The notes under the pieces were generated by a model. The model saw only the letters and a list, made by a program, of their open reading frames with translations. It was not told where the DNA came from and did no database searches. A DNA stretch of 64,000 bases, from assembly GCA_052387675.1 (NCBI GenBank), contig JBQTIY010000001.1, positions 160,227 through 224,226 on the forward strand, written 5' to 3'. This DNA is from Planctomycetota bacterium (GTDB lineage Bacteria > Planctomycetota > B15-G4). The position numbers and the translations under genes are program-made. Shown one piece after another: positions 1-64,000 of this stretch (within the stretch, counting starts at the first letter, position 1; each line of letters begins with the position of its first letter).

Positions 1-507
1 CGGCAACCCCTGAGTAGCAGCGTCAATGGCCCCTATTACCGGAGCGAAATAGGTCGAGCGGGCCAAAGGGAGCAGGTAGACATCCTGAGCGAAAGCATAG
101 TCTTGCGCCTCGGCCGTGAACTCGGACGAACTGAAGATCGCAGTTTGATAGTGAAATCGGCGTACCGATGGCTGCCCCGGCGACCGCGCCACCCAGTACT
201 CAGACACATCCTTCAAGACACCGACAGCTCCGCGTACTACTGGCAATCCAATCCTTCGATGATCCGCATAGCACTTGGCCTCAACCAGTAGGCGCTGAGG
301 ATTACTGAACGGCTGGCCTATCCGAAGGTCCGCGATAGCGTCGATCTGATGTTTCGTACCCCTACCAGCCACCGTGATGCCAGCCGGGCCGATTGCCAGG
401 GTCGGGTCGGTACCAGGGTCGGTCATCGTGCGGTAGCCCGCAGCACGAAGAAGCGTCAGCACCGCCTCCTCTAGCAGAAGCCCTCGCACTTGGTGAATGG
501 ATGCCAT
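1..507 (-). CDS. Partial CDS (N-terminal 169 aa in window; gene continues beyond position 1): Mrr-cat-like PD-(D/E)xK restriction endonuclease domain protein
   Basis: Not in the ORF track because it runs off the window edge. Hand translation of the minus strand from ATG at 507 gives MASIHQVRGLLLEEAVLTLLRAAGYRTMTDPG...GTKHQIDAIADLRIGQPFSNPQRLLVEAKCYADHRRIGLPVVRGAVGVL...AIFSSSEFTAEAQDYAFAQDVYLLP. The pattern (LLxxLGY ... D-x-IDxxA ... E-A-K ... fTs.FT.eA..yA) matches the Mrr_cat restriction-endonuclease fold. An in-frame stop lies upstream at 565-567. Confidence 0.55.
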   Translation of the reverse strand, partial: MASIHQVRGLLLEEAVLTLLRAAGYRTMTDPGTDPTLAIGPAGITVAGRGTKHQIDAIADLRIGQPFSNPQRLLVEAKCYADHRRIGLPVVRGAVGVLKDVSEYWVARSPGQPSVRRFHYQTAIFSSSEFTAEAQDYAFAQDVYLLPLARSTYFAPVIGAIDAATQGLP

Positions 508-560
508 AGCTAACAGTCGATAGCTTGGAGTGCGGTCTGAGCCATAGAGCGCGCCATGCG

Positions 561-785
561 CTACTTAAACCAACCATGTCGAGTAGCTTCGGACACCAGC
601 TTCCTCAGCGTTCTCGCATCCTCAATCAGTGCCTGCCCGCGAGACGGCTTCAAGTGGCCCGATTTGCTATCTCGCCAAATGAACCGGTAACCAACTGATG
701 GACTGCCCCGGTCCCAGTGCCACCTGCATTCCTGAAAGCAGAGGCCGCGCTTGTTCCCAACTTCATTAAGTACTTTGACCCTCAT
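561..785 (-). CDS. Small hypothetical protein (74 aa) between the two Mrr-like nuclease genes
   Basis: ORF-track ORF; no recognisable motif. It fills the gap between the two nuclease genes on the same strand, and the neighbouring gene start/stop are 8 nt apart. Confidence 0.2.
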   Translation of the reverse strand: MRVKVLNEVGNKRGLCFQECRWHWDRGSPSVGYRFIWRDSKSGHLKPSRGQALIEDARTLRKLVSEATRHGWFK

Positions 786-792
786 TGTCAGT

Positions 793-1707
793 TCACTCCT
801 CCACGAAATAGTCCGAATCGATGCGCTTGATCTCGTAGGTCTCGACGGGCGAGACGCCCACGCCGTGGTCGATCATCAGGCTTGCCAACTCGGCCCCATC
901 GATAAGCGCAATCTTGCAGTCGATCTGCTTCGTGTACTCGACGGCATCTCGAGAGAAGTCGGATGTGGTGATGAAGACACCTTTTCTTGCCCGCTGGCCC
1001 TGGAGCGCGCCGACGAACTTCTGAAGTTCCGGGCGTCCCACCGTGGCCTCCCATCGCTTGGCCTGGATGTAGACGACATCGAGACCGAGACGATCCTCCT
1101 TGATGATCCCGTCGATGCCGCCGTCGCCGCTGCCGCCGACTGCCTTTCCAGCGTCCCTCAGCGTTCCGCCATAGCCCATCTTGACAAGCAAGGCTACGAC
1201 AAGGCGTTCAAAAAACGCGGGAGAGCAGCCCTTCACTCGATCCAGCACCTCGGCCTCGAGGTTAGCGCGGAGCCCTTCGTAGGCTCCCTCGAGTGTCTCC
1301 TCTGGCGTTGCTGATTCGGACTCAGCTGCGGGCTCTTGCTCTGTAGCCTCCTCCCGCTGGCGGCGAATCGCCCGAAACGCCCGATACTCCTCGAACCGCT
1401 CGAGGTACGGCATGTCGATCCTGACTGGCGCGGACCTCAGGACATCCTTGCCGCGTTCGGTGATTAGAAACACTCCCCGGCGCGGCGAAGCAAGCAGACA
1501 TGACTTGCCGAGGAAAGTGCGAGCCCACCCCGTGCGGTTGTGAAGGACTGTCTGCCGACCACTGGGCAGAAGCGAGACCTTCTCCGCCTCCGTGAGCCGA
1601 AACTCCACCGCCATGGCGTCGACTGCCTCGCGGAGGGTGTGAGCCTTGTCATCGGCCGCAAACCGAAGCAGCGGGAGCATGAGCGTCTGGAAATCCGGAA
1701 CCGGCAT
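793..1707 (-). CDS. mrr: Mrr restriction system protein (type IV modification-dependent restriction endonuclease; N-terminal winged helix + Mrr_cat nuclease)
   Basis: 304 aa. N-terminal MPVPDFQTLMLPLLRFAADDK..LREAVDAMAVEFRLTEAEKVSLLPSG is a Mrr_N-like winged helix. C-terminal ...FFERLVVALLVKMGYGGTLRDAGKAVGGSGDGGIDGIIKEDRLGLDVVYIQAKRWEATVGRPELQKFVGALQGQRARKGVFITTSDFSRDAVEYTK is a canonical Mrr_cat (D..IDG...QAKRW). Confidence 0.85.
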   Translation of the reverse strand: MPVPDFQTLMLPLLRFAADDKAHTLREAVDAMAVEFRLTEAEKVSLLPSGRQTVLHNRTGWARTFLGKSCLLASPRRGVFLITERGKDVLRSAPVRIDMPYLERFEEYRAFRAIRRQREEATEQEPAAESESATPEETLEGAYEGLRANLEAEVLDRVKGCSPAFFERLVVALLVKMGYGGTLRDAGKAVGGSGDGGIDGIIKEDRLGLDVVYIQAKRWEATVGRPELQKFVGALQGQRARKGVFITTSDFSRDAVEYTKQIDCKIALIDGAELASLMIDHGVGVSPVETYEIKRIDSDYFVEE

Positions 1708-2114
1708 GGAGGCCCTTTCCCTAAGCGCGAGGGCGGCACCCTATCGCGAGCGCGATGTGTCGCACAAGGCCCGGCGCTCCGAGAGCTGATCACTAAAGGG
1801 CAACTCGCCGAGCCCGTGCCCACCCGCCTCGGCACTTGCTCATGGTCGGAGAAATCATGTTTGAGCTGCTCTGCTAGGCCGAGGGAAGTCGGGGATTGCG
1901 CCACATCATCTACACCTCAGCCTTCGGCGCCTCGCAGTTCGCCCATTCCGCGTTGCGGGCTGCCGTCGTGGGCGCGCGAGTAGTGTTCAATCTCACCAGC
2001 ACTTAAGCGTGGTGTCAGGGTGGTGATCTCAGCCTGGGCGACCGGTTCTGAGTTTTCGGGAGGCACAACGGCCACAGACACCAATTGCTGCTGCGACTGT
2101 CTTGCCGCTGCCAC

Positions 2115-2489
2115 TCACGGCGTACTCAGCCCGTAGATCGTAAACGCGAACGCCGTCGCGTACGCAACCCCCAGAGCGCCAACTGACATGGCGACGAGTT
2201 CTCCTGCGTTCATCTTTTGCCCAGCTTGGTCACCGAACTGTCGCGCCACGCCGAGGACAGCCAAAAGAACCAAGGTGAAGAAGACCAGATACGCGCCCAC
2301 AACCACAAATATCCCAACCGCACTAGCTGTGAGCCCTTTCATCTCCGCCTCCGCCAGGATCGCTTTCAACGTGCCACCGAGAGTCATGACCTCCGTAAGT
2401 TTCAAAACACTGATTCCAAGCAGAATGCTCAAGACAAGCAAGTAGCGGTCGCCCAATTGATCATTCTTGTTCGACAATTCGGGGGCCAT
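2115..2489 (-). CDS. Small integral membrane protein (124 aa, 3-4 predicted TM helices), last gene of the ECF-like module
   Basis: Hydrophobic segments LLVLSILLGISVLKL, VGIFVVVGAYLVFFTLVLLAVLGV, VGALGVAYATAFAFTIYGL. It directly abuts the upstream S-component gene (2489/2490). Confidence 0.5.
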   Translation of the reverse strand: MAPELSNKNDQLGDRYLLVLSILLGISVLKLTEVMTLGGTLKAILAEAEMKGLTASAVGIFVVVGAYLVFFTLVLLAVLGVARQFGDQAGQKMNAGELVAMSVGALGVAYATAFAFTIYGLSTP

Positions 2490-2963
2490 CTACTTCGCCT
2501 CCGGTTGCGGAAACGCCAGCTGCACTCCCCTATGGACCGCTATGCCACCCACTGCCCCCACAACCGCCTGTACCGCGTTGAATGGGAGCTCGCTCACAGC
2601 CGCCGCCAACCCCATGCCGGGAAGAAATATCTCTGCCACAAAGTAAACGAATACCATGGCACCGACCGCCAAACCGACCCATCCCCCGTGCTTGCGACCA
2701 AGGCTGCCCGCAATGAACCCCTCCAGCCCCTTCGCTAGCAGAGTCACCGGAGCGAATATGAAGAAGCCACCAATCATGTCTGCAGCCGCACTCCCCGCCC
2801 CACCAGCTATCGCCCCATACTTTTTGCCGAGGAACAGACCACTGAATACTACGGCCATGTCACCGAGATTCAGGTAGCCCTGGGTTCCGGGTATCGGAAT
2901 CCGGATAACCATGGTCAGGGATGCCACTACTCCCGCGAGCAACAGGACAACGAACCACTTCAT
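2490..2963 (-). CDS. ECF transporter substrate-specific (S) component-like membrane protein
   Basis: 157 aa, about 5-6 TM. N-terminal MKWFVVLLLAGVVASLTMVIRIPIPGTQGYLNLGDMAVVFSGLFLG and the glycine-rich middle (GAIAGGAGSAAADMIGGFFIFAP) resemble ThiW/QueT/BioY-type S components. Its start overlaps the stop of the fused ATPase/T gene by 4 nt (2960-2963). Confidence 0.6.
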   Translation of the reverse strand: MKWFVVLLLAGVVASLTMVIRIPIPGTQGYLNLGDMAVVFSGLFLGKKYGAIAGGAGSAAADMIGGFFIFAPVTLLAKGLEGFIAGSLGRKHGGWVGLAVGAMVFVYFVAEIFLPGMGLAAAVSELPFNAVQAVVGAVGGIAVHRGVQLAFPQPEAK

Positions 2964-5266
2964 CTCTTACCTCCACTTTTGAGTGCCTTGTGTTGAGCAA
3001 CCGTCCTCGACATGCACATCCACGCCCAGGGTGACCAGACGAGGATATTGCGTATCACTGTCCCGAGGAGCTCAGGGGAACGGCGCAGCGCTACCCACGC
3101 TTGCCTTGGGACCATGTTTGCAGCCTCGAAGTCCGGCCAACGACTGAGCATGACCATGGCTTGCATCGTATCCAAAAGCGCTTCAGTTGCGAATTCCGCC
3201 GAACGAAACAGCAGAGTGGCCCGGCGCCGCCATCTCCCGAACAAGCCAAACTCCAAGGGAGACGTGAACTGGAAGAACAGCATGCCGCTTGTGATTGTCG
3301 CCAACATGCGTAGGGGATGCGAAAGCGTGTAGAGCCACCGTGTAGTTGGTGTATCCAGGGACATATAGGGCGAGAGACTTGCGCCCGACATAACCACGAG
3401 CGCAGCTACCGCAACATACAAGAGAGATCCAAAGGCCCATGTCACCATCAAGATGTGAAACGCTGATCTCTGCACCGCGGCACGCAAGAGCACTACGAGA
3501 AGACTTGCAACCAGGGACAGTGCTACACAGTAGACGACCAACGTAGATTCTGAGACAACGAACACGAAGCCGTAGCAGAATGTCGCGACAGCCACAAGGC
3601 CCAACAACTTTAAGGACAGCGGCGCACTCCATAGCATCGCGCGTGCATGGGTCTCTCTCCCGGCATCCGCGCCATGGACCGCTTCCTGATGAGGAGGGCG
3701 CTCCCTACTGATATGACCGTCTGTCAGGTAGAGCAGTTCCGCTCGGAGGGAATCTGCGAGATGCGTGTTATGCGATATCACAAGGATGCTGCGGCTGTCA
3801 CCGCACATGCTACTTAAGGCTGTGAGAAACTCGGCTTCGTCCTTTGCAGACAAGCCCCAAGTCGGCTCGTCCAGCACCACCACTCGGGTCGTCGGCGTGA
3901 TCGCTGAGGCCAACACAAGGAGTTTCTGCTGAAGCGGCGTTAGTTGAATTACACATCGATGGTCCGGAACGGGCACCCAGCTATCAATCAACTGAAGCGC
4001 TATCGCGTTGTCGTGGCAGTGCTTCTTGTAGCTACCCACGGTGGGCAGAGGTAGCTGCTGTAGCGGATACTGGCTGAGGTACGTCACGCAAGACAAGATG
4101 TCTTCACGAGTAAGGGACGCCAATGGTGTTCCGTTGAGCTCAACCATCCCTTTGTCCGGTGTCAACAGCTTGTACACCAGCTTTGCAATACTAGACTTGC
4201 CAGAACCGTTGGGGCCAACGATGCAATAGTTCTGACCGGGATAGATCGCGAAGGACAGCGCGTCCAACAGCGGCTCTTGACGCACGATTTCTGACCCCGG
4301 ATAGTCGAGGAAGCTGACTTCCTTAAACTGGACAAGCGGGGCCGTACCTTCCGGACGTACTCCAGTGGGTATTTGGTCGCGTCGCCGCTCGGGTCTGTGA
4401 ATGTCTTCTAGAAAATCCATCGGCCGAAGCTGCCCTCCATCGAGAAGGTAAGCGGCATCGGTGACGCAAAGCAGATCTTCCCTCTCATGTTCGAGCAAGA
4501 CGATGTGGGATGAACGCGCACTCCGGATAGCCGCGAGCAGGGCCGCCCTGCCCGAAGAATCAAGCCAGGGAACTACTCCATGAAGCGCATAGCAACTGCG
4601 ATCACTGGAAAAGGCTAGGGAAAGGGCTACACGCATCCGCTCGCCACCGGAAAGCGCCGAAAGGGTGCGCCGCAGGAAGGATGGTGCAAGACCAAATCGC
4701 GTGAGTGCGCTTATGGCTTGGTTGCGGTCCATCCCAAGAGAGCGGAAGTTGTCCTCAACCCGGGAGAAGAGCAGCATCTGATCGGGATCGGGGCCGACGT
4801 ACGCGGTCGATTCTGGGAGAGCGCCCTCAACTACATCCAGTTTGCCTGTGTAGGGCCTAAGAAGTTCTTCGATGGGTGCCCATGGAACAACACCGTCGGT
4901 AATGGGAATTAGGCCTGCGATAATCCCGCCAAGCACGTGGTACGCAGGGGTGTTTTCTCCAACGATCAGACACGGGCGTCCGGGTGTGAGTTCGATCCTG
5001 GCTCCATCGAGCAGCACGACGCCACACTTCAGTACGTAGTTGAGCTTCATGCTAAGCACAGGCGCCATCTCATTCTCTGCCACCAGGATGTTCCACGGAG
5101 AGTTCGTCGCCATTCGGTGTCGCTGAGTCGCAGAGTGTGCCTCGCGGTAGATCCCCCCCCAACACTTCCGTTCAGCGGCGGCGCGTAGCACCGCCCTCTG
5201 CGTGCTGTTGTTGGGCGGCGCCGCTAAGTGCCCCGCTTCGGGAGTTGGTCGATTCGGCCCGGTCAC
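2960..5266 (-). CDS. Fused ECF-type ABC transporter energy module: NBD1 (degenerate) - NBD2 (consensus) - EcfT/CbiQ-like transmembrane domain in one 768-aa polypeptide
   Basis: NBD1 has an atypical P-loop (LIVGENTPAYHVLGG), an intact signature (LSGGERMRV) and a degenerate Walker B (IVLLEHE). NBD2 has Walker A GPNGSGKSS, Q-loop LSQYP, Walker B VVVLDEPT and H-loop ISHN, with a degenerate signature (LTPLQQK). The C-terminal ~230 aa carry 5-6 TM helices (LLGLVAVATFCYGFVFVV, LVVYCVALSLVASLLVVLL, LMVTWAFGSLLYVAVAALVVM) and an amphipathic EcfT-like coupling segment. The true start may be the internal MATNSPW (about 5113); the longest ORF start overlaps the DUF4145 gene stop by 4 nt. Confidence 0.7.
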   Translation of the reverse strand: MTGPNRPTPEAGHLAAPPNNSTQRAVLRAAAERKCWGGIYREAHSATQRHRMATNSPWNILVAENEMAPVLSMKLNYVLKCGVVLLDGARIELTPGRPCLIVGENTPAYHVLGGIIAGLIPITDGVVPWAPIEELLRPYTGKLDVVEGALPESTAYVGPDPDQMLLFSRVEDNFRSLGMDRNQAISALTRFGLAPSFLRRTLSALSGGERMRVALSLAFSSDRSCYALHGVVPWLDSSGRAALLAAIRSARSSHIVLLEHEREDLLCVTDAAYLLDGGQLRPMDFLEDIHRPERRRDQIPTGVRPEGTAPLVQFKEVSFLDYPGSEIVRQEPLLDALSFAIYPGQNYCIVGPNGSGKSSIAKLVYKLLTPDKGMVELNGTPLASLTREDILSCVTYLSQYPLQQLPLPTVGSYKKHCHDNAIALQLIDSWVPVPDHRCVIQLTPLQQKLLVLASAITPTTRVVVLDEPTWGLSAKDEAEFLTALSSMCGDSRSILVISHNTHLADSLRAELLYLTDGHISRERPPHQEAVHGADAGRETHARAMLWSAPLSLKLLGLVAVATFCYGFVFVVSESTLVVYCVALSLVASLLVVLLRAAVQRSAFHILMVTWAFGSLLYVAVAALVVMSGASLSPYMSLDTPTTRWLYTLSHPLRMLATITSGMLFFQFTSPLEFGLFGRWRRRATLLFRSAEFATEALLDTMQAMVMLSRWPDFEAANMVPRQAWVALRRSPELLGTVIRNILVWSPWAWMCMSRTVAQHKALKSGGKR

Positions 5267-5934
5267 CCCTTATCGCGTTTCGCGATCGCATCCAACTTCT
5301 CCTTGGGGAGTGAACCGTAGATGCTACTGATCTCATTGGGCTCCGTGATCAGCTTCGTTGCGATGAAGTTAACGAGCTTGAAGAGAGCACCCGCGACCGC
5401 GCGATTGTCGCGAAGATCAATCGCTCCCGGGTGAACGGCCTCGTTTCCTATCACGCGCACGCTGTCGAGGGCCTCCTGAACCCTTGGCGGAAGTCCGGCC
5501 GCAACCAGCGCAGCGACATCATCATTGATGTTCTTGCCAGGTTGGCCCAAATGAGAACAAAGCCTCTGAATCGCTAGTCGAAGAAGCGCAGCCGAGCCAC
5601 GGGGTGAAGCAGCTAGAATCGCCCGCGCTTCCTCATAATCGTTCTTGATGTCGGCGGGCAGATCCGGGTTCGGTGGCTCAGCACCCCCAGTGTTTGGAAA
5701 GAGCATTCTGTCGCCCAGCCAAATGGTGGGATAGCGGCACCGCTCGCACTGGCTCACGAGGAATCTCGAATCTCGAAACTCCTCGCCAAAGCCGTTAGCC
5801 ATCGACGATCCATGCATGTAGAACCAGACCTGGCGGCAGTAGACGTGGCAGTTCACACAGTTGAACGCGTCAAGTCCATTCGCGGGCAGCACGTACTCAG
5901 GCTTCATACGTTCCTTTCGGCCGCCCAACCGCAA
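5263..5934 (-). CDS. Zinc-ribbon + DUF4145-like domain protein (first gene of the island operon)
   Basis: 223 aa (a likely start MKPEYV at about 5907 gives 214 aa). The N-terminus has CVNCHVYC...CERCRYP, a CxxC...CxxC zinc ribbon. The C-terminal ...LRLAIQRLCSHLGQPGKNINDDVAALVAAGLPPRVQEALDSVRVIGNEAVHPGAIDLRDNRAVAGALFKLVNFIATKLI is an all-alpha DUF4145-like region, a domain typically found fused to restriction-modification/Abi proteins. Lower GC. Confidence 0.5.
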   Translation of the reverse strand: MRLGGRKERMKPEYVLPANGLDAFNCVNCHVYCRQVWFYMHGSSMANGFGEEFRDSRFLVSQCERCRYPTIWLGDRMLFPNTGGAEPPNPDLPADIKNDYEEARAILAASPRGSAALLRLAIQRLCSHLGQPGKNINDDVAALVAAGLPPRVQEALDSVRVIGNEAVHPGAIDLRDNRAVAGALFKLVNFIATKLITEPNEISSIYGSLPKEKLDAIAKRDKG

Positions 5935-6391
5935 TCAGACCGGTCTGTGTTTTCAGTTTGCCCGCTGCCAAGCACGGCGGGCAGGGTCGCATCAAATCGG
6001 TTACAGTCGTCCCGGTGGATTCGAGTTGCGGAACTCACGTTGCCGTCATCGCACCACGAAGGAAAGGCCTGCTCTTGCCTCGCAAACGCAGCGATTGGCT
6101 GTCGCGAGAGCCTAGCGATTGCGCTCTCGTCGGCCGAGCAGTTAACCACGCCCATTTTGAGCCCCTTTCGCGGAGAGCAAGAGAGCGTTGTAACCGCCAT
6201 CGCGCGGGCCGTGAAGGCTTCGGCGGTCAACTGCCTGCGAGCCACATCACCTGCGCGTCGCGCCCGGCACGACACCCCTCGCAATCCTGCGCAGAACGGG
6301 CGATTCCTGGCGCTCGCCGCGCGGCCGGTCGCGGCGCTCGCGGAGCCTTCCGAGCACCCCGCCCTTGCCCGCCTCGTTCGCATGGAGGCGA

Positions 6392-6465
6392 TGGTTCCCG
6401 AACTAGGATTCGAACCTAGATACCCAGATCCAGAATCTGGTGTCCTGCCGTTGGACGATTCGGGA
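6392..6465 (-). tRNA. tRNA-Gln (anticodon CUG)
   Basis: The reverse complement of 6392-6465 folds as a 74-nt cloverleaf: acceptor UCCCGAA/UUCGGGA with a U1:A72 pair (typical of bacterial tRNA-Gln), D stem GUCC/GGAC, anticodon stem CCAGA/UCUGG, loop UUCUGGA (anticodon CUG), T arm CUAGG-UUCGAAU-CCUAG, discriminator A, encoded CCA. Confidence 0.8.
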
Positions 6466-6589
6466 AACGATGGATCGCGAGGCCGGTCCTCAAGACCGAA
6501 GCCGCAAGGGGCCATTGTGGCGAAGGCGCAGCGGAAGCGTCAACGCCGCGCCCTTCTGCCAGCGCGCCCTTTTGCGAGAATGCGCGGGA

Positions 6590-7507
6590 ATGCCCACCGC
6601 TCACACCGTCCCCGCGATGACCCCCACCACCGAACCGCTCAGCTTCCTCGGCCTGCCGGACGCCGGCCCTGCCGCGCAGGTGGCTGTCGTGCTGGCGCCC
6701 TACGACCTCACGAGCACCTACGGCAAGGGCGCCGACCGCGGCCCGGCCGCCCTGCTCGCCGCGAGCGGCGCCGTGGAAACCTGGGACGACGAGACCGGCC
6801 GCGACCTCGAAGAGCTGGGCTACACCACCTGGCGCCCCGCCGACCCGGCCGCCTTCGGCCGCCTGCGCCCCGAAATCATGGTGCGCGAACTCGAGCGCGC
6901 CCACGCCGCGCACATCGAGGCCGGCCGCTTCACGCTGGGCGTCGGCGGCGAGCACTCCATCAGCTACGGCCAGTTCGCGGCCTTGCGCGCGCGCTACCCC
7001 GACCTCGCCGTGCTGCAAGTGGATGCGCACTGCGACCTGCGCGACACCTACAAGGACAGCCCCCACAGCCACGCCTGCATCGCGCGCCGCTTCCTGGAGG
7101 ACGGCGCGCCGCTCGTCCAAGTGGGCATGCGCAGTTGCAGCCGCGAGGAGGCGGCGCTCATCGCCGCGCGCCGCCTCACCGTGCACTGGGCGCGCGACGT
7201 GGCCGGCCGCGTGGCCTATCACCGCGACGTGCTCGCGGTGCTCGCCAACCGCCCCGTCTTCGTCACCGTGGACCTGGACGGCTTCGATCCTTCGCTTGTG
7301 CCCGCCACGGGCACGCCCGAGCCCGGCGGCCTGACCTGGTTCGACGTCACGCGCCTGCTCTTTGCCGTCGCGCGCCACAACACCGTGGTCGGCGCCGACA
7401 TCACCGAGCTGGCGCCCACGCCCGACGGCGTCTTCTCGCGGCCCAGTGAGTTCCTCGCCGCGCGCCTGGCCGCCAAGATGGTGGCCTACTTCGTCAAGGC
7501 GCCTTAA
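6590..7507 (+). CDS. Arginase/agmatinase/formiminoglutamase-family ureohydrolase
   Basis: GVGGEHSISYG, VLQVDAHCDLRDTY, VTVDLDGFDPSLVPATGTPEPGGL are the Mn-binding motifs of the arginase fold. The ORF-track N-terminus (GTG at 6440) overlaps the tRNA and is probably spurious; the ATG at 6590 (MPTAHT) is in frame. Confidence 0.8.
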   Translation: MPTAHTVPAMTPTTEPLSFLGLPDAGPAAQVAVVLAPYDLTSTYGKGADRGPAALLAASGAVETWDDETGRDLEELGYTTWRPADPAAFGRLRPEIMVRELERAHAAHIEAGRFTLGVGGEHSISYGQFAALRARYPDLAVLQVDAHCDLRDTYKDSPHSHACIARRFLEDGAPLVQVGMRSCSREEAALIAARRLTVHWARDVAGRVAYHRDVLAVLANRPVFVTVDLDGFDPSLVPATGTPEPGGLTWFDVTRLLFAVARHNTVVGADITELAPTPDGVFSRPSEFLAARLAAKMVAYFVKAP

Positions 7508-8361
7508 CCCGGCGCGGATTCCCCGGCCGTTGCGCTGCCGGCGAACTCCTTGCGCCGCAGCACGAAGGTCGTGAGCGCGAGCGTGGCCACGATGACGGCG
7601 CCTAGCATGAGCAGCGACTCAGTGGCCGTCGTGGGATCGACGAGCTGCTCCTGATTGCGTTCGAGCGTCAGCGGCTCAAAGGCATCGTGCCCGGTGCCGA
7701 GCCAGAGCAGATTGCGGGCGTGGTAGGAAAGCGAGGCGAAGGCGAAGCCCTGCGGCAGCCGCGAAATGAAGCCCTCGAAGACGAGCACATAGCCCAGTGC
7801 CGTCACGACCGAGCGCCGCAGCAGGATGCCGAAGCAGACGAAGACGGCGATGTAGGCCGCGATGGCGAGCGCCGCCACACCGAGAATGAGCAGGACGTCG
7901 GGCAGGTAGTGCTCGAGCGCGCCTTCGAAGCTCAGCACACAGAGTACGAAGAGCAGCGCGATGGCCGGCAGCAGCAGCACGAGCGCGCGCCGCACCGCGG
8001 CAAACCAGCGGCCGACGACCAGCGCCCCGCGCGACAAGGGCGCGCCGATCACATAGCCCGCCGTGCCGCCCTCCCACTCGTCGCCGAAGGCCGCCGTGCC
8101 GAGAAAGATCGTGGTGAGCGGAACGATGACGCCCAAGATCGCCGAGTTGACCCACTTGGCAAAGTGATTGAAGGCCTGGCCGCGGCCCTCGCCCCAGAGC
8201 AGGAAGGCGATCTGAATGACGAGCGGCAGGGCGACGAGCGCCGCCACACCCCACAGGCGACGCCCGCGCAGCGCGCCGGCGCTGCTCGTGGCCGCCGCCA
8301 CCCACACGGCGCGCAGGCCCGTGGGCGGTGCCGGCCGGCGCGTGGCTCCGTCGCCGCTCAT
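7504..8361 (-). CDS. ABC-2 family transporter permease
   Basis: 285 aa, 6 predicted TM. The start overlaps the stop of the upstream ATPase by 4 nt; the stop overlaps the convergent ureohydrolase gene by 4 nt. Confidence 0.65.
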   Translation of the reverse strand: MSGDGATRRPAPPTGLRAVWVAAATSSAGALRGRRLWGVAALVALPLVIQIAFLLWGEGRGQAFNHFAKWVNSAILGVIVPLTTIFLGTAAFGDEWEGGTAGYVIGAPLSRGALVVGRWFAAVRRALVLLLPAIALLFVLCVLSFEGALEHYLPDVLLILGVAALAIAAYIAVFVCFGILLRRSVVTALGYVLVFEGFISRLPQGFAFASLSYHARNLLWLGTGHDAFEPLTLERNQEQLVDPTTATESLLMLGAVIVATLALTTFVLRRKEFAGSATAGESAPG

Positions 8362-9365
8362 CGATTCACCAGGTAGGCGAAGACCGAGCCGAGGTCGTCG
8401 TCGAGCGGTTCGATGGAGTGCAGCTCGAGGCGCTCACCAGCCCCCGGACTCGTCGCCGCTGCGCCCGCGGCGGCGGTCGTGACGAAGCGCTGGAGCACGC
8501 GGCAGAGTGTGTCGGGCTGCATAGTCTCGACAATGAGCGCCTGCGGCTGCAGCGTGAGCGCGGTGAGCAGGTTCTCTTGCTCGAGCAGCCGGCGCGCCAG
8601 GCCGCGCGGGTCGGGCGTGCCGAGTCGGATGCGGCGCGCATGCTTCTCAAGCAGGTCGCGGATGTCGGGCACGGTGCCCTCGGCCAGCACCTGGCCGTGG
8701 TGCAAGAGCACGATCGAGTCGGTCATGGCCTCGACTTCGTGCAGCACGTGGCTGCTCACCAGCACGGTGACGCCCTCATCGCCGAGCTCGCGCACGATGC
8801 GGATGAAGTCGCGCCGCATGACCGGATCAAGGCCGGTGAGCGGCTCGTCCAGCACGAGCACGTCGGGGTCGTGCAGCAGCGCCTGGGCCAGTTTCAGCCG
8901 CTGACGCATGCCCTTGCTGAAGCCGCCCGTGCGCCGATCGGCGGCGTCGGCGAGCCCGACGTGCTGCAGGCACTCGGCGGCCCGTCGCCCGGCCTCGGCG
9001 CCGACAAAGCCGCGCAGTTGCGCCTGGTCCACGAGAAAGCGCCGCGCGGGAAGGTCTTCGTAGAGGCCGTCGCCGTCGGGCACAAAACCGATGCGCGCCA
9101 GCGAAGGCAGATGGTTGCGCACCGGCACGCCGTCGAGCAGCACGCGGCCGGCGTCGTCGCGGCCGCGGCTCACGCCACTGCCCGCTGACGCCATGCCGGT
9201 GATGAGCCGGATGAGTGTGGACTTGCCCGCTCCGTTGGGGCCGAGCAGGCCGGTGACACCCGGGCCGATCGTGAGCTGCACGGCGTCGAGGGCCAGCACG
9301 TCGCCATACCAGCGCGAGGCCTTCTCCACCGTGATCGTGGCGGGTGCGCGGCGCGCGGCGCTCAT
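8358..9365 (-). CDS. ABC transporter ATP-binding protein
   Basis: Internal start MSAARRAPATITVEKASRWYG at 9365 (the ORF-track upstream extension is spurious). Walker A GPNGAGKST, signature FSKGMRQRL, Walker B VLVLDEPLTGLD, H-loop SSHVL. The start overlaps the upstream permease stop (9362-9365). Confidence 0.9.
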   Translation of the reverse strand: MSAARRAPATITVEKASRWYGDVLALDAVQLTIGPGVTGLLGPNGAGKSTLIRLITGMASAGSGVSRGRDDAGRVLLDGVPVRNHLPSLARIGFVPDGDGLYEDLPARRFLVDQAQLRGFVGAEAGRRAAECLQHVGLADAADRRTGGFSKGMRQRLKLAQALLHDPDVLVLDEPLTGLDPVMRRDFIRIVRELGDEGVTVLVSSHVLHEVEAMTDSIVLLHHGQVLAEGTVPDIRDLLEKHARRIRLGTPDPRGLARRLLEQENLLTALTLQPQALIVETMQPDTLCRVLQRFVTTAAAGAAATSPGAGERLELHSIEPLDDDLGSVFAYLVNR

Positions 9366-10284
9366 GCCACCACCTCCACCGGGCGCACGCGGCGCAGCAT
9401 GACCGGCACGCAGAGCGCGACCCAGCCCAGGAGCACCAGCGCGCTCTGCCAGACGGGCACGTGCTTGCTGATGTTCGAGGCGCTGCCCATGATCCACGCG
9501 CCGACCTGCTGCACGTTGAAGCCGATCTTGAGTAGCGAGAAGCGTTCGTTGCCGAAGACCTCGATGAGAATGTTGGAGGCCACGAACTCCAGCATCACGA
9601 CGACCGCGATCCAGAGGATGGCGGCGTTGCGCGCGCGCGAAGCCAGCGCCGAGGCCGTGACGATGAGCAGCGAGGGCACCGCGACCCAGATGGCGCCGGC
9701 CAGAATCGTGCGCCCGAGCAATTCGATGAGTGCCAGCGCCTCGCCGGGCTGGCCCCACGACAAGCTCAGCCCAATGAGAATGAGCACGGCGGCCGGGATG
9801 ACCGTGACCGCCGCGAGGAAGGTGCCGATGATGGCCAGCTTGCCGAGCAGGTACTGGCGCACCGTGACCGGCCGGCTGAGGTAGAGCTCGAGCGCGTTGG
9901 CGCGGCGGTCTTCGGCGATGAGGCCCGAGCCGAGCAGCACGCAGCCCAGCAGCACGAAGGGCCACTGGAAAAGGAACATGTAGCTGAAGGCATTGTCGGG
10001 ACTCGCCGCCAGCATCTCGGCGAACTCCGGCTCTTGCAGCGCGCTGGCCAGCCCTACCGGAAACTTGTCCGCGTTGGCGAGCACGTAGGCGCGCACGTAG
10101 AGCGCGCCGGCCATGAAAATGAAGGGCCCGTAGGCAGCGAGCAGCAAGAGCAGGGCGGGGAGCTTCTTGCGAAACAGGATGGTGATGCCGCGACGCAGGC
10201 CGGCGCTCCACAGCACGGACACAGCCGGCACGGTGCCGTCGCGACTGCCGGTCCAGCGCGAGTAGCTGCGATCGTGAATGACCA

Positions 10285-10285
<1 letters not shown>
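9362..10285 (-). CDS. ABC-2 family transporter permease
   Basis: 307 aa, multiple TM helices; the start codon shares position 10285 with the stop of the upstream ATPase gene. Confidence 0.65.
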
Positions 10286-11208
<923 letters not shown>

Positions 11209-11242
11209 GCGGCGCGTCTCAGGCGACGACTCACGCGGTGAC

Positions 11243-11506
11243 TCATGCCGCGGCCCGGCGGCGTGCGCCGAACAGGGCCCAGAGGCTGGCGATGCACCAG
11301 AAGCCCTCGAGCGCGACGAAGACCCATTCGTCGATCACCGCGGAGTAGGCCGCGAGCAGCCCGCTGCCCAGCACGTTGGCGAGCAGGTAGCGCTGCGAGT
11401 CGGGACGGCAGCGGCCGCGCTGATTCACGAGGTAGGCGCCGACGAGCAGCAGGAAGCCCGCGATGGAGAGGACTCGCCAGGCGGAGTCAGAAATCATCGG
11501 CGGCAT
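11243..11506 (-). CDS. Small membrane protein (about 87 aa) heading the tandem ABC-2 exporter operon
   Basis: MPPMISDSAWRVLSIAGFLLLVGAYLVNQ...WVFVALEGFWCIASLWALFGA gives two hydrophobic helices; the start is chosen at the internal ATG (ORF-track start 11563). Confidence 0.4.
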   Translation of the reverse strand: MPPMISDSAWRVLSIAGFLLLVGAYLVNQRGRCRPDSQRYLLANVLGSGLLAAYSAVIDEWVFVALEGFWCIASLWALFGARRRAAA

Positions 11507-11598
11507 CGTAGCGGTGCCAGAGGGCCCGGTACACAGTTGCGCCCCCGCTGAAGGCCGCGCCACAGGGCCGGCTCAGATCGCGGTACAGTCTCCCGGGC

Positions 11599-12963
11599 AT
11601 GGCCGACCCCCTGCGTATCGGCGTCATCGGCTGCGGCGAGATCCTGCGCACGCATCTGTGGGGCTATTGGTCGATCGGGCGCGCCGAGCAGGAGTCGCTG
11701 CGAGTCGTGGCGCTGTGCGACCGCAGCCGCAGCCAGGCCGAGCGCTACGTGGGCCGCTTCCTGCGCGGCTCGCCGCCGGAGGAGGGCGCCTTCAACGTCG
11801 CGCCGCGACGGCGCCGCTACAAGGCCGGGCTCATCGGACTGGCCGACTTGCCGCAGGGCAATGCGCCGGTGGCGGTTCACGAAGTGTGGCAAGAACTTGT
11901 CGCTCGCGACGACCTGGATCTCGTGGTCATCTTGCTGCCGCCGGCCTTGCACGCCGACGTGGCCGAGGCGGCGCTGCGTGCCGGCAAGCATGTCTTCGTG
12001 GAAAAGCCGCTGGCGCTCAGCGTGAGCGAGGCGCGGCGCGTCTGTGCGGCGGCCGGCGAGGGTCGACGCCATTGCGCGGTGGGCCTCAACTATCGCTTCG
12101 ACGGCGCCGTGCGCGCGGCGCAGTGGCTGCTGAGTTCGGGGCGGCTCGGTGCGCCGCGCCTCTTTCACTCGCTCACGCTGCGCGCGCCCGGACACCGCCG
12201 CGAGGCGGCCACGCGCAGCCAGGCTCTCGTGCAGAAAGTGCGCGACTGGGCCGCCTTCCATCGGGGCAAGCCCGCGGGCCACGCGCCCGGCGCCGAGTGG
12301 CGCTACGTCGCCGAGGAAATCGGCTCGGGCGAACTCGTTGAGAACGGCATCCACCTGCTCGACCTGGGCCGCGCCCTGCTCGGCGAGATCGATCGCGTGA
12401 GCGGCCAGCTTGGGCGCCTGCAGCCGCTTCAGTTGCGCGGCCCCGACGGCAGCGAGCAATCCTGCGCCGTGCCAGACACCTTTCAGACGCTGCTGCGCTT
12501 TCGGAGCGGGGTGCGCGGAATGGTGGCCGTCTCCTCCGGAGTTTGGGGCGAGGCCAGCAGTGCGCGCGAGAACTTCCGGCTCTACGGCGATGAGGGCTGC
12601 GTGACACAGGAGAGCTTCACCGGGCGGGATGGCCGGCCGGAGGATCCCTGGACGCTGCTGCACGCCGGCGCGCCGGCCGAGCTGCTCGAGCGCTGGTTTC
12701 CGGGCGGGCTGAGCCATCGCTTCGGGCTGCAGACGCTCGACTTGCTGCGCGCGATCCGCGGCTCAGGGCGCGCGCCGGAAGTCGATGCGCGCGAGGGGCT
12801 GCACTCTCTGGCGGCCTGCGACGCCGTCGCCAAGTCCGACCTCCTCGGCCGCGAAGTCGCGCTTTCGGAAGTGCTGAATGAACGCCCGGCGGTCGCTTCG
12901 GCGGCGGCTTCGACCGTGGCTTCGACGGCGAAGCGGGCTGCGGCTCAGGGCGCGGGCGACTAG
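11599..12963 (+). CDS. Gfo/Idh/MocA family NAD(P)-dependent oxidoreductase
   Basis: N-terminal LRIGVIGCGEILRTHLWGY Rossmann motif, and AGKHVFVEKPLALSVSEARRV (the EKP motif of the Gfo/Idh/MocA family). Confidence 0.85.
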   Translation: MADPLRIGVIGCGEILRTHLWGYWSIGRAEQESLRVVALCDRSRSQAERYVGRFLRGSPPEEGAFNVAPRRRRYKAGLIGLADLPQGNAPVAVHEVWQELVARDDLDLVVILLPPALHADVAEAALRAGKHVFVEKPLALSVSEARRVCAAAGEGRRHCAVGLNYRFDGAVRAAQWLLSSGRLGAPRLFHSLTLRAPGHRREAATRSQALVQKVRDWAAFHRGKPAGHAPGAEWRYVAEEIGSGELVENGIHLLDLGRALLGEIDRVSGQLGRLQPLQLRGPDGSEQSCAVPDTFQTLLRFRSGVRGMVAVSSGVWGEASSARENFRLYGDEGCVTQESFTGRDGRPEDPWTLLHAGAPAELLERWFPGGLSHRFGLQTLDLLRAIRGSGRAPEVDAREGLHSLAACDAVAKSDLLGREVALSEVLNERPAVASAAASTVASTAKRAAAQGAGD

Positions 12964-13048
12964 AGACGCGCTTGCCGTGCCGCGCGACGCGCGCGCAGCC
13001 TCCCGTCGGCACTGGCAGCGCGGGGCCGCCGACGCCATCATGGGCGGC

Positions 13049-14511
<1,463 letters not shown>

Positions 14512-14515
<4 letters not shown>

Positions 14516-14742
14516 CGGACGCTTCGCCCAGCCCCGCCGCGCCCGACGACAGCGCGCCCGACGACGGCTACCGCACGCAATCGCCCGACACCAGCCGCGA
14601 GATCGAGCAGTTGCAGATCCTGCGCTGGCGCGCCATGTCGCCCAGCGAGAAGCTGGCCGAGTTCGAAGACATGTGCCGCGCTGCCGAGGTCCTCAGCGCC
14701 ATGGGAAAGCAGCTCCGACGCACGACTCGGCATGAGCACTGA
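14512..14742 (+). CDS. Small alpha-helical protein (76 aa), putative partner (antitoxin-like) of the downstream AbiEii-like NTase
   Basis: The ATG overlaps the cysS TGA (ATGA at 14512-14515), and its stop overlaps the NTase start by 11 nt. It shares weak similarity and spacing (P-x6-F-x7-E-x5-G) with the small protein at 25668-25862. Confidence 0.45.
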
Positions 14743-15358
14743 GCCCTCAAGCGCCGAGTCCGCGAGCGCAGAGCATTCACCCAATGTCATTGCGGCAATG
14801 CAGGCCGTGGCTGCCGTGCTCGACTCCGCGCAAGTCCGCTACGCCTTTACCGGATCACTCTCCAGCAGCCTGCACGGCGAAGTCCGCACGACCCGCGACG
14901 TCGATGTCCTCATCGAGCTTCCCCCGGCCGCAGTCGAGCGGCTCCTGAAGGCTCTCCGGCAGGACTTCTACGTGCCCGAGACGACCGCCCGGCAGGCGAT
15001 TGCTGCAGGCTCATCCTTCAACGTGATTCACCTTGGCAGCCAAGTGAAGGTGGACATCTATCCGCTGCAGCGGCGTTCGCCCGAACACGATCAGCTCTCT
15101 CGGCGCGTCGCGGTCAGTTCGCCGGGCGACCCGCAGCGACAATTGTGGTTCACCTCCGCTGAGACGTCGATCCTCAGCAAGCTGACTTGGTACCAGAAGG
15201 GTGGACTCGTCTCGGGCCAGCAGTGGCGCGATGTGCTCGGCGTGCTCAAAGTGCAGGCCGAGCGCCTTGATCGCGACTATCTGGAGCGCACCGCTGCGGC
15301 GCTGGGGCTCACCGAACTGCTGCACCGCGCGCTCATCGAGTCGGGCCTCAGACCCTGA
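14732..15358 (+). CDS. Short AbiEii-like (DUF1814-like) nucleotidyltransferase-fold protein, putative toxin/abortive-infection effector
   Basis: 208 aa. The Pol-beta NTase motif [26 protein letters not shown] (hG[GS]...RxTxDhDh) and a C-terminal K...RD motif region; paralogous to 25130-25717. Confidence 0.65.
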
Positions 15359-18300
15359 GTCGCGACAGCCCCGCGAGCGCGCGCCACGGGCCGCGCCGCA
15401 AGCTGGTGAGCGGCGTGTCGCGCCAGCGGCGCGTCTTCTCCACGATCGCGTCCACGAACATGTCTTCAAGGCCGTCGGTCAGCGGGTAAGCGCCGCGGCC
15501 CTCGTGGACTGAGCAGAGCAGGCGCGCCAACCCGACGCGCTTGAGCTCGGGCATGAGCGTGGTGACGGTGTCGCTGGGCCGCACCGGGCCGAGCAGTTCG
15601 GACTCGTCGGCGCTGAGCATCGCGGTCAAGGCGCCGGCGCTGCCCGGTGCGGCTAGGCGAAAGCCCCGGCAGCGGCCGCCCTCGACGATGAGCTGCAGCC
15701 GCGCGCGGACCTGTGCGGGGGCCACGCCGGCCACGCCGGCCCCGCCCTCGGCGTGCTCGCCATCCACGAGAGCGCCGCGCTCGCCGACCAGCGCCCAGCG
15801 CCCGCGCGCAAAGTCTCGCGGCTCATGGATCTCGGCTTGCAGGCCCCCGGCAAAGCTCAACTCCACGATGCGGGCGCCGCCGGCGGTCCGGCGGCGGGCT
15901 GAAAGCAGGCGAGTCGGCGTCCCAACTGGCGCCCCAAGTGGGGCCCCCACGGGCGCCCCGCCCCGCGCCAGGACGCGGGCCAGTGCCACGGCGTGGTAAC
16001 GCCAGGCCGAGCGATCAATGACCACACGCTGGAGCCGGCCTAGGTCTGGCCCAGCCTCAGACTCGGGTCTCGGACCGGGCTTCGGACCGAGCTTTGGGCC
16101 GCGAAGTCCCGGCGCAGATGACCCTCCAGCTCCCGCATCCGCGCTGCCGTCCACTGTGACAACGTTGTTGTCCAAACCCGCCGAGGAGGCCCCGGTCCGG
16201 ACAGCGTTGTTGTCCAGACTCCCGTCCGTGGTGAAGGCTCGGAGCGCCAGACCGAGCCAGGGGAGTGTGGCTGTGTCCTCGGCCACCCACACGTGGCGGT
16301 AGACGCGCAGCCGGCGCGCGTGCCGCAAGTGCTTGAGCAGCAAGACCGGCGTGTCCAGGATCAGGTCCACGCGGCGCGGATCGAAGGCGCCGCTGCGGGC
16401 CAGTTCAGCCAGCCGCGCGAGCACGCCGGGCACCGCCTCCTTGGTGACGGCGCAGTACAGCAAGTCCACGCCGGCCAGTGTTTTCGCGTCGAGGGCGTCG
16501 AAGGCTCGCACGGCGAGTTCGCGGCCGCCAATCGAGAGGCTGCGCGCCCGCCGCGCGCAGACGCCGGCGAGGACGAAGCGGTCCTCGAGCCACAGCAAGG
16601 TCGGCAGCACGTCCTCCTGCACGCGCCGGCCGGCCCCCAGCACGAGCACGCGGCGCGCGTCGGGCCGGGGCTGACGTCGCGGCGGTGGCTTGGTGCCGAG
16701 TGCCGACGGCGCGGCTTCCTCGTCGTGCGCGGCCGGCGGCAGGCCCAGGCGCTGGCGCAAGTGGCGCGCCAGCCGGATCGAAAGCGCGGCGATTGTGAAG
16801 GTGGGATTGGCGCAACCACTTGTGGGGAAGACAGATCCGCCGGCGAGGTAAACGTTGTTGGTTGAGTGGACGCGGAGCGACGGATCCACCACCGAGGTGG
16901 CCGGGTCGGTGCCCATGCGCGTCGTGCCGAGGTGATGGCTGGCATCCTGGTCGATGGGCCAGCCGCGCACCCCGCCTGCGGCGCTCCGAGAATTCGCCGC
17001 GCCAGCCGCGCCGCCCAAGCCAGAGGGCTCCGTGAGATGGGCCGCTAGGTCGGTGCGCAACTCGCCGAATCCGTTGCGGCGCAGATCCTCGGCCAGCGCC
17101 TCATGCAGGGCGAGCAGTGAGCGGCGGTCCCGCTCGGAGGACTCATGCCGCACGAGCGGCAGGCGCTGCCCATAGGCGTCGCGTTCCTCGGCCAACTGCA
17201 CCCGGTTCTCGGCGCGCGGCTCCATCTCCAAGAAGTTGCGCAGGCGGACGGCACGCACGGTCGGCGAGCGCCCCTCGCGCAGGCGCGCGGCCACGTAACG
17301 GGCAACCATCGGCGCGTGCCGCAGCACGAGCCCGGCCAACTTGACCCAGTCCCACGCCGACTTGCGCTCGTTTTGCAGGTCGGAGTCGTCCCCGCTTTCG
17401 GAATAGTCACGCATGGCGACAACGCGGTCTTGGCGCGCCGCCTTCCAGCGCCGGAAGAGGCCGCCGCTGCGCTTGACCAGAAAGACGAAGGCCTCGACGC
17501 CGCGATTGTCCGACCAGGGGAAGAGCGGTTCGAAGCGCACGTAGCAGTTGAGCAGGCCGCGCGCGCGCTGCTCGGACTCGGACAGCCGCAGCCCGGCGTA
17601 CCCGGCGTAGCCCTTGTGCAGGCAGCCGAAGTGGTAAGGCAAGTCGCGCACCGGGCGCGCAAGCTGGATCACGCCGCCGTAGTTCTTGGGGTGGTTCATC
17701 AGCCAGCGGCCGACTTGGTCGTGCTCGTTGCCGAGGCCGGCGGCGCAGAGATCGGTGGAATTCAGCAGCAGGCGCGCGTTCTCGAGGCCGCCGGTGGCCA
17801 GCACGAAGTAGCGCGCGCGCAGCGCGAGCTGCCGGCCCCCGCGCGTCCGCACGATGGCTTGGCGAATGGCGGGCGCCGCCGGCGGCGCGGCCAGCGCGGC
17901 GGTTGGGCCCGGCGCGGCGGGCTGCGCGAGGGGCGAAGCTTCGAGGCGCAGCACGGTGGCGTCGAGCCACAGATCGACGGCGGGCCCTTCGCAGAGCTCG
18001 CGCAGTTCGCGCCCAAAGTTTTGCGGCTCGGCGCAGGCCATGAAGATCTTCTCTTCCATGCGCTGCCAGGCGAGTTGCGCATCGCCGCGCGCCTTGAGAG
18101 CGCCGAAGCCTTGGGCCCCGAAATGCGCCAGCGGAGCGAAGCGATAGCGCGCGGCGGCGCGCGCCCAGTCGGCCAGCAGCTCCTCGCGGGAAATCGGCCA
18201 GGCGGCGTGCGGCGGCAGCACGGCGCGCGGCAGCAGATCGATCGGATCGAGCGGCGCGCTGAGTCCCGCCCAGGTTGTGGAGGCGCCGCCGAGCACGCGC

Positions 18301-18590
18301 TCGCGCGAGTAGTCCTTGATGGTGATGCCCTCGCTGCGCACGGCGCGGAGCGCATCGGCGTGCGAGGTGACGCGCTGGCGGCCGCTCTCCAAGACGCAGA
18401 TCCGCAGCGCGGGCCGCGAGGCGTCGCCGGACGAGCCGGAAGAGTTGGCCGAGTTGGCCGAGCCGTGCGCGCCGGGCGCGCCGGGCGCCGCAAGTTCAGC
18501 GGCGAGGATGAGGCCGGCGGGCCCCGATCCCACGATGCAGACGTCGTACTCCGGGAGTTCGCCGTCCGTCGTGTTGAGGTCGCGGATCAT
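15348..18590 (-). CDS. Fusion protein: N-terminal GMC-family FAD oxidoreductase (about 620 aa) + low-complexity linker + C-terminal Rossmann-fold Gfo/Idh/MocA-like domain (about 330 aa)
   Basis: N-terminal [13 protein letters not shown] (FAD GxGxxG) and C-terminal GMC motif [52 protein letters not shown]. After a P/G-rich linker: [36 protein letters not shown] (NAD-binding-like). A single uninterrupted 1080-codon ORF. Confidence 0.75.
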
Positions 18591-18616
18591 GGCAGCGACC
18601 GCGATCCTACCGGGCG

Positions 18617-19156
18617 CTACTCCTGGCGCTGCGAAGGATCTCGGGAGCGCGAAGAGTCGGGGCCGGGCGCCGAATCCTGGACCGCGCCAGGTTCAGCGCC
18701 GGATTCGCCGCCGGAATCGGCGCCGGATTCGAGGGCGGGTGCGCCATCGGCCGCGCCATCGGCCGCGCCACCGGGCTCGCGGCCTGCCGCGGCGGCGGCC
18801 TCTTCGGCGAGGCGCTTGGCCTCCAGTTCCTCAAGCAGGCTGAGCATCTGGCTCTCCCGCTCGATGGACTCGTCGTAGGTGAAGCGCAGTTCGGGCAGGA
18901 TGCGCAGATTCATCGAGGGGCCGAGCAGATCGCGGATGTGCGAGGAGGCGTCTTGCAGCGCGCGATCCGTGGTGCGCCGCTGCGCCGGCGTGCCCAGCAC
19001 GGTGAACTTCACGGTGGCCACGCGCCGGTCGCCCGACAGCTCCACGCCGGTGATCGTCACGAAGCCCAGGCGCGGATCGTTCAGCCGCTCCAGCACGAGC
19101 ACGGCGATCTTCTCCTGCAGCAGCGCTTCCACGCGATGAACGCGATTCCAGCTCAT
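18617..19156 (-). CDS. rbfA: Ribosome-binding factor A with an extended acidic G/A/S-rich C-terminal tail
   Basis: The N-terminal 110 aa (RVEALLQEKIAVLVLERLNDPRLGFVTITGVELSGDRRVATV...) matches RbfA; the position after infB is canonical. Confidence 0.9.
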   Translation of the reverse strand: MSWNRVHRVEALLQEKIAVLVLERLNDPRLGFVTITGVELSGDRRVATVKFTVLGTPAQRRTTDRALQDASSHIRDLLGPSMNLRILPELRFTYDESIERESQMLSLLEELEAKRLAEEAAAAAGREPGGAADGAADGAPALESGADSGGESGAEPGAVQDSAPGPDSSRSRDPSQRQE

Positions 19157-19226
19157 GGCGGGCTCTCCAACAGGACGGTAGGGCGCAAAGCCTCAGGGCG
19201 CGCGGCGTCGCGCGTCCGGCCGGACG

Positions 19227-22016
19227 CTAGGCCGAGGGCAGCGCCGGCGAGGCGAGCGTGCGCTTGACCTCGCTGACCTCGAAGGCCTCGAGCACGTCGT
19301 CCTTGCGGATGTCGTCGTAGCCCGCGAGATGCAGACCGCACTCGTAGTTCTCCTTGACCTCCTTGACGTCGTCCTTGAAGCGCTTGAGGCTTTCGAGGCG
19401 GCCGGTCCAGAGCACCTTGCCGTCGCGCGACAGGCGCACGCGGCTCTCGCGGTTGATCGTGCCGTCGGTGACGTAGCAGCCGGCGATGCTGCCGTAGCGC
19501 GAAATCTTGAAGACCTCGCGGATGGTGGCGTGGCCGGTGACAGTCTCGACGCGGTCGGGGGCCAGCTCGCCCTCGAGAGCCTTCTCGAGATCGTCGGTCA
19601 TCTCGTAGATGACCTCGTAGTACTTGACCTCGACGCCAGTGCGCGCCAGGGCTTGGCGTGCGTTGGCGTCGGCCGTCACGGCGAAGCCGATGATCAGCGC
19701 CTTGCTCGCGCTGGCCAGCAGCACGTCGTCTTCGGTCACGCCGCCCACTGCGGCGCGGATGACCTTGAAGCGCACTTCGGGGTGCGTCAGCTCCTCGACC
19801 GTGCGGCGCAGCACGTCGAGCGTGCCGTGCGCGTCGGCCTTGATCATCACGTTGATCTCGGTGACCTTTTGCGCGGCGATGGTCGTGTAGAGGTTCTCCA
19901 TCGTCACGGCGTCCACCGCAGCCGGCACGGCCAGCTTGGCGCGCGCGGCTTCGGCGCGCTCGCGCACCACGGCGCGGGCCTCGTCGATGTCCTCCACGGC
20001 CACAACTTCGCTGCCCGCCTCGGGCGGGGTCTCGAAGCCCAGCACCTGCACCGGCACCGAGGGCCCGGCCTCTTCGAGGCGCCGGTCCTGGTCGTCGAGC
20101 ATGTAGCGCACGCGCCCCACCGCGCTGCCCGCGATGAGCGCATCCTTGGCGCGCAGCGTGCCGTTCCGGACCACCACGGTGGCCACGATGCCGAGTTTGG
20201 AATCCTTGCGCGAGTCCACGACGACTCCGCGCGCGGGCACATTGGGATCGGCGCGCAGTTCCAGGATTTCGGTCTCGAGCGCGAGGCGCTCGACGAGTTC
20301 CTGCAGGCCCTTGCCGGTCGTGGCCGAGCACTCCACCACGCCCACTTCGCCGCCCCAGTCTTCCACCATCACGCCGGAGGAGGCCAGCTTCTGGCGCACC
20401 ATGCGCACATCGGCATTGGACTTGTCCACCTTGTTAATGGCCACCAGCATCGGCACGCCGGCCGCCTTGGCGTGGTCGATGGCCTCGAGCGTCTGCTCCA
20501 TGGGGCCGTCGTCGGCCGCCACCACGAGCACGGCCACGTCGGTGAGCCGCGCGCCGCGGGCGCGCATCTCGGTGAAGGCCTTGTGGCCCGGCGTGTCGAG
20601 GAAGGTGACCGCCGCGCCGGAAGCCGTGCGCACGAGGTAGGCCGAGGTGCGCTGCGTGATGCCGCCCGCTTCGCCTGCCGCGACGCGGGTCTTGCGCAAC
20701 GCATCGAGCAGCGAGGTCTTGCCGTGGTCGACGTGGCCCATGACCGCCACGACCGGCGGCCGCGGCAGGAGCTCGCCGGCCAGCTCGCGCGTGCGCTGGT
20801 TCTCGCTCAGCATGAGCCGGTCCCAGGCCGTTTGCGCGGGCTCGACCGTGATCTCGCGCTCCAGCTTCACGGCCAGTTCGAGGAGCTGGTCGGCGTCGAG
20901 CATGGCGTTCTTGTCGCGCGGGTCGAAGGTGCCCGGGAACTGCATCAGAATCTCGCGCGCCTTCAAGCCGAGCAGCTCGGAGAGGTCACGCACGCCGATG
21001 GGCGCATGCACGCTGATCGCGTGCGTGGGCGCATCCGCCGGACGGCGGCTCTTGCGCATGCCGCCACCCACCGAACGCCGCACCGGAGGACGCCGCGTGC
21101 TCGGCCGGCGCTGCCCGGACAGATGTCCGATGCGCAGGGCCGCCAGCGACGAGTTGTCGTCCGGATCGAAGACCCACTCGTAGCCCGAGGGCTTGCCGGC
21201 ATCCTTGCTTTTGGCCTTGCGCTGCGCTTCGGTCTCCGCCGAGGCCGCCGCTCCGCGCTTGGGCGGGCCGGCCGGCGCGCCGGGGCGACGGTTGGCGGGC
21301 CGCGTCGGATCGAGCGGGTCGAACTCCACCGGCTCGGTGCCGGGCGGGCGCGGACGCTGCACGACAACCTTGGGCTTGAGTTCGATGCGACCAAGAATGC
21401 GTGCGCCGCGGCGACGCGTGGGACCGGAGGCGGCCGCACCACCGGCGGCCGGCTGGCCTTCCGTCGCGGCTTCCGCCTCGCCTTCGGGGTTCTCGACGGC
21501 CTTTTGCTCGTCGGCATTCGCGGGCAGAGCCACGTGTCCGCCGATGGTCACCACAACTTTGCGCGAAACCTCGTCGGGAGTCGCGGTCGGAGCCGCCGTC
21601 GCGGAGCCGGCCGGCGCCACCGCTTCGGCGGCCGGCGCGGAAGTCGCCGCCCCGGAGGCTGCGGCGTGGACGGGCGGCGCATCGAGTACGGGCGCGGTGG
21701 GCGCATCGGCTACGCCCTCGGCGGGGCCCTGCGCGGGCACGGCTTCGGTGATTGAGGCCGGAGCGGCAGGCTGCTCAGGCGGTACGAGCGCCGCAGCGGC
21801 TTCCGCGTCCGCGGCCTTCTGCTTGGCGGCCTTCTTGGCGGCCTTAGCGGCGAGCTCTTCGAGCTCCTCGCGCCACGCGGCGCGCAAGATCGACTCGGTG
21901 CCCTTCTCCACATTGGAGGAGGCGGTCTTGATGCCGAGGCCGCCGAGTTCTTTCGCAATCGCCAGGAGGCGCTTGCTCTCCGCGTTCAACTCCTTGGCAA
22001 GTTCGCTCAGTCTCAC
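19227..22016 (-). CDS. infB: Translation initiation factor IF-2
   Basis: 929 aa. G-domain motifs AVMGHVDHGKTSLLDALR, DTPGH, NKVD, and the conserved C-terminal domains. Canonical nusA-infB-rbfA order. Confidence 0.97.
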   Translation of the reverse strand: MRLSELAKELNAESKRLLAIAKELGGLGIKTASSNVEKGTESILRAAWREELEELAAKAAKKAAKQKAADAEAAAALVPPEQPAAPASITEAVPAQGPAEGVADAPTAPVLDAPPVHAAASGAATSAPAAEAVAPAGSATAAPTATPDEVSRKVVVTIGGHVALPANADEQKAVENPEGEAEAATEGQPAAGGAAASGPTRRRGARILGRIELKPKVVVQRPRPPGTEPVEFDPLDPTRPANRRPGAPAGPPKRGAAASAETEAQRKAKSKDAGKPSGYEWVFDPDDNSSLAALRIGHLSGQRRPSTRRPPVRRSVGGGMRKSRRPADAPTHAISVHAPIGVRDLSELLGLKAREILMQFPGTFDPRDKNAMLDADQLLELAVKLEREITVEPAQTAWDRLMLSENQRTRELAGELLPRPPVVAVMGHVDHGKTSLLDALRKTRVAAGEAGGITQRTSAYLVRTASGAAVTFLDTPGHKAFTEMRARGARLTDVAVLVVAADDGPMEQTLEAIDHAKAAGVPMLVAINKVDKSNADVRMVRQKLASSGVMVEDWGGEVGVVECSATTGKGLQELVERLALETEILELRADPNVPARGVVVDSRKDSKLGIVATVVVRNGTLRAKDALIAGSAVGRVRYMLDDQDRRLEEAGPSVPVQVLGFETPPEAGSEVVAVEDIDEARAVVRERAEAARAKLAVPAAVDAVTMENLYTTIAAQKVTEINVMIKADAHGTLDVLRRTVEELTHPEVRFKVIRAAVGGVTEDDVLLASASKALIIGFAVTADANARQALARTGVEVKYYEVIYEMTDDLEKALEGELAPDRVETVTGHATIREVFKISRYGSIAGCYVTDGTINRESRVRLSRDGKVLWTGRLESLKRFKDDVKEVKENYECGLHLAGYDDIRKDDVLEAFEVSEVKRTLASPALPSA

Positions 22017-22022
22017 GGGACA

Positions 22023-23105
22023 TCACTCCGCCTTGGACGACGCGACGTCGTCGGACACTGAATCATTCCCGCCGGGCTGGGCGGCCGGCGCCGCGACAGC
22101 AGGCGCCGCCACGACCGGACTCGGCGCCACAGGCGGCGCGATGAGGTTGCCCTGATCGTCACGCGCGCTGTGCGGCATCTGGGTCACGCCTTCAATCTTG
22201 ATGTCCCAGCCGGTGAGCCGCGTGGCGAGGCGCACGTTCTGCCCCTTGCGGCCGATGGCCAGCGCGAGCTGGTCGTCGGGGACCACAACGCGCGCGATCT
22301 TGGTGGCTGGATCGAGCGAGAGCGAGGCGAGCTGCGCGGGGCGCAGCGCGTTCGCGATGAGGTCTTCGTGCGACTCGCTCCAGCGGATGATGTCGATCTT
22401 CTCGCCGTTGAGTTCGTCGGTGATGGCCTTGATGCGCGTGCCGCGGATGCCCACGCAGGCGCCCACGCAGTCCACGCGGGCGTCATTGCTGTGCACGGCA
22501 ATCTTGGTGCGGTAGCCCGGCTCGCGGGCAATGCGGCGGATTTCGATGACGCCGTCGGCCACTTCCGGCACTTCCAGCTCGAACAGGCTGCGCACCAGGT
22601 CGGGCGTGACGCGCGAGAGCAGGATGCGCACGCGCGGCCCGATGGCCTTGACCTCGGTGATGATCCCGCGGATGCGGTCGCCCGGCGAATACATCTCGCC
22701 GCGCACGCGTTCGCTGCGCGGGATGAGCGCCTCGGCCTTGCCCACATTGACTACCAGGGAGCCGCCCTCGATGCGCTGGACGGTGCCCAGCACGAGCTGC
22801 CCGAGGCGATGCTCGAACTCCTGGTAGACGGCGGCGTTTTCGGCCTCCCGCAGGCTCTGGATGATGACCTGCTTGGCGGCCTGGGCGGCGATGCGCCCCA
22901 GGTCGATGGCGCCGGTGTCGGCCTCGGCCGTGACCGACATTTCGCCAGTCTGGCGGTCCAGGGTGCAGTGGATCGGCACGCCCTCGCCCACCTTCTTCTG
23001 GATCGCCGCCACCATGGCGGTTTCGATCGTGCGGAAGATCAGCTCGGTGTCGATGTCCTTTTCGAGGTGAATCGACTCGATGATCCGCAGCAGTTCGCTG
23101 TTCAT
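22023..23105 (-). CDS. nusA: Transcription termination/antitermination factor NusA
   Basis: [19 protein letters not shown]... with S1 and KH domains. ATG at 23105 is preceded by a GAGAGGAG Shine-Dalgarno; the ORF-track TTG start at 23126 is an extension. Confidence 0.95.
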
Positions 23106-23189
23106 GGTCGGTCTCCTCTCAGGCAAGGGTTTTCAGGCAGGGTCGTCGGAATGCAACGCTCCCGCGCCAGCCGGCCTGAAAACGAAAAC

Positions 23190-23209
23190 AAGTGGGCCGA
23201 GACCCACTT
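23190..23209 (-). promoter_or_regulatory. Intrinsic-terminator-like hairpin plus U-run in the nusA 5' leader (candidate attenuator)
   Basis: The minus-strand RNA reads AAGUGGGUCUCGGCCCACUU (7-bp stem) followed by GUUUUCGUUUUC, about 85 nt upstream of the nusA ATG. There is no upstream same-strand gene for it to terminate, because the neighbouring gene is divergent. Confidence 0.35.
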
Positions 23210-23285
23210 GCACTCACTCACAGGACGGGTACGCGGGAGCCCGGTATTAGGCGCTTTACGCGGCGGGCCTGTCAAGGTGGCCGCC

Positions 23286-23315
23286 TTGACGCTTTGTGCA
23301 CTGCGCACCTAGAAT
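23286..23315 (+). promoter_or_regulatory. Sigma70-like promoter (TTGACG - 18 nt - TAGAAT) for the HPS-RraA/thiS operon
   Basis: -35 TTGACG at 23286-23291, -10 TAGAAT at 23310-23315. A GAAA-tetraloop hairpin (CGCGGC-GAAA-GCCGCG, about 23336-23351) sits in the predicted leader before the ATG at 23376. Confidence 0.4.
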
Positions 23316-23375
23316 TCGCGGTCCGTTTTCCCGCTCGCGGCGAAAGCCGCGGGTTCCTCTGCGCGAGGCGCCGCC

Positions 23376-24821
23376 ATGCCTGTCCCCACTGTCGGCGCTG
23401 GATCGACACCCAAGCCCGGCAACTCGGGCGCAGCCTCCCCCGGCCACGCAGCCGCGCCCGCAGCCGGTCCCGCGGCAGGCGGTCGCCCGCGGCTGCAAGT
23501 CGCGCTCGACTTTCTCATTCTCAGCCGCGCACTGAAGGCGGCCGAGGAGGCCGTGGCCGGCGGCGCCGACATCCTGGAAGTCGGCACCCCGCTGCTGAAG
23601 AGCGCCGGCCTCGACGCGGTGCGCGCGCTGCGCGAACGCTTCCCCAACATCCCCGTGGTGGCCGACACCAAGACCATGGATGCGGGCCGCGCCGAGATGG
23701 AGATGGCCGCCAAAGCCGGCGCTAGCTTCGCGACGGTGCTGGGCGTTTCTTCGCCCGGCACGATCCGCGAGTGCGTCGAGGTGGGCAAAAACTACGGCAT
23801 CACCGTGGTCGTGGACCTGGTCGGCACGGCCGATCCGGTGGCCACGGCCCGCTTGGCCGCTGAACTGGGCGCCGGAGCGGTGGGCGTGCACTGCGGCATC
23901 GACCAGCAGATGGCGGGGCAGGATCCCTGGACCACCCTGCGCGCTGTGCGCGAGGCGGTCTCGATCACGGTGGCGGTGGCCGGCGGCATCACGGCCGAGT
24001 CGGCCGGCCGCGCGGTGGCCGCCGGCGCCGACATCGTCATCGTGGGCGGCGCCATCACCAAGGCGGCCGATGCCGCGGCAGCCACGCGGGCCATTCGGGC
24101 AGCGCTTGAAGGCGGACGCGGCGCGGCGGGCGCGGCCTCAGCCGGCGCGGGCGGCGCCCCAGGCGCGGCGGGCGCCGCTGGCGCGGGCGCCTTTCGTCGC
24201 TACGGCCCGGCGCAGCTCCGCGAAGCCTTCGCGCAGGTCTCCACCTCCAATCTCTCCGACGCCATGCATCGCGGCGGCGCACTCGAAGGCCTGCAGTCCC
24301 TCGTGCTCGGCAAGCACATGGTCGGGCGCGTGCTCACCGTGCGCACTTACCCCGGCGATTGGGCCAAGCCGGTGGAGGCCATTGATCAGGCGCAGCCGGG
24401 CGATGTGCTGGTCATCGACGCGGGCGGCCGCGGCCCGGCCGTCTGGGGTGAACTTGCCACCGAGAGCTGCCTGCAGCGCAAGCTTGCGGGCGTGGTCATC
24501 GACGGCGCCATCCGCGATGTGGATGCCATCCGCGCGCTCGGCTTCCCCGCCTTCGCGCGGCTGGCCTGTCCCAATGCCTGGGAGCCCAAGGGCTTTGGCG
24601 AAATCGGCGCGCCGGTGACGGTGGGCGGCGTGCGCGTCGCGACCGGCGACTGGATCGTGGGCGACGACAGCGGCCTCGTGCACGTGCCCGCCGAGCGCGC
24701 CGTGGAGATCGCCAACCGCGCTCTCGACGTGCTGGAGATGGAGAATCGCGTGCGCGGCGAGATTCGCGCCGGCCGCACGCTGGCCTCGATCATGGAGCTG
24801 TACCGGTGGGAGAAGTCCTGA
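23376..24821 (+). CDS. Bifunctional fusion: 3-hexulose-6-phosphate synthase (HxlA/KGPDC, OMP-decarboxylase fold) + RraA-like (class II aldolase/decarboxylase, RraA/MenG family) domain
   Basis: N-domain LQVALDFL..ADILEVGTPLLK..VVADTKTMDAG..VLGVSSPGTIRECVEVGKNYGITVVVDLVG..VIVGGAITKAADAAAATRAI is nearly colinear with B. subtilis HxlA. After a G/A-rich linker, the C-domain AMHRGGALEGL..QPGDVLVIDAGG..AVWGELATESCLQRKLAGVVIDGAIRDVDAIRALGFPAFAR is an RraA-like fold. The N-terminal 40 aa are P/A-rich, so the true start may be later. Confidence 0.8.
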   Translation: MPVPTVGAGSTPKPGNSGAASPGHAAAPAAGPAAGGRPRLQVALDFLILSRALKAAEEAVAGGADILEVGTPLLKSAGLDAVRALRERFPNIPVVADTKTMDAGRAEMEMAAKAGASFATVLGVSSPGTIRECVEVGKNYGITVVVDLVGTADPVATARLAAELGAGAVGVHCGIDQQMAGQDPWTTLRAVREAVSITVAVAGGITAESAGRAVAAGADIVIVGGAITKAADAAAATRAIRAALEGGRGAAGAASAGAGGAPGAAGAAGAGAFRRYGPAQLREAFAQVSTSNLSDAMHRGGALEGLQSLVLGKHMVGRVLTVRTYPGDWAKPVEAIDQAQPGDVLVIDAGGRGPAVWGELATESCLQRKLAGVVIDGAIRDVDAIRALGFPAFARLACPNAWEPKGFGEIGAPVTVGGVRVATGDWIVGDDSGLVHVPAERAVEIANRALDVLEMENRVRGEIRAGRTLASIMELYRWEKS

Positions 24822-25072
24822 GCGGCCAGCCGGTGCGCGCTGACGGCTCACGCGAGGGCGCGACCACGCTGCTCCGCGTCACGCTGAACGGCGAGCCGCG
24901 CGAGCTGCCCGCCGGCACGACCGTGGCCGAGTTACTCGCCCTGCTCGGCGCCACGGGCAAGCCCTGCGCCGTGGAAATCGACCGCGTCATCGTGCCGCGC
25001 AGCGCGCACGCCACGCGCTCCATCACCGCGGGCAACGCCATCGAAGTCGTGAGCTTCGTCGGCGGTGGCTGA
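24806..25072 (+). CDS. thiS: Sulfur carrier protein ThiS
   Basis: The C-terminal 66 aa LRVTLNGEPRELPAGTTVAELLALLG...AIEVVSFVGGG have the ubiquitin-like ThiS length and the terminal GG. The annotated ATG gives an N-terminal extension; the true start may be a non-ATG codon further in. Confidence 0.8.
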   Translation: MGEVLSGQPVRADGSREGATTLLRVTLNGEPRELPAGTTVAELLALLGATGKPCAVEIDRVIVPRSAHATRSITAGNAIEVVSFVGGG

Positions 25073-25129
25073 CTAGACGAGCGCCAAGAAGGATTCACGC
25101 GGTCGCCCGCTTAACCCTTGAGCGTCGGC

Positions 25130-25717
25130 TTAGGCCTTGCGCGTCGCTTGCCGCCAGCGTTCGAGCAGCGGCAACTCCACAGCCTCCGCGAACTCCCGCA
25201 GTGTTCGCTCGATGAAGGCGAGGTCCAGCTTTGGCTGTCGAGCCACCACCGAGCGCACGTCTTCGAGGTCGCGCTCTCGTCCGGCGATGACCTTGTGGAT
25301 CACCAGATCCTCCGGCGAAACGAAGCGCACGGCCACGGCCCCCATGTGCACGGTCCGCGCCCGCCGCAGAGCCTGCTGCTCGTAGTCCGAGTCGGAGAAG
25401 ACGAGGTCCACGCGCATGCCGCTCGCGGCGTCCGAGCAAGGCAGGACCATGGTCTCGCGCGCAAAGGTTTGGGGATCGACAAGCGCTTGCAGCCCCGCGG
25501 CCTGGGCTGCTGCAACGACCTCGGCCAAACGGTCGAGCGATGCGCCGAGCGTGATGTCGATGTCCCTCGTCAGGCGTGGCTCGCCGTGCACGAGTACAGC
25601 CTGCCCGCCGATCACCATGTAGGGCACGCGCGCCGCGTCCAGCGCGCTGGCGATCCGGCCCAGGATCTCAGAGATCACGGAAGACTCGCGCCCGCCGAAT
25701 GTCCTCCTCGATGCCAT
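25130..25717 (-). CDS. Short AbiEii-like nucleotidyltransferase-fold protein (paralog of 14732-15358)
   Basis: 195 aa. MVIGGQAVLVHGEPRLTRDIDITL (GGxAL + RxTxDIDI) and C-terminal IHKVIAGRERDLEDV (K..A..R.RD..D, AbiEii motif III-like). An alternative GTG start at 25678 lies just after the upstream small gene's stop. Confidence 0.65.
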   Translation of the reverse strand: MASRRTFGGRESSVISEILGRIASALDAARVPYMVIGGQAVLVHGEPRLTRDIDITLGASLDRLAEVVAAAQAAGLQALVDPQTFARETMVLPCSDAASGMRVDLVFSDSDYEQQALRRARTVHMGAVAVRFVSPEDLVIHKVIAGRERDLEDVRSVVARQPKLDLAFIERTLREFAEAVELPLLERWRQATRKA

Positions 25718-25862
25718 CGAGCGGATCCTTCAGTGGGATGACGCCGAGTTGCCGGGCCTCCTCGAGCAGCAGTTCGTGGATGCGGAAGTTCTCTTCGACA
25801 TCCAGGGGCCGCGCGAGTTGGTCACGCTCGAAGTCGTCGAGGAGCTTGCAGCGGCGAATCAT
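25668..25862 (-). CDS. Small alpha-helical protein (64 aa), putative partner of the downstream NTase
   Basis: MIRRCKLLDDFERDQLARPLDVEENFRIHELLLEEARQLG...; it overlaps or abuts the NTase start (GTGATCTCTGA arrangement). Weakly similar to the protein at 14512-14742. Confidence 0.45.
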   Translation of the reverse strand: MIRRCKLLDDFERDQLARPLDVEENFRIHELLLEEARQLGVIPLKDPLDGIEEDIRRARVFRDL

Positions 25863-25871
25863 GGCCCCATC

Positions 25872-26417
25872 TTAGAGCATCGACTCCACAACGTTGCGCG
25901 CCCACTCCGGCAATTCGCGGTAGCGCTCGAGCGGCTCGCTCCGCTTGCTGTAGTAGCGCGCCATGCCGCCTTGGTAGAGCACGGCCACGGCCAGAACCGT
26001 GGCGTAGAAGACATTGGTCATGGACTCCACCATCGCCGCCACATCGAGACCGCCGGCGGCGCCGCCGACAGCCTTCTGCAGTTCGGCTCCGCTGGGACGT
26101 AGCAGCGTGAGCTGCAACAGGGCATAGGCCGCCAACGCACCCAGGAGCGCGAGTTCGCCGTGCGCCAGAGCCTGCGGCGCCAGCGGGTCGGCGTGCAGGA
26201 GGCGCACTCCCCAGCGCCGCTCGCGCAGCCCCACCACCAGCACGACAGTGCCCAAGGCCAGCCCGACGAACTGGCCTACGGAGAAGAACTCCGAGGTCAG
26301 CAAGGCGAAGAGCAGCGTCAGCGCGCCGAAGGCGGCCAGCGAGCCGCCGTTGCTGCGCGCGAGCGCCGCGGCGCGGACCAGCGGACGATGCAGCTCCGCC
26401 GCGTGCGCGAGCAGCAC
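25872..26417 (-). CDS. Integral membrane protein (about 181 aa, 4 TM), divergent from thiG
   Basis: This is the C-terminal part of the 483-aa ORF-track ORF; the remainder of that ORF is antisense to thiG. Hydrophobic helices LAAFGALTLLFALL, VGLALGTVVLVVGL, LALLGALAAYALLQLTLL, VFYATVLAVAVLY. The start is placed at an in-frame GTG (26417) because there is no ATG. Confidence 0.45.
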   Translation of the reverse strand: MLLAHAAELHRPLVRAAALARSNGGSLAAFGALTLLFALLTSEFFSVGQFVGLALGTVVLVVGLRERRWGVRLLHADPLAPQALAHGELALLGALAAYALLQLTLLRPSGAELQKAVGGAAGGLDVAAMVESMTNVFYATVLAVAVLYQGGMARYYSKRSEPLERYRELPEWARNVVESML

Positions 26418-26495
26418 GCGATCCTTTTCGCTCAGCGGGTCGGCCGACGTCGTGATGCAGGCAGAGAGTAGCGGTCGGAGGCTAGAATCGCCGCC

Positions 26496-27281
26496 ATGAT
26501 TCCCGGCGACTCTCCGCTCGTCATCGGCGCGCACAGCTTCCGGTCGCGGCTCTTCGTGGGCACCGGCAAGTACCGCAGCTTGGAGCAGATGCGGGCCGCC
26601 GTGGACGCCTCCGGCACCGAATGCGTCACCGTGGCGGTGCGCCGGATCGGCACGCCCGGCAGTGAATCGCTCTTGGAACACCTGGATCTGACGCGCATCA
26701 CACTGCTGCCCAACACCGCCGGCTGCTACAGCGCCGACGATGCGCTGCGCACGGCGCGCCTCGCGCGCGAAGCCCTCGGCTCCGACTTGGTGAAGCTCGA
26801 AGTTCTGGCCGATCCGCAGACGCTCTTGCCTGAACCCATCGAGACGCTCGCCGCGGCGAAGCAGCTCGTGCGCGAGGGCTTCACCGTGCTGGCCTACACC
26901 ACCGACGACCCGATCATCGCGCGGCGCCTCGAAGAGGCCGGCTGCGCGGCCGTCATGCCGCTCGGCGCCCCCATCGGCAGCGGCCTGGGGATCCTCAATC
27001 CGCGCAACATCGCGGCGATCAAGGCCGCGGCCCGCGTGCCGATCATCGTCGACGCGGGCGTGGGCACGGCCAGCGATGTCTCGGTGGCCTTCGAACTGGG
27101 CGTGGACGGCGTGCTGCTCAACACCGGCATTGCGCTGGCCGACGACCCGGTGCTCATGGCGCGCGCGATGCAGCATGCCTGGCTGGCCGGACGCGCGGCG
27201 TGGCTGGCCGGCCGCATGCCGCGTCGCGCGCAGGCCGCGCCGAGTTCGCCCACGCAGGGCACGATTGCGGCGAGTGCGTGA
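26496..27281 (+). CDS. thiG: Thiazole synthase
   Basis: [26 protein letters not shown]...VKLEVLAD...[27 protein letters not shown], a full-length ThiG TIM-barrel match. Confidence 0.95.
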
Positions 27282-28333
27282 CGGCGCTGAAGCGGGAGAC
27301 TCTGGCCGGCAACACGGCCGCACGTTCGCTCGGTAAGCTGAGTTTCACCGCGCTCGAAACACTCTGCCGCGAATCAGCGGCGGCCTTTCTGCCCGATGCG
27401 GAGTCGGCCTGCGATCCGCGCGGACCGCTGCCGATCGCTTACTCGGAGAACCGGCGCAAGCGCCTGGGGATTCCGGGCTGCGTGGTGTGCGAGAGCCGCA
27501 CCTGCGCGGCCGTGGACTGGCATGCGCTGCCCGGCGAGGATCTCGCCTGGCTCACGCCGAATCTCTACCCCATCGTCGCGCCGCGTGTGGGCAGCGACGC
27601 GATGGGCGCCTCGGCCAGCGCAAGTGGCGGCGCGCACGGCGTGCATGGCATTCATTTGGTGCATTGGAGTTCCCTGCGGCACGACGGCGGCCTCATCGGC
27701 GCCGAGCCAGCCACGGCCGCGGCCCTCTTCGCGCAGCTTGCGCGCGCCGGCGAGTGGCTGCTGCACCACGCCGACGCCCAGTACCCCGAGAGCGGCGAGG
27801 GCCATCGCGGGCACGTCGGCCTGGTGAAAAACCGCGGCCGCACCGTGGGTGGTTCCGTGGAACACGATCACCAGCAGCTCATGCTTTCGAGCGTGCCCTT
27901 CGCCGAGCCGGCCGCCACACGCGACCTGGCCGCGGCGCTGCACGCGGCACCCGCCGCGCTGCGCGTGGACGACATCAACGGCCTGGCCACTACGCTTGTG
28001 CCGCCCTTCATGCGCCGCCCGCTGCACGCCTTCATCGTGCCGCGCCGATCGGTCACGCCGGCCGGCTGGCTGCACCATCTCGATGAGAAGGTGCGCGATG
28101 CCGTGGCCTTCGCCGTGGCGCGGCTCTGCCAAGCCACCTCCACGCTCATGGCGAACGAGGGCCGCGAGCCCGCCTGGAATCTCATCTGTCACGAAGGCCT
28201 CGGCTGCGAGCCGATCTTCGAGATGCGTCCTTTCACGCAGCCGCTCGGCGGCTACGAACATCTCGGGCTCTATCTCTGCGAGGAGCGGCCGGCCACGAGC
28301 GCCGCGCGCCTGCGCGCGGCGCTGCCCCGCTAA
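27278..28333 (+). CDS. GalT-like HIT-superfamily nucleotidyltransferase (HxHxQ motif), translationally coupled to thiG
   Basis: The GTG start overlaps the thiG TGA (GTGA at 27278-27281). EHDHQQL is an H-x-H-x-Q catalytic motif, and the upstream cysteine clusters (CGEC...CVVCESRTC) resemble the GalT zinc site. The ORF-track ATG at 27200 would overlap thiG by 80 nt. Confidence 0.65.
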
Positions 28334-28361
28334 CGCCCAGCCGCTGCGGCGGCCGCGACGC

Positions 28362-28796
28362 TCAGCTCTTCGCGGCGAGCGCCTTGATGCGCCCCTGGAA
28401 AAACTCGAGGTAGCGCCGGCCCGCGGCCGTCTGCGTGGCGGCCCACTCGGCATTCTTGAAGGCGTGCGGCGCCACTTCCTCGCGATAGCGCGACACGTAG
28501 GGCTGCACCTTGGCGAACAGGAACAGGCCCTCGCCGCCATTCTCCACCAGGTACTCGGCGTTCACGATGCCGTGCCGCCCCATGCCATAGGCCATTTCCC
28601 AGTAGCTCGCCACCTGACGGTAGGCCTCGTTCTGCGGATGGTCGGGGCGCGTGACTGCCAGAAACTCTTCCCAGCTCTTGGGCCAGAACTTGCCCATCAT
28701 CGTGTCGCGCGAGGCGCGCATGACCTCCTCGCGGCGCAGCTCGTAGAGCTTGAGCACGAGTTCGGCATCGTGGTAATCGGCGGCCTCTTTGGACAT
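28362..28796 (-). CDS. Hypothetical protein (144 aa, K/E/Y-rich, compositionally distinct), terminal gene of the long minus-strand operon
   Basis: ORF-track ORF with good coding-like composition and no recognisable motif; 9-nt gap to the upstream PSOR gene. Confidence 0.45.
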   Translation of the reverse strand: MSKEAADYHDAELVLKLYELRREEVMRASRDTMMGKFWPKSWEEFLAVTRPDHPQNEAYRQVASYWEMAYGMGRHGIVNAEYLVENGGEGLFLFAKVQPYVSRYREEVAPHAFKNAEWAATQTAAGRRYLEFFQGRIKALAAKS

Positions 28797-28805
28797 GTGG
28801 ACTCC

Positions 28806-29936
28806 TCAGCGCTGGAAGATCGGAAGATAACCGACCGGCACCTGCAGAGTCAGCGAGACGATGGCCGTCGCGTAGACATTGCCGTAGTCGCCATTCCTGA
28901 ACTGCCCTTCAGGCTGCTGGCGCTCGGCGCTGTCGCGCACAAACTCCGGCCACCAGCGGTCGAAGGCGCGCTGGTCGGCGTGCTGCCAATAGGCCTGCGC
29001 GGCGTAAAGCGCGCCGTACTCCTGGAACATCTCGAAGCGGCCTTCGCCCAGGATCGGGTCGCTGCGCTGCAGCGCGTCGAAGCCCTGCTGCAGGCGCTCG
29101 CTGGAGTAGTCGCCCAGCGCGTTGAGCGTGGCCAGCGCGGCGGCCGTGAGCGCCCAGCTCGTCTTGGGATCGTTGAGCGCGTAGCGAAAGCGTCCGTCCA
29201 CCGGATTCTGCGAGGCCTTGAGATAGTCCTCGGCGCGGCGAATGACTTGGCGCTTCACGGCGAAACCCGCATCGCGTGCCGCGCGCAAGGCCTGCACCAT
29301 GCACACCGTGATCGAACCCTCGTGGTTGGTCGTGGCGCGCGGCTCGTAGTACCAGCCGCCCTGCTGGCCTTGGCTTGACTCGATCAAGTTCACGCCGCGC
29401 TGCACGGCGGCGCGCAGACGCTCCTCGCGCAGCGGATCCTGCCCCGACATGCCGCAGGCCTGCGTCAGCGCCAGCAGCGCGTAGCCCTGGCCGTGCATCT
29501 TGGAGACCGAGTCGGCATCGGTGGTGATGTAGCCGTCTTCGCCGCAGCGATCCACGAGCCAGTCGACCGCGCGGCGCACGGGCACGCCGTGGCGGCCGCG
29601 GTCGGGCAGATGCCCGGCGGCCATGAGCGACAGGGCCGCCAGAGCCGTCACGGCCACCGGCGCGGAGTGGCTGGCCTCGCTGCGCTCGATGGAAAAACTG
29701 CCGTCTTTGTTCTGGCGCGCGACGAGCCAGACGTGCGCGCGCTCGACCATGGCCTGCACGCGCACCGTCTGCAAGCGATCGTCCTGGCGCTGCGCGTGGC
29801 TGCTGCCCGAAGTCGTCGGCAGCGCCACCGCAGGGCCGGCCGACGTGGCCGCGAGCAGCGCCCCCGACAGCAGGCAGGCCGCGGCGATCACGGCCGGTCG
29901 TTCCGGTTGAGCGCGCGGATGTAGGCGTCCATCCAC
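28806..29936 (-). CDS. Secreted prenyltransferase/squalene-oxidase repeat (PSOR, alpha/alpha-toroid, QW-motif) protein
   Basis: Signal-peptide-like N-terminus. Repeated Q-x-x-x-G-x-W/F motifs (QNKDGSF, QGQQGGWYY, QQPEGQF). The C-terminus ...LTLQVPVGYLPIFQR is shared with the paralog at 35258-36454. Confidence 0.8.
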   Translation of the reverse strand: MDGRLHPRAQPERPAVIAAACLLSGALLAATSAGPAVALPTTSGSSHAQRQDDRLQTVRVQAMVERAHVWLVARQNKDGSFSIERSEASHSAPVAVTALAALSLMAAGHLPDRGRHGVPVRRAVDWLVDRCGEDGYITTDADSVSKMHGQGYALLALTQACGMSGQDPLREERLRAAVQRGVNLIESSQGQQGGWYYEPRATTNHEGSITVCMVQALRAARDAGFAVKRQVIRRAEDYLKASQNPVDGRFRYALNDPKTSWALTAAALATLNALGDYSSERLQQGFDALQRSDPILGEGRFEMFQEYGALYAAQAYWQHADQRAFDRWWPEFVRDSAERQQPEGQFRNGDYGNVYATAIVSLTLQVPVGYLPIFQR

Positions 29937-30607
29937 GTGCGGTAGCGCTCGGGCACGTCGTCCACGTGCAGATTCATCAGGCGCTCCTGCAGCTTGGGCG
30001 GCAGCACACCCCAGCGCGCGTCGGTGTCCTGACGCAGAAAGGGGTTGGTTGCGTCGGGCGGGAGGCCGCGGCCCTCGCGCTGATCGGCCGCCTCGGCATT
30101 GCTCTCTCCGTCGCGCGGCTGCTTGCCGTCGGCGCCTGCAGGCTGCTCCTCGGCACCATCCTGCGGACGCGGAGTGCCCGAGGGCTGCTGCTCGCCGCCT
30201 TGCGGCTGCGGCGCCCGATCGCCATCACGCTCGCGCGGCGCGCCCGAACTCGGCTGGCCCTGACCCTGCGCGCCCGAACTCGGGTCGCCCTCGCCGCCGC
30301 CGCCGCTGCTGGGCGAAGAGCTGCGCATGTACTTGACCTGCTTGATGAGTTCTTCGAGGTCGCGGATGGCGGCGCGATGACCATCGCGGGCCGCTTCGAT
30401 GCGACCGGCGGGCGTTTCGGCTTCGGCCGCTTCCTGCAAGGCGAGATCGACCGCCTCGAGCTGCGTGCGCACGCGCTTGGCCAGTTCCTCGGCCGGCGAA
30501 ACCTGCAGGGCGCTGGCCGCCGGCGCGCAGAGGAGGAGCGCACAGACTGCGCCACCAGCCCAACGCAGCGCGGTTCCTCGAGCCGGCGCCCTCGGTGCTG
30601 TCGTCAT
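29888..30607 (-). CDS. Secreted low-complexity (G/S/Q/P/E-rich) protein with a conserved C-terminal domain
   Basis: Signal peptide AVCALLLCAPAASALQ, a disordered middle, and the C-terminal ...RWGVLPPKLQERLMNLHVDDVPERYRTWMDAYIRALNR. 4-nt overlap with the upstream gene. Confidence 0.55.
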   Translation of the reverse strand: MTTAPRAPARGTALRWAGGAVCALLLCAPAASALQVSPAEELAKRVRTQLEAVDLALQEAAEAETPAGRIEAARDGHRAAIRDLEELIKQVKYMRSSSPSSGGGGEGDPSSGAQGQGQPSSGAPRERDGDRAPQPQGGEQQPSGTPRPQDGAEEQPAGADGKQPRDGESNAEAADQREGRGLPPDATNPFLRQDTDARWGVLPPKLQERLMNLHVDDVPERYRTWMDAYIRALNRNDRP

Positions 30608-33030
30608 GGTTGCTGTCCCTCCGCCTGCTGCATCATCTTGCTGAACATCTCGCTGACCTGACGGTGCTCGCCGGCCCAGCGATCAAGGAGCTCGCGCTCA
30701 AACTCGGCGAGATCGCCGTCCTCGCCCAAGGACGGATTGAGCCGCACGAAGTTGTCCAGGCGCGCGAGCGCGGCCAACTCCATGCGCTGAATGAGCAGAA
30801 GTTCCGCGACGGTCGGCACGAGCTGGGGCTTGGGCTGGCCTTCCGGCGACTCACTGCCCGCCGGCTGCTCCTCCATGGGCGCACCGCGGCGGCGCTCCTG
30901 CTCCTGCCGCAGCACGGCCAAGAGGTCGGCGAGTCCGCGACGGGCGTCCTCCTGGAGCGACTGCGTGAAGGGGCCGAGCTCCTCGCCGGCGAGCAGGTCG
31001 GCGGCATCGGCCAAGTCATCGCGGCTGCGACTGAGCGCAAAGGTGAAGGCCACGGCACCGTCTTCCTCGAGCTTGACGCGCAGTCCCTCAGACAGCGTGG
31101 AGAGGTCGCGCTCCTCGTCGGCCAGCTTGGCCACCGTGCGGCGCTGCCCGCGCGAGAGGCGCTGCTCTTCGTCGAGACTGGCGTGAAGTTCGCGCGTCTC
31201 CAGACAGGCCGCTTCGTGGCGCGTGAGCAGTGCGGAGAGTTCCTCGCCGAGCCGGAAGAGCGTTTCCTCCTGGCGGAGTTGCTCGTAGCGCTGACTCGTG
31301 CCGGCCAGCGTGTCGCGGGCCGCTTCGAGTTCCTCGGCGGCCTCTTCCTCGCTCTGCGCGGCCTCTTCGCTCTGGCCCTGACGCAGCGCGCCTGAAGCGC
31401 CGCCCATCGCTTGGCCGGCGCGCTGACCGCCCTCGCGGAAACTCTGGTCGGGCAGCTCGGCGAGCCGCTCCATCAGTTCGTGCAAGCGCTTTTGAAGCTC
31501 GTCCTGGCGCTCGGCCAGCGCCGCTGTTTGGGCTGCATCGGGCGGCGGGCGATCCGCCTCGCCCTGCGCTGCGCGAGCGCGCAGCATGGCCAGCAGTTCG
31601 TCGATGGAACGCTCGGCGGCCTGCGCAGCCGCCTGTCCGGGCTGCGCCTGGCCCTGCTCGGCTGCCTTCGCCAGCCGGGCGAGTTCCTCGAGTAGCTGAC
31701 GCGTGCGGTCCAGCAGCTCGGGACCGGCGGCGGGCTCGACGGCCTCAAGGCGCTGCGCCAACTCCTCGAGCTTGGCCGCATCCTGGGCGGCATCTTGCGA
31801 GGCGGTTTGCGCCAGCGCGCGAGCGCGGTTGCGCTGGGCATTGCTGCTGCGCTCGGCGCGGTCGAGCGCGGCCGCAGCCTCGCTCAGCTCTTCAGCGGCG
31901 GCCTCCATCTCAGTGCGCGCGGCTTCCAGCGCCTTCGCGGCTGCGGCCTCGGCCGGCGACTCGGCGCCGCTCTCGCCGCCCGCCTCGTTGCCACTCTCGT
32001 CACCGGGCGGTTCGGGGCCCTCGCCGCCGGCGGACTCCGCGGCTGCGGCCGCGGCTGCTTCGGCCGCTTCAAGTTGGCTGCGCGCGGCTGTCATCTTCTC
32101 GGCGGCAGCCGCAGCACGGGCCTCGGCCTCGGCGCGCGCCTGAGCGACGGCCTTCGAGAGTTCATCGGCTTCGGCTGCGCTGGCAGCCGGATCTCCGTTC
32201 GCGGGGTCGGTGCTCGCCGGGTCGGTGCCAGCTTTCGGCGCGGAGGCTGCGCTCGTCGCGGCCATGCGCTCGCGCAACATGGCCAGGGCCTCCTGCAGCA
32301 GAGCTTGCGTCGCGGCCGTGGGCTCTGCTTCCTCAGCGAGCTGGGCCTGCGCCTCGGCGAGGGACTCGGCCAACTCGGCCTCGCCCAGCTCCTGCTCCGC
32401 TCCCTGCAACTCGCCCAAGGCCGTGGCCGCCTGGCTCAGCGCGCGCTGCAGCGCCTCCGCCGAATTGAGCGCCTGCTCCACGAGTTCGCCGGGGCGATCG
32501 CTCGTGGCCCGCGTCTCGGCCAAAAGCCGGCGCTGATTCTCCGCGAGGTGCGAGAGTTCCGAGACGCCCTGGCGCGCCAAGTCGGCCTGGCGCTTGAGTT
32601 CATCGACTTCGCGGCGGTCGCGCAGCAGCGCGTACAGCTCCTGCAGCGAGTCGACGAGCTGGCCCTGCTGCTCAACGCTCGAGAGGCTGCTGCGTTCGAG
32701 GTTGCGCTCGAGCTCCCCGGCGAGGCTGAGCAGGCCGCGTTCATCGAAGCTGGCCAGGGCTTCGCGCAGCAGCGTGGCGTTGCGCGAGCGGCCTTCGTCC
32801 TCGTAGCGCTGCGCCAGGCGCTCCATCTTCTCGCGCAGCGTGCCGAGCCGCAGACCGATGCGCGACTGGTCGCGCTGCACACGCTGCAGTTCCGTCTCGG
32901 CGGCGCCGCCGTCATCTTGCCAGGGCGCCGCCCAGCCTGGCCCCGCGAGGAGGCTGCCGGCGCAAAGCAGCGCCGACAGCAGCCGAGCGCCGCCGCGCAG
33001 AAAGGGCCGGATCGTGGCTGAGCAGGCCAT
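30604..33030 (-). CDS. Secreted 808-aa coiled-coil protein (A/E/L/Q/R-rich)
   Basis: Signal peptide LLSALLCAGSLLAGPGWAAP followed by about 750 aa of heptad-like, low-complexity coiled coil. The start shares position 33030 with the stop of the upstream gene. Confidence 0.65.
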   Translation of the reverse strand: MACSATIRPFLRGGARLLSALLCAGSLLAGPGWAAPWQDDGGAAETELQRVQRDQSRIGLRLGTLREKMERLAQRYEDEGRSRNATLLREALASFDERGLLSLAGELERNLERSSLSSVEQQGQLVDSLQELYALLRDRREVDELKRQADLARQGVSELSHLAENQRRLLAETRATSDRPGELVEQALNSAEALQRALSQAATALGELQGAEQELGEAELAESLAEAQAQLAEEAEPTAATQALLQEALAMLRERMAATSAASAPKAGTDPASTDPANGDPAASAAEADELSKAVAQARAEAEARAAAAAEKMTAARSQLEAAEAAAAAAAESAGGEGPEPPGDESGNEAGGESGAESPAEAAAAKALEAARTEMEAAAEELSEAAAALDRAERSSNAQRNRARALAQTASQDAAQDAAKLEELAQRLEAVEPAAGPELLDRTRQLLEELARLAKAAEQGQAQPGQAAAQAAERSIDELLAMLRARAAQGEADRPPPDAAQTAALAERQDELQKRLHELMERLAELPDQSFREGGQRAGQAMGGASGALRQGQSEEAAQSEEEAAEELEAARDTLAGTSQRYEQLRQEETLFRLGEELSALLTRHEAACLETRELHASLDEEQRLSRGQRRTVAKLADEERDLSTLSEGLRVKLEEDGAVAFTFALSRSRDDLADAADLLAGEELGPFTQSLQEDARRGLADLLAVLRQEQERRRGAPMEEQPAGSESPEGQPKPQLVPTVAELLLIQRMELAALARLDNFVRLNPSLGEDGDLAEFERELLDRWAGEHRQVSEMFSKMMQQAEGQQP

Positions 33031-35261
33031 CAGTTCGGCCCTCGCGCGCCGGTGAGTGCGGCCTGCGTGCGTTCACGCAGCGCCTGTTGCTCATCGATGA
33101 GGGTCTTCACCACGAGCAGCACCTCCTGATAGTCCTCCCACTCCTCCATGCGACCGAGCAGGCTTTCCAGTCCGGCCAGGACGGCGAGCTGCGCCTCCTG
33201 CGCCGCGGCGAGCGTCTCGCTGCTGGGCTCGGTGAGAGCCGACTCCAAGAACTTGTGCGCGGCGGGCGAAAGATCCTGTTCGAGCATGAGCGCCACGCCG
33301 ACCATGTCGAGCAGGCGCCCCACGAGATCGAGCCGGCCGAAGGCGCCCGCAGTGTGCTCAGCGGCGAGCGTGCGCCAGGCCTGCGGTGCGAAGCCCTCGT
33401 CCACCGGCGCGGCCTGCCAGTCGGCCAAGCGGCGAGCCAGCACGCTGGCGGCGCCCGGCGCCGCGTCGAGGCGATTGAGCAGAAGTTCATCGAGCACGGA
33501 GCAGAGTTCGCGGGCCTCACGCGTGAGCCGCGCCGTGACCTGCTGCTGCGCGACAACCGCGCCGAGCAGCTCAGGATCATCGGCCGGCGGCGGCACGGCC
33601 ACCAGTTCGGCGACAGACTCGGCGGCCGTGCGCTGGCGCTCACGGATCGCCGCGAAAGCTTCTTTGACGCGCAACTGGCGGTCGGCCAGCAGCCGCTGCA
33701 CTTCGGCGTCATCCACGACTTCCAGGCGGCGGCCGTCGGCCGTGGCAAGCTGCGGTCCGCGCCCCGGCAGGTCGCGGCCATCCTGCGCCTCGAGCCGGTA
33801 GCTCAGCGCGCCGGACTGGCTCTGCGTGGACAGGTCCAGCAGATGCCGGCGCTGTGCCGGACGCGTTTCGTCCGCCACGAGGTCGAGCACGGTCTCGGTT
33901 GGCGCTGTCGCCACCGCGCCGCCGGAGGAGAGCTGCTGCGTGTGCAGGCGCACCGAGGCGATGCCGTGGTCGTCCTCGGCCAGCGCGGCAAAGGGCACGA
34001 CCGCGCGCGCGGTGACCTTCAGGTCCGAACGCGCCGGCGCAAAGACGCGCAAGGTCGGCGCGCGATCCTTGCGCACCATGAGCGGCAAGTGATCGGGATC
34101 GGGCGTCTCCAGACCCGCCTCGCCCACGAGCACCACCACCAGCGTGTCGGAAGCCTCGGCCACGAACTCCACGGTGGCCAGGCGCCCGCCATCACCTTCC
34201 GTCATGCGCAGCGGCAGTTCCTGGCCGGAGCTGAGCAGGCGCAGCAAGCCCGAGTGCACGCTGTCCGGCACCTCGCCGCTGAGCCGCAGGCGCGTGCCTT
34301 CATCCAGCATGAGGTCGGCGGCGGTGAGTTCGCGCGGCGCTTGGCCCAGATAGGCGGGCGGCTCGGCGAAGAAGCGCGGCTGCAAGAGCCGCGGCGGCTC
34401 GACGACCTGCAGCCTCAGCTCGGTGTCGGCGCCCGTGTCGTCGCCGCCGCGCACCCAAAGCACCGTGTCGCCGCGCTCGATCGGCAACCGGCCGCGCCAG
34501 GTGCCGTCGGCAGCCACGCTCAGCATGGCGGAGCGTTCGCCCTGCGCCCCGTCGACCACCACTTCTACGCGGTTCGGCGTGCGGCCTTCCACGCGTGCGC
34601 CCACTTCGAGCAGTCCGCCGCGCGCCACGAGCACGTCGCCGTCCTCCAGCACGCGGTGGCTGGGCCCGGCCGGCTCGAGTTCCAGAAAGAGACGCGTGTC
34701 GCGCGGCCAGGCCACGTCCTGCAGCGCCCAGCGCCGCGCAAAGACATCCAGCGGCGGGCGCGTGAGCCCCACGAGCGCGGCGATCAGCAGCAGCACGCCG
34801 CAGGAGAGCGCGCTGGTGCGCAGCGCCGGGCGCGAACGCAGCACTTGGCGCAAATCGTGTGTGCGGCAAAGTTCGGCGGCCTCGCCGTGCAAGCGCGAGG
34901 CGAGCGTGCCCTCCGCCCCGCTCTCCACTTGCAGTGCACTGATAATGCGCCCCTCGGCCTGCGGCAGCGCGCGCTCGACGAGCCGCGCCGTGTCGAGCCG
35001 GTCGGGGCCGCGCAAGAGCGGCCGACCCAAATGCCGCCACAGTTCACGCAGCAGCAGCAGCGCCACCAGCACCAGCAGCGCACCGCGCACGGGCACCGGC
35101 AGATTCAGCCAGCGATCGGCCAGGTAGAGCGTGGCCAATGTGGCCGCTAGGCGCGCGGCCACACGACACAGTCCGGCCGTGCTGCGCAGGAGCCGGATGC
35201 GCCCGCGCACCTGATCCAGGCGGCGCGTCAGCAGAGTGTGGCTCGGGGCGTTGGTGTTCAT
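33030..35261 (-). CDS. Large membrane-anchored hypothetical protein (743 aa, N-terminal TM hairpin, large extracytoplasmic domain)
   Basis: TM segments LAATLATLYLADRWL and ALLVLVALLLLRELW near the N-terminus and one more around residue 150. 4-nt overlap with the upstream PSOR gene stop. Confidence 0.6.
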   Translation of the reverse strand: MNTNAPSHTLLTRRLDQVRGRIRLLRSTAGLCRVAARLAATLATLYLADRWLNLPVPVRGALLVLVALLLLRELWRHLGRPLLRGPDRLDTARLVERALPQAEGRIISALQVESGAEGTLASRLHGEAAELCRTHDLRQVLRSRPALRTSALSCGVLLLIAALVGLTRPPLDVFARRWALQDVAWPRDTRLFLELEPAGPSHRVLEDGDVLVARGGLLEVGARVEGRTPNRVEVVVDGAQGERSAMLSVAADGTWRGRLPIERGDTVLWVRGGDDTGADTELRLQVVEPPRLLQPRFFAEPPAYLGQAPRELTAADLMLDEGTRLRLSGEVPDSVHSGLLRLLSSGQELPLRMTEGDGGRLATVEFVAEASDTLVVVLVGEAGLETPDPDHLPLMVRKDRAPTLRVFAPARSDLKVTARAVVPFAALAEDDHGIASVRLHTQQLSSGGAVATAPTETVLDLVADETRPAQRRHLLDLSTQSQSGALSYRLEAQDGRDLPGRGPQLATADGRRLEVVDDAEVQRLLADRQLRVKEAFAAIRERQRTAAESVAELVAVPPPADDPELLGAVVAQQQVTARLTREARELCSVLDELLLNRLDAAPGAASVLARRLADWQAAPVDEGFAPQAWRTLAAEHTAGAFGRLDLVGRLLDMVGVALMLEQDLSPAAHKFLESALTEPSSETLAAAQEAQLAVLAGLESLLGRMEEWEDYQEVLLVVKTLIDEQQALRERTQAALTGARGPN

Positions 35262-36454
35262 CGTTGGAAGATCGGCAGGTAGCCGTAGGGCAGCGAGAGA
35301 ATGATCGCCCCCACCGCGGTGGAGAAGGCCGGGCCCGGCCCCACCGGGCAGGGCAGGCTGCCGTCGGCGCGCTGCGCAGCGATGAGCTCACCCCGCACGC
35401 GCGGGTAATAGCTGCGCCAAGCCTGGCCGCCCACGACGTAGAGCGCCTGCGTGGCGTAGTAGTGGCCGTACCAGTAGAAGTAATGGAAGCCGTAGGGCGA
35501 ACGCGCCGAGACGAGGTCGTAGTTATCGATCAGAAAGCTGATGCTGGCCTGCAGGTCCAGCGTCTTCTCGCCCCCGCCCGGATCATTGCCGTAGACACCG
35601 GAGTTGTGCAGGGCCGCGATGCCCGCGGCCGTGAGCGCAAAGGAGGAACGCGAGCGCCCCTGGCTCACCTGATAGCGGAAGGAGCCGCGATCGGAGCGGT
35701 AGTAGCTGTCCCAGGAGCGTCCGCCGCCTTCGTTGTCGCTCACGTAGGAGCGCGCCACGTACTTGCGCGCCCGCTCGATCGTGCTCTTGGGCACGCGGAT
35801 GCCCACGTTGCGCGCGCCGCGCAGCGCGTTGAGCTGGCACACCGCGATGGACATGTCCGACTCGACGGCGTGCGGAACATAGCGCCACGCGCCCTCGGCG
35901 TTCTGCGCGGCCACGATGAGGTCCACCGCCGACTGCAGCTTGGCGCGCACATCCTGCCGGTCGGTCATGCCGTAGACCTCGGCCAGGAAGAGCGTGGCGA
36001 AGGCGTGGCTGTACATGCGCGTCTCGTTGCGCGTGATGAAGCCGTCGTCCTGCACGCAGGCCAGCACCGCGTCGGTGGCGCGCCGGATGACGTCGCCGTA
36101 GATGCCGCGTCCGGGTAAGTGCCCGGCCGACAGGAAGGCGATGCCGGCCAGCGCCGTGACGCCCACATGCGGCCGGTCATCGACGGTGACCTGATAACTC
36201 TGGTTGAGCTTGAAGCCCACGTCGGCGGTCCAGGTGCCGTCGGCGTTCTGCGTCTCGGCCAGATAGGCCAGCGCGCGTTCCACGGCCAGGATGGAGGCGG
36301 GCGTGATGTCTTCGTCCTGCGCCGGCATGGGCGCCGGCATGGGCGCCGACGGGGGCGCCGACGGGACCGCGGTCGCCGGCGCCTGCGCCGCGACAGCGCC
36401 GACCAGCAGCGTGACGCTGAGGGTCGCGCGCAACACAGCCGCGGGCAGGTTCAT
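35258..36454 (-). CDS. Secreted PSOR (prenyltransferase/squalene-oxidase repeat) protein, paralog of 28806-29936
   Basis: Start chosen at MNLPAAVLRATLSVTLLVGAVAAQAP (signal peptide); the ORF-track upstream extension is antisense junk. QW motifs QNADGTW, QNAEGAW, QRADGSLP. C-terminus ...LSLPYGYLPIFQR. The ATG overlaps the TGA of the upstream giant gene (36451-36454). Confidence 0.85.
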   Translation of the reverse strand: MNLPAAVLRATLSVTLLVGAVAAQAPATAVPSAPPSAPMPAPMPAQDEDITPASILAVERALAYLAETQNADGTWTADVGFKLNQSYQVTVDDRPHVGVTALAGIAFLSAGHLPGRGIYGDVIRRATDAVLACVQDDGFITRNETRMYSHAFATLFLAEVYGMTDRQDVRAKLQSAVDLIVAAQNAEGAWRYVPHAVESDMSIAVCQLNALRGARNVGIRVPKSTIERARKYVARSYVSDNEGGGRSWDSYYRSDRGSFRYQVSQGRSRSSFALTAAGIAALHNSGVYGNDPGGGEKTLDLQASISFLIDNYDLVSARSPYGFHYFYWYGHYYATQALYVVGGQAWRSYYPRVRGELIAAQRADGSLPCPVGPGPAFSTAVGAIILSLPYGYLPIFQR

Positions 36455-39400
36455 CGCGACGCACTCCGCAGCACGCGCACGACTCCGCCATTCGCGATGA
36501 GCACAGCGCCTTCGGTCACGGTCATCTCCGCGCGACCGGGGGCCGCGAAATCTGTCCACGCAATACTGTAGCGCTGCTCCCCGGTCCTGCCATCGACGAG
36601 TCGCAGCGTGGCCGGCACATCGCGCGTCAGCGGGTCGATGAGCAGCGCGAAGCCATCCCGGGCCGGCGCGATGCGCGGCGCGACCGCCGGAGCTTCGGGC
36701 AGGCGCAGGCTGCCCGAGGGCCGCCCGGCCGCCACATCCACCACGAGCAGGCGCGCCGGGTCGGCGGCCTCGCTCAGTGCGAGGAAGGCCACCGGTCCGG
36801 CGGACTGACCGCCGAGCACGCGCAGCGGGACTTCCGAAGTGAAGGCCTCGCCGGGGCCAAGTTCTCCCGCCAGGCTCAGCACCTGCGAGAGCCCGCTGCG
36901 GCCGTTGAGCGACGACGGCGTGCCCACCAGCACAACCCCGCCGAGGCCGTCGCCGAAGAGCAGGCCGCGCGCGAGCGAGTCGTGCACTTGCGCCTGCCAG
37001 AGCGGCTCGAAGTCCTCCGCGCGGCGCAGTTCGAGGCGCGAGCCGAAGGGCGGCTCGATCGCACCGGCCAGCAGCAGTCCGGCCGGTTCGTCCAGCGCGG
37101 AGAGCAGCGTGGGCGCCTGCCCGCCGAGAGCCACTTCGGCCGCGATGCGGCCCTTGAGCAGATCCACGCGCAGCAGGCGCGCGTCCACCGGCGTGCCGTC
37201 GCGCTGGCGATCGCGAATGCTCATGACGAGCACGCGGCCGTCGGCCAGCACCAGCCGCGCGCCGAGGCAGGGCGGCAGTTCGACGCTGCCGACGAGCGCT
37301 CCCGTCGCCGCACCGAAGCCCTCCACGATGAGGCGGCGCTGCCCCGACTCCACAACTTCCGCGAGACGCACCACGAGCCCGTCGCACAGCCCCCAGCCGC
37401 GCGAGAGACCGGAGACCGGCTGCGCCCACAGCCGTCGCCCGTCGCTCAGCGCGAGCGCCTCGAGCTGGTCTTCGCCGGTGGCGCCGCCCGCGCCGCGCCC
37501 GCGCGAGAGCTGCGCGAAGAGCCGTTCGCCGCCGAACTGCCACTCGGTGAGATCGGCCGGCCCGCTGCGACCCTCGCTGGGCCAGGCGCGCCGCCAGAGC
37601 ACGCGGTCCTGCGCCGCATCGATCAAGAAGAGCAGGCTGGAATCGCGCACCAGACCCAAGGCCACTGAGGCCAGACTCGCGCCCGGCCGGCCGGTCACGG
37701 CGGGCCACTCGATCTGCCCCTGCGACACGATGTCGTGCCGGCTCTGCTGCACGTCGGCGCTCGGGAGCGCGGGCAAGCGCGGCTGCCGCACACCGCGCGG
37801 AATCTCGGCCGCGCCGAGCTGCAGCGCCGCGGCCAGCTCCGCTTCACCCGCCGCCGCAGCGGCCTGACGCTGCAAGTCCTCGCGCAGATCCGGGTCGATG
37901 CGCCCGGCCAGTGCAGACAAGGCGGCCAGGGCTTCCGTGCCGCTGCCGGCGGCCAGCAACTCGCGCACGCGCTCCGCATGCGCCTCCACCACGGCCAGCG
38001 CCTGCGGATAGCGCGCTTCGACGGCGCGGACATCGCGCTCATCGACTGCCACGGCCAGCAGCGCCTCGGCTTCGCGCTCGAAGCGCGCGTAGTGCCCCCG
38101 CCCGTAGCGCCCCAGCAACTCACCCAGCACGGTGGTGGCGCGCACGCGCACGCTCTGCCCGGCCCAGCTCTCATCGGGCCAGCGCAGCAGCAGCTCCTGC
38201 ACCAGCGCCACGGCTGCGCCGGCTTCTTCGTCGAGCATGGCCTGCTCGGCCGAGCGCTGCGCCGCGAGCAGGCCCGCCGGCTGCGGTCCATCGCGCGTCA
38301 GGCCATCAATGGCCAGGCGCAGCTCGGGGTCGCGCTCAGCAATGCGTTCGATCCACTCCGCCACGAGCTCCTGCTCGCCGAGATTCGCCAGCGCAGACAG
38401 CGCCTCCGAAGCCAGTTCGTTCAGGCCGGCGAGACGTTCGGCGAGCTCTAGCAGCGCCTCCCAGGACTCGCGCTGCTCGTCGGCGCGCGCGCGGATGAGT
38501 TCGACCTGCAAGCGGCCCGTGCGAGCGCGCTCGAAGAGCGGGCCCGGCCCGCCCTGCAAGAGTTCGTCGTAGAAGCGCGCCGCTTCGCTGAGCCGCCCGG
38601 CCGCGAGCAGCAGTTCCGCCGAGGCGAAGCTGGCGTCGAGCGCCTCGTCGCCGCCGGCCTGCACTTCGTCCAGCGCGCGCTCGACATCCACCACGCCGTG
38701 CACGGCGCGGTCATCCACCAGCAGCAGAGCCGTACCGGCCGGCACGGCGCGGCGGGCACCGTTGGGCAGTCCGGCGGGATCCCAGGGCCGGTCCCGCAGC
38801 GGAGCCGCGCGATCCTCGAGCGGCACGGTGCGGAGTCCGCGCAGCGTGGGCACGAGCAGGACCTTGCCCGCCAGGCTGGCCGGCCCGGCCACGACATCGC
38901 GCTCCAGTTCCAGGTGCCGCTCCCAGAGCAGCGCTCCCGAATCCGCGGAGCGCACTTCAACTCGCTCGCCGCTCACCAGAATCAGGCGGCCCTCGGCATC
39001 GAGCAGGGCGTCGTGTCGCAGGTCGGGACGCCCAAACTCGGCGACGCCCAGCGTGTACTTGAGGCGGCCCGTCGCGGCATCGAGGGCCAGCAGTTGCGCG
39101 CTGTCGAGCGGCGTGACGATGAGCGTGCCGCGCACGAGGAGCGGTGGATGATTGGTCCACGGCACCGCGCGGCGCACGTCGGAGTTCGGAGAGCGGCTCG
39201 CTCGGCGCGGCATAGGCTCGTAGCCGGTGATCCAGCGCAGCCGCCCGGAGCGCGCATCGACGCAGGCCACCGAGCCCAAGTTGCTACTCACGTAGGCGGC
39301 GCCCTCGGCCAGCAGCGCGGGCGAGGCCGTGTGCTCCTGAAAAGGCCGGTTGAACATGGTCAAGTCCTGCTGGCCGGTGCACAGCAGCGTGCGCCAGAGC

Positions 39401-40674
39401 AGCGCGCCGGTTTGCAGTTCGAAGCCCACGGCATAGCTGCTGATCGCGCCGAGCGTCAGCGAACCGGCCGCCACGACGAGGCCCTCTCCCAGCGCGGGCG
39501 GGCCGGCCACGCTCAGGCGATCCAGGAAGTCGTCACCGTCCGCAGGCGCCTGCTGACGCCAGAGTTCACGGCCCGTGGCGCGGTCGAGGGCCACCAGCCG
39601 CCGCAGCGGCAACGGCCAGTTGATGGGAATGGTTTCAAAGTCGTGCAGCTTGCGGCGCGCCTCGCGGGCCTGCACCACTGCCACGAGCACGTCGCCGGCG
39701 AGCGCGGGCTCCGCGCAGAGATAGGGCGAGACGGCGCGGTCGCGCCAGCCGTCCATGTAGGTCTCGAAGCCAAACCAAGTGGAGCGGCCGCCTTCGCGCG
39801 AGAGCGTTTCCAAGGGCCCGGCGTGATGCCAGACCAGGCGCCCGCTGTGCAGTTCGCGCGCGCTGACCGAGAGCGAGTCGGCCACGAAGACCGTGCCGCC
39901 CGCGATGAGCGGCACCACCGGCCCGATGGGCGCCTCGTCTTGATCCGGCCAGCGGTCGAAGGGATTGCGCGAGACCAGCCGCGCCGCGACGAGGGGCGCG
40001 CTCCAGAGCGGACGCAGGGCGCTGCCCTCACTGAGCAGTTCGGGATCGAGGGCGCTCGCGCCCGTCGCCGCCGGCGCGGACGCGTCGGCTCCGAGCTCGT
40101 GCTCGTGCCGGGCCAGGCGCTCGGCCGCCAGCCGGCCTTCGGGGAGGCCCTCATAGCGATGCGCCAAACGCCGCAGCGCGGCCAAGTCGCGCCACGCGCT
40201 AGCCACGGCGAGTTGCTCCCGCGCGGCTTCACCAGCCAAGCCCTCCAGGACTTCGGGCTGCACGCGCGTCGACAAAAGGTAAAGCGCGTACTCGGCGGCC
40301 CCCACCCAGCGCGGCGGCTCCCCGGCCACCTGCAGCGCATCGTCGTGCGCGCCCGTGGCCAGCGCGACGAGCTGCCGCGCCGCGCCCGCTTCATCACCTT
40401 CGGCCAGCGCGGCGAGTGCGGCGTCCAGCGCCGCGCGCGCACTCGGCGACGTGCGCACGGAATAGCCCAGAAAGGGACGATCGTCCGGATCGAAGCGCCA
40501 CGACGTGTCCGGCAGCCGATCCCAGCCGGCCCAGCGCTCCTGCGCCGCGACACTGGCCGCCAGCACGGGCAGCGCGAGCACGACGCACAGCGCCAGCACA
40601 CGCAGCGACTTGAGGCTCGCAGGAAACATCTCGCTCCAACTCAGACCAGATTGCGGCGTTTGCGCACGATCCAT
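36451..40674 (-). CDS. Giant (1407 aa) secreted PQQ-like beta-propeller repeat + TPR/alpha-solenoid protein
   Basis: Signal peptide LRVLALCVVLALPVLAASVAAQ. At least 6 PQQ/BamB-type repeats (D..TGRELWRQQAP, QTGALLWRTLL, RSGRLRWITGY, DSGALLWERHL, AQDRVLWRRAWP, SDGRRLWAQPV) are split by a central A/L/E-rich helical-repeat region. Confidence 0.8.
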   Translation of the reverse strand: MDRAQTPQSGLSWSEMFPASLKSLRVLALCVVLALPVLAASVAAQERWAGWDRLPDTSWRFDPDDRPFLGYSVRTSPSARAALDAALAALAEGDEAGAARQLVALATGAHDDALQVAGEPPRWVGAAEYALYLLSTRVQPEVLEGLAGEAAREQLAVASAWRDLAALRRLAHRYEGLPEGRLAAERLARHEHELGADASAPAATGASALDPELLSEGSALRPLWSAPLVAARLVSRNPFDRWPDQDEAPIGPVVPLIAGGTVFVADSLSVSARELHSGRLVWHHAGPLETLSREGGRSTWFGFETYMDGWRDRAVSPYLCAEPALAGDVLVAVVQAREARRKLHDFETIPINWPLPLRRLVALDRATGRELWRQQAPADGDDFLDRLSVAGPPALGEGLVVAAGSLTLGAISSYAVGFELQTGALLWRTLLCTGQQDLTMFNRPFQEHTASPALLAEGAAYVSSNLGSVACVDARSGRLRWITGYEPMPRRASRSPNSDVRRAVPWTNHPPLLVRGTLIVTPLDSAQLLALDAATGRLKYTLGVAEFGRPDLRHDALLDAEGRLILVSGERVEVRSADSGALLWERHLELERDVVAGPASLAGKVLLVPTLRGLRTVPLEDRAAPLRDRPWDPAGLPNGARRAVPAGTALLLVDDRAVHGVVDVERALDEVQAGGDEALDASFASAELLLAAGRLSEAARFYDELLQGGPGPLFERARTGRLQVELIRARADEQRESWEALLELAERLAGLNELASEALSALANLGEQELVAEWIERIAERDPELRLAIDGLTRDGPQPAGLLAAQRSAEQAMLDEEAGAAVALVQELLLRWPDESWAGQSVRVRATTVLGELLGRYGRGHYARFEREAEALLAVAVDERDVRAVEARYPQALAVVEAHAERVRELLAAGSGTEALAALSALAGRIDPDLREDLQRQAAAAAGEAELAAALQLGAAEIPRGVRQPRLPALPSADVQQSRHDIVSQGQIEWPAVTGRPGASLASVALGLVRDSSLLFLIDAAQDRVLWRRAWPSEGRSGPADLTEWQFGGERLFAQLSRGRGAGGATGEDQLEALALSDGRRLWAQPVSGLSRGWGLCDGLVVRLAEVVESGQRRLIVEGFGAATGALVGSVELPPCLGARLVLADGRVLVMSIRDRQRDGTPVDARLLRVDLLKGRIAAEVALGGQAPTLLSALDEPAGLLLAGAIEPPFGSRLELRRAEDFEPLWQAQVHDSLARGLLFGDGLGGVVLVGTPSSLNGRSGLSQVLSLAGELGPGEAFTSEVPLRVLGGQSAGPVAFLALSEAADPARLLVVDVAAGRPSGSLRLPEAPAVAPRIAPARDGFALLIDPLTRDVPATLRLVDGRTGEQRYSIAWTDFAAPGRAEMTVTEGAVLIANGGVVRVLRSASR

Positions 40675-42944
40675 TCGACGGATAGCAGACCGACCAGCAG
40701 CAGCAGGGCCGGCGTGCTGGCCCAGAGTTCCTCGCGCTGCGGTTCGTCCACGGGGCGCTCGCGCACCGGATCGGAGAGCCGCTCCAGGAAGGCGGGCGCA
40801 TCCTCTAAGAGCGTGAAGCGCCCGCCACTGCCGGCCGCGAGTTCTTCGAGCAGCCGGCGATCCAGCACGGCGTCCTCAGTCTCGGCCGAAGGCACGCTCG
40901 CGGTGATCACTCGCAGCGCGCGCGGCGTGCCCGCGCCTGAGTCAGCATCCTCCAGCCACAGCCGGTAGGGCCCCGGTTCGCTGGCCACCAGCGCTCCGCG
41001 GAAGAGTCCGTCCTCCTCGCGTTCCAGCGGCAGCACTTCGCGCCGGCCGTCGGGCCGCGTGACCTGCGCCTCCACAGTCTCTGCCGCCAGCGGCTTGAAC
41101 TCGGCGTCGCGCACGCGCGCCGTGACGAGCACGCGCGCACCGAGGTCGTACTCGGCCAAATCGGTGGAGAGATCGAAGCGGTAATCGCTGCGCCGCAGTT
41201 TGTTCAGCGCCAGGTAGCGGATGAGGCCCTTCCAGAAGGGTTCGCGATAGGCCTCGAGGTAGCGGAAGCGCCAGCGCCAGGTTTCGTCGGTGGCCAGGAA
41301 GGCCGTGCGCCCCTGCGGCGCGTACATCGTGGCCAGCAGCACGTGCGGGCCGTGCGCATTGCGCGAGTTGGGATGGCTGAGCAGCACTTCCGCCGTGGCG
41401 CGGGGTTTGGCCACCGGGTAGTACCAAGTCAGCGGCGCCAGGCCGTCTTCGCCTTCCCAGAGCGCGCGGTTCACCTCCAGGTCGGGATGCAGCGTGACAA
41501 CTTCGTGCGGGTCACGCGGCCGCTCCAGCACCGGGTGAAAAGGCGTGCCCGAGTCGTGCACGTTGGCCCACTCGGTGGCGGCGTCGCCGATGAGCACCGG
41601 CAGGATGTCCTCCAGCGGCGTGCCGACGTACTCGCGCGGCGCGTCGCGCTGGCCGGCCTGCATCAGGAAGCCGCCGCCGCCCTCCACGAACTCGCGCAGA
41701 TTGCGCAGCAAGGTGTCGCTGTCGGGGCCCAGGTCGGCCGGATGCACGTCGCCAAAGATCACCACGTGGTAGGGCCGCAGGTCCTCGGCGGTGGGCGGAA
41801 AGCGCGTCAGCGCCGGCACGCCCTCAGTGGACTCCTGAATGAACTCCGGACTCGCATCGAGCAGCAGGCACTGCACATCGAGATTGCCGATGCGCAGCAG
41901 CGAGTTCTTGAGGAAGCGGTATTCGTAGCGCGGATAGCCGTCCACGTAGAGCACCTGGATGCGGCCGGGCTCCACGCGCAGCAGGCGGCGCTCGGAATTA
42001 TTGGCCACGTCGCGCTCGCCGGGCTGCGGACTCACGGTGAGGGTCAAGTCGAGGTCGCCCTCGAGTTCCGGCACGAAGCCGATGCGCACGACCTGCTCGG
42101 TGGAGCCGTCGGCGCCGGCCAGCGTGAAGGACTCCTGCGCGAGCTGGGCGCGGCCCTCTGTCTCGTTCACGCTCAGCGTGGCCACGGCGCCGGGGTAGCC
42201 GCGCGCGGCGATGGCCACTTCGAGTGTCACCGTGTCGCCCGCCAGAGCAACTTCGGGTGCCGTCACGCGCGCGATGCGCACATCGCGCGGCACTTCCGGA
42301 TCGCCGACGCCGATCGCATGCAGGGCCAGGCGGCGGCCGGCCAGCGAGGCCAGTGCCGCGCGCGGATCTCGCCCGGCATTGCTGCGGCCATCGGAGACGA
42401 CCACCACTTGCGCCACCTCGCGTCCGCGCAGCTCGGCGGCCAGCGCCGCCAGCGCATCACCCAAGCGTGTGCTGCCGTCGGCGGCCTGCAGGTCCGTCAG
42501 GCTGCCGACAGCGCGCAGCGCATCGCCGAAGGCGAAGGTGAGCAGTTCGTAACGCTCCTCGAGCGAGGCGAGCGGGCCGGCGAGCTGCGCGCGCACGACT
42601 TCGGCGCGCGTGGCGTCGGCCGGCAATCCCAGCCGCTTGGCCAACTCCGGCATATCGCGCTCGCGCAGACTGGCCGAGTCGTCCAGCAGGGCCACGGCGA
42701 CGGGCCGCTCCACGGCCACCTTCTGCCGCAGCCGCACGGGATGCATGAGAAAGAGCGCCAAGAGCGCGATGACCAGCAGCCGCAGCGTGGCCGGCAGCCA
42801 GCCGGTGCGCCGCGCCGCGCGGTCGCGGTAGAGCCAGCGCACGAAGAGCAGCGCCAGGGGCAGCAGCACGAGCGCCAGCACCCAGACCGGCGGCGCGTTG
42901 AGCAGCTCGATGCGGGTCATTTCCAGCACGGGCGACTGGCTCAT
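40641..42944 (-). CDS. Membrane protein with BatA-like N-terminal TM region, vWA-like domain and C-terminal TM anchor
   Basis: VWVLALVLLPLALLFVRWLYRDR..LLVIALLALFLMHP (aerotolerance-regulator-N-like), VAVALLDDSASL (a vWA MIDAS-like DxSxS), C-terminal LLLLVGLLSVEWIVRKRR. 4-nt overlaps on both sides. Confidence 0.65.
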   Translation of the reverse strand: MSQSPVLEMTRIELLNAPPVWVLALVLLPLALLFVRWLYRDRAARRTGWLPATLRLLVIALLALFLMHPVRLRQKVAVERPVAVALLDDSASLRERDMPELAKRLGLPADATRAEVVRAQLAGPLASLEERYELLTFAFGDALRAVGSLTDLQAADGSTRLGDALAALAAELRGREVAQVVVVSDGRSNAGRDPRAALASLAGRRLALHAIGVGDPEVPRDVRIARVTAPEVALAGDTVTLEVAIAARGYPGAVATLSVNETEGRAQLAQESFTLAGADGSTEQVVRIGFVPELEGDLDLTLTVSPQPGERDVANNSERRLLRVEPGRIQVLYVDGYPRYEYRFLKNSLLRIGNLDVQCLLLDASPEFIQESTEGVPALTRFPPTAEDLRPYHVVIFGDVHPADLGPDSDTLLRNLREFVEGGGGFLMQAGQRDAPREYVGTPLEDILPVLIGDAATEWANVHDSGTPFHPVLERPRDPHEVVTLHPDLEVNRALWEGEDGLAPLTWYYPVAKPRATAEVLLSHPNSRNAHGPHVLLATMYAPQGRTAFLATDETWRWRFRYLEAYREPFWKGLIRYLALNKLRRSDYRFDLSTDLAEYDLGARVLVTARVRDAEFKPLAAETVEAQVTRPDGRREVLPLEREEDGLFRGALVASEPGPYRLWLEDADSGAGTPRALRVITASVPSAETEDAVLDRRLLEELAAGSGGRFTLLEDAPAFLERLSDPVRERPVDEPQREELWASTPALLLLVGLLSVEWIVRKRRNLV

Positions 42945-45151
42945 CGCGGCGCTCCGAGCGAGCGCGCCAGCAGGGATTCCAGCAGCGCAGCACCCAGCAG
43001 CGCCCAGAGCAGCGCGGCGGCGAGACTGCCATCGCCCGGCGCGGCGGGTTCCTCTTCGTCTTCAGCCGCTTCCTCGCCGCGCTCCCACTCCACGCCGGCG
43101 AAGGCCGCGTCGAGTGTGGTTTCATCAGCGAGGCGCAGATCGCCCTCGCGCGCATCGGGATAGGCCGCCAGCGCAAAGTTTTGGCGTGCGCCGGCCGCCT
43201 CGGAGCGCACTTCGAGCAGGTAGGCACCTGGCTCGTCGAGCGGCGTGCCCTCCAGGCGCAAGAGCGATTTGCGCGCCGAGCGTTCATCGAGCGGCACGAC
43301 ATCCGGGCGGTCGATGCTCGTCACGGCGCGGCTCGGCCAAGTGAGCTGCGCCGAAGTCGGCACGCCGTCCACGACCACACTCGGGCCCTGGCCCACCGGC
43401 ACATTGCTGAGTCCCGCTTCGGGCGCCACGAGCGCCGAGAGCAGTTCGTGCACCAGCGGCACCCACAGCGCGGGGTTGCGCGGCAGGAGCGACCAGCGCG
43501 TGTCGGCCGAAGTGCCGCAGAGCAGGATGCGCCCGCGGCCCAGCCGGCCTTCAACCAGCGCCGGCTCGGTGCGGCCAAGTGAGTCGGCGAAGGAGGCCAG
43601 CACCTGCGTCTCGGGCAAGGGTTCGAGGCGCCGCCAGGCAAAGATCGGCACATCGAGCAAAACCGAAAGGCGCGGATCGGAGAAGAGCGCCAGTGCTGCG
43701 GGCGCTGGTTCGGGCAGCGCCAGCGTGACGTAGTCCTCGCCCGAGCGGCCGCCCGGATCGCCCAATGTCTCGGCGCCGATGCGCGCAGGCAGCAGGCCCA
43801 GCGGCAAGAGCCGCTCTTCCCAGAGCCGGCTGTCCACGTTCTCGCCTAGAAAAATGAGCAGCGGCGTGCCGGCGCGCACAGCGAGCGCCAGCGACTCCGC
43901 GGCCGTGGCGGAAATCGCGCCGACATCGGCCAGCACGATGGCGTCGGCGGCCGCCAGCGCCGCACCGGCCTCGTCGAGGCGGCTGGCCTCCACGACGTTG
44001 GGCCGGTAGCGGCCGTCGAGTTCCTCCGGAGCGAGCGCCAAGCGCAAATAGTCGGTGGCTCCGGAAAGCGGCGAGGCATCGCCGGGCGCGCCGTCCACGA
44101 GCAGCACGTCCAAAGCCTGCCGGAGTTCGAAGGCCAGCGTGCGCGCATCGTCCAGCGGCAGTTCGTCGGCGTCGATGCGGAAGCTCAAGTGATGCGGGCC
44201 GGGCGTGTCGATGCGCAGGCGGACGGTGGCCGTGGCCTCGCCGAGCGGCGCGAGTTCGAGGCGCTGCCGGCCGCGCGGCTCGCCGTCGAGCAGAAAGACG
44301 CCTTCGACCGAGGCCGCGGCGTTCTCCGACCAGTTGCGCACCACGGCGGCAAAGCTGACCGGTTCGCCGGAGAGCAAGAGCGGCTCTTGCGCCTCGAGCG
44401 CGAGCACGCCCAGATTGGCGGTGCCCAAGTCGGTGCCGACCGTGGGCAGCAGGCGCAGCGAGCCGCCGCCCGTGGCGAAGGTCTCGCCGAAGAGCGAGCC
44501 CAGCGCACCGGGCGCCATGGTCCAGGAGAGGCGTTGCAGGTCGCTGAGGATCAGGATGTCGAGCCGGCCGGGGCGGGCCGCGCGCACGCGGTCGCGCACG
44601 AAGCGCGCGGCGGCCACGAAGTCCGCCACGCCGGCGGGCGCGGGCAACTCGCCCTCCAGCGCCGCAACAGCCATCGAGGGCGGCGCGCCGATCGGGGCGG
44701 GCAGCGCGGTGGCGCCGCCCAGGAAAACGAGGCTCACGGCATCGCCGCGATCGTCGGAGAGCCGGTCGAGGCGGCGCCTCAAACTGGAGAGCGCGCGATC
44801 GTCGGCGGTCACTCCGGGGGCCACGAGCCGCCCCATGCTGCCGCTGCGATCGAGCAGCACCACGACTTCGCGGCGCCCGCCGGTCACCAGCGCGAGCGGG
44901 CTGTCCTCCGGAACGAAGGGCAGCGCCATGGCCAGCGCCGCGAGCAGCACCAGCAGGCAGCGCAGCAAGAGGAGCAGCAGGCTCTCCAGACGCAGCCGGC
45001 GGCGGCGCTGCGCGAAGGCCTCTTGCAGAAAGCGCATAGCCGCGAAGGGCTGCACGACGAAGCGCCGCCGGTTGAGCAGGTGGATCAGCAGCGGCACGGC
45101 GATGAGCGCCGCACCCCAGAGCATGAGCGGCGAGCCGAAGGCGAAGTTCAT
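42941..45151 (-). CDS. BatA-like protein: aerotolerance-regulator N-terminal domain + vWA domain + long extension + C-terminal TM
   Basis: N-terminal MNFAFGSPLMLWGAALIAVPLLIHLLNRRRF (BatA_N), VVVLLDRSGSMG (vWA MIDAS), C-terminal hydrophobic LAAALLWALLGAALL. Confidence 0.7.
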   Translation of the reverse strand: MNFAFGSPLMLWGAALIAVPLLIHLLNRRRFVVQPFAAMRFLQEAFAQRRRRLRLESLLLLLLRCLLVLLAALAMALPFVPEDSPLALVTGGRREVVVLLDRSGSMGRLVAPGVTADDRALSSLRRRLDRLSDDRGDAVSLVFLGGATALPAPIGAPPSMAVAALEGELPAPAGVADFVAAARFVRDRVRAARPGRLDILILSDLQRLSWTMAPGALGSLFGETFATGGGSLRLLPTVGTDLGTANLGVLALEAQEPLLLSGEPVSFAAVVRNWSENAAASVEGVFLLDGEPRGRQRLELAPLGEATATVRLRIDTPGPHHLSFRIDADELPLDDARTLAFELRQALDVLLVDGAPGDASPLSGATDYLRLALAPEELDGRYRPNVVEASRLDEAGAALAAADAIVLADVGAISATAAESLALAVRAGTPLLIFLGENVDSRLWEERLLPLGLLPARIGAETLGDPGGRSGEDYVTLALPEPAPAALALFSDPRLSVLLDVPIFAWRRLEPLPETQVLASFADSLGRTEPALVEGRLGRGRILLCGTSADTRWSLLPRNPALWVPLVHELLSALVAPEAGLSNVPVGQGPSVVVDGVPTSAQLTWPSRAVTSIDRPDVVPLDERSARKSLLRLEGTPLDEPGAYLLEVRSEAAGARQNFALAAYPDAREGDLRLADETTLDAAFAGVEWERGEEAAEDEEEPAAPGDGSLAAALLWALLGAALLESLLARSLGAPR

Positions 45152-46140
45152 CGGCGGCCCAGCCGCGTGCGGCGCGCCGCGAGATAGGCCGAGAGCGCCA
45201 CTTCAAGCGGCGTGGACGTGTCGAGCAAGTGGTAGTCCGCGCCGGCGCGTCCGCAAACTCCGCGCACTTGAACCCGCCAGCGCTCGAGCGCCTCCAAATA
45301 GCCGGTGCGCAGCGCCAGCGGATCAATGAGCAGCCGCTGCGTTTCTTCCAGGCCCTCGAAGCGCGTCAGCCGGTCGAAGGGAAAGCGCAGCTCATCACCG
45401 TGCAGCACGTGCAGCACGATGGCGTCATGCCGGCGCGCGACGAGCGCGCCCAAGCCCAGCGAGAGCGCTTCGACATCGCCGAGCAGGTCGCTCACGATGA
45501 CCACCAGCCCCGGACGCGCGACGCGCTCGGCCACGCGCTGCAGGGCGACGCCGAGGTCGGTGACGCCCTCCGGCCGCCGCTCGACCAGCGCAGCCAGGAT
45601 CGGCTCGAGATGCGCGGGCGCCGTGGAGGCCGGCACAACGCGGTTGAGCACCTGATCAAAAAGCGCCAGCGCCGCGCCGTCGCGCACGCGCAGCACAAGC
45701 TGCGCGATCGAGGCCGCGACCTGGCAGGCGTAGTCATACTTGGTTGCTGCGGTGCCAACCGCGCCCGCGCCCGCGTCACGTCCGTCGGGCGCCGCCGGAT
45801 AGGCCATCGAGGCGCTGCCGTCCACCACCAGCGTGCACTCGAGGTTGGTCTCCTCTTCGTAGCGCTTGATGGCCAGGCGGTCGTTGCGCGCATAGGCCTT
45901 CCAGTCGAGATGGCGCAGGTCATCGCCCTGCACGTAGGGCCGCCGCTCCACGAACTCCACCGACACGCCGCGCTTGGGGCTGCGGTGATGTCCGGCCAGA
46001 AAACCTTCGACCGCGCGACGCGCCGCCAACGTGAGCTGCGCGATGCGTTCGGCGACGGCCGGATCGGGGCGCAGCGAGCGGCCGGCGCGGCTGGGCGCAT
46101 CCGGCCGGCGCGATGACGGCGAGGAGGACTCGGGCGTCAT
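45148..46140 (-). CDS. DUF58 domain protein (MoxR-associated vWA-like)
   Basis: Start MTPESS at 46140. ...RGVSVEFVERRPYVQGDDLRHLDWKAYARNDRLAIKRYEEETNLECTLVVDGSASM is the diagnostic DUF58 core. The ORF-track N-terminal extension is spurious. Confidence 0.85.
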   Translation of the reverse strand: MTPESSSPSSRRPDAPSRAGRSLRPDPAVAERIAQLTLAARRAVEGFLAGHHRSPKRGVSVEFVERRPYVQGDDLRHLDWKAYARNDRLAIKRYEEETNLECTLVVDGSASMAYPAAPDGRDAGAGAVGTAATKYDYACQVAASIAQLVLRVRDGAALALFDQVLNRVVPASTAPAHLEPILAALVERRPEGVTDLGVALQRVAERVARPGLVVIVSDLLGDVEALSLGLGALVARRHDAIVLHVLHGDELRFPFDRLTRFEGLEETQRLLIDPLALRTGYLEALERWRVQVRGVCGRAGADYHLLDTSTPLEVALSAYLAARRTRLGRR

Positions 46141-46156
46141 CCCCGACCCTCGGGGC

Positions 46157-47200
<1,044 letters not shown>

Positions 47201-47295
47201 CGAGTGTGCTCCGCGGTCATCGAGGGCGAACGCGCCGACCGCGTGTGCCGTTGGGAAATCCTGGCGCGAGTATACGGAGCCGGCCCTCGCCTCGC

Positions 47296-49293
47296 TCAGG
47301 GCTGCGCGGCGAACCAGAGGAGATACCAAGTCCCCGGCCAGCCGGCACGCTCGATGAGCGGCGAGAGTGTGACCACGCCGTCGCCCAGGGTTTGGATCGA
47401 GACCACGCCGGCCGGAACGGAATCCACCAGCGGGAAAGACTGGGGCGGAGCCTGCAGGTTGCCGGCCTCGAAGACCTGCACGCCGGCTGCGGTCGGCAGA
47501 AGCACCCGCTCGCCGAGGCAGAGCGGCCGTCCGAGCACGGCCTGCTCGGCCGGCAGCGCCGGACTGCTGGCCAGCGTGTGTCCGTCGGGACCGAGCAAGA
47601 CGAGGCTGCTGAGTCCGCCGCGCCGCCGCGTGCAAAGCACGGCGGGCGAAGGCCGCCCCTGAGGATCCGGGCGCAGGGCGGCCACATGCACGCGGTCCAG
47701 CTTCTCGATGGGGTCATCCAAGATGAGCTGGCCGCCCGGGCCCGGCTCCAAGGCCAGCATGTAAAGAAAGCGCGAATCGCTGGGCGCCACGACGAGGCGC
47801 TCGCCATAGAGCCGCACGGGCTCCTCATCCCAGCCGCCGGTCTCGAAGAGAAAGGCCGGCTCGTAGACATCGGGATCCTGGGGGAAGACGCGGTCGTAAC
47901 GAAAGGTGTGGCGCAGGTGGCCGGTGAGCCCGTCGACGACGGCCACGACGCCGAAGCCGGTGCAGGCGTAAACCAGGCCCCCGTGCACAGCCACCGGCCC
48001 TTCGCGGGGACGCTTGTCCAAGTCCTCGACATCCGTCTCGGCGAGCCGGCTGGCGAAACGCGGGACCTGTGCGGCGCTGGCCAGCGGCACCTCGAAGAGC
48101 AGCCGCCCATCGGCCACGGCAAAGGCTGCCAGTGAGACGTCGGTCACCAGCCCCACGCGAAAGATCTGCACGAAGAGCCGCGGCCCGGACACGGCGGGCG
48201 GGCCGATGGCCACGCTCGCTGCACCGGCGCGCGGCACGGCCACGCGCCAAGCCACGACGCCCCCGGGATCGATGGCGAGCAGGTGTGCGTCGGTGGGTGT
48301 GCTGATCTCGCGCCAGCGGCCGCGCACCGGCAGATTAGCCGGCACGATGAGTCGGTCGCCGGCCAGCGCCCACGTGAAGGCGGTGGGGTTGGGACGGTCA
48401 TTCGTCAGCGCCGACTCTGGCAAGAGGTCCTTGAGCCAAGCGCGCTGCGCGAAGCTCGGCTCGCCCGTGGCGCGCTGCAGACCGAGCAGGCCCTCAGTGC
48501 GCAAGAGCAGAAACTCGCCGGCAGTTCCTTCGGCCAAGGCGGGCAGGCTGTAGCTGTCATCGCTTTCCGGCGTGAAGGGAAAGCGATAGCCGCCTTGCCA
48601 GCGCCAGCTCCGCGCGGAGGCGAGAGGCTGGCTGGCCGCGGGCGCCGCTGCCGTGGCAGCAAGGTGCGCGCTGCTCGCCGCCAGCAGGGCTGCGCCGCCC
48701 GGATGATCGGCGACGCGCGCGGCCAGGGCCTGCGCCACCCACCAGTCGCCGCGCTCGAAGGAGAGGCGTGCGGCGGCCAGCGTGGCCGCGCTGCCGGCCG
48801 CGAAGCTGTGCGCCCGGCCAGCGAGTTCCAGCAGCCCGCCGAGGTCACGCGTGGCCTGCGCCTCAGCCAGCGCCGCCGCGAGGTCGGCCTCCACGCGAGC
48901 CACCACGGCGGGCGAGCCCGTCTCGCGGACCATGCGGCCGGCCAGCGCGAGCGCCGGCACATGCGTGCGGCTGCCGAAGGGCACGAGCGCGGGCAGCGCG
49001 TTGGCACGCAGCGCCCGCACCAGCGCGGCGGATTCATCGGCATCACCCCGATCGATGGCGCCCTGCAACTTGGCCAGGAGCGTGCGCGCCTGGCCGTCGT
49101 CTTCCAGCGGCAGCGTGGCGCCGTTGCGAAAGGACTGGCCCTCGGGCGCGATGAACTGCGCACGCGCGGCGCTGTGCAGGCCGGCGCACAGCACCGCCAG
49201 CAGCAACACCCCACGTCCAAGGGCCCCACGTGTAGGGGCCCCACGCGCGAGAGCGCCACGCGCGCGGCGCGCGGCGGGCCGGCCCGCACTCAT
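47296..49293 (-). CDS. Secreted beta-propeller-like (PQQ/BamB-like repeats) hypothetical protein
   Basis: Start MSAGRPAARR...GVLLLAVLCAGLHSAARAQ (signal peptide) at 49293, overlapping the ftsB TGA (ATGA). WD/PQQ-like repeats GVVAWRVAVP, DGRLLFEVPL, GGLVYACTGFGVVAVVDGLTGHLRHTF. The ORF-track upstream extension is spurious. Confidence 0.6.
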   Translation of the reverse strand: MSAGRPAARRARGALARGAPTRGALGRGVLLLAVLCAGLHSAARAQFIAPEGQSFRNGATLPLEDDGQARTLLAKLQGAIDRGDADESAALVRALRANALPALVPFGSRTHVPALALAGRMVRETGSPAVVARVEADLAAALAEAQATRDLGGLLELAGRAHSFAAGSAATLAAARLSFERGDWWVAQALAARVADHPGGAALLAASSAHLAATAAAPAASQPLASARSWRWQGGYRFPFTPESDDSYSLPALAEGTAGEFLLLRTEGLLGLQRATGEPSFAQRAWLKDLLPESALTNDRPNPTAFTWALAGDRLIVPANLPVRGRWREISTPTDAHLLAIDPGGVVAWRVAVPRAGAASVAIGPPAVSGPRLFVQIFRVGLVTDVSLAAFAVADGRLLFEVPLASAAQVPRFASRLAETDVEDLDKRPREGPVAVHGGLVYACTGFGVVAVVDGLTGHLRHTFRYDRVFPQDPDVYEPAFLFETGGWDEEPVRLYGERLVVAPSDSRFLYMLALEPGPGGQLILDDPIEKLDRVHVAALRPDPQGRPSPAVLCTRRRGGLSSLVLLGPDGHTLASSPALPAEQAVLGRPLCLGERVLLPTAAGVQVFEAGNLQAPPQSFPLVDSVPAGVVSIQTLGDGVVTLSPLIERAGWPGTWYLLWFAAQP

Positions 49294-49613
49294 GGGGACT
49301 TGCTGCGTCCCTTCGTGCTCACGTCGGACTCGTTCACCACGCGATAGCCCGGCACGTCCGGTGAAAGCAGGAAGCTCTCGGCGAGCCGCTGCCGCAGCAG
49401 CGGATCTTGTTCCACGCCGTCGGCCCACTCCTGCAGGCCCTGCAACTGCGGCTCGAGGCGCTGCAGGTCCTGCACAACCTCCGCGCGGCGTTCGCTCAGG
49501 AGATGCTGGTCCCACCAGGCCGGCAGAAGGCCAGTGAGCAGGACGTAGGCGATGCCCAGGCCGAGGACCAGCGTGAGGCTGTCGCGGCGGACGAGACCGC
49601 GGATCGCTTGCAT
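49290..49613 (-). CDS. ftsB: Cell division protein FtsB/DivIC-like septum formation initiator
   Basis: 107 aa: N-terminal TM (LTLVLGLGIAYVLLTGLL), a coiled coil, and DPLLRQRLAESFLLSPDVPGYRVV, which resembles the E. coli FtsB segment [20 protein letters not shown]. The eno-ftsB synteny is conserved. Confidence 0.7.
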   Translation of the reverse strand: MQAIRGLVRRDSLTLVLGLGIAYVLLTGLLPAWWDQHLLSERRAEVVQDLQRLEPQLQGLQEWADGVEQDPLLRQRLAESFLLSPDVPGYRVVNESDVSTKGRSKSP

Positions 49614-49668
49614 GACCGCGCCAGCATACGCAGGCCCAGCAGCCTTCCTAGCGCAATTCAGGCCGAAC

Positions 49669-52594
<2,926 letters not shown>

Positions 52595-52598
<4 letters not shown>

Positions 52599-53119
52599 GC
52601 GCGGCTGGGCGGACCGTGCGCGCCCTCGTCGCACTGGGCGGCAATCTCGAGCCGCGCCGACAGCATCTGCTCGACGCGCAGGCCGAACTCGCCGCACTGC
52701 CCGAGACGCGCCTGCTGGCCTGTTCGGCCCTGCACGAGACAGCCCCGGTGGAGTGCGCCGCCGGCGATCCGGCCTTCCTGAATGGCGCCTGCCTGCTCGA
52801 GACCAGCCTGCCGCCGCGCGCCCTGCTCGCGGCGCTGCAGGAGATCGAGCGCCGCCACGGTCGAGTGCGCGGAGCCGGCGCGCCGCGGCACGCGCCGCGC
52901 AGCCTCGATCTGGATCTCATCCTGCACGGCGACACGATCCTGGACGAAGCGGGGCTGAATCTGCCGCATCCGCGCGCGCATGAACGGCGCTTCGTGCTCC
53001 AACCTGCAGCCGAGATCGCACCCGAACTGGTCCATCCCGTGCTGGGCCGCAGCTTGGCTCGCCTGCTGGCCGAGTGCCCGCCGCCCGCGCCGGAATCCAG
53101 CCGCGCATGCTCACACTAA
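52595..53119 (+). CDS. folK: 2-amino-4-hydroxy-6-hydroxymethyldihydropteridine diphosphokinase (HPPK)
   Basis: VALGGNLEP..., PRSLDLDLILHGD, LPHPRAHERRFVL are HPPK signature segments. 4-nt overlap with pssA. Confidence 0.9.
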
Positions 53120-53979
53120 GCGAACTCGCCGCCGCGAAGGCGGCCTGCCGTGCCGCCGGCACGCGCGGCAGCGTGGGCTTTCTGCCGACCATGGGCGCGC
53201 TGCACGAGGGGCACCTTGAGCTGGCGCGACGCGCGCGACGCGAGTGCCAGACCGTCGTGGTTTCCATCTTCGTGAACCCGCTGCAGTTCGACGACCCGGC
53301 CGACTTGGCGCGCTATCCGCGGCAGGAGGCGCAGGACGCCGCGCTGCTGGCGGGTGCCGGGGTGGACTTGCTGCTCATGCTGCGACGCGAAGAGATGTAT
53401 CCGCCCGAGTTCGCCACGCGCCTCAGCCAGACGCCGGCGCTCACCGATGTGCTGGAGGGCGCTGCGCGGCCCGGCCATTTTCAGGGCGTACTCACCGTCG
53501 TGGCCAAGCTCTTCGGCATTGTCGGTCCCTGCCGGGCCTACTTCGGCCGCAAAGATTTCCAGCAAACCGTCGTGCTGCGCCGCATGGCGCTCGACCTTGA
53601 GCTGCCGGTGGAGTTAGTGGTTTGCGACACGGTGCGCGAGCCCGACGGCCTCGCGCGCTCCAGCCGCAATGTTTTCCTCAGTGCCGAGGAGCGCCGCCGC
53701 GCAGCGGCCCTGCCGCGAGCGCTGCGCGTCGTGCAGCAGCGCTTCGCCGCCGGAGAGCGCAGCGGCCCGGCACTCGAGCGCGGGCTGCGCGCAGACCTCG
53801 AGCGCGACCTGGGCGTCTCGCCGGACTATGCAGCCGTCGTGCACCCCACGGATCTGTCGCGACGCGAACAGGCGCAGCCGGGCGATGCCGTGCTCGTAGC
53901 GGCCCGCGTGGGTCGCGTGCGCCTGATCGACAACCATCTCCTCGGTGCTACAATCGGCCCCTTTGCCGAAGGCCCCTGA
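53107..53979 (+). CDS. panC: Pantoate--beta-alanine ligase
   Basis: MLTLSELAAAKAA..GFLPTMGALHEGHLELARRA...VVSIFVNPLQFDDPADLARYPR...GHFQGVLTVVAKLFGIV is colinear with E. coli PanC. Confidence 0.93.
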   Translation: MLTLSELAAAKAACRAAGTRGSVGFLPTMGALHEGHLELARRARRECQTVVVSIFVNPLQFDDPADLARYPRQEAQDAALLAGAGVDLLLMLRREEMYPPEFATRLSQTPALTDVLEGAARPGHFQGVLTVVAKLFGIVGPCRAYFGRKDFQQTVVLRRMALDLELPVELVVCDTVREPDGLARSSRNVFLSAEERRRAAALPRALRVVQQRFAAGERSGPALERGLRADLERDLGVSPDYAAVVHPTDLSRREQAQPGDAVLVAARVGRVRLIDNHLLGATIGPFAEGP

Positions 53980-54009
53980 GTTGGCCTGTCGTTTCAGCCC
54001 TCCGGAGTT

Positions 54010-54366
54010 TTGCCCATGCAGCGCTTCCTGATGAAGTCCAAGCTTCACGGCGGCTCCGTCACGCAGTGCAACATCCACTACATGGGCAGCCTCACGGTGG
54101 ACAGAAACCTCATGGAGCTGGCCGACCTGCTGCCCCATGAAAAGGTGCAGGTCGTGAACGTGAACACGGGCGCCCGCTTCGAGACCTACGTCATCGAGGG
54201 CGAGGCCGGCAGCGGCGTCATCGGCGTGAATGGCGGCGCAGCGCGGCTGTGCACCGAGGGCGACATCGTGCTGGTCATCTCGTACTGCCAGATGGAAGAC
54301 GAAGAGGCGCGCGGCTTCGAGCCCACGGTCATCCTTCTGGATCGGAAGAACCAGCCGCAGCAGTGA
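54010..54366 (+). CDS. panD: Aspartate 1-decarboxylase proenzyme
   Basis: [29 protein letters not shown] (the Gly-Ser self-cleavage site) ...[18 protein letters not shown]. Confidence 0.93.
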
Positions 54367-55355
54367 ACGCCTCCGGCCAGAGTGTGCGCCTGGCGGCCCC
54401 GGCCAAGATCAACCTGTTCCTCGAGGTGCTGGGGCGGCGGGCCGACGGCTTCCACGAGCTGCGCACTGTGCTGCAGACCATCGACCTATGCGATGAGCTG
54501 AGCATCACGCTGCGGCCGCGCCGCCGCGAGGCGCTGCCCGGCGAGCCGGACATTGCCCTGGAGTTGCTGGGTCTTTCGGCCGGCGCCGGGACCAATGCTG
54601 AAACGGCGGCGGAAACGGGCACCGCCGTGCCCAGCGACGGGCGGAATCTCGCAGTGCGCGCGGCGCAGCTCCTGCTGGCAGCCTGCGGAGCGGCCGGCGA
54701 AGTCGGCGTGCAGTTGCATCTGACCAAGCGCATCCCTGCCGGCGGCGGCCTGGGCGGCGGATCCTCCGATGCGGCCGCGGTGCTCTTGGGCTTGCACGCC
54801 TTGCTCGGTGAGCCCCTCGGCGCGCTGGGGCCCGACAGCGGGGGCCGGCATGACCCGAGCACCTCCCAACTCCATGCCTTGGCTGCTCAACTCGGCAGCG
54901 ATGTTCCTTTTTTCCTGACCGGAGGCACGGCCCTTTGCACCGGTCGCGGCGAACGCGTGCAACCGCTCGACTCGGTGCCGGCCGGAGAGTTCACGCTCGT
55001 CATGCTGCCCTTCGGCGTCGCGACGGCGGCCGTGTACGCCGCTTTGGCCGCGGACCTGGCGCAGCGCGCGCCGGCGACCGCCGATCCAGCCGCACAAGGC
55101 GCTGCCGAAGCCGCCTTGGCTGCGCGCTTCCGCCGCGCCCGGCCCGAGCAACTGTCCAGCCTGTTCCGCAATGACCTGGAGTCGGCCGCACGCCGCGTTG
55201 AGCCCAGACTCAACGCGTGGCTCAGTCGCGCGGGCCTGCATCTCTCCGGCAGCGGCAGTACGGTTTTCGGCTTCGGCGCCCCGATGGAAGGCGAGTTGCC
55301 CTCCGGCGGGCGTGTCGTCGCCGCCAGGACATTCTCGAGCGGGCGGAATTCCTGA
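54363..55355 (+). CDS. ispE: 4-diphosphocytidyl-2-C-methyl-D-erythritol kinase
   Basis: The GTG start overlaps the panD TGA (GTGA at 54363-54366). [24 protein letters not shown] and GHMP-kinase motif [18 protein letters not shown]. Confidence 0.9.
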
Positions 55356-55424
55356 CGGCCGGGTCAGGGTCGTGGATATCCTGTTGCGCCAACGAGCGGC
55401 TGTGCTGGGTGCGGGAGGCGCGCG

Positions 55425-55949
55425 TTGGACATCACTGAAATCCGCGTGAAGTTGGTTGATCAGTCGCAAGAGCGGCTGCGGGCCTTCTGCACGGTCACGA
55501 TGAATCGCGAGTTCGTCATTCGCGATGTCAAGGTCATCGAGGGGCCCCGCGGACCCTTCGTGGCCATGCCGAGCCGCAAGGTCATGGATCGCTGCCCGAA
55601 CTGCGGCGGCAAGAACCATCTGCGCGCCAATCACTGCAATGATTGCGGACGGGGCCTTCCCGCGGACCGCGCGCCGCGCGACGATCGTGGGCGTGCCCGC
55701 CTCCACGTCGACGTCGCCCATCCCATCAATCAGGACTGCCGCTCCTTCATGGAGCAGCGCATTCTCGGCGCCTACCACGCCGAGCTCGTGCGCTCGCAGC
55801 AGCCCGGCTACGTGGCGCCCGACCTCGCCGACGACGACGATTACATCTTCGATCACGACGCCTTCCTGCCCCCCCCACCTGTCGTCGTCGACCGCGGACC
55901 GATGCGCGCCCGCCCCGAGCAGCAGGACGGCCGGACCTTCCAGGCCTAA
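55425..55949 (+). CDS. spoVG: SpoVG family protein with a roughly 45-aa zinc-ribbon insertion and an acidic/Pro-rich C-terminal extension
   Basis: (TTG start) MDITEIRVKLVDQSQERLRAFCTVTMNREFVIRDVKVIEGPRGPFVAMPSRK ... DVAHPINQDCRSFMEQRILGAYH is colinear with B. subtilis SpoVG, except that the TPDGEFR loop is replaced by VMDRCPNCGGKNHLRANHCNDCGRGLPADRAPRDDRGRARLHV (CxxC-x10-CxxC). Confidence 0.85.
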   Translation: MDITEIRVKLVDQSQERLRAFCTVTMNREFVIRDVKVIEGPRGPFVAMPSRKVMDRCPNCGGKNHLRANHCNDCGRGLPADRAPRDDRGRARLHVDVAHPINQDCRSFMEQRILGAYHAELVRSQQPGYVAPDLADDDDYIFDHDAFLPPPPVVVDRGPMRARPEQQDGRTFQA

Positions 55950-55959
55950 GGCTGGCCCG

Positions 55960-56889
55960 GTGAGCGCGTCCGTGCCGCCCGCCGCCTCGGCTTCACCGTC
56001 GGTCGAACGAGAGCTCGTCATTGCTGGCGCTGGCGCAGCCGGGGCAGCCATCGCGCGCGCAGCTCGCCTGGCAGGCTGGTCGCTCGGCGCCGTGGCCTGC
56101 CGCAGCGTGGAGCGCGCCCAGGCGCGTTGTGCGCGCATCGGCGCCGGCCGGCCCACGAGCCTCGCCGCGCTCGGCGATCCGGTCGCCCACGTGCCAGCGC
56201 GGCCGGTGCTCCTGCTCGTGGCCGTGCCTGATCGGCACATCGCGGAGCAGGCCGAGGCGCTCGCGCGCCAAGCGTGGCCGGCGCACTCCTGCGCCCTGCA
56301 CCTCTCGGGCGCGGTGGAGATCACAGCGCTCGCACCTCTACGCGCGGCCGGACTGGCCCTTGGCGGGATGCACCCGCTCAAGAGCTTCGTCGATCTGGAA
56401 CGGGACGCGGCCAGCCTCGCCGGCACAGTCTGGGCGCTCGAAGGCGATGCCGCAGCGCTGCAGGCGGCCGAGCACTTCACCACGTCACTGGGCGGCAAGT
56501 CCTTTCGGCTTGCTCCGGGCAGCCGCCCGGCTTGGCACGCCGCGGCCACGCACGCCTGCAATCACTTCGTGGCGCTTGTCGATCAGGCCCTCGACCTCAT
56601 TGCCGCCGCAGGACTGTCACGCGACGAGGGCCGCCGGGCTCTGCTCCCGCTGCTGGCGAGCACGCTCGACAATCTGCGCGCCCACCCACCGGGCACTGCA
56701 CTCACCGGACCGGTCGTGCGTGGTGACGAGGCCGCCGTGCGGCGCCACTTGCAGGCGCTCGAGGGCTTGCCGGCAGACGTCGCCGCGGCCTACCGGGCCT
56801 TGGCCAGCCGAGCGGTGCACCTGGCGCAGAGCCAGCGCGGGCTGCCGGCCGGTACCGCGGCCAGCATCCTCAAGGATTTGCGCTCATGA
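55960..56889 (+). CDS. Rossmann-like + DUF2520 domain protein (KPR/ProC-like oxidoreductase fold)
   Basis: The GTG start follows the spoVG stop. LVIAGAGAAGAAIARAARLAG is a dinucleotide-binding motif; the C-terminal TGPVVRGDEAAVRRHLQAL is the TGP..RGD DUF2520 signature. Confidence 0.75.
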   Translation: MSASVPPAASASPSVERELVIAGAGAAGAAIARAARLAGWSLGAVACRSVERAQARCARIGAGRPTSLAALGDPVAHVPARPVLLLVAVPDRHIAEQAEALARQAWPAHSCALHLSGAVEITALAPLRAAGLALGGMHPLKSFVDLERDAASLAGTVWALEGDAAALQAAEHFTTSLGGKSFRLAPGSRPAWHAAATHACNHFVALVDQALDLIAAAGLSRDEGRRALLPLLASTLDNLRAHPPGTALTGPVVRGDEAAVRRHLQALEGLPADVAAAYRALASRAVHLAQSQRGLPAGTAASILKDLRS

Positions 56890-58367
56890 GCACGCGGCTC
56901 ATCGTGACGCTCAGCGCGGCGACGCCGGCCGAGGCCGCGCCCCTGCTGCAGCAGCCGCCGGAGGGCGCCGACTATCTTGAGTTGCGTCTCGACTTGCTGA
57001 CGCGGCCCGATGGCGAGAGCGTGCGAGCGCTGCTGGCCTTGCCGCGCAGCATTCCCGTCATCGCGACATGTCGCCCCGGCCCGGCCCTGCCCGACGACGC
57101 GGCCCGGCTCGCGCTGCTGCAGACCGCCGGCGAGGCGGGCGCCGATGTGCTCGATGTCGACGACACGCTGCTGGACCGCCTGCCCGCCAGCGTGCCCGGC
57201 GAGCGCTTGGCGAGTTGCCATGTCGCGCGCTTCGCGCCACGCCTGAAGGCTCTGGCCGGGCGCGTGGCGGGACACGGCACGCGCTGGTCCAAGCTCGCTG
57301 TCCCGGCCGACACACCGCGGCAGCTCGCAGAGTTGCTCGCGATCCAAGAAGCTCACGCGGGAACCCTGGCCGTAGTCCCCACCGGGCGACTCTCGGAAGC
57401 CGGCCGGGTCATGAGCGCGGGACGCGGAGCGCCCTTGAGCTACGCCGCACTCGACCCGCTGCGTCCCGGACATCCCGATCAGCCGGCGCTGGCTCGCCTG
57501 CACGGCGTGCATGGCATCGGCCATGTCGGCACTCACACACGCTTCTTCGCCGTGCTGGGCAGTCCGGTAGCGCATAGCCTCTCTCCGGCCTGGCACAACG
57601 CGGTGTTCCGCGGCGCCGGCATGGACGCGCGCCTCGTGCCGCTGGATGTCGAGCGCGTGCGCGATGTGCTCGAAGTGGCCGACGCCCTGCGGCTGGACGG
57701 CTTCGCCGTGACGCATCCGCTCAAGCGCCAGGCCCTCGAGGCGGCCGAAAGCAGCCTGCCTGGTGCGAAGACCACCGGCTCGGCCAACACACTGCTGCGC
57801 ACCGCCACGGGCTGGCAGGCCCGCAACACCGATTGGAAGGCGGCCAGCGAACTCCTCCCGAAACTCCTCAAAGCCTGGCGCAAGGCGCAGCCAGGCCAGA
57901 CCCCGCGCGTCCTCTTGCTCGGTTCCGGCGGCGCGGCGCGCGCCATCGCCGTGGCCCTTTTCGACGAGGATGTCGAGTTGGGCATCTGGTCGCGGCGACT
58001 TTCGAATGCACGCCTGCTGGCCGATGCACTGAAGGACAGCATGCCGGTGGTGGCGATTCCCGAGCCGGCGCACTTTCCGGCTGACATTGTGGTGAATGCC
58101 ACGCCGCTGGGCTCGCCCGGTGCTCAGACCACCGAACTGCAGGTTCAGGCCGCCTGCTTCAGGCCGGGGGCCCGTGCGGTCGATCTGGCCTATGGCGCCG
58201 CCGAATCGTGTTTTCGCGCGGCCGCCCACGAGGCCCAGGCTCAACTGACCAGCGGGGAGGATTTTTTCTGTTTACAGGCTCGCCGACAGTCGGAAGTCTT
58301 CACGGGAGCCCCCGTGCCCGAGGCCACGCTGAACGAGGCGCTGCGCCGCTGCGGGATAAAGACCTGA
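56886..58367 (+). CDS. aroDE: Bifunctional 3-dehydroquinate dehydratase (type I) / shikimate dehydrogenase
   Basis: N-terminal type-I DHQase (YLELRLDLL...PVIATCR); C-terminal AroE (FAVLGSPVAHSLSPAWHNAVF, NTDW, LLLGSGGAARA). Confidence 0.9.
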   Translation: MSTRLIVTLSAATPAEAAPLLQQPPEGADYLELRLDLLTRPDGESVRALLALPRSIPVIATCRPGPALPDDAARLALLQTAGEAGADVLDVDDTLLDRLPASVPGERLASCHVARFAPRLKALAGRVAGHGTRWSKLAVPADTPRQLAELLAIQEAHAGTLAVVPTGRLSEAGRVMSAGRGAPLSYAALDPLRPGHPDQPALARLHGVHGIGHVGTHTRFFAVLGSPVAHSLSPAWHNAVFRGAGMDARLVPLDVERVRDVLEVADALRLDGFAVTHPLKRQALEAAESSLPGAKTTGSANTLLRTATGWQARNTDWKAASELLPKLLKAWRKAQPGQTPRVLLLGSGGAARAIAVALFDEDVELGIWSRRLSNARLLADALKDSMPVVAIPEPAHFPADIVVNATPLGSPGAQTTELQVQAACFRPGARAVDLAYGAAESCFRAAAHEAQAQLTSGEDFFCLQARRQSEVFTGAPVPEATLNEALRRCGIKT

Positions 58368-58416
58368 AACCCGAGGTCAGGCATCTGGGCGCAATGCGCT
58401 AGGATGGGGCTTCACC

Positions 58417-60069
58417 GTGCGCCGACTCAAAATCATCTTCGTCAGCCTGAACAACACCATCTTCGCGGATGGTTCGCGCATCCTGTCGGCGGCGCTCCGC
58501 AAGCAGGGGCATGACGTCCACTTCGTCTGCCTGACCCAGGACGGGGACAACTACTACCCCGAACCGGTCCTGCGGCAGTTCTCGGACCTCGTCGCGGAGA
58601 AGGCCCCGCACCTCGTCCTGTACAGCTTCCTCTCGGACAACTTCCTGCGGGCCAGCCGCGTGACCGAGCGGATCTACCGGGACCACCCGGCCGTGACCCA
58701 GGTCTGGGGCGGCGTGCACTGCACGATCGCACCGGAAGAGGCCATCAAGCACGTCAAGGTCCTCTGCCAGGGCGAAGGCGACGAAGCGCTGCCGGAGTTC
58801 GTGGAGAAGTTCGCGAACGGCGAGGACGTGACGAGCGTTGAGAACTTCTGGTTCCGCGACGAGCGCGGCGAGGTCAAGGCCAACGCCATGCGGCCGCTCA
58901 TGCTTGATCTCGACCGGATGCCCTGGCCGGACTATGAGATCGACACGCACTTCGTGCTCGATGAGGGCCAGCTCAAGCCGATGACCGTGGCGCTGCTGGA
59001 GAAGTACCACAACAACGCGCCGCTGGGCTTCCCCACCTATCCGATCTTGAGCAGTCGCGGCTGCGCCTTCCGCTGCAGCTTCTGCTACAACGCGACCTAC
59101 AAGCAGATCTTCGCCGGACAGAAGTCCGTGCGCTTTCGCAGCCTGCCGGACGTCGTGAACGAGCTGCGTTACATGAAGGACCGCTTCCCCTTCTTCCGCT
59201 CCTTCTTCTTCAGCGATGACGACTTCTTCCTGCGCAGCAAGAAGGCGCTGGAGGAGTTCTCCACGCTTGCCCGCGAGAAGATCCCGGACCTGCTCTTCGA
59301 CGCCTGGTGGGGCAGCACGGCCACGCCGGCTTCGCTGAGCAAGGACAAGCTCGATCTGATGTACGACATCGGCTTCCGCGTGGTCGCCGTGGGCGTGCAG
59401 ACCGGCAGCGAAGACTTCAATAAGCGCATCTACGACCGCGACTTCCCGAATCAGCTCTTCATCGAGAAGATGTGGATGATCGACCGGCATTACCGCCGGA
59501 AGATGGTGATTTCGCTCGACTTCATCGTGGACTGCCCCTACGAGACCGAGCAGGACACGCTCGAGACCGTGCGGCTCATCGAAAAGCTCCCCAACTGGGT
59601 GAGCCTGGCCGTGTTCACCTTCGTCTTCTATCCGGGCTCACCGCTCTACAAGCGGGCCATCGAGGCGGGCGAGATCACGGCCGACCCCGAGCTGTACAAC
59701 GCCAAGAGCTTTCAGCCCTTCGAACACAAGGGCCACAGCTATGTCAGCCACGTGATGATCGCCATGGGCTGCGCGAACTACGTCATGCCGCGCTGGTTCA
59801 AGCGCGTGCTCATCAGCCGGCCCATGGTTTGGGCGGGCCGCCACACGCCGCAGTTCCTGCTCGATCTGTGGGACTGGAAGCCCATCTACAACAAGCTCTG
59901 GGCCTACAACCAGGGCACCGCACTGGGCCTCGGCAACCGCAAGAAGCACTGGTGGCAGTTCTGGAACTTCTTCCGCGGCGCCGAAGAAAAGCTCCCCGCG
60001 CAGGAAGCGCAGGTCATGCAGGAGCGCGGCCAGATCGATCAGTGGACTAAGGGCAGCCTGACTGGCTGA
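58417..60069 (+). CDS. B12-binding domain-containing radical SAM protein (class B radical SAM)
   Basis: The N-terminal cobalamin-binding Rossmann-like module (KIIFVSLNN...GHDVHFVCL) plus SSRGCAFRCSFCYN (CxxxCxxC) radical-SAM cluster motif. GC and amino-acid composition differ from the neighbours. Confidence 0.85.
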   Translation: MRRLKIIFVSLNNTIFADGSRILSAALRKQGHDVHFVCLTQDGDNYYPEPVLRQFSDLVAEKAPHLVLYSFLSDNFLRASRVTERIYRDHPAVTQVWGGVHCTIAPEEAIKHVKVLCQGEGDEALPEFVEKFANGEDVTSVENFWFRDERGEVKANAMRPLMLDLDRMPWPDYEIDTHFVLDEGQLKPMTVALLEKYHNNAPLGFPTYPILSSRGCAFRCSFCYNATYKQIFAGQKSVRFRSLPDVVNELRYMKDRFPFFRSFFFSDDDFFLRSKKALEEFSTLAREKIPDLLFDAWWGSTATPASLSKDKLDLMYDIGFRVVAVGVQTGSEDFNKRIYDRDFPNQLFIEKMWMIDRHYRRKMVISLDFIVDCPYETEQDTLETVRLIEKLPNWVSLAVFTFVFYPGSPLYKRAIEAGEITADPELYNAKSFQPFEHKGHSYVSHVMIAMGCANYVMPRWFKRVLISRPMVWAGRHTPQFLLDLWDWKPIYNKLWAYNQGTALGLGNRKKHWWQFWNFFRGAEEKLPAQEAQVMQERGQIDQWTKGSLTG

Positions 60070-60117
60070 TCCCTGACCAGCCCTGACCGCTGAGCGCGGT
60101 CTGCAGGCTGGCGCGCC

Positions 60118-61872
60118 TCAGGGCGTAACGAAGGCGAGGCCGTTGCTGGCTGAGTAGCCCAGGGGGCCCGCCGGATCAGCGACCCAGAACTGGGTGTAGA
60201 TCGGAAAGCCGGCCGGCACTCCCACCGGCACGGCGCCGGTGACCAGGACCTTGCCCACAAAGCCGGTGTTGAAGCCAGGCAGGACCAGCAAGGGATCTGG
60301 CACGAGCACGCCGCCGAAGAGCGGCACACCGAGGTGCGTGATGCCCACCACGAAGAAGGCCGGGGCCTGCGTGACCGCATTGTCGAGCAGGAAGCCAATG
60401 CCTCCGCCCGGTGAGGTGCCGCCGCTGCCGGTGCTCGTGGGGAAGCCCAGCCCGCCGGCGAGTGAATTCCCCAGCGCCGTGAAGACGCCGGTGCTGATCT
60501 GCAGCAGATGCGCCGCACCACGATCGGTGCCGCCGTCATCCGCGAAGCGCGACCCGGTGAGGACCGAGCCGTAGCCGAAGAGCTGGTTCGTGCCGAGGGC
60601 CGCCACGGCGTAGCCGAACTGGTCGCCGGCGGCAATCGTGGGAGCCAGCCCACCTGTCGTCGCGCTGATCTTCTGCGAGTTGAGGATGGTCTGCGTGCTG
60701 GTGAGCGTGAGGATCCAGATCGATCCGGAATCAGTGCCGCCGTCGTCGCAGAGCGGAGCGCCCACGACGAGGTCCAACTCACCATCCAGATTCACGTCCG
60801 GCAGGAAGGCTACTGCGTTGCCGAAGCGATCACCGTCAGCCAGCGCTGGGGTGATGCCGCCCTGCGTGGCACTCAGCTTCTGCTCTTCCGCCACGGTTCC
60901 GCTGGCGTTTAGCAGCAACAGCCAAACGGCTCCGCGATCCGGGCCGCCGTCATCGTCGTTGCGCGCACCCACCGCCAAGTCGGAGAGGCCATCGTCGTTG
61001 AGGTCGGCCGACGCAAGGGCCGAACCAAACCAGTCGCCGTTCGCCAGGGAGCTCGTGAAGCCGCCAGCTCCCTGACTGATCTTGGTGGCGCTCGCCACGC
61101 CGCCGAACGGCTGGAGGAAGAGCACCCAGACGGCTCCGCGGTTGCTGCCGGCATCGTCATCAAGAATCGCGCCGACCGCGACGTCCTCGCGGCCATCGCT
61201 GTTCAGGTCGCCGAGTCCGGTCACGGACAGCCCGAAGAAGTCGCCATCATCGAGCGGGCCAGCGAAACCACCCTGTGTGTGGCTGATCTTGCTGTTGAAG
61301 AACACGGTGCCGTCGTTCTTCAGGAAGAGGATCCAGACCGCGCCGCGATCCGTGCCGCCGTCGTCATCTTTGTTGGCGCCGACGATAATGTCCTGCACGC
61401 CGTCGCTGTTCAGGTCCCCGACAAGCGCCACGGAGACGCCGAACTGGTCGTCGTCATCCAGCACGCCCGTGAAACCGCCCGCTAGGTCGCTGATCTTCTG
61501 GTGCGACTTCACCGTGCCATTGGGCTTGAGGAAGAGCACCCACACGGCACCACGGTTCGGGCCGCCGTCGTTGTCCCACATCGCACCGACGACGATGTCG
61601 TCCACGCCATCCAGGTCGAGGTCACCGATGTCGGCCACGGCCCCGCCGAAGAGATCGGAATCAGCCAACGAGCCCGCGAAGGCGCCGGCGGTGGAACTGA
61701 GGCGCCGGCTGTCGAGGCTCTCGCCGGGCTGCACCTGGGCCGCAGCCGCGAAACTCAAGCCCCCGAGCACCAGTCCACAGAGCAAGCCCACTCGAGGCGC
61801 GAGCTGGCGAGCGCGATCGGCGCTCAAAGAGGCAGCGGGAGCGTCGTTGCGAACACTACGGTTTGTAATCAT
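60118..61872 (-). CDS. Secreted FG-GAP/integrin-alpha-like beta-propeller repeat protein
   Basis: Start MITNRSV at 61872 (signal peptide LLCGLVLGGLSFAAAAQ). Five or more repeats of the type DDIVVGAMWDNDGGPNRGAVWVLFL / VGANKDDDGGTDRGAVWILFL / VGARNDDDGGPDRGAVWLLLL. Confidence 0.8.
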   Translation of the reverse strand: MITNRSVRNDAPAASLSADRARQLAPRVGLLCGLVLGGLSFAAAAQVQPGESLDSRRLSSTAGAFAGSLADSDLFGGAVADIGDLDLDGVDDIVVGAMWDNDGGPNRGAVWVLFLKPNGTVKSHQKISDLAGGFTGVLDDDDQFGVSVALVGDLNSDGVQDIIVGANKDDDGGTDRGAVWILFLKNDGTVFFNSKISHTQGGFAGPLDDGDFFGLSVTGLGDLNSDGREDVAVGAILDDDAGSNRGAVWVLFLQPFGGVASATKISQGAGGFTSSLANGDWFGSALASADLNDDGLSDLAVGARNDDDGGPDRGAVWLLLLNASGTVAEEQKLSATQGGITPALADGDRFGNAVAFLPDVNLDGELDLVVGAPLCDDGGTDSGSIWILTLTSTQTILNSQKISATTGGLAPTIAAGDQFGYAVAALGTNQLFGYGSVLTGSRFADDGGTDRGAAHLLQISTGVFTALGNSLAGGLGFPTSTGSGGTSPGGGIGFLLDNAVTQAPAFFVVGITHLGVPLFGGVLVPDPLLVLPGFNTGFVGKVLVTGAVPVGVPAGFPIYTQFWVADPAGPLGYSASNGLAFVTP

Positions 61873-62192
61873 CGGGAACTCCAACTCGAATGCGGCGATG
61901 GCGGGAACCTGATCCGTGACCGAGCGGGCAGCCGGCAGGCCTCGCTCAGTACCCCCTTCGCTGTCCAGCCGCACCGCTGACTCAGTGCGTCGACCGTGGA
62001 AAGGGGCGGGTGTGACCCAGGTCTGGTTCATATTCTGGCAGAAAAGTGCGGGTGAGGGGATGTCGAGGTCGAGAGGCAGCCCGAAGCTTTGCGCTCCTCC
62101 GGCAGCGTCCGGAGCGACTATCGGCCGAATGGGCCTCTCGGATGGACCTCGAGCGGCCACGGTTCGCCTGCGGAGGGCGTGCGGGCGCTCCT

Positions 62193-64000
62193 CTAGCCGC
62201 CCCTGAGCAGGGCCTCAACCACCCCGGGATCAGCCAGGGTGCTGGTGTCTCCCAGGTCGCTCATTTCCCCGGCGGCGATCTTGCGGAGAATTCGCCGCAT
62301 GATCTTTCCACTGCGGGTCTTAGGGAGGGCCGAGGTGAACTGAATCCGGTCGGGCGTGGCGATCGGCCCAATGACTCGCCGGACGGTCGCCACGAGTTCC
62401 TGACGCAGCACGTCGTCGCCCTCCCGGCCGCGCGCCAGGGTCACGAAGGCATAGATGCCCTGGCCCTTGATGGGGTGGGGCATCCCCACCACGGCCGTTT
62501 CGACCACGGCCTCATGCTCGTCAAGCGCCGACTCAACTTCGGCGGTGCCAAGCCGATGGCCGGAGACATTGATCACGTCGTCGACGCGCCCGGTGATGCG
62601 GTAGTAGCCATCGGCATCGCGCTGGGCACCGTCGCCCGTGAAGTACTTGCCGGGGAACTGTGAGAAGTACGTCTGCCGGAAGCGCTCGTGATCGCCGTAG
62701 ACCGTGCGCATCATTCCCGGCCAGGGGAAGTCCAGGCAGAGTTTGCCTTCAACGTTCGGGCCTTCGAGGACGCGGCCGGCATCGTCCACGATGACCGGCC
62801 GCACGCCCGGCAGCGGCAACGTGGCGAGGCCCGGCTTGAGCGGCGTGGCGCCCGGCAGAGGCGAGATGAGGATGCCGCCGGTCTCGGTTTGCCACCACGT
62901 GTCCACCACCGGGCAGCGGCCCTCGCCCACCACGCCGTGGTACCAGTGCCAAGCGTCCACATTGATCGGCTCACCCACTGTGCCGAGCAGGCGCAGCGAC
63001 GCGCGCGAGCGCTTCGTCACCGGTGCATCGCCGGCCACCATGAGTGCACGAATCGCCGTCGGCGCGGTGTACAGGATCGAGACCTTGTGCTTGTCCACCA
63101 CGTCCCAGAAACGCCCCGCGTCGGGATAGCTGGGGATGCCTTCGTACATGAGCGTGGTCGCGCCGTTGCAAAGCGGCCCGTACACGATGTAGCTGTGCCC
63201 CGTGACCCAGCCGACGTCCGCCGTGCACCAGTAAATGTCGTTGGGGCGCCAGTCGAAGACGAGTTCGTGCGTGTAACTGGCGTAGACGAGGTAGCCGCCG
63301 GTCGTGTGGAGCACGCCCTTGGGTTTGCCGGTTGAGCCCGAGGTGTACAGGATGAAGAGCGGATCCTCGGCCCCCATGCTCTCCGGCGGACAGTCGGCGC
63401 TGAGCCCGGGCGCCTGCATCAGTTCGTGCCACCAGAGGTCGCGGCCGGCGCGCATGGCAACCGAGGCCCCGGTGCGGCGCAGCACGATGGCCTCGCGGAC
63501 GCAGTCAGCCCCCTGCAAGGCCTCGTCGGCGATCGCCTTCAGCGGAATGTGCTTGCCGCCGCGCAGGCCCTCGTCGGCCGTGATGAGCGTGCGGCAGCGA
63601 CTGTCCAGGATGCGATCGCGCAGGGACTGCGCCGAGAAGCCTCCGAAGACCACGCTGTGTACGGCGCCAAGGCGAGCGCAGGCCAGCACCGCCACGGCCA
63701 GCTCGGGCACCATGGGCATGTAGATGCAGACCCGGTCACCACGCACCACGCCGCGGCCCTTGAGCACGTTCGCGAAGCGGCTCACGAGGGCCAGCAGCTC
63801 GGCATAGCTAATGTGCCGATCCTCGGCCGGGTCATCACCCTCCCAGAGGATCGCCGTGCGAGCCCCGTGGCCGGCCAGCACATGCCGATCGAGGCAGTTG
63901 TACGAGGCGTTGAGCTGGCCATCAGCAAACCAGCGCACCTGCGCCGCCTGGAAATCCCACTCGAGCACGCTCTGGAAGGGCTTGTCCCAAGTGAGACGCT
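62193..64000 (-). CDS. acs: Acetyl-coenzyme A synthetase (acetate--CoA ligase), partial: the N-terminal about 50-70 aa lie beyond the window end
   Basis: ...[18 protein letters not shown]..., the AMP-binding motif [34 protein letters not shown], and C-terminal ...[13 protein letters not shown]. The ORF runs off the window edge. Confidence 0.93.

Follow-up and report, generated by a model that had tools for sequence, protein, structure and literature searches.

The window analyzed here, a 64,000-nt stretch of a planctomycetal contig, opens with about six kilobases of DNA that is much poorer in GC than the rest and flanks a tRNA-Gln gene on its 3′ side. The initial annotation had described this block as a genomic island carrying Mrr-type nucleases and an 'ECF/DUF4145 module'. 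This raises two questions: how the block came to lie next to the tRNA gene, and whether its genes act together. In our reading, to which we assign a probability of roughly three in four, positions 1 to ~6200, with the left end open, represent a horizontally acquired mosaic defense island, composed of independent cassettes, at a variable locus 3′ of a conserved tRNA-Gln(CUG). The relevant features are as follows.

1..507, minus strand: second Mrr_cat-family nuclease, N-terminal 169 codons, running off the left end (Pfam Mrr_cat, E 2e-6)
561..785, minus strand: 74-aa ORF, unsupported as a gene
793..1707, minus strand: predicted Mrr, a type IV (modification-dependent) restriction endonuclease (Pfam, PADLOC)
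1708..2114: 407-bp spacer (63% GC) that separates Mrr from the ECF operon
2115..2489, minus strand: 124-aa membrane protein, third gene of the ECF operon
2490..2963, minus strand: ECF transporter S (substrate-binding) component (Pfam ECF-ribofla_trS)
2960..5050, minus strand: 696-aa fusion protein (ATPase-T) with two nucleotide-binding domains (NBDs), the first degenerate and the second a canonical ABC NBD, followed by a T-like membrane domain
5263..5907, minus strand: RAZR/PD-T7-4 homolog, predicted RNase with a Cys4 zinc ribbon and a DUF4145 (HEPN) domain (PADLOC, Pfam, PDB)
5908..6200: terminal, non-coding part of the island with low GC (60%), upstream of the RAZR gene
6201..6391: 191-bp spacer with a GC content like that of the host (74%), separating the tRNA 3′ end from the low-GC DNA
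6392..6465, minus strand: tRNA-Gln(CUG), conserved host gene (Rfam tRNA, E 7e-12)
6590..7507, plus strand: arginase-family host gene that anchors the conserved right flank (Pfam Arginase, 1e-59; GC3 0.93)

The order and strand of the cargo genes agree with the initial annotation, as do the tRNA-Gln gene, the spacer of about 400 bp and the presence of Mrr-type nucleases, one complete and one partial. The foreign composition proposed for the block is likewise borne out, since GC content, GC3 and tetranucleotide usage all depart from host values. In 1-kb windows, the GC content over positions 1–6200 is 57–64%, which is 4–7 standard deviations below the host (mean 0.710, standard deviation 0.019, minimum 0.665). 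In 2-kb windows it is 0.57–0.61 over 1–6000, compared with 0.69–0.74 over 6–58 kb. GC3 amounts to 0.61–0.74 in the island and to 0.89–0.93 in the flanking host genes. The tetranucleotide distance to the host is 0.51–0.57 for the island, about threefold higher than for host blocks (0.14–0.20 for typical 3-kb blocks, up to 0.30 for three atypical ones). It might be argued that the region is nevertheless native and vertically inherited, and simply odd in composition. A second, milder GC dip at 58–64 kb of the window (62–68%) does contain ordinary genes. However, the size of the GC deficit, the lowering of GC3 by 0.2–0.3 and the tetranucleotide distance all speak against vertical inheritance. So do the lack of the island genes in all 11 related genomes and the occurrence of their nearest homologs in unrelated GC backgrounds and on viral contigs. 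We find a native origin hardly credible.

The initial annotation had put the fall in GC at the tRNA-Gln gene. The fall itself is real, but its position is different: GC switches at ~6200, some 190 bp past the tRNA 3′ end. The 191-bp spacer on the host-like side of the switch resembles neither the sequences of relatives nor any other part of the window, and no remnant of a host gene was found in 5908–6391. Searches for Rfam families or regulatory signals in the island spacers, and for meaningful repeats within the window, also gave nothing. Composition is uneven within the block as well, with 58% GC in the RAZR and ECF genes and 62–64% around Mrr, from which we infer that the island was assembled by more than one insertion. 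As the block runs off the left edge of the window, its size is at least 6.2 kb and its left boundary lies beyond the window.

The source being a metagenome-assembled genome, such a switch could also arise if DNA of 58% GC from a foreign organism had been misjoined to a 71% GC genome near the conserved tRNA. Genes for tRNAs are known sites of misjoins between genomes. The sole independent contig for the region, Logan contig L001 (1.6 kb), is identical to positions 4603–6185; it covers island DNA alone and stops before the switch. However, position 4603, where it ends on the other side, is just as arbitrary, and therefore the ends of L001 probably reflect low coverage. The switch, moreover, is situated ~190 bp from the tRNA in non-conserved sequence, outside the shared tRNA k-mers, and the locus tag, ACT4PU_00645 on a contig of 314 kb, suggests a contig that extends much farther to the left. 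We therefore regard a chimeric contig as very unlikely.

How variable the locus is can be seen from 11 related Planctomycetota MAGs (L002–L012). In these genomes, tRNA-Gln is 87–99% identical and adjoins the arginase-family gene in every case; the arginase-family proteins are 65–83% identical to that of the window, which makes the relatives distant, none of them being of the same species. Synteny downstream of the arginase-family gene is preserved in L003–L011. Homology to the relatives stops exactly at the tRNA-Gln 3′ end, and none of the 11 encodes island proteins at the tRNA-Gln(CUG)/arginase-family junction. Thus the comparison with related genomes that the initial annotation had called for, although limited to distant ones, shows a common junction from which the block is absent. 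On the left side, a UPF0047 gene is found 18–480 bp from tRNA-Gln in four genomes (L004, L009, L010 and L011) and is displaced by 1.7 kb in L003 and by 6.6 kb in L006; the left-flank content is unrelated in L002, L008 and L012. AbiEi/AbiEii and an SbcC/D-like pair are encoded in a lower-GC patch 3–9 kb from the tRNA-Gln of the closest relative, L012. Defense genes occur at this locus in 2 of the 12 genomes, counting the window. The idea that the locus is a defense hot spot is weakly supported, because the other variable left flanks contain ordinary host-like genes.

The position next to a tRNA gene also points to another origin, the one considered in the initial annotation. The block could be the tRNA-proximal end of a single integrative element, either a genomic island or what is left of a prophage, inserted by a tyrosine integrase into the tRNA-Gln 3′ end, with the integrase and the att direct repeat to the left of the window. 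The block does lie on the 3′ side of the tRNA, precisely where the homology to relatives ends. RAZR homologs, moreover, are frequent prophage cargo: among 23 RAZR loci on viral contigs, 9 are within 2.5 kb of a contig end (5.4 expected, P ~0.04). L116 and L117 show the arrangement of the window: at the edge of the contig, RAZR is found downstream of a tRNA, at a distance of 120–380 bp. Mrr homologs, of which three were found on viral contigs, are likewise near contig ends. In tRNA-integrating elements, however, the integrase usually adjoins the tRNA, and here the gene nearest to tRNA-Gln is RAZR. Consistent with the initial annotation, family searches of the ORFs and repeat searches both came up empty: there is no integrase or recombinase gene among the island ORFs inside the window (6.4 kb), and no second copy of the tRNA-Gln 3′ segment (TGGTTCCCGAACTAGGATTCGAACC), allowing up to three mismatches, elsewhere in the window. 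A scan of left-flank ORFs in L002, L003, L008 and L012 did not reveal an integrase either. A crossover in the tRNA would have placed element DNA right at 6391, whereas 191 bp of 74% GC intervene. The heterogeneous GC of the block and the separate occurrence of its cassettes elsewhere also argue against one element. On balance, a single integration event seems possible but doubtful.

The mosaic island that we favor resembles known defense islands beside tRNA genes in that unrelated stand-alone immunity genes of foreign composition are clustered, are absent from relatives and are flanked by a conserved tRNA and core genes. It differs in having no integrase, att repeat or mobility gene in the 6.4 kb seen here and in containing a metabolic transporter operon in its middle. 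It carries three predicted anti-phage genes, each independent of the others, together with a vitamin-type importer unrelated to them, and is a real but ordinary defense island. By itself it is of little importance, adding one more to a phylum with few described. Its genes, we infer, act like their characterized homologs.

The gene closest to the tRNA, annotated initially as a zinc ribbon-DUF4145 gene, is indeed present, but it starts with ATG at 5907 rather than with TTG at 5934. By sequence, its product is a homolog of RAZR/PD-T7-4, a predicted single-gene abortive-infection HEPN RNase. It matches the PADLOC PD-T7-4 profile (3.9e-82, positions 1–208 of 211) and Pfam DUF4145 (2.5e-15), and aligns over its full length with PDB chain 9y9c_OA (E 9.4e-56, residues 10–212 against 9–207). 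The zinc-ribbon cysteines (CxxC...CxxC) are retained, FNCVNC and SQCERC being aligned with FNCPHC and STCSHC of 9y9c_OA. In the HEPN site, RVIGNEAVH is aligned with RIVGNQAVH, with the same R-x7-H spacing (R146/H154 in E. coli). Thus the protein shares with E. coli RAZR (9y9c) full-length similarity, the Cys4 zinc ribbon, the linker, the HEPN R-x7-H and the size (214 aa compared with a 219-residue chain). The difference lies in the setting, a chromosomal gene beside a tRNA in a Planctomycetota host, which extends the recently solved RAZR system to this phylum. In E. coli, RAZR has been shown to undergo ring-triggered oligomerization, to cleave RNA and to act against phages, a single gene being sufficient for defense (PMC13017515). 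By homology, the protein would idle as an oligomer and wrap ring-shaped phage proteins, for example the portal; its HEPN site would then cleave RNA, aborting the infection.

Next to RAZR lies the ECF-type importer operon. Its first gene had been started at 5266, but both alignment and identity to NCBI MGQ0551711.1 place the start at 5050 (MKLNY), giving a protein of 696 aa. With this start the gene does not overlap the DUF4145 gene; a long GTG-start ORF (768 aa) that would overlap RAZR was rejected. The second NBD is canonical (GPNGSGKS; Pfam ABC_tran, 1e-22), and the first keeps LSGGE but, as judged from the alignment, is without the Walker A motif. Scores against NCBIfam ECF_ATPase_1/2 were below the cutoff. 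A PADLOC 'mad3' match, which would have made the ATPase part of a MADS-like system, was rejected as generic ABC similarity.

The identity of the C-terminal, T-like domain is less straightforward. We obtained neither a CbiQ Pfam match nor a PDB profile match to EcfT chains. An AF2 model of the domain has a pLDDT of 60, and its top Foldseek hits, EcfT 7nnu_D (E 0.35) and CbiQ 5x3x_q (E 1.7), are not significant. In split homologs, however, the domain corresponds to a separate gene between A and S (30% identity in L084), and the arginines in FRS and IRN are invariant. The S component is clearer, with a match to PF07155 (ECF-ribofla_trS, 6e-24), 4hzu_S as the nearest solved chain (E 1e-8) and 62–80% identity to the S genes of L082–L085; a search for it on viral contigs found none. 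The 124-aa membrane protein matched no family, but in L082 and L085 the gene right after that for the S component encodes a homolog with 65% identity. The split ECF homologs are located among pyrimidine genes, and the substrate of the importer is probably a pyrimidine-related compound.

Like the Group I (dedicated) ECF transporters, for example YkoEDC or BioMNY, and the ECF complex of L. brevis (4HZU), this importer combines in one operon a PF07155-type S component, two ABC domains and a putative coupling domain in the membrane. Unlike them, it has a degenerate first NBD, A, A′ and T fused into one protein, a T-like domain without a profile match to CbiQ Pfam or EcfT chains, and an extra conserved 124-aa membrane protein; the context of its split homologs, pyrimidine metabolism, is different too. 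The family, whose split homologs are found among pyrimidine genes, is very rare and may merit a separate look as a by-product of this analysis.

Do RAZR and the importer belong together? Under the 'ECF/DUF4145 module' of the initial annotation they would form one functional unit, with the transporter supplying or controlling the immune RNase, or being an anti-phage component in its own right. The genes do lie side by side in the same orientation. Fused-type ECF homologs, too, occur in variable, nuclease-containing contexts: in L082 an upstream 795-aa protein has a weak Mrr_cat match (E 0.002), and in L083 a DUF559 gene is close to the ECF genes. However, the two are separated by a gap of 212 bp (from the RAZR stop at 5263 to the ATPase-T start at 5050), RAZR is absent from all seven other ECF loci (L082–L085 and L133–L135), and none of the 23 viral RAZR loci has ECF genes. 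RAZR alone protects E. coli (PMC13017515). The pyrimidine context of the split homologs and the generic nature of the ATPase matches in PADLOC also speak against a joint system, which we consider highly improbable. The RAZR gene and the ECF operon are neighbors, not partners, with no conserved linkage, and the module of the initial annotation does not hold up. The corrective value of this result is that an ECF transporter and a DUF4145 protein should not be pursued as a new combined system. In the mosaic island, the importer operon (the degenerate NBD-NBD-T fusion, S and the 124-aa membrane protein) would be a passenger.

A broader conjecture would be a long shot. According to it, the rare fused importer is no mere passenger: it would travel with nuclease and immunity genes (in the window, L082 and L083) because import of a pyrimidine-type compound aids anti-phage defense or its tolerance. 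If true, the importer could, for instance, provide a nucleobase when immunity or the phage drains the pools. Separately, the ~340-aa proteins that combine Mrr_cat with a second domain, discussed below, would constitute an uncharacterized family of defense nucleases.

On the far side of the importer operon, the 407-bp spacer contains no Rfam family and no convincing promoter or terminator. A 65-aa ORF within it belongs to no family and is not conserved after the 124-aa membrane protein gene in L082 and L085. The 74-aa ORF, listed initially as a cargo gene, was dropped: it has no Pfam, NCBIfam or PADLOC match, gave no tblastn match beside homologous nuclease genes, and its exact sequence is missing from the protein collection, in which look-ups of five other island proteins were successful.

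The complete Mrr (NCBI MGQ0551708.1, named 'restriction endonuclease') appears to be a canonical type IV enzyme. It comprises the Mrr_N winged-helix domain (Pfam, 1.3e-25) and the Mrr_cat nuclease domain (9.3e-37), the latter with GIDG ... IQAKRW, and is matched end to end by PADLOC mREase_IV (2.5e-90). Nothing notable distinguishes it from the E. coli Mrr family, and it would cut modified phage DNA. At the DNA level it is weakly similar to plasmid restriction endonuclease genes. When the island DNA was compared with plasmid and phage records, the Mrr catalytic core alone was matched (68–71%).

The second nuclease, truncated by the window, has a D...ExK motif (HQIDAI ... LVEAKCY). Its full-length homologs are ~340 aa long and include an uncharacterized C-terminal domain of ~170 aa. 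It has no match in PADLOC, and a search of viral contigs with the partial sequence found no homologs. Homologs that are 50–77% identical (28–77% over the whole scan) come from metagenomes of 24–65% GC. In L093, L098 and L102, their neighbors are type I, type IIG and candidate defense genes, which places the putative nuclease in a family housed within restriction-modification loci; in the island it would be a further defense cassette. Being absent from PADLOC, this Mrr_cat family is a second by-product that may merit a separate look.

The block to the left of tRNA-Gln(CUG) is a compositionally foreign defence island with cargo of known kinds. Its GC content is 0.57-0.61 in 2-kb windows versus 0.69-0.74 over 6-58 kb. 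At a resolution of 1 kb, the six island windows (GC 0.57-0.64) lie 4-7 sd below the host mean (0.710, sd 0.019). Island genes have a third-position GC of 0.61-0.74, compared with 0.89-0.93 in flanking host genes, and in tetranucleotide usage the island lies at a distance of 0.51-0.57 from the host, compared with 0.14-0.20 for typical host blocks. The anomaly is genuine and far outside chance. The initial annotation was right about the fall in GC but misplaced it: the switch occurs not across the tRNA gene but at ~6200 (60% GC for 5908-6200, 74% for 6201-6391). A second, milder dip (0.62-0.68) is seen at 58000-64000, where the genes include those for a B12-binding radical SAM enzyme, an FG-GAP repeat protein and an acyl-CoA synthetase; of the genes scanned in this region, none is a defence or mobility gene. 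The features of the island and its border are as follows.

Features of the island and its right border
1-507, minus strand: N-terminal part of a second Mrr_cat nuclease, running off the left end of the window (Pfam E 2e-6)
561-785, minus strand: 74-aa ORF, not counted as a gene
793-1707, minus strand: predicted Mrr (Pfam Mrr_N and Mrr_cat; PADLOC mREase_IV, 2.5e-90, end to end)
2115-5050, minus strand: ECF-type operon of a 124-aa membrane protein, an S component (PF07155, 6e-24) and a 696-aa fusion
5263-5907, minus strand: ZnR-DUF4145 protein, assigned to RAZR (PADLOC PD-T7-4; PDB 9y9c chain OA)
6392-6465, minus strand: tRNA-Gln(CUG) (ARAGORN and Rfam)

Comparison with related genomes, proposed in the initial annotation, was made through the right-hand neighbour of the tRNA, an arginase-family gene at 6590-7507, which retrieved 11 Planctomycetota MAGs (65-83% amino acid identity). 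In all 11, tRNA-Gln(CUG) directly adjoins this gene, and the downstream ABC-transporter synteny is kept in loci L003-L011. None of the 11 contains any island protein. The 3' side of the tRNA is variable across the clade. In L004, L009, L010 and L011, the tRNA and a UPF0047 gene are 18-480 bp apart; the UPF0047 gene is pushed 1.7 kb away by a pilin-like gene in L003 and 6.6 kb away by metabolic genes of host-like GC in L006, and the content is unrelated in L002, L008 and L012. Similarity to the relatives ends exactly at the 3' end of tRNA-Gln. Since the junction is shared, the island genes are absent and the 3' side varies, the island is an insertion at a synteny breakpoint, as judged against relatives of 65-83% identity in the arginase-family gene. 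The closest relative, L012, carries AbiEi/AbiEii and an SbcC/D-like pair of an SbcC-like ATPase and a metallophosphoesterase (900-6600), in a patch of reduced GC at a distance of 3-9 kb from its own tRNA-Gln; thus, different defence genes occupy the same neighbourhood. In L002 (9778-9851; arginase-family gene 80% identical) the tRNA-Gln beside this gene is on the strand opposite to that in all other relatives, which suggests a local inversion.

Both nucleases named in the initial annotation were recovered. By its domain content, the product of 793-1707 is a canonical Mrr. The truncated second nuclease belongs to a family that has no PADLOC entry. Its full-length metagenome homologues (~340 aa; L086-L109, in DNA of 24-65% GC) combine an N-terminal Mrr_cat with a C-terminal half without an assigned family. 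We surveyed their neighbours in three longer contigs, and in all three type I, type IIG or candidate defence genes adjoin the homologue: type I HsdR/S/M in L093, a type I S subunit with PDC-S06 and PDC-S26 in L098, and a type IIG enzyme with HNH in L102. This family is a candidate uncharacterised defence nuclease. The previously listed 74-aa ORF was rejected as a gene: it has no family match, no homologue beside related genes and no entry in the protein collection, whereas all five of the further island proteins sought there are present, under consecutive NCBI accessions (MGQ0551708 to MGQ0551712).

Over its whole length, the ZnR-DUF4145 protein fits the PADLOC PD-T7-4 model (3.9e-82); it also matches chain OA of PDB 9y9c (E 9.4e-56), a 24-copy 'DUF4145 domain-containing protein'. 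PD-T7-4, renamed RAZR, is an abortive-infection system encoded by a single gene, whose product joins a Cys4 zinc ribbon to a divergent HEPN RNase (catalytic R146 and H154); 24 copies assemble around phage proteins that form rings, for example the T7 portal, and the assembly cuts single-stranded RNA (PMC13017515). The island protein retains both CxxC pairs and the R-x7-H site (RVIGNEAVH), which together with the two matches make its membership in RAZR well supported.

The ECF-type importer family is very rare: apart from the source protein, one search over 5.8 billion proteins returned three fused homologues, at 38-51% identity, and six homologues of the ATPase-only type. Alignment with homologues places the start of the fusion at 5050 (MKLNY), and a GTG at 5266 was rejected on this ground. 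The first ABC domain keeps LSGGE and has lost Walker A; the second is canonical. The 'T' label of the C-terminal domain is partly supported. This domain has no CbiQ Pfam or PDB profile match, its AF2 model is poor (pLDDT 60), and the best Foldseek matches, EcfT (7nnu_D) and CbiQ (5x3x_q), fall short of significance. Both the ATPase-T and the S gene recur in the fused loci L082, L083 and L085, accompanied by the 124-aa gene in two of three. The split loci L084, L133, L134 and L135 have the order A, a 215-233-aa membrane gene, S; the membrane gene of L084 is 30% identical to the C-terminal domain of the fusion. Pyrimidine genes adjoin three of these four: pyrB, pyrI, pyrD, pyrC, pyrF and a phosphoribosyltransferase, then pyrimidine-nucleoside phosphorylase, in L084; pyrD, pyrC and pyrF in L133; pyrimidine-nucleoside phosphorylase in L135. 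These three loci are independent and suggest a pyrimidine-related substrate. We infer that the operon is a metabolic importer, probably for such a compound, and a passenger in the island. Directly upstream of the fused genes in L082 lies a 795-aa protein (2230-4617) with weak Mrr_cat (E 0.002) and PIN-like (E 0.05) similarity and no PADLOC match; a radical SAM gene and a DUF6375 gene are farther upstream.

As a functional unit, the ECF/DUF4145 module of the initial annotation is refuted. A 212-bp gap separates RAZR from the operon, the three fused loci lack RAZR, and none of the 23 viral contigs with RAZR homologues carries any other island gene.

The island may have arisen by stepwise accretion of cassettes in a permissive locus. 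We favour this over a single tRNA-targeted integrative element, which appears unlikely even though the island sits on the 3' side of tRNA-Gln and RAZR homologues tend to lie close to the ends of prophages (for 9 of 23 a contig end is at most 2.5 kb away, versus 5.4 expected, P ~0.04). In two viral contigs, L116 (52-1049, tRNA-Glu) and L117 (74-1067, tRNA-Ser), a RAZR homologue at the extreme end of the IMG/VR contig follows a tRNA at a distance of 120-380 bp downstream, a geometry like that of the window. However, a 191-bp host-like spacer adjoins tRNA-Gln, the nearest gene is RAZR rather than an integrase, GC is uneven within the island (58% for RAZR and ECF, 62-64% around Mrr), and every cassette occurs independently elsewhere. 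As originally noted, the window contains neither an integrase nor a repeat of the tRNA-Gln 3' segment; tRNA-directed integration is unproven. A chimeric MAG join is very improbable, the GC switch being outside the conserved tRNA. On the other side, the sole independent contig (L001, Logan SRR34758883), which is short and 100% identical to 4603-6185, ends 15 bp before the switch; low coverage, or a branch of the graph where the island begins, could account for this end.

Follow-up and report, generated by a model that had tools for sequence, protein, structure and literature searches.

A probable ECF-type importer with a single-polypeptide energy module and one degenerate ATP site on a planctomycete genomic island

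Canonical group I ECF transporters, represented in our comparison by loci L023 and L024 (ATPases P0013 and P0016), combine a tandem A1-A2 ATPase with an S component of family PF07155 and a T component of the CbiQ family, encoded in the order AA'-S-T. Both of their ATP sites are consensus. The T component is recognisable as CbiQ (PF02361) and carries two Arg-centred three-residue signatures in cytoplasmic helices (PMC3246461), and the S component docks on it through an AxxxA motif in helix 1 (PMC3246461, PMC11109136). L. brevis ECF-HmpT (PDB 4HZU), whose substrate is reported as pyridoxamine (PMC4860826), belongs to group II and draws on a shared EcfAA'T module of canonical type. The pairing of one consensus with one degenerate ATP site has been reviewed for heterodimeric ABC transporters such as TM287/288 and is frequent in exporters (PMC3971661). 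Finally, a canonical NBD-NBD-CbiQ protein of 788 aa (P0095) holds its ATPases and T component in a single chain; both of its Walker A motifs are consensus, and its CbiQ domain is genuine, matching EcfT of 5d3m at E 7e-5.

Here we describe a three-gene module in a 64,000-nucleotide stretch of DNA from a Planctomycetota MAG, the whole of which we call the window. With a probability of about 0.75, we read the module as an ABC importer of ECF type, dedicated (group-I-like) and belonging to a subfamily that has diverged very far. Its genes run co-directionally on the minus strand from 5050 to 2115 and encode a fused AA'-T' protein, the candidate single-polypeptide ECF-type energy module (2960-5050, 696 aa from ATG 5050), a 157-aa S component (2490-2963) and a membrane protein of 124 aa with some three TM helices (2115-2489). 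The stop of the fused gene overlaps the start of the S gene (ATGA, 2960-2963), which is directly abutted by the 124-aa gene. The module shares with L023 and L024 two NBDs in one polypeptide, a neighbouring PF07155 S gene, a third membrane gene in the operon and the lack of a gene for a solute-binding protein; its family differs from them in gene order, which is AA'-T'-S. The two ABC ATPase domains, and an S gene beside the energy module whose product falls in a recognised S-component family, are what is expected of an ECF-type system and support the single-polypeptide module of this type that an earlier note on this DNA had proposed. Since P0095 has the same A-A'-T domain order in one chain, the architecture as such is not unprecedented.

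The longest open reading frame at the locus (2960-5266, minus strand, 768 aa) opens at GTG 5266. The earlier note described its start as overlapping the stop of a DUF4145 gene and inferred translational coupling, an overlap that was claimed because the longest frame was taken. GTG 5266 is merely the first possible start; the one that is annotated and conserved is ATG 5050, 216 nt downstream, which leaves a gap of 212 nt after the DUF4145 stop. We assigned this start from family conservation, which begins at M73 of the long frame (= ATG 5050) with none before it, and from the NCBI annotation (696 aa from ATG 5050, identical to MGQ0551711.1, our P0001), the Shine-Dalgarno signal being uninformative. 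The protein consists, as first described, of two ABC_tran stretches and a C-terminal helical membrane domain of ~225 aa, here called T'. NBD1 (4406-5050) is supported by alignment with canonical tandem ECF ATPases, NBD2 (3701-4336) by Pfam ABC_tran (1e-22) and motif alignment, and T' (2963-3649) by an AF2 model, Foldseek, hhalign and homology to stand-alone genes of ~229 aa; all lie on the minus strand. The full-length AF2 model has a pLDDT of 89.5 and a pTM of 0.90, and at that pTM the three domains are confidently placed relative to one another. The same fusion is found in five independent assemblies at 38-53% identity. Thus it is not a frameshift artefact, a merger of separate genes that the note itself had envisaged. 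Throughout the fused homologues the linkers are intact and the catalytic residues of NBD2 are all invariant.

In NBD1, the Walker A position reads GENTPAYHV (4934-4960), the whole P-loop having gone with no GK[ST] left. The Q-loop Gln is lost as well (YVGPDPDQ, 4778-4801), and the Walker B position is YALHG (D to H, E to G), followed by the D-loop WLD (4559-4591), while the signature LSGGE is retained (4640-4654). The aberrant P-loop and the preserved signature had been reported correctly. In contrast, the LLEHE that had been taken for Walker B corresponds in the alignment to the H-loop/switch of canonical ECF ATPases, a region that reads VLLEHE in NBD1 (4484-4501). NBD2 is indeed consensus except for its signature: Walker A is canonical (GPNGSGKSS, 4190-4216), the Q-loop is YLSQYP (4064-4081), Walker B (VVVLDEPT) and the D-loop lie in VVVLDEPTWGLS (3848-3883), the H-loop is VISHN (3767-3781), and the degenerate signature is LTPLQQ (3926-3943). 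By these motifs NBD2 would be competent. The complementary degeneracy, of Walker A/B in NBD1 and of the signature in NBD2, is kept in all 10 of 10 family members, and the reciprocal site, composed of Walker A/B and H-loop of NBD2 and LSGGE of NBD1, is fully consensus, which gives the one-consensus/one-degenerate pattern. Judged from the motifs, one ATP site is competent and the other dead; NBD1, its P-loop being wholly lost, may bind no nucleotide at all.

The same complementary pattern, with Walker A/B degenerate in one NBD and the signature in the other, is seen in TM287/288. Those proteins, however, are type IV exporters made of TMD-NBD half-transporters, whereas the window NBD1 is without the entire P-loop; the canonical ECF ATPases, again, are consensus at both sites. 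The asymmetry had been described as hard-wired by the fusion. The asymmetry itself stands, but the fusion is not its cause, since unfused members from Spirochaetota share it; as far as their motifs tell, it is a property of the whole AA' family and not a product of fusion to T. The window NBDs are 24-28% identical to the canonical tandem ATPases P0013 and P0016 over both domains. NCBIfam leaves ECF_ATPase_2 and CydD tied at ~97 bits, both far below their cut-offs, and such sequence comparison shows no particular affinity of the NBDs to ECF proteins. When the full-length model was searched with Foldseek, all that came back were tandem-NBD chains (E 1e-17), a result that is uninformative on T'.

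T' is predicted to form four TM helices and two long C-terminal helices (AF2 model, pLDDT 87.6). It carries an invariant Arg in LLFRSAEF (3191-3214) and an invariant IRN...W.PWAW (3017-3058); besides the first Arg, an invariant R-N lies in the last helix. PF02361 (CbiQ/EcfT) was absent from the fused protein and from seven T' sequences at E up to 10, and a T' profile had no match among PDB sequences at E up to 10. When the profile was run exhaustively with HMMER against 1.84e9 representatives, it gave 30 matches, all of them T' itself, and all T' homologues are named 'hypothetical protein'. A small T' profile aligned to the single CbiQ domain of P0095 with hhalign gave a non-significant result, T' having no match to that domain. 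(A word-index search with T' alone gave no hit, missing even the identical P0001, a limitation of the index; the alignment query worked.) Going by Pfam, therefore, T' is not a member of the CbiQ/EcfT family, and unlike a canonical T component it is invisible to that library and fused to the ATPases.

A remote signal to EcfT/CbiQ did appear in fold and profile comparisons. Against 350,542 PDB chains, the top three Foldseek matches of the T' model were EcfT/CbiQ chains (5d3m_D, 6zg3_D and 5x3x_q) over 227-248 columns, each of them individually non-significant (E 0.3-1.2, TM 0.31-0.35). Alignment of T' to four canonical CbiQ sequences with hhalign was collinear over 188 columns, with a score of 27.9 (P 0.004, probability 8%) that lies ~7 SD above 25 block-shuffled controls (9.5-19.4; reversed sequence, 16.0), and it brought the conserved R and the 'TSP.EF' region of T' into register with their CbiQ counterparts. 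In this alignment the invariant Arg of T' (F-R-S/A, 3191-3214) falls on the first Arg signature of T components, and the position of the second is Leu in the fused forms and Gln in Spirochaetota. For the proposed EcfT-like C-terminal domain there is thus a remote likeness in fold and profile, and no similarity by HMM.

The S protein matches PF07155 at 6.2e-24 (85.3 bits against a cut-off of 26.7) and PDB 4hzu_S (HmpT) at E 9.7e-9 over 130 residues, confirming the S-component-like gene suspected downstream of the fusion. The AxxxA of helix 1 is present as AGVVA, and the motif occurs in 8 of 10 aligned family S proteins. HmpT is its closest solved homologue, both being small six-helix-type S units, but the group II module that serves HmpT is unlike the one in the window, and identity is low, so that the substrate of HmpT cannot be transferred. 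In the NCBI annotation the protein is named 'ECF transporter S component'; it alone is recognised there, the motor being called a generic ABC protein. The small membrane protein that had also been noted downstream is the 124-aa product. It has no Pfam or NCBIfam match; its gene is kept after S in four of the five fused loci (window, L001, L025 and L028) and is absent from unfused loci. The protein probably serves the fused-lineage operon as an accessory subunit.

Unfused relatives are found at ~20 Spirochaetota loci, which encode a tandem ATPase, a separate T' of ~229 aa and a PF07155 S component, in the order AA'-T'-S wherever the locus is long enough to reveal it. The T' domain of the window is homologous to these stand-alone genes between AA' and S. 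Two independent Rosetta-stone fusions join the partners, AA'-T' in five loci and T'-S in one protein (P0208). The Spirochaetota synteny reads pyrC, pyrF, AA', T', S, an aminotransferase-like gene and pyrimidine-nucleoside phosphorylase, and dCTP deaminase, ThyX and a nucleoside phosphorylase are encoded close to the T'-S fusion (locus L026). This context of the relatives weakly suggests that the substrate is a pyrimidine-related compound or a B6/HMP-like vitamer. No regulator or riboswitch indicating a substrate was found at the module: an Rfam search of positions 1-8000 (E up to 1) did not detect the upstream riboswitch that the earlier note had proposed to look for, its only match being the tRNA described below, and the 231 nt preceding ATG 5050 form no more stable a fold than shuffled sequence (z -0.31). 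Promoter and terminator scans gave nothing above shuffle expectation.

The module lies on a low-GC island, as had been recognised from the start. Positions 1-6000 of the window have 57-61% GC against ~70% in the remainder, with a step from 0.58 to 0.70 at the right-hand border. That border is marked by a tRNA-Gln(CUG) gene (6392-6465, minus strand; ARAGORN, and Rfam tRNA at 61.7 bits) whose 3' end is towards the island; in a search for an att site, no repeat of at least 11 nt from the tRNA was found elsewhere in the window. The island continues past the left edge of the window.

Two genes outside the module flank it. The DUF4145 gene (5263-5907, minus strand) encodes 214 aa that match PADLOC PD-T7-4 at 3.9e-82 over profile positions 1-208 of 211 and PF13643 at 2.5e-15, with a Cys4 zinc ribbon (CVNC, CERC) and R151-x7-H159 in a HEPN-like domain. 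RAZR, defined by an N-terminal Cys4 zinc ribbon and a C-terminal DUF4145/HEPN-like domain with catalytic Arg/His in a single gene, is a self-sufficient abortive-infection RNase that provides defence when expressed alone in E. coli, and the spacing of its R146/H154 is that of the window protein (PMC13017515). With every one of these features present in its sequence, the gene is assigned as a full-length RAZR/PD-T7-4 homologue; in contrast to known RAZR, it comes from a Planctomycetota MAG, is known here from sequence and is not tied functionally to the transporter. Given this assignment, no new link between defence and transport is to be inferred from it. The other flanking gene (793-1707, minus strand) encodes an Mrr-type (type IV, methyl-directed) restriction endonuclease, with Mrr_N and Mrr_cat domains and a PADLOC mREase_IV match of 2.5e-90.

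A gene taken from a MAG, and lying within a compositionally foreign island, might be suspected of being artefactual, through misassembly or a frameshift, or else a decaying island pseudogene without current function. This reading is in practice already refuted by the independent fused homologues with their intact linkers and invariant NBD2 residues; moreover, the S and 124-aa genes are intact and conserved, and the full-length model is confident throughout. Another explanation would make T' an unrelated membrane scaffold, convergent with EcfT, in an ECF-like system of independent origin that has only the S fold and the ABC ATPases in common with true ECF transporters. CbiQ similarity at the HMM level is indeed lacking in every search, the fold matches stay below significance, the second Arg signature is missing, and T' (~225 aa, four TM and two long helices) is shorter than the canonical T proteins of 250-289 aa that we compared. 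Yet the three top places in the fold search of the whole PDB all go to T components, the collinear profile alignment stands well clear of its shuffled controls with R and 'TSP.EF' in register, and canonical T genes stand in the same gene context; we consider convergence unlikely.

The earlier note weighed an acquired vitamin/micronutrient importer against recruitment of an ECF-like module to a role in defence or connected with nucleic acids. In phage defence or another conflict the module might act as effector or sensor with RAZR and/or Mrr. The window module does lie between two defence genes on a tRNA-linked island. Elsewhere, the gene directly upstream in L001 (795 aa) has a weak N-terminal Mrr_cat-like match (E 0.0022; PADLOC E 0.003), L002 has a DUF559 endonuclease-like gene nearby, a phage-type integrase is directly upstream of the closest unfused AA' (L007), and the family is rare and patchy outside Spirochaetota. 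However, Mrr-type enzymes are stand-alone. RAZR likewise functions as a single gene (PMC13017515), its homologue here does not really overlap the fused gene, and both DUF4145 and Mrr are missing from every other module locus, DUF4145 being found at 0 of ~25 related loci. The unfused orthologues sit in conserved metabolic synteny, and tblastn of T' against plasmid and phage collections gave no match. The PADLOC matches of the fused protein reflect generic ABC-ATPase similarity, among them mad3 (81.5 bits), which we rejected as an identification because Pfam ABC_tran scores the same. The supposed neighbourhood link between DUF4145 and ABC ATPases is not upheld, and the adjacency is coincidental. 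What survives is the ECF-type module with an S component on an acquired island; recruitment to defence is very unlikely. A broader proposal would make T' and the single-site AA' a separate ECF-like class, with a non-CbiQ/EcfT scaffold, an obligate one-ATP cycle and an extra 124-aa subunit in the fused lineage, whose mobile fused version outside Spirochaetota would be cargo of defence or integrative islands with a conflict role, for example to take up or keep out a nucleoside-type compound in the course of infection. Taken as a whole, this seems to us improbable.

For the divergent ECF-type importer that we favour, we infer a complex in which the 157-aa S component would bind a small substrate in the membrane and the 696-aa protein would provide the complete energy module in one chain, comprising NBD1, NBD2 and the scaffold T'. 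In place of EcfT, T' would couple the NBDs to the S component, its long C-terminal helices resting on the NBD dimer and its membrane helices holding S. ATP would be hydrolysed at a single composite site, which pairs the LSGGE of NBD1 with the Walker A, Walker B and H-loop motifs of NBD2. The second site, made up of NBD1 Walker A/B and the NBD2 signature, would be inactive and probably have a structural role alone. Each cycle would accordingly use one ATP to close and open the NBD pair, and T' would pass the movement on so that S topples, as in canonical ECF transporters, and substrate would be imported. The 124-aa membrane protein would probably be an accessory subunit. The module was probably acquired horizontally from a lower-GC donor into the island next to tRNA-Gln, where it has RAZR on one side and Mrr on the other, each an independent defence system of a single gene.

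On this account T' would represent a new T scaffold family unseen by current domain libraries, and ECF-type transporters built on it would be missed or half-annotated. The thoroughly dead ATP site would make it possible to ask, in a natural system, whether a single hydrolysis event per cycle suffices to topple and release S. Furthermore, a whole energy module in one polypeptide, together with the rare T'-S fusions, should be convenient for structural and single-molecule work. In a metagenome scan with the fused-clade alignment, 75 loci proved to be generic ABC ATPases that had matched through the GGERMRVA pattern and were discarded, and the one other, L028, was a real new member of the family.

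Five genes occupy positions 1-6500 of the window, all reading in one direction on the minus strand, and their products are identical to five consecutive NCBI entries (MGQ0551708-712) on a 314-kb contig of a Planctomycetota MAG. One of them encodes a fused protein in which a tandem ATPase (NBD1-NBD2, here AA') is followed by a membrane domain (T'); its reading frame spans 2960-5266 at maximum (768 aa), and NCBI annotates 696 aa of it as an 'ATP-binding cassette domain-containing protein'. Among 5.8e9 proteins searched, only four cover the full query: the window protein P0001 and P0002-P0004, at 38-53% identity. A fifth fused copy, truncated, comes from JGI metagenomes (locus L028). The next relatives, P0005-P0010 (454-497 aa, 35-38% identity), consist of the two NBDs only; directly downstream on their contigs lies a separate gene for a 215-234-aa protein, a clear homologue of the window protein's C-terminal domain with no Pfam match, and then a gene for a PF07155 S component. 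The order AA'-T'-S was found in every locus long enough to display it, about 20 in all; 13 of these come from species genomes, Spirochaetota MAGs in every case but one, which is labelled only 'uncultured bacterium'. A different natural fusion, P0208 (379 aa; 6001-7140 of locus L026), joins T' (residues 2-217) to PF07155 (residues 235-375), with a 473-aa AA' gene directly upstream. On comparative grounds, these two different gene fusions and the invariant gene order argue strongly for a single complex of AA', T' and S, and they dispose of the objection that a frameshift artefact had merged separate genes. We noticed a phage-type integrase (533-1522 of locus L007, minus strand) immediately upstream of P0005, which among the unfused AA' proteins is nearest to the fused clade; this hints that this branch of the family is mobile.

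Pfam recognizes two ABC_tran stretches in the fused protein. We assigned motif states by aligning the family with canonical tandem ECF ATPases and then checking the coordinates. In NBD1, Walker A reads GENTPAYHV against the consensus GxxGxGK[ST], the Q-loop lacks its Gln (YVGPDPD), and the signature LSGGE is retained. The earlier note had taken LLEHE for the Walker B motif; this is in fact the switch (H-loop) region, where His is replaced by Q or N in relatives, whereas at the true Walker B position NBD1 has YALHG, with His in place of Asp and Gly in place of the catalytic Glu, and the D-loop after it (WLD) is retained. That NBD1 is probably catalytically dead still holds, and now on stronger grounds. 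NBD2 has an intact Walker A (GPNGSGKSS), the Q-loop Gln, Walker B (VVVLDEPT) and H-loop (SH), and its signature is LTPLQQ. In a head-to-tail dimer, the catalytic motifs of NBD2 and the signature of NBD1 would therefore make up exactly one consensus site, the other being fully degenerate. All ten family members, the unfused ones included, display the same pattern; degeneracy thus characterizes the family as a whole and does not stem from fusion to the membrane domain. Among ABC exporters, such complementary NBD degeneracy is well known (PMC3971661).

The EcfT-like character of T', as originally proposed, found no backing in direct sequence comparison. Neither the fused protein nor seven T' sequences matched PF02361, even at E up to 10; a T' profile retrieved nothing from all PDB sequences; and HMMER, run exhaustively over 1.84e9 cluster representatives, returned only 30 proteins, all of them T' itself (two fused). 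Structure and profile comparison, in contrast, gave a signal that was weak yet consistent. AlphaFold2 modelled the domain confidently (72 sequences, pLDDT 87.6), with four membrane helices and then two long helices. When this model was compared with 350,542 PDB chains in Foldseek, the best three matches were all T components, EcfT of folate and pantothenate transporters (5d3m_D, 6zg3_D) and CbiQ (5x3x_q). The alignments spanned 227-248 columns, and no single match was significant on its own (E 0.3-1.2, TM 0.31-0.35). With hhalign, 92 T' sequences aligned collinearly over 188 columns with four CbiQ sequences from canonical operons (score 27.9, P 0.004), as against scores of 9.5-19.4 for 25 block-shuffled controls and 16.0 for the reversed control. 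T components are defined by two Arg signatures (PMC3246461); in this alignment the first coincides with the invariant Arg in L-L-F-R-S of T', and opposite the Arg of the second T' has Leu or Gln. A full-length model of the fused protein reached pLDDT 89.5 and pTM 0.90, which makes the predicted arrangement of its three domains relative to one another a confident one. We conclude from the models and alignments that T' would do the work of an EcfT, to which it is probably related as a very distant homologue, membership of the CbiQ family not being demonstrated.

The S component is far clearer. The 157-aa protein (2490-2963, minus strand; NCBI 'ECF transporter S component'), already suspected to be S-like, is a plain PF07155 member (85.3 bits) with the AxxxA docking motif in helix 1; among solved structures, the S chain of the L. 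brevis ECF-HmpT complex is closest to it (4hzu_S, E 9.7e-9). For HmpT-like S units, links to hydroxymethylpyrimidine and to pyridoxamine have been reported (PMC4860826). In Spirochaetota (loci L003, L006, L011, L013, L017, L019 and others), the module sits in a conserved block of pyrC, pyrF, an opposite-strand 781-aa gene, AA', T', S, a 411-aa aminotransferase-III-like gene, pyrimidine-nucleoside phosphorylase and recJ; in the differently arranged L026, dCTP deaminase, ThyX and a PNP/UDP-family phosphorylase are close by. These neighbours weakly suggest, with low confidence, a pyrimidine-related substrate. For the 781-aa protein, otherwise uncharacterised, the sole match is a weak one of glucosamine-6-P-isomerase type (E 2e-4). 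One S component (243 aa; 3209-3940 of L006, plus strand) carries a hydrophobic insertion of ~80 residues that splits the otherwise conserved protein of ~160 aa near its centre. Abutting the S gene in the window is a 124-aa membrane protein gene (2115-2489, minus strand; NCBI 'hypothetical protein'), whose product has about three hydrophobic segments and no family match in Pfam or NCBIfam. Four of the five fused loci (window, L001, L025, L028) have such a gene after S, and no unfused locus does. The product probably serves the fused lineage as an accessory subunit.

The S gene start overlaps the stop of the fused gene (ATGA, 2960-2963). A similar overlap, and with it translational coupling, had been claimed between the fused gene and the DUF4145 gene upstream (5263-5907, minus strand, 214 aa; 5263-5934 at maximum; NCBI 'DUF4145 domain-containing protein'). 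This requires the first in-frame GTG (5266) as the start codon. No decisive ribosome-binding signal was found upstream of the candidate starts; the NCBI start is ATG 5050 (M73 of the long frame), the alignment of all ten family members begins only there, and the unfused relatives start exactly at this point (M-x-F-S-Y). The coupling is thus unsupported. With ATG 5050, a gap of 212 nt follows the DUF4145 stop; it holds no Rfam match, and hence no recognizable riboswitch, and no unusual fold.

The DUF4145 protein matches the PADLOC PD-T7-4 model over its full length (E 3.9e-82). PD-T7-4, since characterised and renamed RAZR, is a zinc-finger and HEPN-like DUF4145 RNase that causes abortive infection after assembly on phage ring proteins and confers defence when expressed alone (PMC13017515). 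The window protein has a Cys4 ribbon (CVNC at 17, CERC at 54) and, in its DUF4145/HEPN-like domain, R151-x7-H159, spaced as R146/H154 of RAZR; it is a full-length homologue of this anti-phage RNase in a Planctomycetota MAG. An Mrr-type restriction endonuclease (793-1707, minus strand; NCBI 'restriction endonuclease'; Mrr_N and Mrr_cat; PADLOC mREase_IV, type IV, methyl-directed, 2.5e-90) is a third cargo item on the same low-GC island. This island, described in the earlier note, is real: GC is 57-61% over 1-6000 and about 70% over nearly all the rest of the 64-kb window. At its right it adjoins the 3' end of tRNA-Gln(CUG) (6392-6465, minus strand; tRNA gene prediction and Rfam), and at its left it continues past the window edge. 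The window contains no second copy of the tRNA end, so the left border and any integrase would lie outside it.

Might the mobile version of the module itself serve in genetic conflict? Some non-spirochaete relatives also occupy variable contexts: besides the integrase next to P0005, there are a DUF559 gene in L002 and a REase-like 795-aa gene (2230-4617 of L001, plus strand) that immediately precedes the P0002 fused gene. This last has only a weak N-terminal Mrr_cat-like match (E 0.0022) and may be an uncharacterised nuclease or defence gene. Against such a role, the transporter architecture is intact, the orthologues lie in housekeeping synteny, and T' was not found in the plasmid and phage collections searched. 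Nor does the pairing with DUF4145 recur: neither this gene nor Mrr lies beside the module in any other locus. The transporter thus sits on a variable island with an independent defence system of one gene on either side. We therefore consider the module much more likely to be ordinary island cargo and give the conflict role a small probability.

Among ECF systems, the tandem A1-A2 ATPase is an established arrangement (PMC6828968), canonical operons that combine such an ATPase with a PF07155 S and a CbiQ T are not hard to find, and at least one canonical protein, P0095, carries NBD-NBD-CbiQ in one chain; the A-A'-T architecture is thus not new in itself. What is distinctive is a very small T family (30 clusters at 50% identity among the 1.84e9 representatives) that neither Pfam nor PDB-sequence searches recognize, a thoroughly degenerate ATP site within an ECF-type system, and a fused form that is rare (five loci) and has its own extra small subunit. 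The fused module should be relevant to specialists in ABC transporters, with little wider surprise.

Just past the tRNA, in native-GC sequence, we observed an ORF with arginase/agmatinase-like motifs (6440-7507, plus strand) and a cluster of membrane protein and ABC ATPase ORFs (7504-11208, minus strand), the latter giving weak ABC matches to the query NBDs (E about 1e-7 to 1e-8); all of these ORFs are unrelated to the ECF-type module. A second stretch of reduced GC (0.63-0.68 against about 0.71) lies at the right end of the window, at 58001-64000.

Follow-up and report, generated by a model that had tools for sequence, protein, structure and literature searches.

A MenAT1-like nucleotidyltransferase and its small helical partner encoded behind cysS in a planctomycete

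In a genome of the Planctomycetota (assembly GCA_052387675.1, contig JBQTIY010000001.1), the gene encoding cysteinyl-tRNA synthetase is directly followed by two short overlapping genes, one of which carries the catalytic motifs of a Pol-beta-fold nucleotidyltransferase (NTase). The whole stretch of 64,000 nucleotides analysed here is referred to as the window. A sequence-only reading of this DNA had proposed that the two genes form a toxin-antitoxin or abortive-infection pair of a novel type, and that their coupling to cysS may be functionally meaningful. The questions raised by this locus are thus whether the pair belongs to a known kind of system and what its position behind an aminoacyl-tRNA synthetase gene implies.

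Gene layout and the nucleotidyltransferase

The small open reading frame (ORF) located at 14512-14742 (+ strand) encodes 76 amino acids and starts with an ATG lying on the cysS stop codon (ATGA, with the TGA of cysS at 14513-14515). The NTase ORF (14732-15358, + strand, ATG at 14732) encodes 208 amino acids and overlaps the former by 11 nt, confirming the coordinates of the layout as originally described. The 76-aa and 208-aa proteins are identical to ACT4PU_00710 and ACT4PU_00715 of a Planctomycetota metagenome-assembled genome. Both ORFs are judged to be real genes, and not chance products of a genome of 69% G+C, because homologues of the NTase are numerous and the small ORF was detected by a profile in which only genes preceding the NTase at three other loci were included.

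The identity of the upstream gene as cysS (12878-14515, + strand) is firm by domain content, with a Pfam tRNA-synt_1e match of 332.6 bits in addition to DALR_2 and CysS_C. In BLASTP alignments, CysS homologues (those of L001/L002 among our surveyed loci, 74% identity) only align from residue 46-58 of the listed ORF, and since they are devoid of its N-terminal extension, the real start of cysS is probably the ATG at 13040 or 13049. The segment unmatched in CysS homologues (window 12878-13040 of the longest ORF) encodes this extension, which is Arg-rich and about 55 aa long. A gene for a Gfo/Idh/MocA oxidoreductase lies upstream, and a convergent gene for a GMC-type oxidoreductase lies downstream. 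A simple consensus scan of positions 12700-15800 detected no credible terminator between cysS and the pair, the single terminator-like site being located inside cysS and at chance level. The G+C content and GC3 of the NTase gene are 0.649 and 0.78, respectively, compared to 0.699 and 0.894 for cysS and a GC3 of 0.86-0.87 for the flanking oxidoreductase genes; these lower values are compatible with a foreign origin of the module.

The NTase core previously recognized in the 208-aa protein (TGS ... RTTRDVD) is present, and the protein adopts an NTase fold with a helical C-terminal domain in a confident AlphaFold model (pLDDT 89.8). The residues T40-G41-S42 (14849-14857, + strand) correspond to the hG[GS] motif of the Pol-beta NTase fold, with G41 and S42 found in 34/35 homologues, and R52-T53-T54-R55-D56-V57-D58 (14885-14905, + strand), comprising the two catalytic Asp and Thr54, align to R37-F38-T39-R40-D41-V42-D43 of the mycobacterial toxin MenT1. 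In MenT1, toxicity requires D41 and auto-phosphorylation occurs at T39, and the roles of T39, D41, and D43 referred to here are taken from the same studies (PMC10435456, PMC11375011). D108 (15053-15055, + strand), found in the K-V-D-I-Y motif of all 35 homologues and on the modelled strand E106-111, is the presumed third active-site carboxylate, a role transferred from the general Pol-beta NTase fold. K150 and Q164-W-R-D167 (15179-15232, + strand) are presumed counterparts of K137 and D149-R-S-D152 in MenT1, a mapping that rests on equal spacing (K150 and D167 versus K137 and D152) and not on a sequence alignment. All the residues invariant in the 35-member alignment (S45, G49, R52, D56, D58, D108, E144, K150, W153, S161, Q164, W165, and D167) are retained in the window NTase, whose reading frame is intact. 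Across about 85 loci, the successive positions of the R-x-[TS]-x-D-x-D motif were conserved in 84 (R), 84 ([TS]), 83 (D), and 84 (D) cases.

A word-indexed search returned at least 709 NTase homologues, nearly all of the 120 listed being 190-200 aa in length, and an exhaustive profile search yielded 14,872 representative clusters at E ≤ 1e-3, of which 1656 reached E ≤ 1e-30. The window NTase is therefore a full-length member of this large unannotated family and not a truncated AbiEii. Its earlier description as truncated has to be abandoned, as its length is normal both for its own family (190-200 aa in the unfused members) and for MenT1; it is the 76-aa partner that is shortened.

In Pfam, the window NTase matched Aminoglyc_resit (17.1 bits), MdcG (15.0 bits), AbiEii (14.9 bits), and DUF6036 (13.2 bits), all below threshold, and neither protein gave a useful match in NCBIfam or PADLOC. 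The AbiEii/DUF1814 (PF08843) match anticipated from the motifs was thus seen (E 0.026) but did not reach the gathering threshold of 22.5 bits, and a precomputed PF08843 match was found in only 2 of the 120 listed homologues; structure prediction and Foldseek, for their part, support a fold of the MenT1 type. When the NTase model was used as a Foldseek query, 5uvd came out on top and the next five hits were MenT1/MenAT1 chains. The NTase family profile matched MenT1 among PDB sequences (E 2.1e-5), and hhalign of the family against MenT1 gave a probability of 89.5%, over the N-terminal 59 columns only; a profile of the C-terminal half found no MenT1 match among PDB sequences. Two features of MenT1 were found in the window protein, namely a size in the class of about 195 aa, without the C-terminal extension of AbiEii, and the N-terminal catalytic motif R-x-[TS]-x-D-x-D (R37, T39, D41, and D43 in MenT1). 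These results agree with the initial assignment of the pair to a toxin-antitoxin type of module, the NTase of which falls in the DUF1814/AbiEii structural superfamily; this two-gene module is conserved.

Other members of this superfamily were also compared. The NTases of MenAT3/MenAT4 and AbiE have catalytic motifs in common with the window NTase, and these systems share with the window pair a proposed tRNA-directed toxicity and a proposed regulation through auto-phosphorylation of the Ser/Thr two residues before the first catalytic Asp. However, their toxins are about 280-300 aa long with an extra C-terminal domain, and their antitoxins (COG5340) are winged-helix proteins of about 200 aa or larger, both of which are absent here. 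The DUF6036/DUF2204 NTases are likewise short (about 195 aa) with an R-x-T-R-D-x-D core, but the window NTase (14732-15358) falls under both thresholds (13.2 bits for DUF6036). ANT(2'')-Ia, LnuA, TM1012, and the fungal NTase-like 5UVD gave structural scores under those of MenT1. The substrates of these four proteins are small molecules or unknown, and we know of no partner protein for any of them.

The small helical partner and its truncation

The product of the small ORF (14512-14742, + strand) is described here as a MenA1-like helical protein and putative antitoxin. It comprises an unconserved leader rich in Pro, Asp, and Ala (residues 1-18) followed by a part that matches the family (residues 19-70), and its C-terminal helices 3-4 are missing. 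Its helical nature rests on the AlphaFold model of a full-length homologue (P0180, pLDDT 87.5), which contains four helices, and no convincing HTH was detected in the small protein, as expected from its first description as a small, helical, non-HTH partner. By alignment transfer from the P0180 model (offset +19), helix 1 (P0180 residues 10-22) would correspond to residues 29-41 (14596-14634, + strand) and helix 2 (P0180 residues 25-50) to residues 44-69 (14641-14718, + strand). Helix 1 is preceded by a nearly invariant helix-cap motif, D26-T27-x-x-E30, in which D is invariant and T and E are at least 90% conserved.

A word-indexed search with the 76-aa protein alone returned only itself, and this protein had no match in Pfam. 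On long contigs, the genes that precede NTase homologues encode clear relatives of it (GYRTQSxDTSxEIERL...), and the sole recurrent Pfam family found among their products is the Rv0078B-related antitoxin family (PF18993), which matched 10 of 37 members (best match, 22.5 bits, E 1.2e-4). Every PF18993 match was located over helices 2-3 and under the 27.1-bit cut-off, and a precomputed match to this family was present in about one third of the listed homologues. Because positions 8-48 of Pfam Rv0078B align to the H2-H3 region of the family, helix 2 would be the counterpart of helix alpha-1 of MenA1, the cognate antitoxin of MenT1. Nothing in the 51 resolved residues of MenA1 corresponds to helix 1, with its D-T-x-P-E cap, or to helix 4. 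No MenA1 match was found among PDB sequences with the small-protein profile or with a single member, and no HEPN match was found in Pfam for the small protein or its family. The individual lines of evidence for a MenA1-like protein are weak alone; the best match of the NTase and the best match of its partner, reached independently, are two chains of one crystal structure.

The window partner is without the approximately 30 C-terminal residues (helices 3-4) found in every homologue of the other 87 loci first surveyed. When aligned with 36 representatives, it keeps to the family pattern through helix 2 (...SAMGKQLRR), beyond which only six unrelated residues precede its C terminus. About 49 nt are missing in the window compared to L001, and no remnant of helices 3-4 was found in another frame in the window. 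The P0003/L001 and P0002/L092 lineages encode a full 93-aa partner, and another cysS-linked lineage (P0004/L088, at 2142-2345 of L088; also L089-L091) encodes a 67-aa partner that ends just past helix 2 and has its own deletion of about 52 nt. Since the L088 NTase is nearer to that of L001 (78% identity) than to that of the window (56%), and the partner is full length elsewhere, we regard the two truncations as independent.

Residues 1-32 of MenA1 (helix alpha-1) can neutralise MenT1 on their own and also trigger its phosphorylation (PMC10435456; PMC11375011). The shortened partner resembles this fragment and appears to retain its counterpart. It could still work as an inhibitor, because MenA1(1-32) is sufficient and alpha-1 would be equivalent to helix 2 here. 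The cysS-linked clade may be seen as a natural experiment, in which the inhibitor was reduced twice to the helices that are sufficient in laboratory truncations of MenA1.

Co-occurrence, fusions, and linkage to cysS

The distribution of the pair was analysed in 88 loci including the window, 80 of which came from a collection of species-representative genomes; in the scan of this collection, 300 of the 309 candidate stretches encode a relative. The small part was present in 88/88 loci, which bears out the expectation that the two proteins co-occur across genomes. A homologous small gene ends at the NTase start in 76 of these loci, and the two parts are fused in frame in the other 12, found in 10 filamentous cyanobacteria (L016, L022, L036, L041, L045, L054, L055, L067, L075, and L083) and 2 Chloroflexota (L068 and L069), at about 3650-4570 in each. 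The fused small protein and NTase measure 275-300 aa in the loci, and P0243-P0389 are further examples. Among the 149 top representative clusters analysed, 59 (about 40%) are fusions of 237-299 aa, and 59/59 carry the N-terminal small domain. Fusion is thus one of the main architectures in this family.

Members of the family occur in Planctomycetota, Chloroflexota, Acidobacteriota, Cyanobacteria, and other phyla, and not in mycobacteria. No conserved third gene was found around the 88 loci, the neighbourhoods of which are variable. At least 11 homologous pairs adjoin known defence genes, which suggests a location in defence islands in other genomes; such proximity is common for toxin-antitoxin and abortive-infection modules. 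The adjacent genes encode BrxC (L015, L017, and L020; PADLOC 1735 bits), a BrxD-like protein (L065, L070, and L086; PADLOC BrxD 129 bits), and MkoA of the Mokosh system (L007, L030, L031, L038, and L071; PADLOC 565 bits), these scores covering one or two members per defence-gene cluster and the other loci being assigned by BLAST clustering. A weak pAgo-associated match was observed beside L016, L022, and L036.

Apart from the window (ATGA), the cysS gene is directly upstream of the pair only in L088 (GTGA), L001 (4-nt gap), and L092, which represent three related lineages. A CysS identity of 74-85%, measured for the window, L088, and L001, places these lineages in one planctomycete clade. By contrast, cysS was found within 4 kb of the pair in 0/80 species-level loci. 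The linkage therefore does not reflect a functional coupling across the family, and the functional meaning first suggested for it is not upheld as a general link. Within this clade, it looks like a single ancestral insertion that was vertically inherited, and the pair is probably co-transcribed with cysS.

Readings of the pair

We propose, with a probability of roughly 65%, that the pair is a toxin-antitoxin-like module of the MenAT1 type, inserted behind cysS and co-transcribed with it. MenAT1 (Rv0078B/Rv0078A) of Mycobacterium tuberculosis was validated and structurally characterised between 2019 and 2024 (PMC6504116, PMC10435456, PMC11375011). MenT1 is toxic and is counteracted by MenA1 (PMC6504116), it extends tRNA 3' ends and forms a MenT1:MenA1:MenT1 complex, MenA1(1-32) still being antitoxic (PMC10435456), and MenA1 induces auto-phosphorylation of MenT1 at T39 (PMC11375011). 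As in MenAT1, the small gene precedes the NTase gene, the NTase is of similar size (208 aa versus 196-197 aa for MenT1), and it carries the R-x-T-R-D-V-D motif including the phospho-acceptor Thr. The architecture of the pair had been thought to lie beyond the described NTase modules, but a short DUF1814-type NTase encoded with a tiny non-HTH helical antitoxin is precisely that of MenAT1, and the pair is therefore not a new kind of system. The analyses presented above show the gene structure, the similarity in fold and motifs to MenT1 and MenA1, the fact that the two parts invariably co-occur or are fused, and the clade-restricted linkage to cysS.

By analogy with MenAT1, toxicity, a tRNA substrate, the binding mode, and auto-phosphorylation may be extended to the pair. 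The 208-aa protein would be a MenT1-like Pol-beta-fold NTase that extends tRNA 3' ends, and the small protein a MenA1-like inhibitor whose long helix 2 (alpha-1 in MenA1) would lie across the active-site face of the NTase and block the site. Helix 2 could also push Thr54 toward the bound NTP, such that the NTase would phosphorylate and silence itself. Although devoid of helices 3-4 in the window genome, the inhibitor would keep the part that is sufficient in MenA1, and the start codon on the cysS stop would link its synthesis to a gene that is essential and constantly expressed.

Several observations count against the MenAT1-type reading. Only 15-19% of residues are identical to those of MenT1 and MenA1, the window NTase scores under every Pfam threshold, the window small protein has no Pfam match, and NCBIfam and PADLOC recognize neither of them. 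Unlike MenA1, members of the partner family are usually made up of 85-95 aa and four helices, of which a conserved first helix bearing the D-T-x-P-E cap and the fourth helix are additional. In contrast to MenAT1, many members of the window family are single-chain fusions; a proportion of about 40% is unusual for a classical toxin-antitoxin pair and equally fits a cis-regulatory domain. The pair would be part of a cysS operon here, a further difference from MenAT1. It is surrounded in the window by housekeeping and metabolic genes, and the consensus scan of 12700-15800 detected no promoter-like site for it. Finally, MenT1 was not toxic in E. coli (PMC10435456).

The main rival reading shares its inhibitory logic with the MenAT1-type module. 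The NTase would be a self-regulated enzyme and no growth-arresting toxin, and the small protein its N-terminal regulatory or substrate-binding domain, which many lineages would have made into a separate gene. Under this view, the pair might serve as a phage-defence effector that is triggered, similar to the fused CapRel or EzeT proteins, or as a housekeeping enzyme that modifies RNA or nucleotides. A broader version, favored by the high fusion rate, takes the small part as a cis-regulatory domain of a self-controlled enzyme that may or may not be toxic. The in-frame fusions (12/88 loci and 59/149 top clusters, all with the small domain), the 88/88 co-occurrence, the proximity of some pairs to BREX or Mokosh defence genes, and the stable, vertically inherited position behind cysS in one clade are all in its favor. 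Nevertheless, both parts are structurally nearest to an experimentally validated toxin and antitoxin, fused toxin-antitoxin proteins are known so that fusion is compatible with toxicity, and the cysS clade dispensed on two occasions with the C-terminal half of this domain while retaining the NTase, which is easier to reconcile with an inhibitor than with an essential catalytic subunit. We therefore hold this reading to be doubtful. More speculative, and quite unlikely in our view, is a reading in which the "antitoxin" acts mainly in cis, as an N-terminal regulatory domain that was repeatedly split off, and in which the split, shortened inhibitor and the NTase were domesticated into the cysS operon of this clade, tying modification of tRNA 3' ends to the expression of an aminoacyl-tRNA synthetase in a translation role that is neither selfish nor defensive.

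It is also conceivable that the module is decaying in the window genome and that, after the loss of helices 3-4, a non-functional or poorly expressed remnant was tolerated behind cysS. The window partner is the sole one of the 88 first surveyed without these C-terminal residues, a second independent deletion occurred in the related L088, and the GC3 of the NTase gene (0.78) is lower than that of its neighbours (0.86-0.89). On the other hand, the NTase keeps all family-invariant residues and an intact frame, the remaining part of the small protein matches the family profile and still has the helix that corresponds to the sufficient fragment MenA1(1-32), and two independent truncations both stopping past helix 2 suggest a tolerated minimal form; decay is thus improbable, slightly more so than domestication. 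That the NTase modifies antibiotics in the manner of ANT(2'')-Ia or LnuA, the small upstream ORF being incidental, is very unlikely: the aminoglycoside 2''-adenylyltransferase family (PF10706) matched residues 24-87 only, at 17.1 bits for a gathering threshold of 21 bits, and the structural scores were lower than for MenT1. Least probable of all is a truncated version of a canonical AbiE (AbiEi/AbiEii, type IV) abortive-infection system. The pair lies between cysS and a GMC oxidoreductase gene, its only partner is the 76-aa helical protein, no adjacent gene encodes an AbiEi/COG5340 winged-helix antitoxin, and the unfused family members of 190-200 aa, with the short MenT1 as best match, have nothing cut off. 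MNT/HEPN systems (type VII), with a minimal NTase of about 100-140 aa, were also discarded, as no HEPN match was found and the NTase has 208 aa with a helical C-terminal domain.

What is new here is modest, namely a distant, widespread, and unannotated MenAT1-like branch with a four-helix partner and frequent fusions, to which the planctomycete clade adds an operonic position behind cysS and a naturally minimal inhibitor. A previous survey of MenAT1 homologues reported only 21 menA1 genes (PMC10435456). Our data suggest that the MenT1-like/MenA1-like family is far larger than published, with split and fused forms in several phyla. In practice, these results may improve the annotation of "hypothetical proteins" and provide candidates to evaluate how widely antitoxin-induced auto-phosphorylation applies.

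A second short NTase of 195 aa is encoded about 10 kb away from the pair (25130-25717, - strand). It exceeds the Pfam thresholds of DUF6036 (43.6 bits), DUF2204 (39.2 bits), and AbiEii (29.2 bits), and it matches MenT1 by sequence (E 5.4e-7, residues 15-163). An ORF of 64 aa (25668-25862, - strand) that overlaps its start has no Pfam match and does not belong to the small-protein family of the cysS-linked pair; together with the second NTase, it may constitute a second MenT-like module in the same genome.

What the first reader, a model, noticed from the sequence alone, without database searches (positions are those of the whole stretch)
23376..24821. HPS (3-hexulose-6-phosphate synthase)-RraA-like fusion enzyme heading the thiS locus
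The N-terminal roughly 210 aa are near-colinear with HxlA (a ribulose-monophosphate-pathway aldolase). A G/A-rich linker joins them to a complete RraA/HMG-CHA-aldolase-like domain (a divalent-metal class II aldolase/decarboxylase fold). I am not aware of this domain combination being characterised. Both halves are C-C lyases acting on phosphosugars/2-oxoacids, so the protein could run a two-step aldol/retro-aldol or decarboxylation route. Its stop overlaps thiS and it sits under a good sigma70-like promoter (TTGACG-18-TAGAAT, 23286-23315). That position hints at a role in supplying a thiazole or other cofactor precursor rather than in formaldehyde fixation.
Basis: partly seen in the sequence, partly recalled or inferred. 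Interest (0 to 1): 0.6.

Follow-up and report, generated by a model that had tools for sequence, protein, structure and literature searches.

The report
Hexulose-phosphate synthase fused to RraA-like aldolase
This is a real, intact gene for a two-domain enzyme that is common in bacteria and archaea and already named, and gene neighbourhoods suggest its unexplained second half uses formaldehyde to make the vitamin B5 precursor ketopantoate, not a thiamine precursor.

Summary
Window 23376..24821(+) is one intact 481-aa ORF. [quoted passage not shown] Catalytic residues are conserved in both halves.

The fusion is not rare or unnamed. It matches NCBIfam NF005442 over its full length. It occurs in at least 595 species genomes across many bacterial and archaeal phyla. 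A Methanospirillum hungatei protein of the same architecture ("HPS-MenG") showed weak HPS activity in 2017; its second domain was left unexplained.

The thiS/thiG linkage is real but confined to one Planctomycetota clade (8 of 165 loci within about 4 kb). No TPP riboswitch was found. The thiazole-precursor idea is therefore not supported.

Elsewhere the gene sits next to 6-phospho-3-hexuloisomerase (25 loci), C1/folate genes, and pantoate/CoA genes (32 loci). In several archaeal contigs it lies inside complete CoA operons, for example PoK-PPS-ADC-fusion-KPR-PPAT. Those operons lack only ketopantoate hydroxymethyltransferase (PanB), and PanB was found in none of the loci.

Best hypothesis, inferred and not shown: the HPS half delivers formaldehyde from hexulose-6-phosphate, and the aldolase half adds it to 2-oxoisovalerate to give ketopantoate.

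The parts
23286..23315 (+). sigma70-like promoter consensus match (TTGACG-18-TAGAAT), 61 nt upstream of the ATG, in the divergent nusA/fusion intergenic region
   Evidence: 10 of 12 matches; 1 found against 0.3 expected. Function was not tested.
23376..24821 (+). CDS of the 481-aa HPS-RraA-like fusion protein (NF005442/PRK07028-type)
23376..23483 (+). 36-residue low-complexity N-terminal extension, predicted disordered and poorly conserved
23484..24098 (+). 3-hexulose-6-phosphate synthase domain (residues 37-241). D45, E68, D97, K99, D102, H172 and D176 are invariant. The HPS-type signature D147/I174/A202 sits at KGPDC positions 112/139/169.
24111..24189 (+). Gly/Ala-rich interdomain linker encoded by an in-frame tandem repeat (periods 9/18/21); disordered; an insertion relative to homologues
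24210..24818 (+). Long-form RraA/HMG-CHA-aldolase-like domain (residues 279-480) with a C-terminal helical extension. R380-D381 align to R123-D124 of PDB 3NOJ. E456 aligns to E199'.
24806..25072 (+). thiS (sulfur carrier). The start is GTG 24806 (overlaps the fusion stop) or GTG 24833.
26496..27281 (+). thiG (thiazole synthase), separated from thiS by a minus-strand insertion
52595..53979 (+). folK (52595-53119) overlapping panC (53074-53979). These are pantothenate genes of the same organism, with no panB beside them.
55525..56889 (+). ORF containing a DUF2520 (PanG-like putative ketopantoate reductase) domain; the true start is uncertain

Best explanation
The gene encodes a bifunctional formaldehyde-relay enzyme of the widespread HPS-RraA-like ('HPS-MenG', NF005442) family.

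Shown:
- It is one intact protein.
- The N-terminal half is a catalytically complete, Mg-dependent-type 3-hexulose-6-phosphate synthase (hexulose-6-P <-> ribulose-5-P + formaldehyde).
- The C-terminal half is a long-form RraA-fold domain. It keeps the Arg-Asp metal/2-oxoacid dyad and the trans-subunit Glu of HMG/CHA aldolase, so it looks like an enzyme, not an RNase regulator.
- The two halves are joined by a flexible linker.

Inferred:
- The second half is a divalent-metal 2-oxoacid aldolase whose electrophile is formaldehyde released by the HPS half. Hexulose-6-P would come from fructose-6-P through PHI.
- Its nucleophile is 3-methyl-2-oxobutanoate. The net reaction would be hexulose-6-P + 2-oxoisovalerate -> ribulose-5-P + 2-dehydropantoate (ketopantoate).
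- This is a folate-independent equivalent of PanB. Ketopantoate reductase then feeds pantothenate/CoA synthesis.

In this Planctomycetota genome the gene is probably co-transcribed with thiS. That arrangement is lineage-specific synteny and is not evidence for a thiamine role.
For: Domain and residue evidence:
- Domain hits and the full-length family match.
- The HPS half is closest to solved HPS structures (TM 0.91 to 3F4W and 3AJX). It carries the HPS-type D/I/A signature at KGPDC positions 112/139/169.
- Catalytic residues of both halves are invariant in 54 homologues.
- R380-D381 and E456 align to R123-D124 and E199' of HMG/CHA aldolase 3NOJ.

Experimental precedent:
- The M. hungatei protein of the same architecture has measurable but low HPS activity (PMC5241800).
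- 13C-formate labelling in Kuenenia is consistent with HPS/PHI flux.

Other HPS fusions:
- All other HPS fusions seen pair HPS with a partner that plausibly handles formaldehyde or hexulose-6-P: SIS/PHI three times and aldehyde:ferredoxin oxidoreductase three times. Fae-HPS is known from the literature.

Neighbourhood evidence from 165 loci:
- 32 loci have pantoate/CoA genes within about 4 kb, in several different arrangements.
- L089: pantoate kinase-PPS-MfnA-type decarboxylase-FUSION-ketopantoate reductase-PPAT.
- L088 and L091: PoK-PPS-FUSION-KPR-CoaBC.
- L093: PoK-PPS-FUSION-KPR-decarboxylase.
- L058: PPS-FUSION-KPR-CoaBC.
- L082: PoK-PPS-FUSION.
- These annotations were confirmed with Pfam and NCBIfam.
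- PanE overlaps the 3' end of the fusion in loci from unrelated phyla (L023, L050, L051, L054, L057, L110, L111).
- Actinomycetota carry PanG-like-PanC-UPF0047-FUSION.
- Some Desulfobacterota carry PanG-like <-> PHI-FUSION (L018, L122, L156).
- PHI is immediately upstream in 25 loci.

PanB:
- PanB was found in none of the 167 loci or the window, about 1.9 Mb in total. The query was validated against PDB 1M3U.
- The window has folK-panC and a DUF2520 gene but no panB.
Against: - No biochemical test of the C-terminal domain exists.
- The substrate assignment rests on gene neighbourhood only.
- About half the loci (77 of 165) have none of the panel genes nearby.
- The Methanocalculus context is uninformative.
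- In the window the gene neighbours thiS/thiG, not pan genes, which lie 30 kb away.
- Whole-genome absence of PanB in carriers could not be tested.
- Poribacteria, one phylum with a fusion-PanE pair (L057), are reported to have PanB homologues (PMC7883664). Strict replacement is therefore not established.
- Many loci belong to a few lineages, so locus counts overstate the number of independent events.
- AlphaFold2 gives no fixed interdomain geometry (pTM 0.67), so channelling is unproven.
- Associations with C1/folate genes and DUF362 Fe-S genes fit a more general formaldehyde role equally well.
Confidence: 0.45

Rival explanations
1. Ordinary ribulose-monophosphate-pathway enzyme. The HPS half fixes or detoxifies formaldehyde, or runs in reverse to make pentose phosphates. 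The RraA-like half is accessory: structural, regulatory, or an unrelated oxaloacetate decarboxylase.
For: - PHI is immediately upstream in 25 loci.
- HPS activity was shown for M. hungatei HPS-MenG.
- Kuenenia labelling is consistent with RuMP flux.
- Neighbours include Wood-Ljungdahl and folate C1 genes: CdhD, AcsE-like, FolD, FTCD_C.
Against: - It does not explain why the aldolase catalytic dyad and Glu are invariant over 54 sequences at 43-78% identity to the window protein.
- It does not explain why the fusion sits inside CoA operons next to ketopantoate reductase.
- The HPS activity of the methanogen enzyme is about 30-fold lower than that of Fae-HPS in the same organism. That argues against a bulk-flux role.
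Confidence: 0.28
2. Formaldehyde relay to a different 2-oxoacid. An example is pyruvate + formaldehyde -> 4-hydroxy-2-oxobutanoate, leading to homoserine or 2,4-dihydroxybutanoate. Alternatively it is a general formaldehyde sink onto 2-oxoacids.
For: - The domain logic is the same as in the best explanation.
- The closest characterised relative, HMG/CHA aldolase (3NOJ), uses the pyruvate enolate (plus family knowledge).
- Adjacent ApbA-family reductases are a broad family and could reduce other 2-oxoacids.
Against: - The adjacent genes are specifically PPS, pantoate kinase-like, PanC, CoaBC and PPAT.
- The reductases reach the TIGR00745 2-dehydropantoate reductase cutoff (296 and 291 bits against 141).
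- No homoserine or threonine genes were seen among recurrent neighbours.
Confidence: 0.12
3. One reading: the enzyme supplies a thiazole/thiamine precursor, for example a DXP-like sugar phosphate, to ThiG.
For: - fusion-thiS-thiG synteny is conserved in relatives at 58-69% identity (L001, L004, L008, L012, L040, L061, L069).
- The genes are tightly packed or overlap.
- UPF0047/YjbQ, whose family is annotated as a 'secondary thiamine-phosphate synthase', neighbours the fusion in 29 other loci.
Against: - The linkage is confined to one Planctomycetota clade: 8 of 165 loci within about 4 kb.
- In L003 and L007 other genes are inserted between the fusion and thiS.
- No TPP riboswitch occurs in the window or in four related loci, even at E <= 1.
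- The fusion is equally conserved in lineages with no thiS/thiG nearby, including archaea.
- The YjbQ thiamine activity is, to my knowledge, a weak promiscuous one.
Confidence: 0.04
4. The C-terminal domain is a protein inhibitor of RNase E, as the NCBIfam name 'ribonuclease regulator' implies.
For: Name only. There is weak similarity to RraA proper: NF006875 scores 65 bits against a cutoff of 136.
Against: - It scores far below the RraA cutoffs.
- It resembles the long-form aldolase-type proteins more closely: 3K4I and 3NOJ and PRK06201.
- It keeps the R-D dyad. E. coli RraA has R-Q at that position (from my recollection of the sequence).
- The family is common in archaea. As far as I know, archaea lack a canonical RNase E degradosome.
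Confidence: 0.02

Closest known systems
NCBIfam NF005442 / PRK07028 'bifunctional hexulose-6-phosphate synthase/ribonuclease regulator' (= 'HPS-MenG', Mhun0647 of Methanospirillum hungatei, Kono et al. 2017)
   Same: - Same two-domain architecture, colinear over model positions 3-428 of 430.
- 43-78% identity to family members across phyla.
- A methanogen (Methanomicrobiales) member is about 50% identical.
   Different: - The window copy scores 540.8 bits, just under the 593 cutoff.
- It carries a 36-aa N-terminal extension and a repeat-expanded linker.
- Its genomic context (thiS/thiG) differs from most members.
3-hexulose-6-phosphate synthase HxlA/RmpA (TIGR03128; PDB 3AJX, 3F4W) and the HPS-PHI and Fae-HPS fusions
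   Same: - The N-half has the same fold (TM 0.91) and the same catalytic residues.
- It has the HPS-type D/I/A signature.
- The fusion logic is the same: the partner domain handles an HPS substrate or product.
   Different: The partner domain is an RraA-fold aldolase-like domain instead of PHI or Fae. The only measured activity for this architecture is low.
HMG/CHA aldolase / oxaloacetate decarboxylase (LigK/ProA, PDB 3NOJ) and uncharacterised long-form RraA-like proteins (PDB 3K4I; PRK06201)
   Same: - The C-half shares the fold (TM 0.80-0.86).
- It shares the C-terminal helical extension, the R-D dyad and the E199' equivalent.
   Different: - Identity is only 25-32%.
- Scores are far below the LigK equivalog cutoffs: 80 against 304.5 bits, and 92 against 179.
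- The substrate is unknown.
- It is fused to HPS.
Ketopantoate hydroxymethyltransferase PanB (EC 2.1.2.11) and the orphan 'ketopantoaldolase' activity (EC 4.1.2.12)
   Same: The proposed overall chemistry is the same: Mg-dependent enolisation of 3-methyl-2-oxobutanoate and addition of a formaldehyde-level C1 unit. The operon position is the same, next to KPR, PanC or PoK-PPS.
   Different: There is no sequence or fold relationship to PanB. The C1 donor would be hexulose-6-phosphate or free formaldehyde instead of methylene-tetrahydrofolate. The activity has not been demonstrated.

Membership tests
NF005442/PRK07028 HPS-RraA-like fusion family | Full-length colinear match to the family model at or above the curated cutoff | tested here: inconclusive
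   The match covers 37-480 against model positions 3-428 of 430 (E 1.8e-162) but scores 540.8 bits, under the 593 cutoff. The archaeal relative L089 scores 665 bits. The shortfall is attributable to the repeat-expanded linker.
NF005442/PRK07028 HPS-RraA-like fusion family | OMPdecase/HPS domain followed by an RraA-like domain in one polypeptide | tested here: met
3-hexulose-6-phosphate synthase (TIGR03128) | Score at or above the curated cutoff | tested here: met
   200.2 bits against a cutoff of 200. This is marginal.
3-hexulose-6-phosphate synthase (TIGR03128) | Mg ligand and catalytic residues (Glu, Asp-x-Lys, Asp, His), and the HPS-type rather than KGPDC-type residues at KGPDC positions 112/139/169 | tested here: met
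   E68, D97, K99, D102 and H172 are invariant. D147/I174/A202 align to D112/V139/A169 of the HPS-like KGPDC triple mutant 1XBX.
3-hexulose-6-phosphate synthase (TIGR03128) | Catalysis of Ru5P + HCHO <-> hexulose-6-P | not testable with these tools
   Activity was measured only for the M. hungatei protein of the same architecture, at 0.21 U/mg (PMC5241800).
HMG/CHA aldolase (LigK/ProA) class II-like pyruvate aldolases of the RraA fold | Arg-Asp dyad (R123/D124), the E199' equivalent, and the long C-terminal helical extension | tested here: met
   R380, D381 and E456 are invariant. Helices 439-480 appear in the model.
HMG/CHA aldolase (LigK/ProA) class II-like pyruvate aldolases of the RraA fold | Equivalog-level sequence score | tested here: not met
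   TIGR02798 scores 80.1 against 304.5 bits. NF006731 scores 92.2 against 179 bits. The domain is a relative, not a LigK orthologue.
RraA, regulator of RNase E | Score at or above the RraA cutoffs; short form of about 160 aa | tested here: not met
   NF006875 scores 65.3 against 136 bits. TIGR02998 scores 43.8 against 241 bits. The domain is the long form with a C-terminal extension.
Ketopantoate-forming enzyme (functional analogue of PanB) | Operon association with ketopantoate reductase and downstream CoA genes where PanB is missing from the operon | tested here: met
   Loci L058, L082, L088, L089, L091, L093, L096, the PanE pairs and the Actinomycetota pan cluster. PanB was found in 0 of 167 loci.
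Ketopantoate-forming enzyme (functional analogue of PanB) | Genome-wide anticorrelation with PanB; enzymatic formation of 2-dehydropantoate | not testable with these tools
   Only +/-10 kb flanks were available. A report that Poribacteria have PanB cautions against assuming strict replacement.
Thiamine (thiazole) biosynthesis operon member | Conserved linkage with thi genes across lineages; TPP riboswitch control | tested here: not met
   The linkage occurs in 8 of 165 loci, from one clade. No TPP riboswitch was found.

The most novel reading that the evidence does not exclude
The HPS-RraA-like family is a previously unrecognised, folate-independent ketopantoate synthase. It uses hexulose-6-phosphate as a formaldehyde carrier and an RraA-fold aldolase to hydroxymethylate 2-oxoisovalerate. 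It would be a non-homologous substitute for, or supplement to, PanB in many anaerobic bacteria and archaea. It would also give the uncharacterised 'MenG-like' domain its first assigned biochemical function.
Probability: 0.4. Interest if true: 0.8.

Novelty: new member of a known kind. Interest (0 to 1): 0.55.

Why it matters
The gene itself is one more member of a very common, already named family, so the finding as written is not new. The family's second domain, however, has no assigned function despite occurring in hundreds of species. Its database name ('ribonuclease regulator') is almost certainly misleading.

The neighbourhood analysis turns this into a directly testable proposal: a new route to ketopantoate that bypasses methylene-tetrahydrofolate. 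If true, it would:
- add a non-homologous enzyme for the first step of pantothenate/CoA synthesis;
- explain why HPS is retained in organisms that do not need the RuMP pathway for bulk carbon;
- correct automated annotations, including JGI's 'HPS/PHI' label;
- offer a natural formaldehyde-to-2-oxoacid enzyme of interest for synthetic C1 assimilation.

Tried and rejected
- **Sequencing artefact or split genes:** rejected. The ORF is single, the exact protein is in NCBI, and thousands of homologues share the architecture.
- **Reversed domain order as extra Rosetta-stone evidence:** the candidates P0174, P0188, P0228 and P0246 turned out to be RraA-RraA tandems, not RraA-HPS.
- **TPP riboswitch or other RNA element upstream:** none found at gathering threshold or at E <= 1. 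The 5' UTR fold is not unusual (z = -0.65).
- **Shared active-site channel from a monomer model:** the linker is disordered and pTM is 0.67, so there is no fixed interface to analyse.
- **Literature on the fusion:** searches with 'RraA' and 'ribonuclease regulator' found nothing. Only the old 'MenG' name retrieved the Kono 2017 paper. Searches linking hexulose with pantoate, or ketopantoate with formaldehyde aldolases, found no prior proposal.
- **Methanogen context:** the Methanocalculus locus was uninformative. Look-ups of P0001 and P0275 found no record.
- **Universal conserved neighbour:** none exists. Contexts are lineage-specific.
Full report
**1. Observation**

Window 23376..24821(+) is one uninterrupted 481-aa ORF starting at ATG.
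- Pfam finds OMPdecase/HUMPS at residues 38-240 (E 3.9e-34) and RraA-like at 290-435 (E 8.8e-46).
- NCBIfam's best hit is the full-length model NF005442/PRK07028, 'bifunctional hexulose-6-phosphate synthase/ribonuclease regulator'. It aligns residues 37-480 to model positions 3-428 of 430 at 540.8 bits, against a cutoff of 593.
- The HxlA model TIGR03128 is met at 200.2 bits against a cutoff of 200.
- Residues 1-36 are a low-complexity extension with no alternative canonical start before the conserved LQVALD motif.
- The Gly/Ala linker is an in-frame tandem-repeat expansion at 24111-24189. It is about 18 residues longer than in homologues.
- AlphaFold2 on a 54-sequence alignment gives two confident domains (pLDDT above 90). 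Residues 1-26 and 254-272 are disordered, and pTM is 0.67. There is no confidently fixed interdomain geometry.
- Foldseek matches the N-half to solved HPS structures (3F4W and 3AJX, TM 0.91). It matches the C-half to long-form RraA-like proteins (3K4I at TM 0.86; HMG/CHA aldolase 3NOJ at TM 0.80).
- The promoter-like site TTGACG-18-TAGAAT at 23286..23315 exists: 10 of 12 matches, one site against 0.3 expected.
- The stop codon overlaps thiS only if thiS starts at GTG 24806. With GTG 24833 the gap is 11 nt.

**2. Catalytic competence**

The HPS half:
- D45, E68, D97, K99, D102, H172 and D176 are invariant in 54 homologues at 43-78% identity to the window protein.
- I aligned it to the KGPDC triple mutant E112D/R139V/T169A, which was engineered towards HPS (entry titles). 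The window protein has D147, I174 and A202 at those three positions, which is the HPS-type signature.

The RraA-like half:
- R380-D381 align with R123-D124 of 3NOJ.
- E456 aligns with E199'.
- All three residues are invariant.
- The domain has the C-terminal helical extension of the aldolase-type long form.
- It scores far below the cutoffs for RraA proper: 65 against 136 bits, and 44 against 241 bits.

From family knowledge (Wang, Mazurkewich and Seah's work on HMG/CHA aldolase and RraA proteins), these residues bind the divalent metal and the 2-oxoacid. The database label 'ribonuclease regulator' is therefore unlikely to describe its function. The family is also abundant in archaea.

**3. 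How common it is and what is known**

- The exact protein is recorded for an NCBI Planctomycetota MAG. More than 7,800 proteins match at E < 1e-10, and the top 120 all share the architecture.
- Among 1.84 billion cluster representatives, about 20 clusters at 50% identity have this fusion architecture.
They include Planctomycetota, Desulfobacterota, Actinomycetota (Thermoleophilia), Omnitrophota, Brocadiales, Poribacteria, Armatimonadota, Thermoplasmata, Thermococci, Hecatellales and others, at 49-69% identity.
- A member at about 50% identity belongs to Methanocalculus, of the Methanomicrobiales.
- Searches under 'RraA' found nothing in the literature. The old name 'MenG' led to Kono et al. 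2017 (PMC5241800).
- That paper describes M. hungatei Mhun0647, 'HPS-MenG', as this architecture. The recombinant protein showed HPS activity of 0.21 U/mg, against 6.05 U/mg for Fae-HPS. [quoted passage not shown]
- Lawson et al. (bioRxiv 10.1101/835298) invoke the Kuenenia HPS and PHI to explain 13C-formate label entering fructose-6-P.

The fusion is therefore common, named and half characterised.

**4. The thiamine context**

- Relatives at 58-69% identity keep nusA <-> fusion-thiS-thiG-(unknown 343-aa gene).
- At 61-63% identity other genes are inserted between the fusion and thiS (L003 and L007).
- Over 165 non-redundant loci, ThiS or ThiG lies within about 4 kb in only 8. All 8 are Planctomycetota near the window.
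- No TPP riboswitch or any other Rfam family is present upstream, in the window or in four related loci.
- In the window, thiS and thiG are separated by a minus-strand nucleotidyltransferase module that relatives lack.

I conclude that the thiS linkage is lineage-specific synteny. Co-transcription is probable, but the linkage is not evidence for a thiazole-precursor function.

**5. What the neighbourhoods say**

I clustered all ORFs around the fusion in 85 loci, and later in 165 loci. I annotated the recurrent clusters with Pfam and NCBIfam. There is no universal neighbour. The recurrent themes are:

(a) 6-phospho-3-hexuloisomerase immediately upstream on the same strand in 25 loci, mainly Desulfobacterota.

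(b) UPF0047/YjbQ immediately upstream in 29 loci.

(c) C1/folate and Wood-Ljungdahl genes:
- AcsE-like pterin-binding protein in 11 loci;
- CdhD in 9;
- CooC in 7;
- FolD in 7;
- FTCD_C in 4;
- PTPS in 8.

(d) A DUF362 + 4Fe-4S gene overlapping the 3' end in 15 metagenome loci.

(e) Pantoate/CoA genes within about 4 kb in 32 loci, in several distinct arrangements:
- L089: pantoate kinase-like, PPS (347 bits, cutoff 227), MfnA-type decarboxylase (487 bits, cutoff 299), FUSION (665 bits, cutoff 593), 2-dehydropantoate reductase (296 bits, cutoff 141), PPAT (185 bits, cutoff 104). All are contiguous on one strand. To my knowledge, MfnA-type decarboxylases are the archaeal source of beta-alanine.
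- L088 and L091: PoK-PPS-FUSION-KPR-CoaBC.
- L093: PoK-PPS-FUSION-KPR-decarboxylase.
- L058 (Hecatellales): PPS-FUSION-KPR-CoaBC.
- L082 (a Thermococci MAG): PoK-PPS-FUSION, with CoaBC divergent.
- A PanE gene overlaps or abuts the 3' end in loci labelled Deltaproteobacteria, Nitrososphaerota, Poribacteria, Zipacnadia and unclassified (L023, L050, L051, L054, L057, L110, L111).
- Thermoleophilia and other Actinomycetota carry PanG-like(DUF2520)-PanC-UPF0047-FUSION.
- Three Desulfobacterota-type loci carry PanG-like <-> PHI-FUSION (L018, L122, L156).

These operons encode every step from ketopantoate to phosphopantetheine. The one step without a gene is ketopantoate formation, and the one gene without a role is the fusion.

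PanB was detected in none of the 167 loci or the window. The query was E. coli PanB recalled from memory, which I verified as identical to PDB 1M3U.

The window itself carries folK-panC and a DUF2520 gene at 52.6-56.9 kb, with no panB in 64 kb.

A rough chance expectation for a CoA gene among about 8 neighbours is 2-3% of loci. The observed figure is 19%. Lineage non-independence inflates that count. The number of distinct arrangements, at least six, is the better measure.

**6. Mechanistic proposal**

Every other HPS fusion I saw pairs HPS with a domain that plausibly handles one of its ligands:
- SIS/PHI, three representatives;
- aldehyde:ferredoxin oxidoreductase, three representatives;
- Fae, known from the literature.

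An RraA-fold, metal-dependent 2-oxoacid aldolase fits the same logic if its electrophile is formaldehyde. Class II 2-oxoacid aldolases and PanB itself add 2-oxoacids to free formaldehyde. This is established biocatalysis, reviewed for example in PMC7610986 and PMC10127515, which were listed.

The model has three steps:
1. PHI makes hexulose-6-P from fructose-6-P.
2. The HPS half releases formaldehyde and ribulose-5-P.
3. The aldolase half enolises 3-methyl-2-oxobutanoate and captures the formaldehyde, giving 2-dehydropantoate. KPR (PanE or PanG) then reduces it.

What is shown: the intact fusion, the conserved catalytic residues, HPS activity in a methanogen protein of the same architecture, and the operon associations. 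What is inferred: the aldolase activity, the identity of the 2-oxoacid, the physiological direction, and any channelling.

The low HPS activity of the methanogen enzyme fits a low-flux cofactor role better than bulk RuMP flux.

**7. Caveats and rivals**

- Half of the loci show none of these neighbours.
- The methanogen context is uninformative.
- Poribacteria are reported to possess PanB (PMC7883664). The enzyme may supplement PanB, not replace it.
- Genome-wide complementarity with PanB could not be tested here.
- A plain RuMP role with an accessory C-domain remains a serious rival, as does formaldehyde capture onto pyruvate (giving 4-hydroxy-2-oxobutanoate).
- The thiazole-precursor and RNase-regulator readings are unlikely.

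**8. Verdict**

The finding is a correct observation of a known, widespread and partly characterised fusion family. Its thiamine interpretation is not supported. The value added here is a specific, testable hypothesis for the family's unexplained half.

Noticed in passing
window 25130..25862 (- strand): A 195-aa nucleotidyltransferase (DUF6036/DUF2204/AbiEii-like) and an overlapping upstream 64-aa ORF sit between thiS and thiG. In relatives (L001, L004) thiS and thiG are directly adjacent. It looks like a toxin-antitoxin-type insertion splitting the thi operon.
   Followed up: partly
window 27311..28333 (+), overlapping the thiG 3' end; also L001 10517-11548 and L004 10407-11441: A conserved gene of about 340 aa lies directly after thiG. 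It has no Pfam or NCBIfam hit. It shows only weak similarity to galactose-1-phosphate uridylyltransferase-like HIT proteins around an H-x-H-x-Q motif (HDHQQ), at PDB E-values of about 0.4. It may be an uncharacterised nucleotidyl transferase linked to ThiS/ThiG.
   Followed up: partly
window 52595..56889 (+): folK overlaps panC. ispE, spoVG and a DUF2520 (PanG-like) gene follow. No panB occurs anywhere in the 64-kb window.
   Followed up: partly
29 loci, e.g. L044 9522-9989, L062 9526-9972: A UPF0047/YjbQ-family gene sits immediately upstream of the fusion on the same strand in Actinomycetota, Omnitrophota and other lineages. It often lies between panC or acsE-like genes and the fusion. It is possibly a third component, and its function is unknown.
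   Followed up: partly
15 metagenome loci, e.g. L131 1578-2582, L109 9260-10264: A DUF362 + 4Fe-4S ferredoxin-domain gene overlaps the fusion's stop by 12 nt in most of these loci. FolD, a YaaH-family channel and a SAM methyltransferase are often nearby. The lineage is unidentified.
   Followed up: partly
Omnitrophota loci L025, L028, L037, L043, L062: The fusion is embedded in a Wood-Ljungdahl/acetyl-CoA synthase cluster. The order is a corrinoid-activator-like protein, CooC, CdhD/AcsD-like, AcsE-like pterin-binding protein, UPF0047, the fusion, and then a 370-aa gene not annotated here.
   Followed up: partly
proteins P0147, P0182, P0199 (representatives): These are aldehyde:ferredoxin oxidoreductase-HPS fusion proteins of 600-992 aa. 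I am not aware of this HPS fusion type being described. It suggests direct coupling of formaldehyde oxidation to HPS.
   Followed up: partly
proteins P0158, P0159, P0162, P0170, P0177, P0210: A divergent sister group, at 26-29% identity in the A1 alignment, keeps the RraA-like half. Its HPS-like half has lost the His and the phosphate-binding Gly motifs. It is probably a non-catalytic HPS-derived domain.
   Followed up: no
proteins P0174, P0188, P0228, P0246: Tandem RraA-RraA two-domain proteins of about 420-450 aa are related to the C-terminal half.
   Followed up: no
JGI source names: Many JGI records name these proteins '3-hexulose-6-phosphate synthase/6-phospho-3-hexuloisomerase', although the second domain is RraA-like, not SIS/PHI. 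This looks like a systematic mis-annotation.
   Followed up: no
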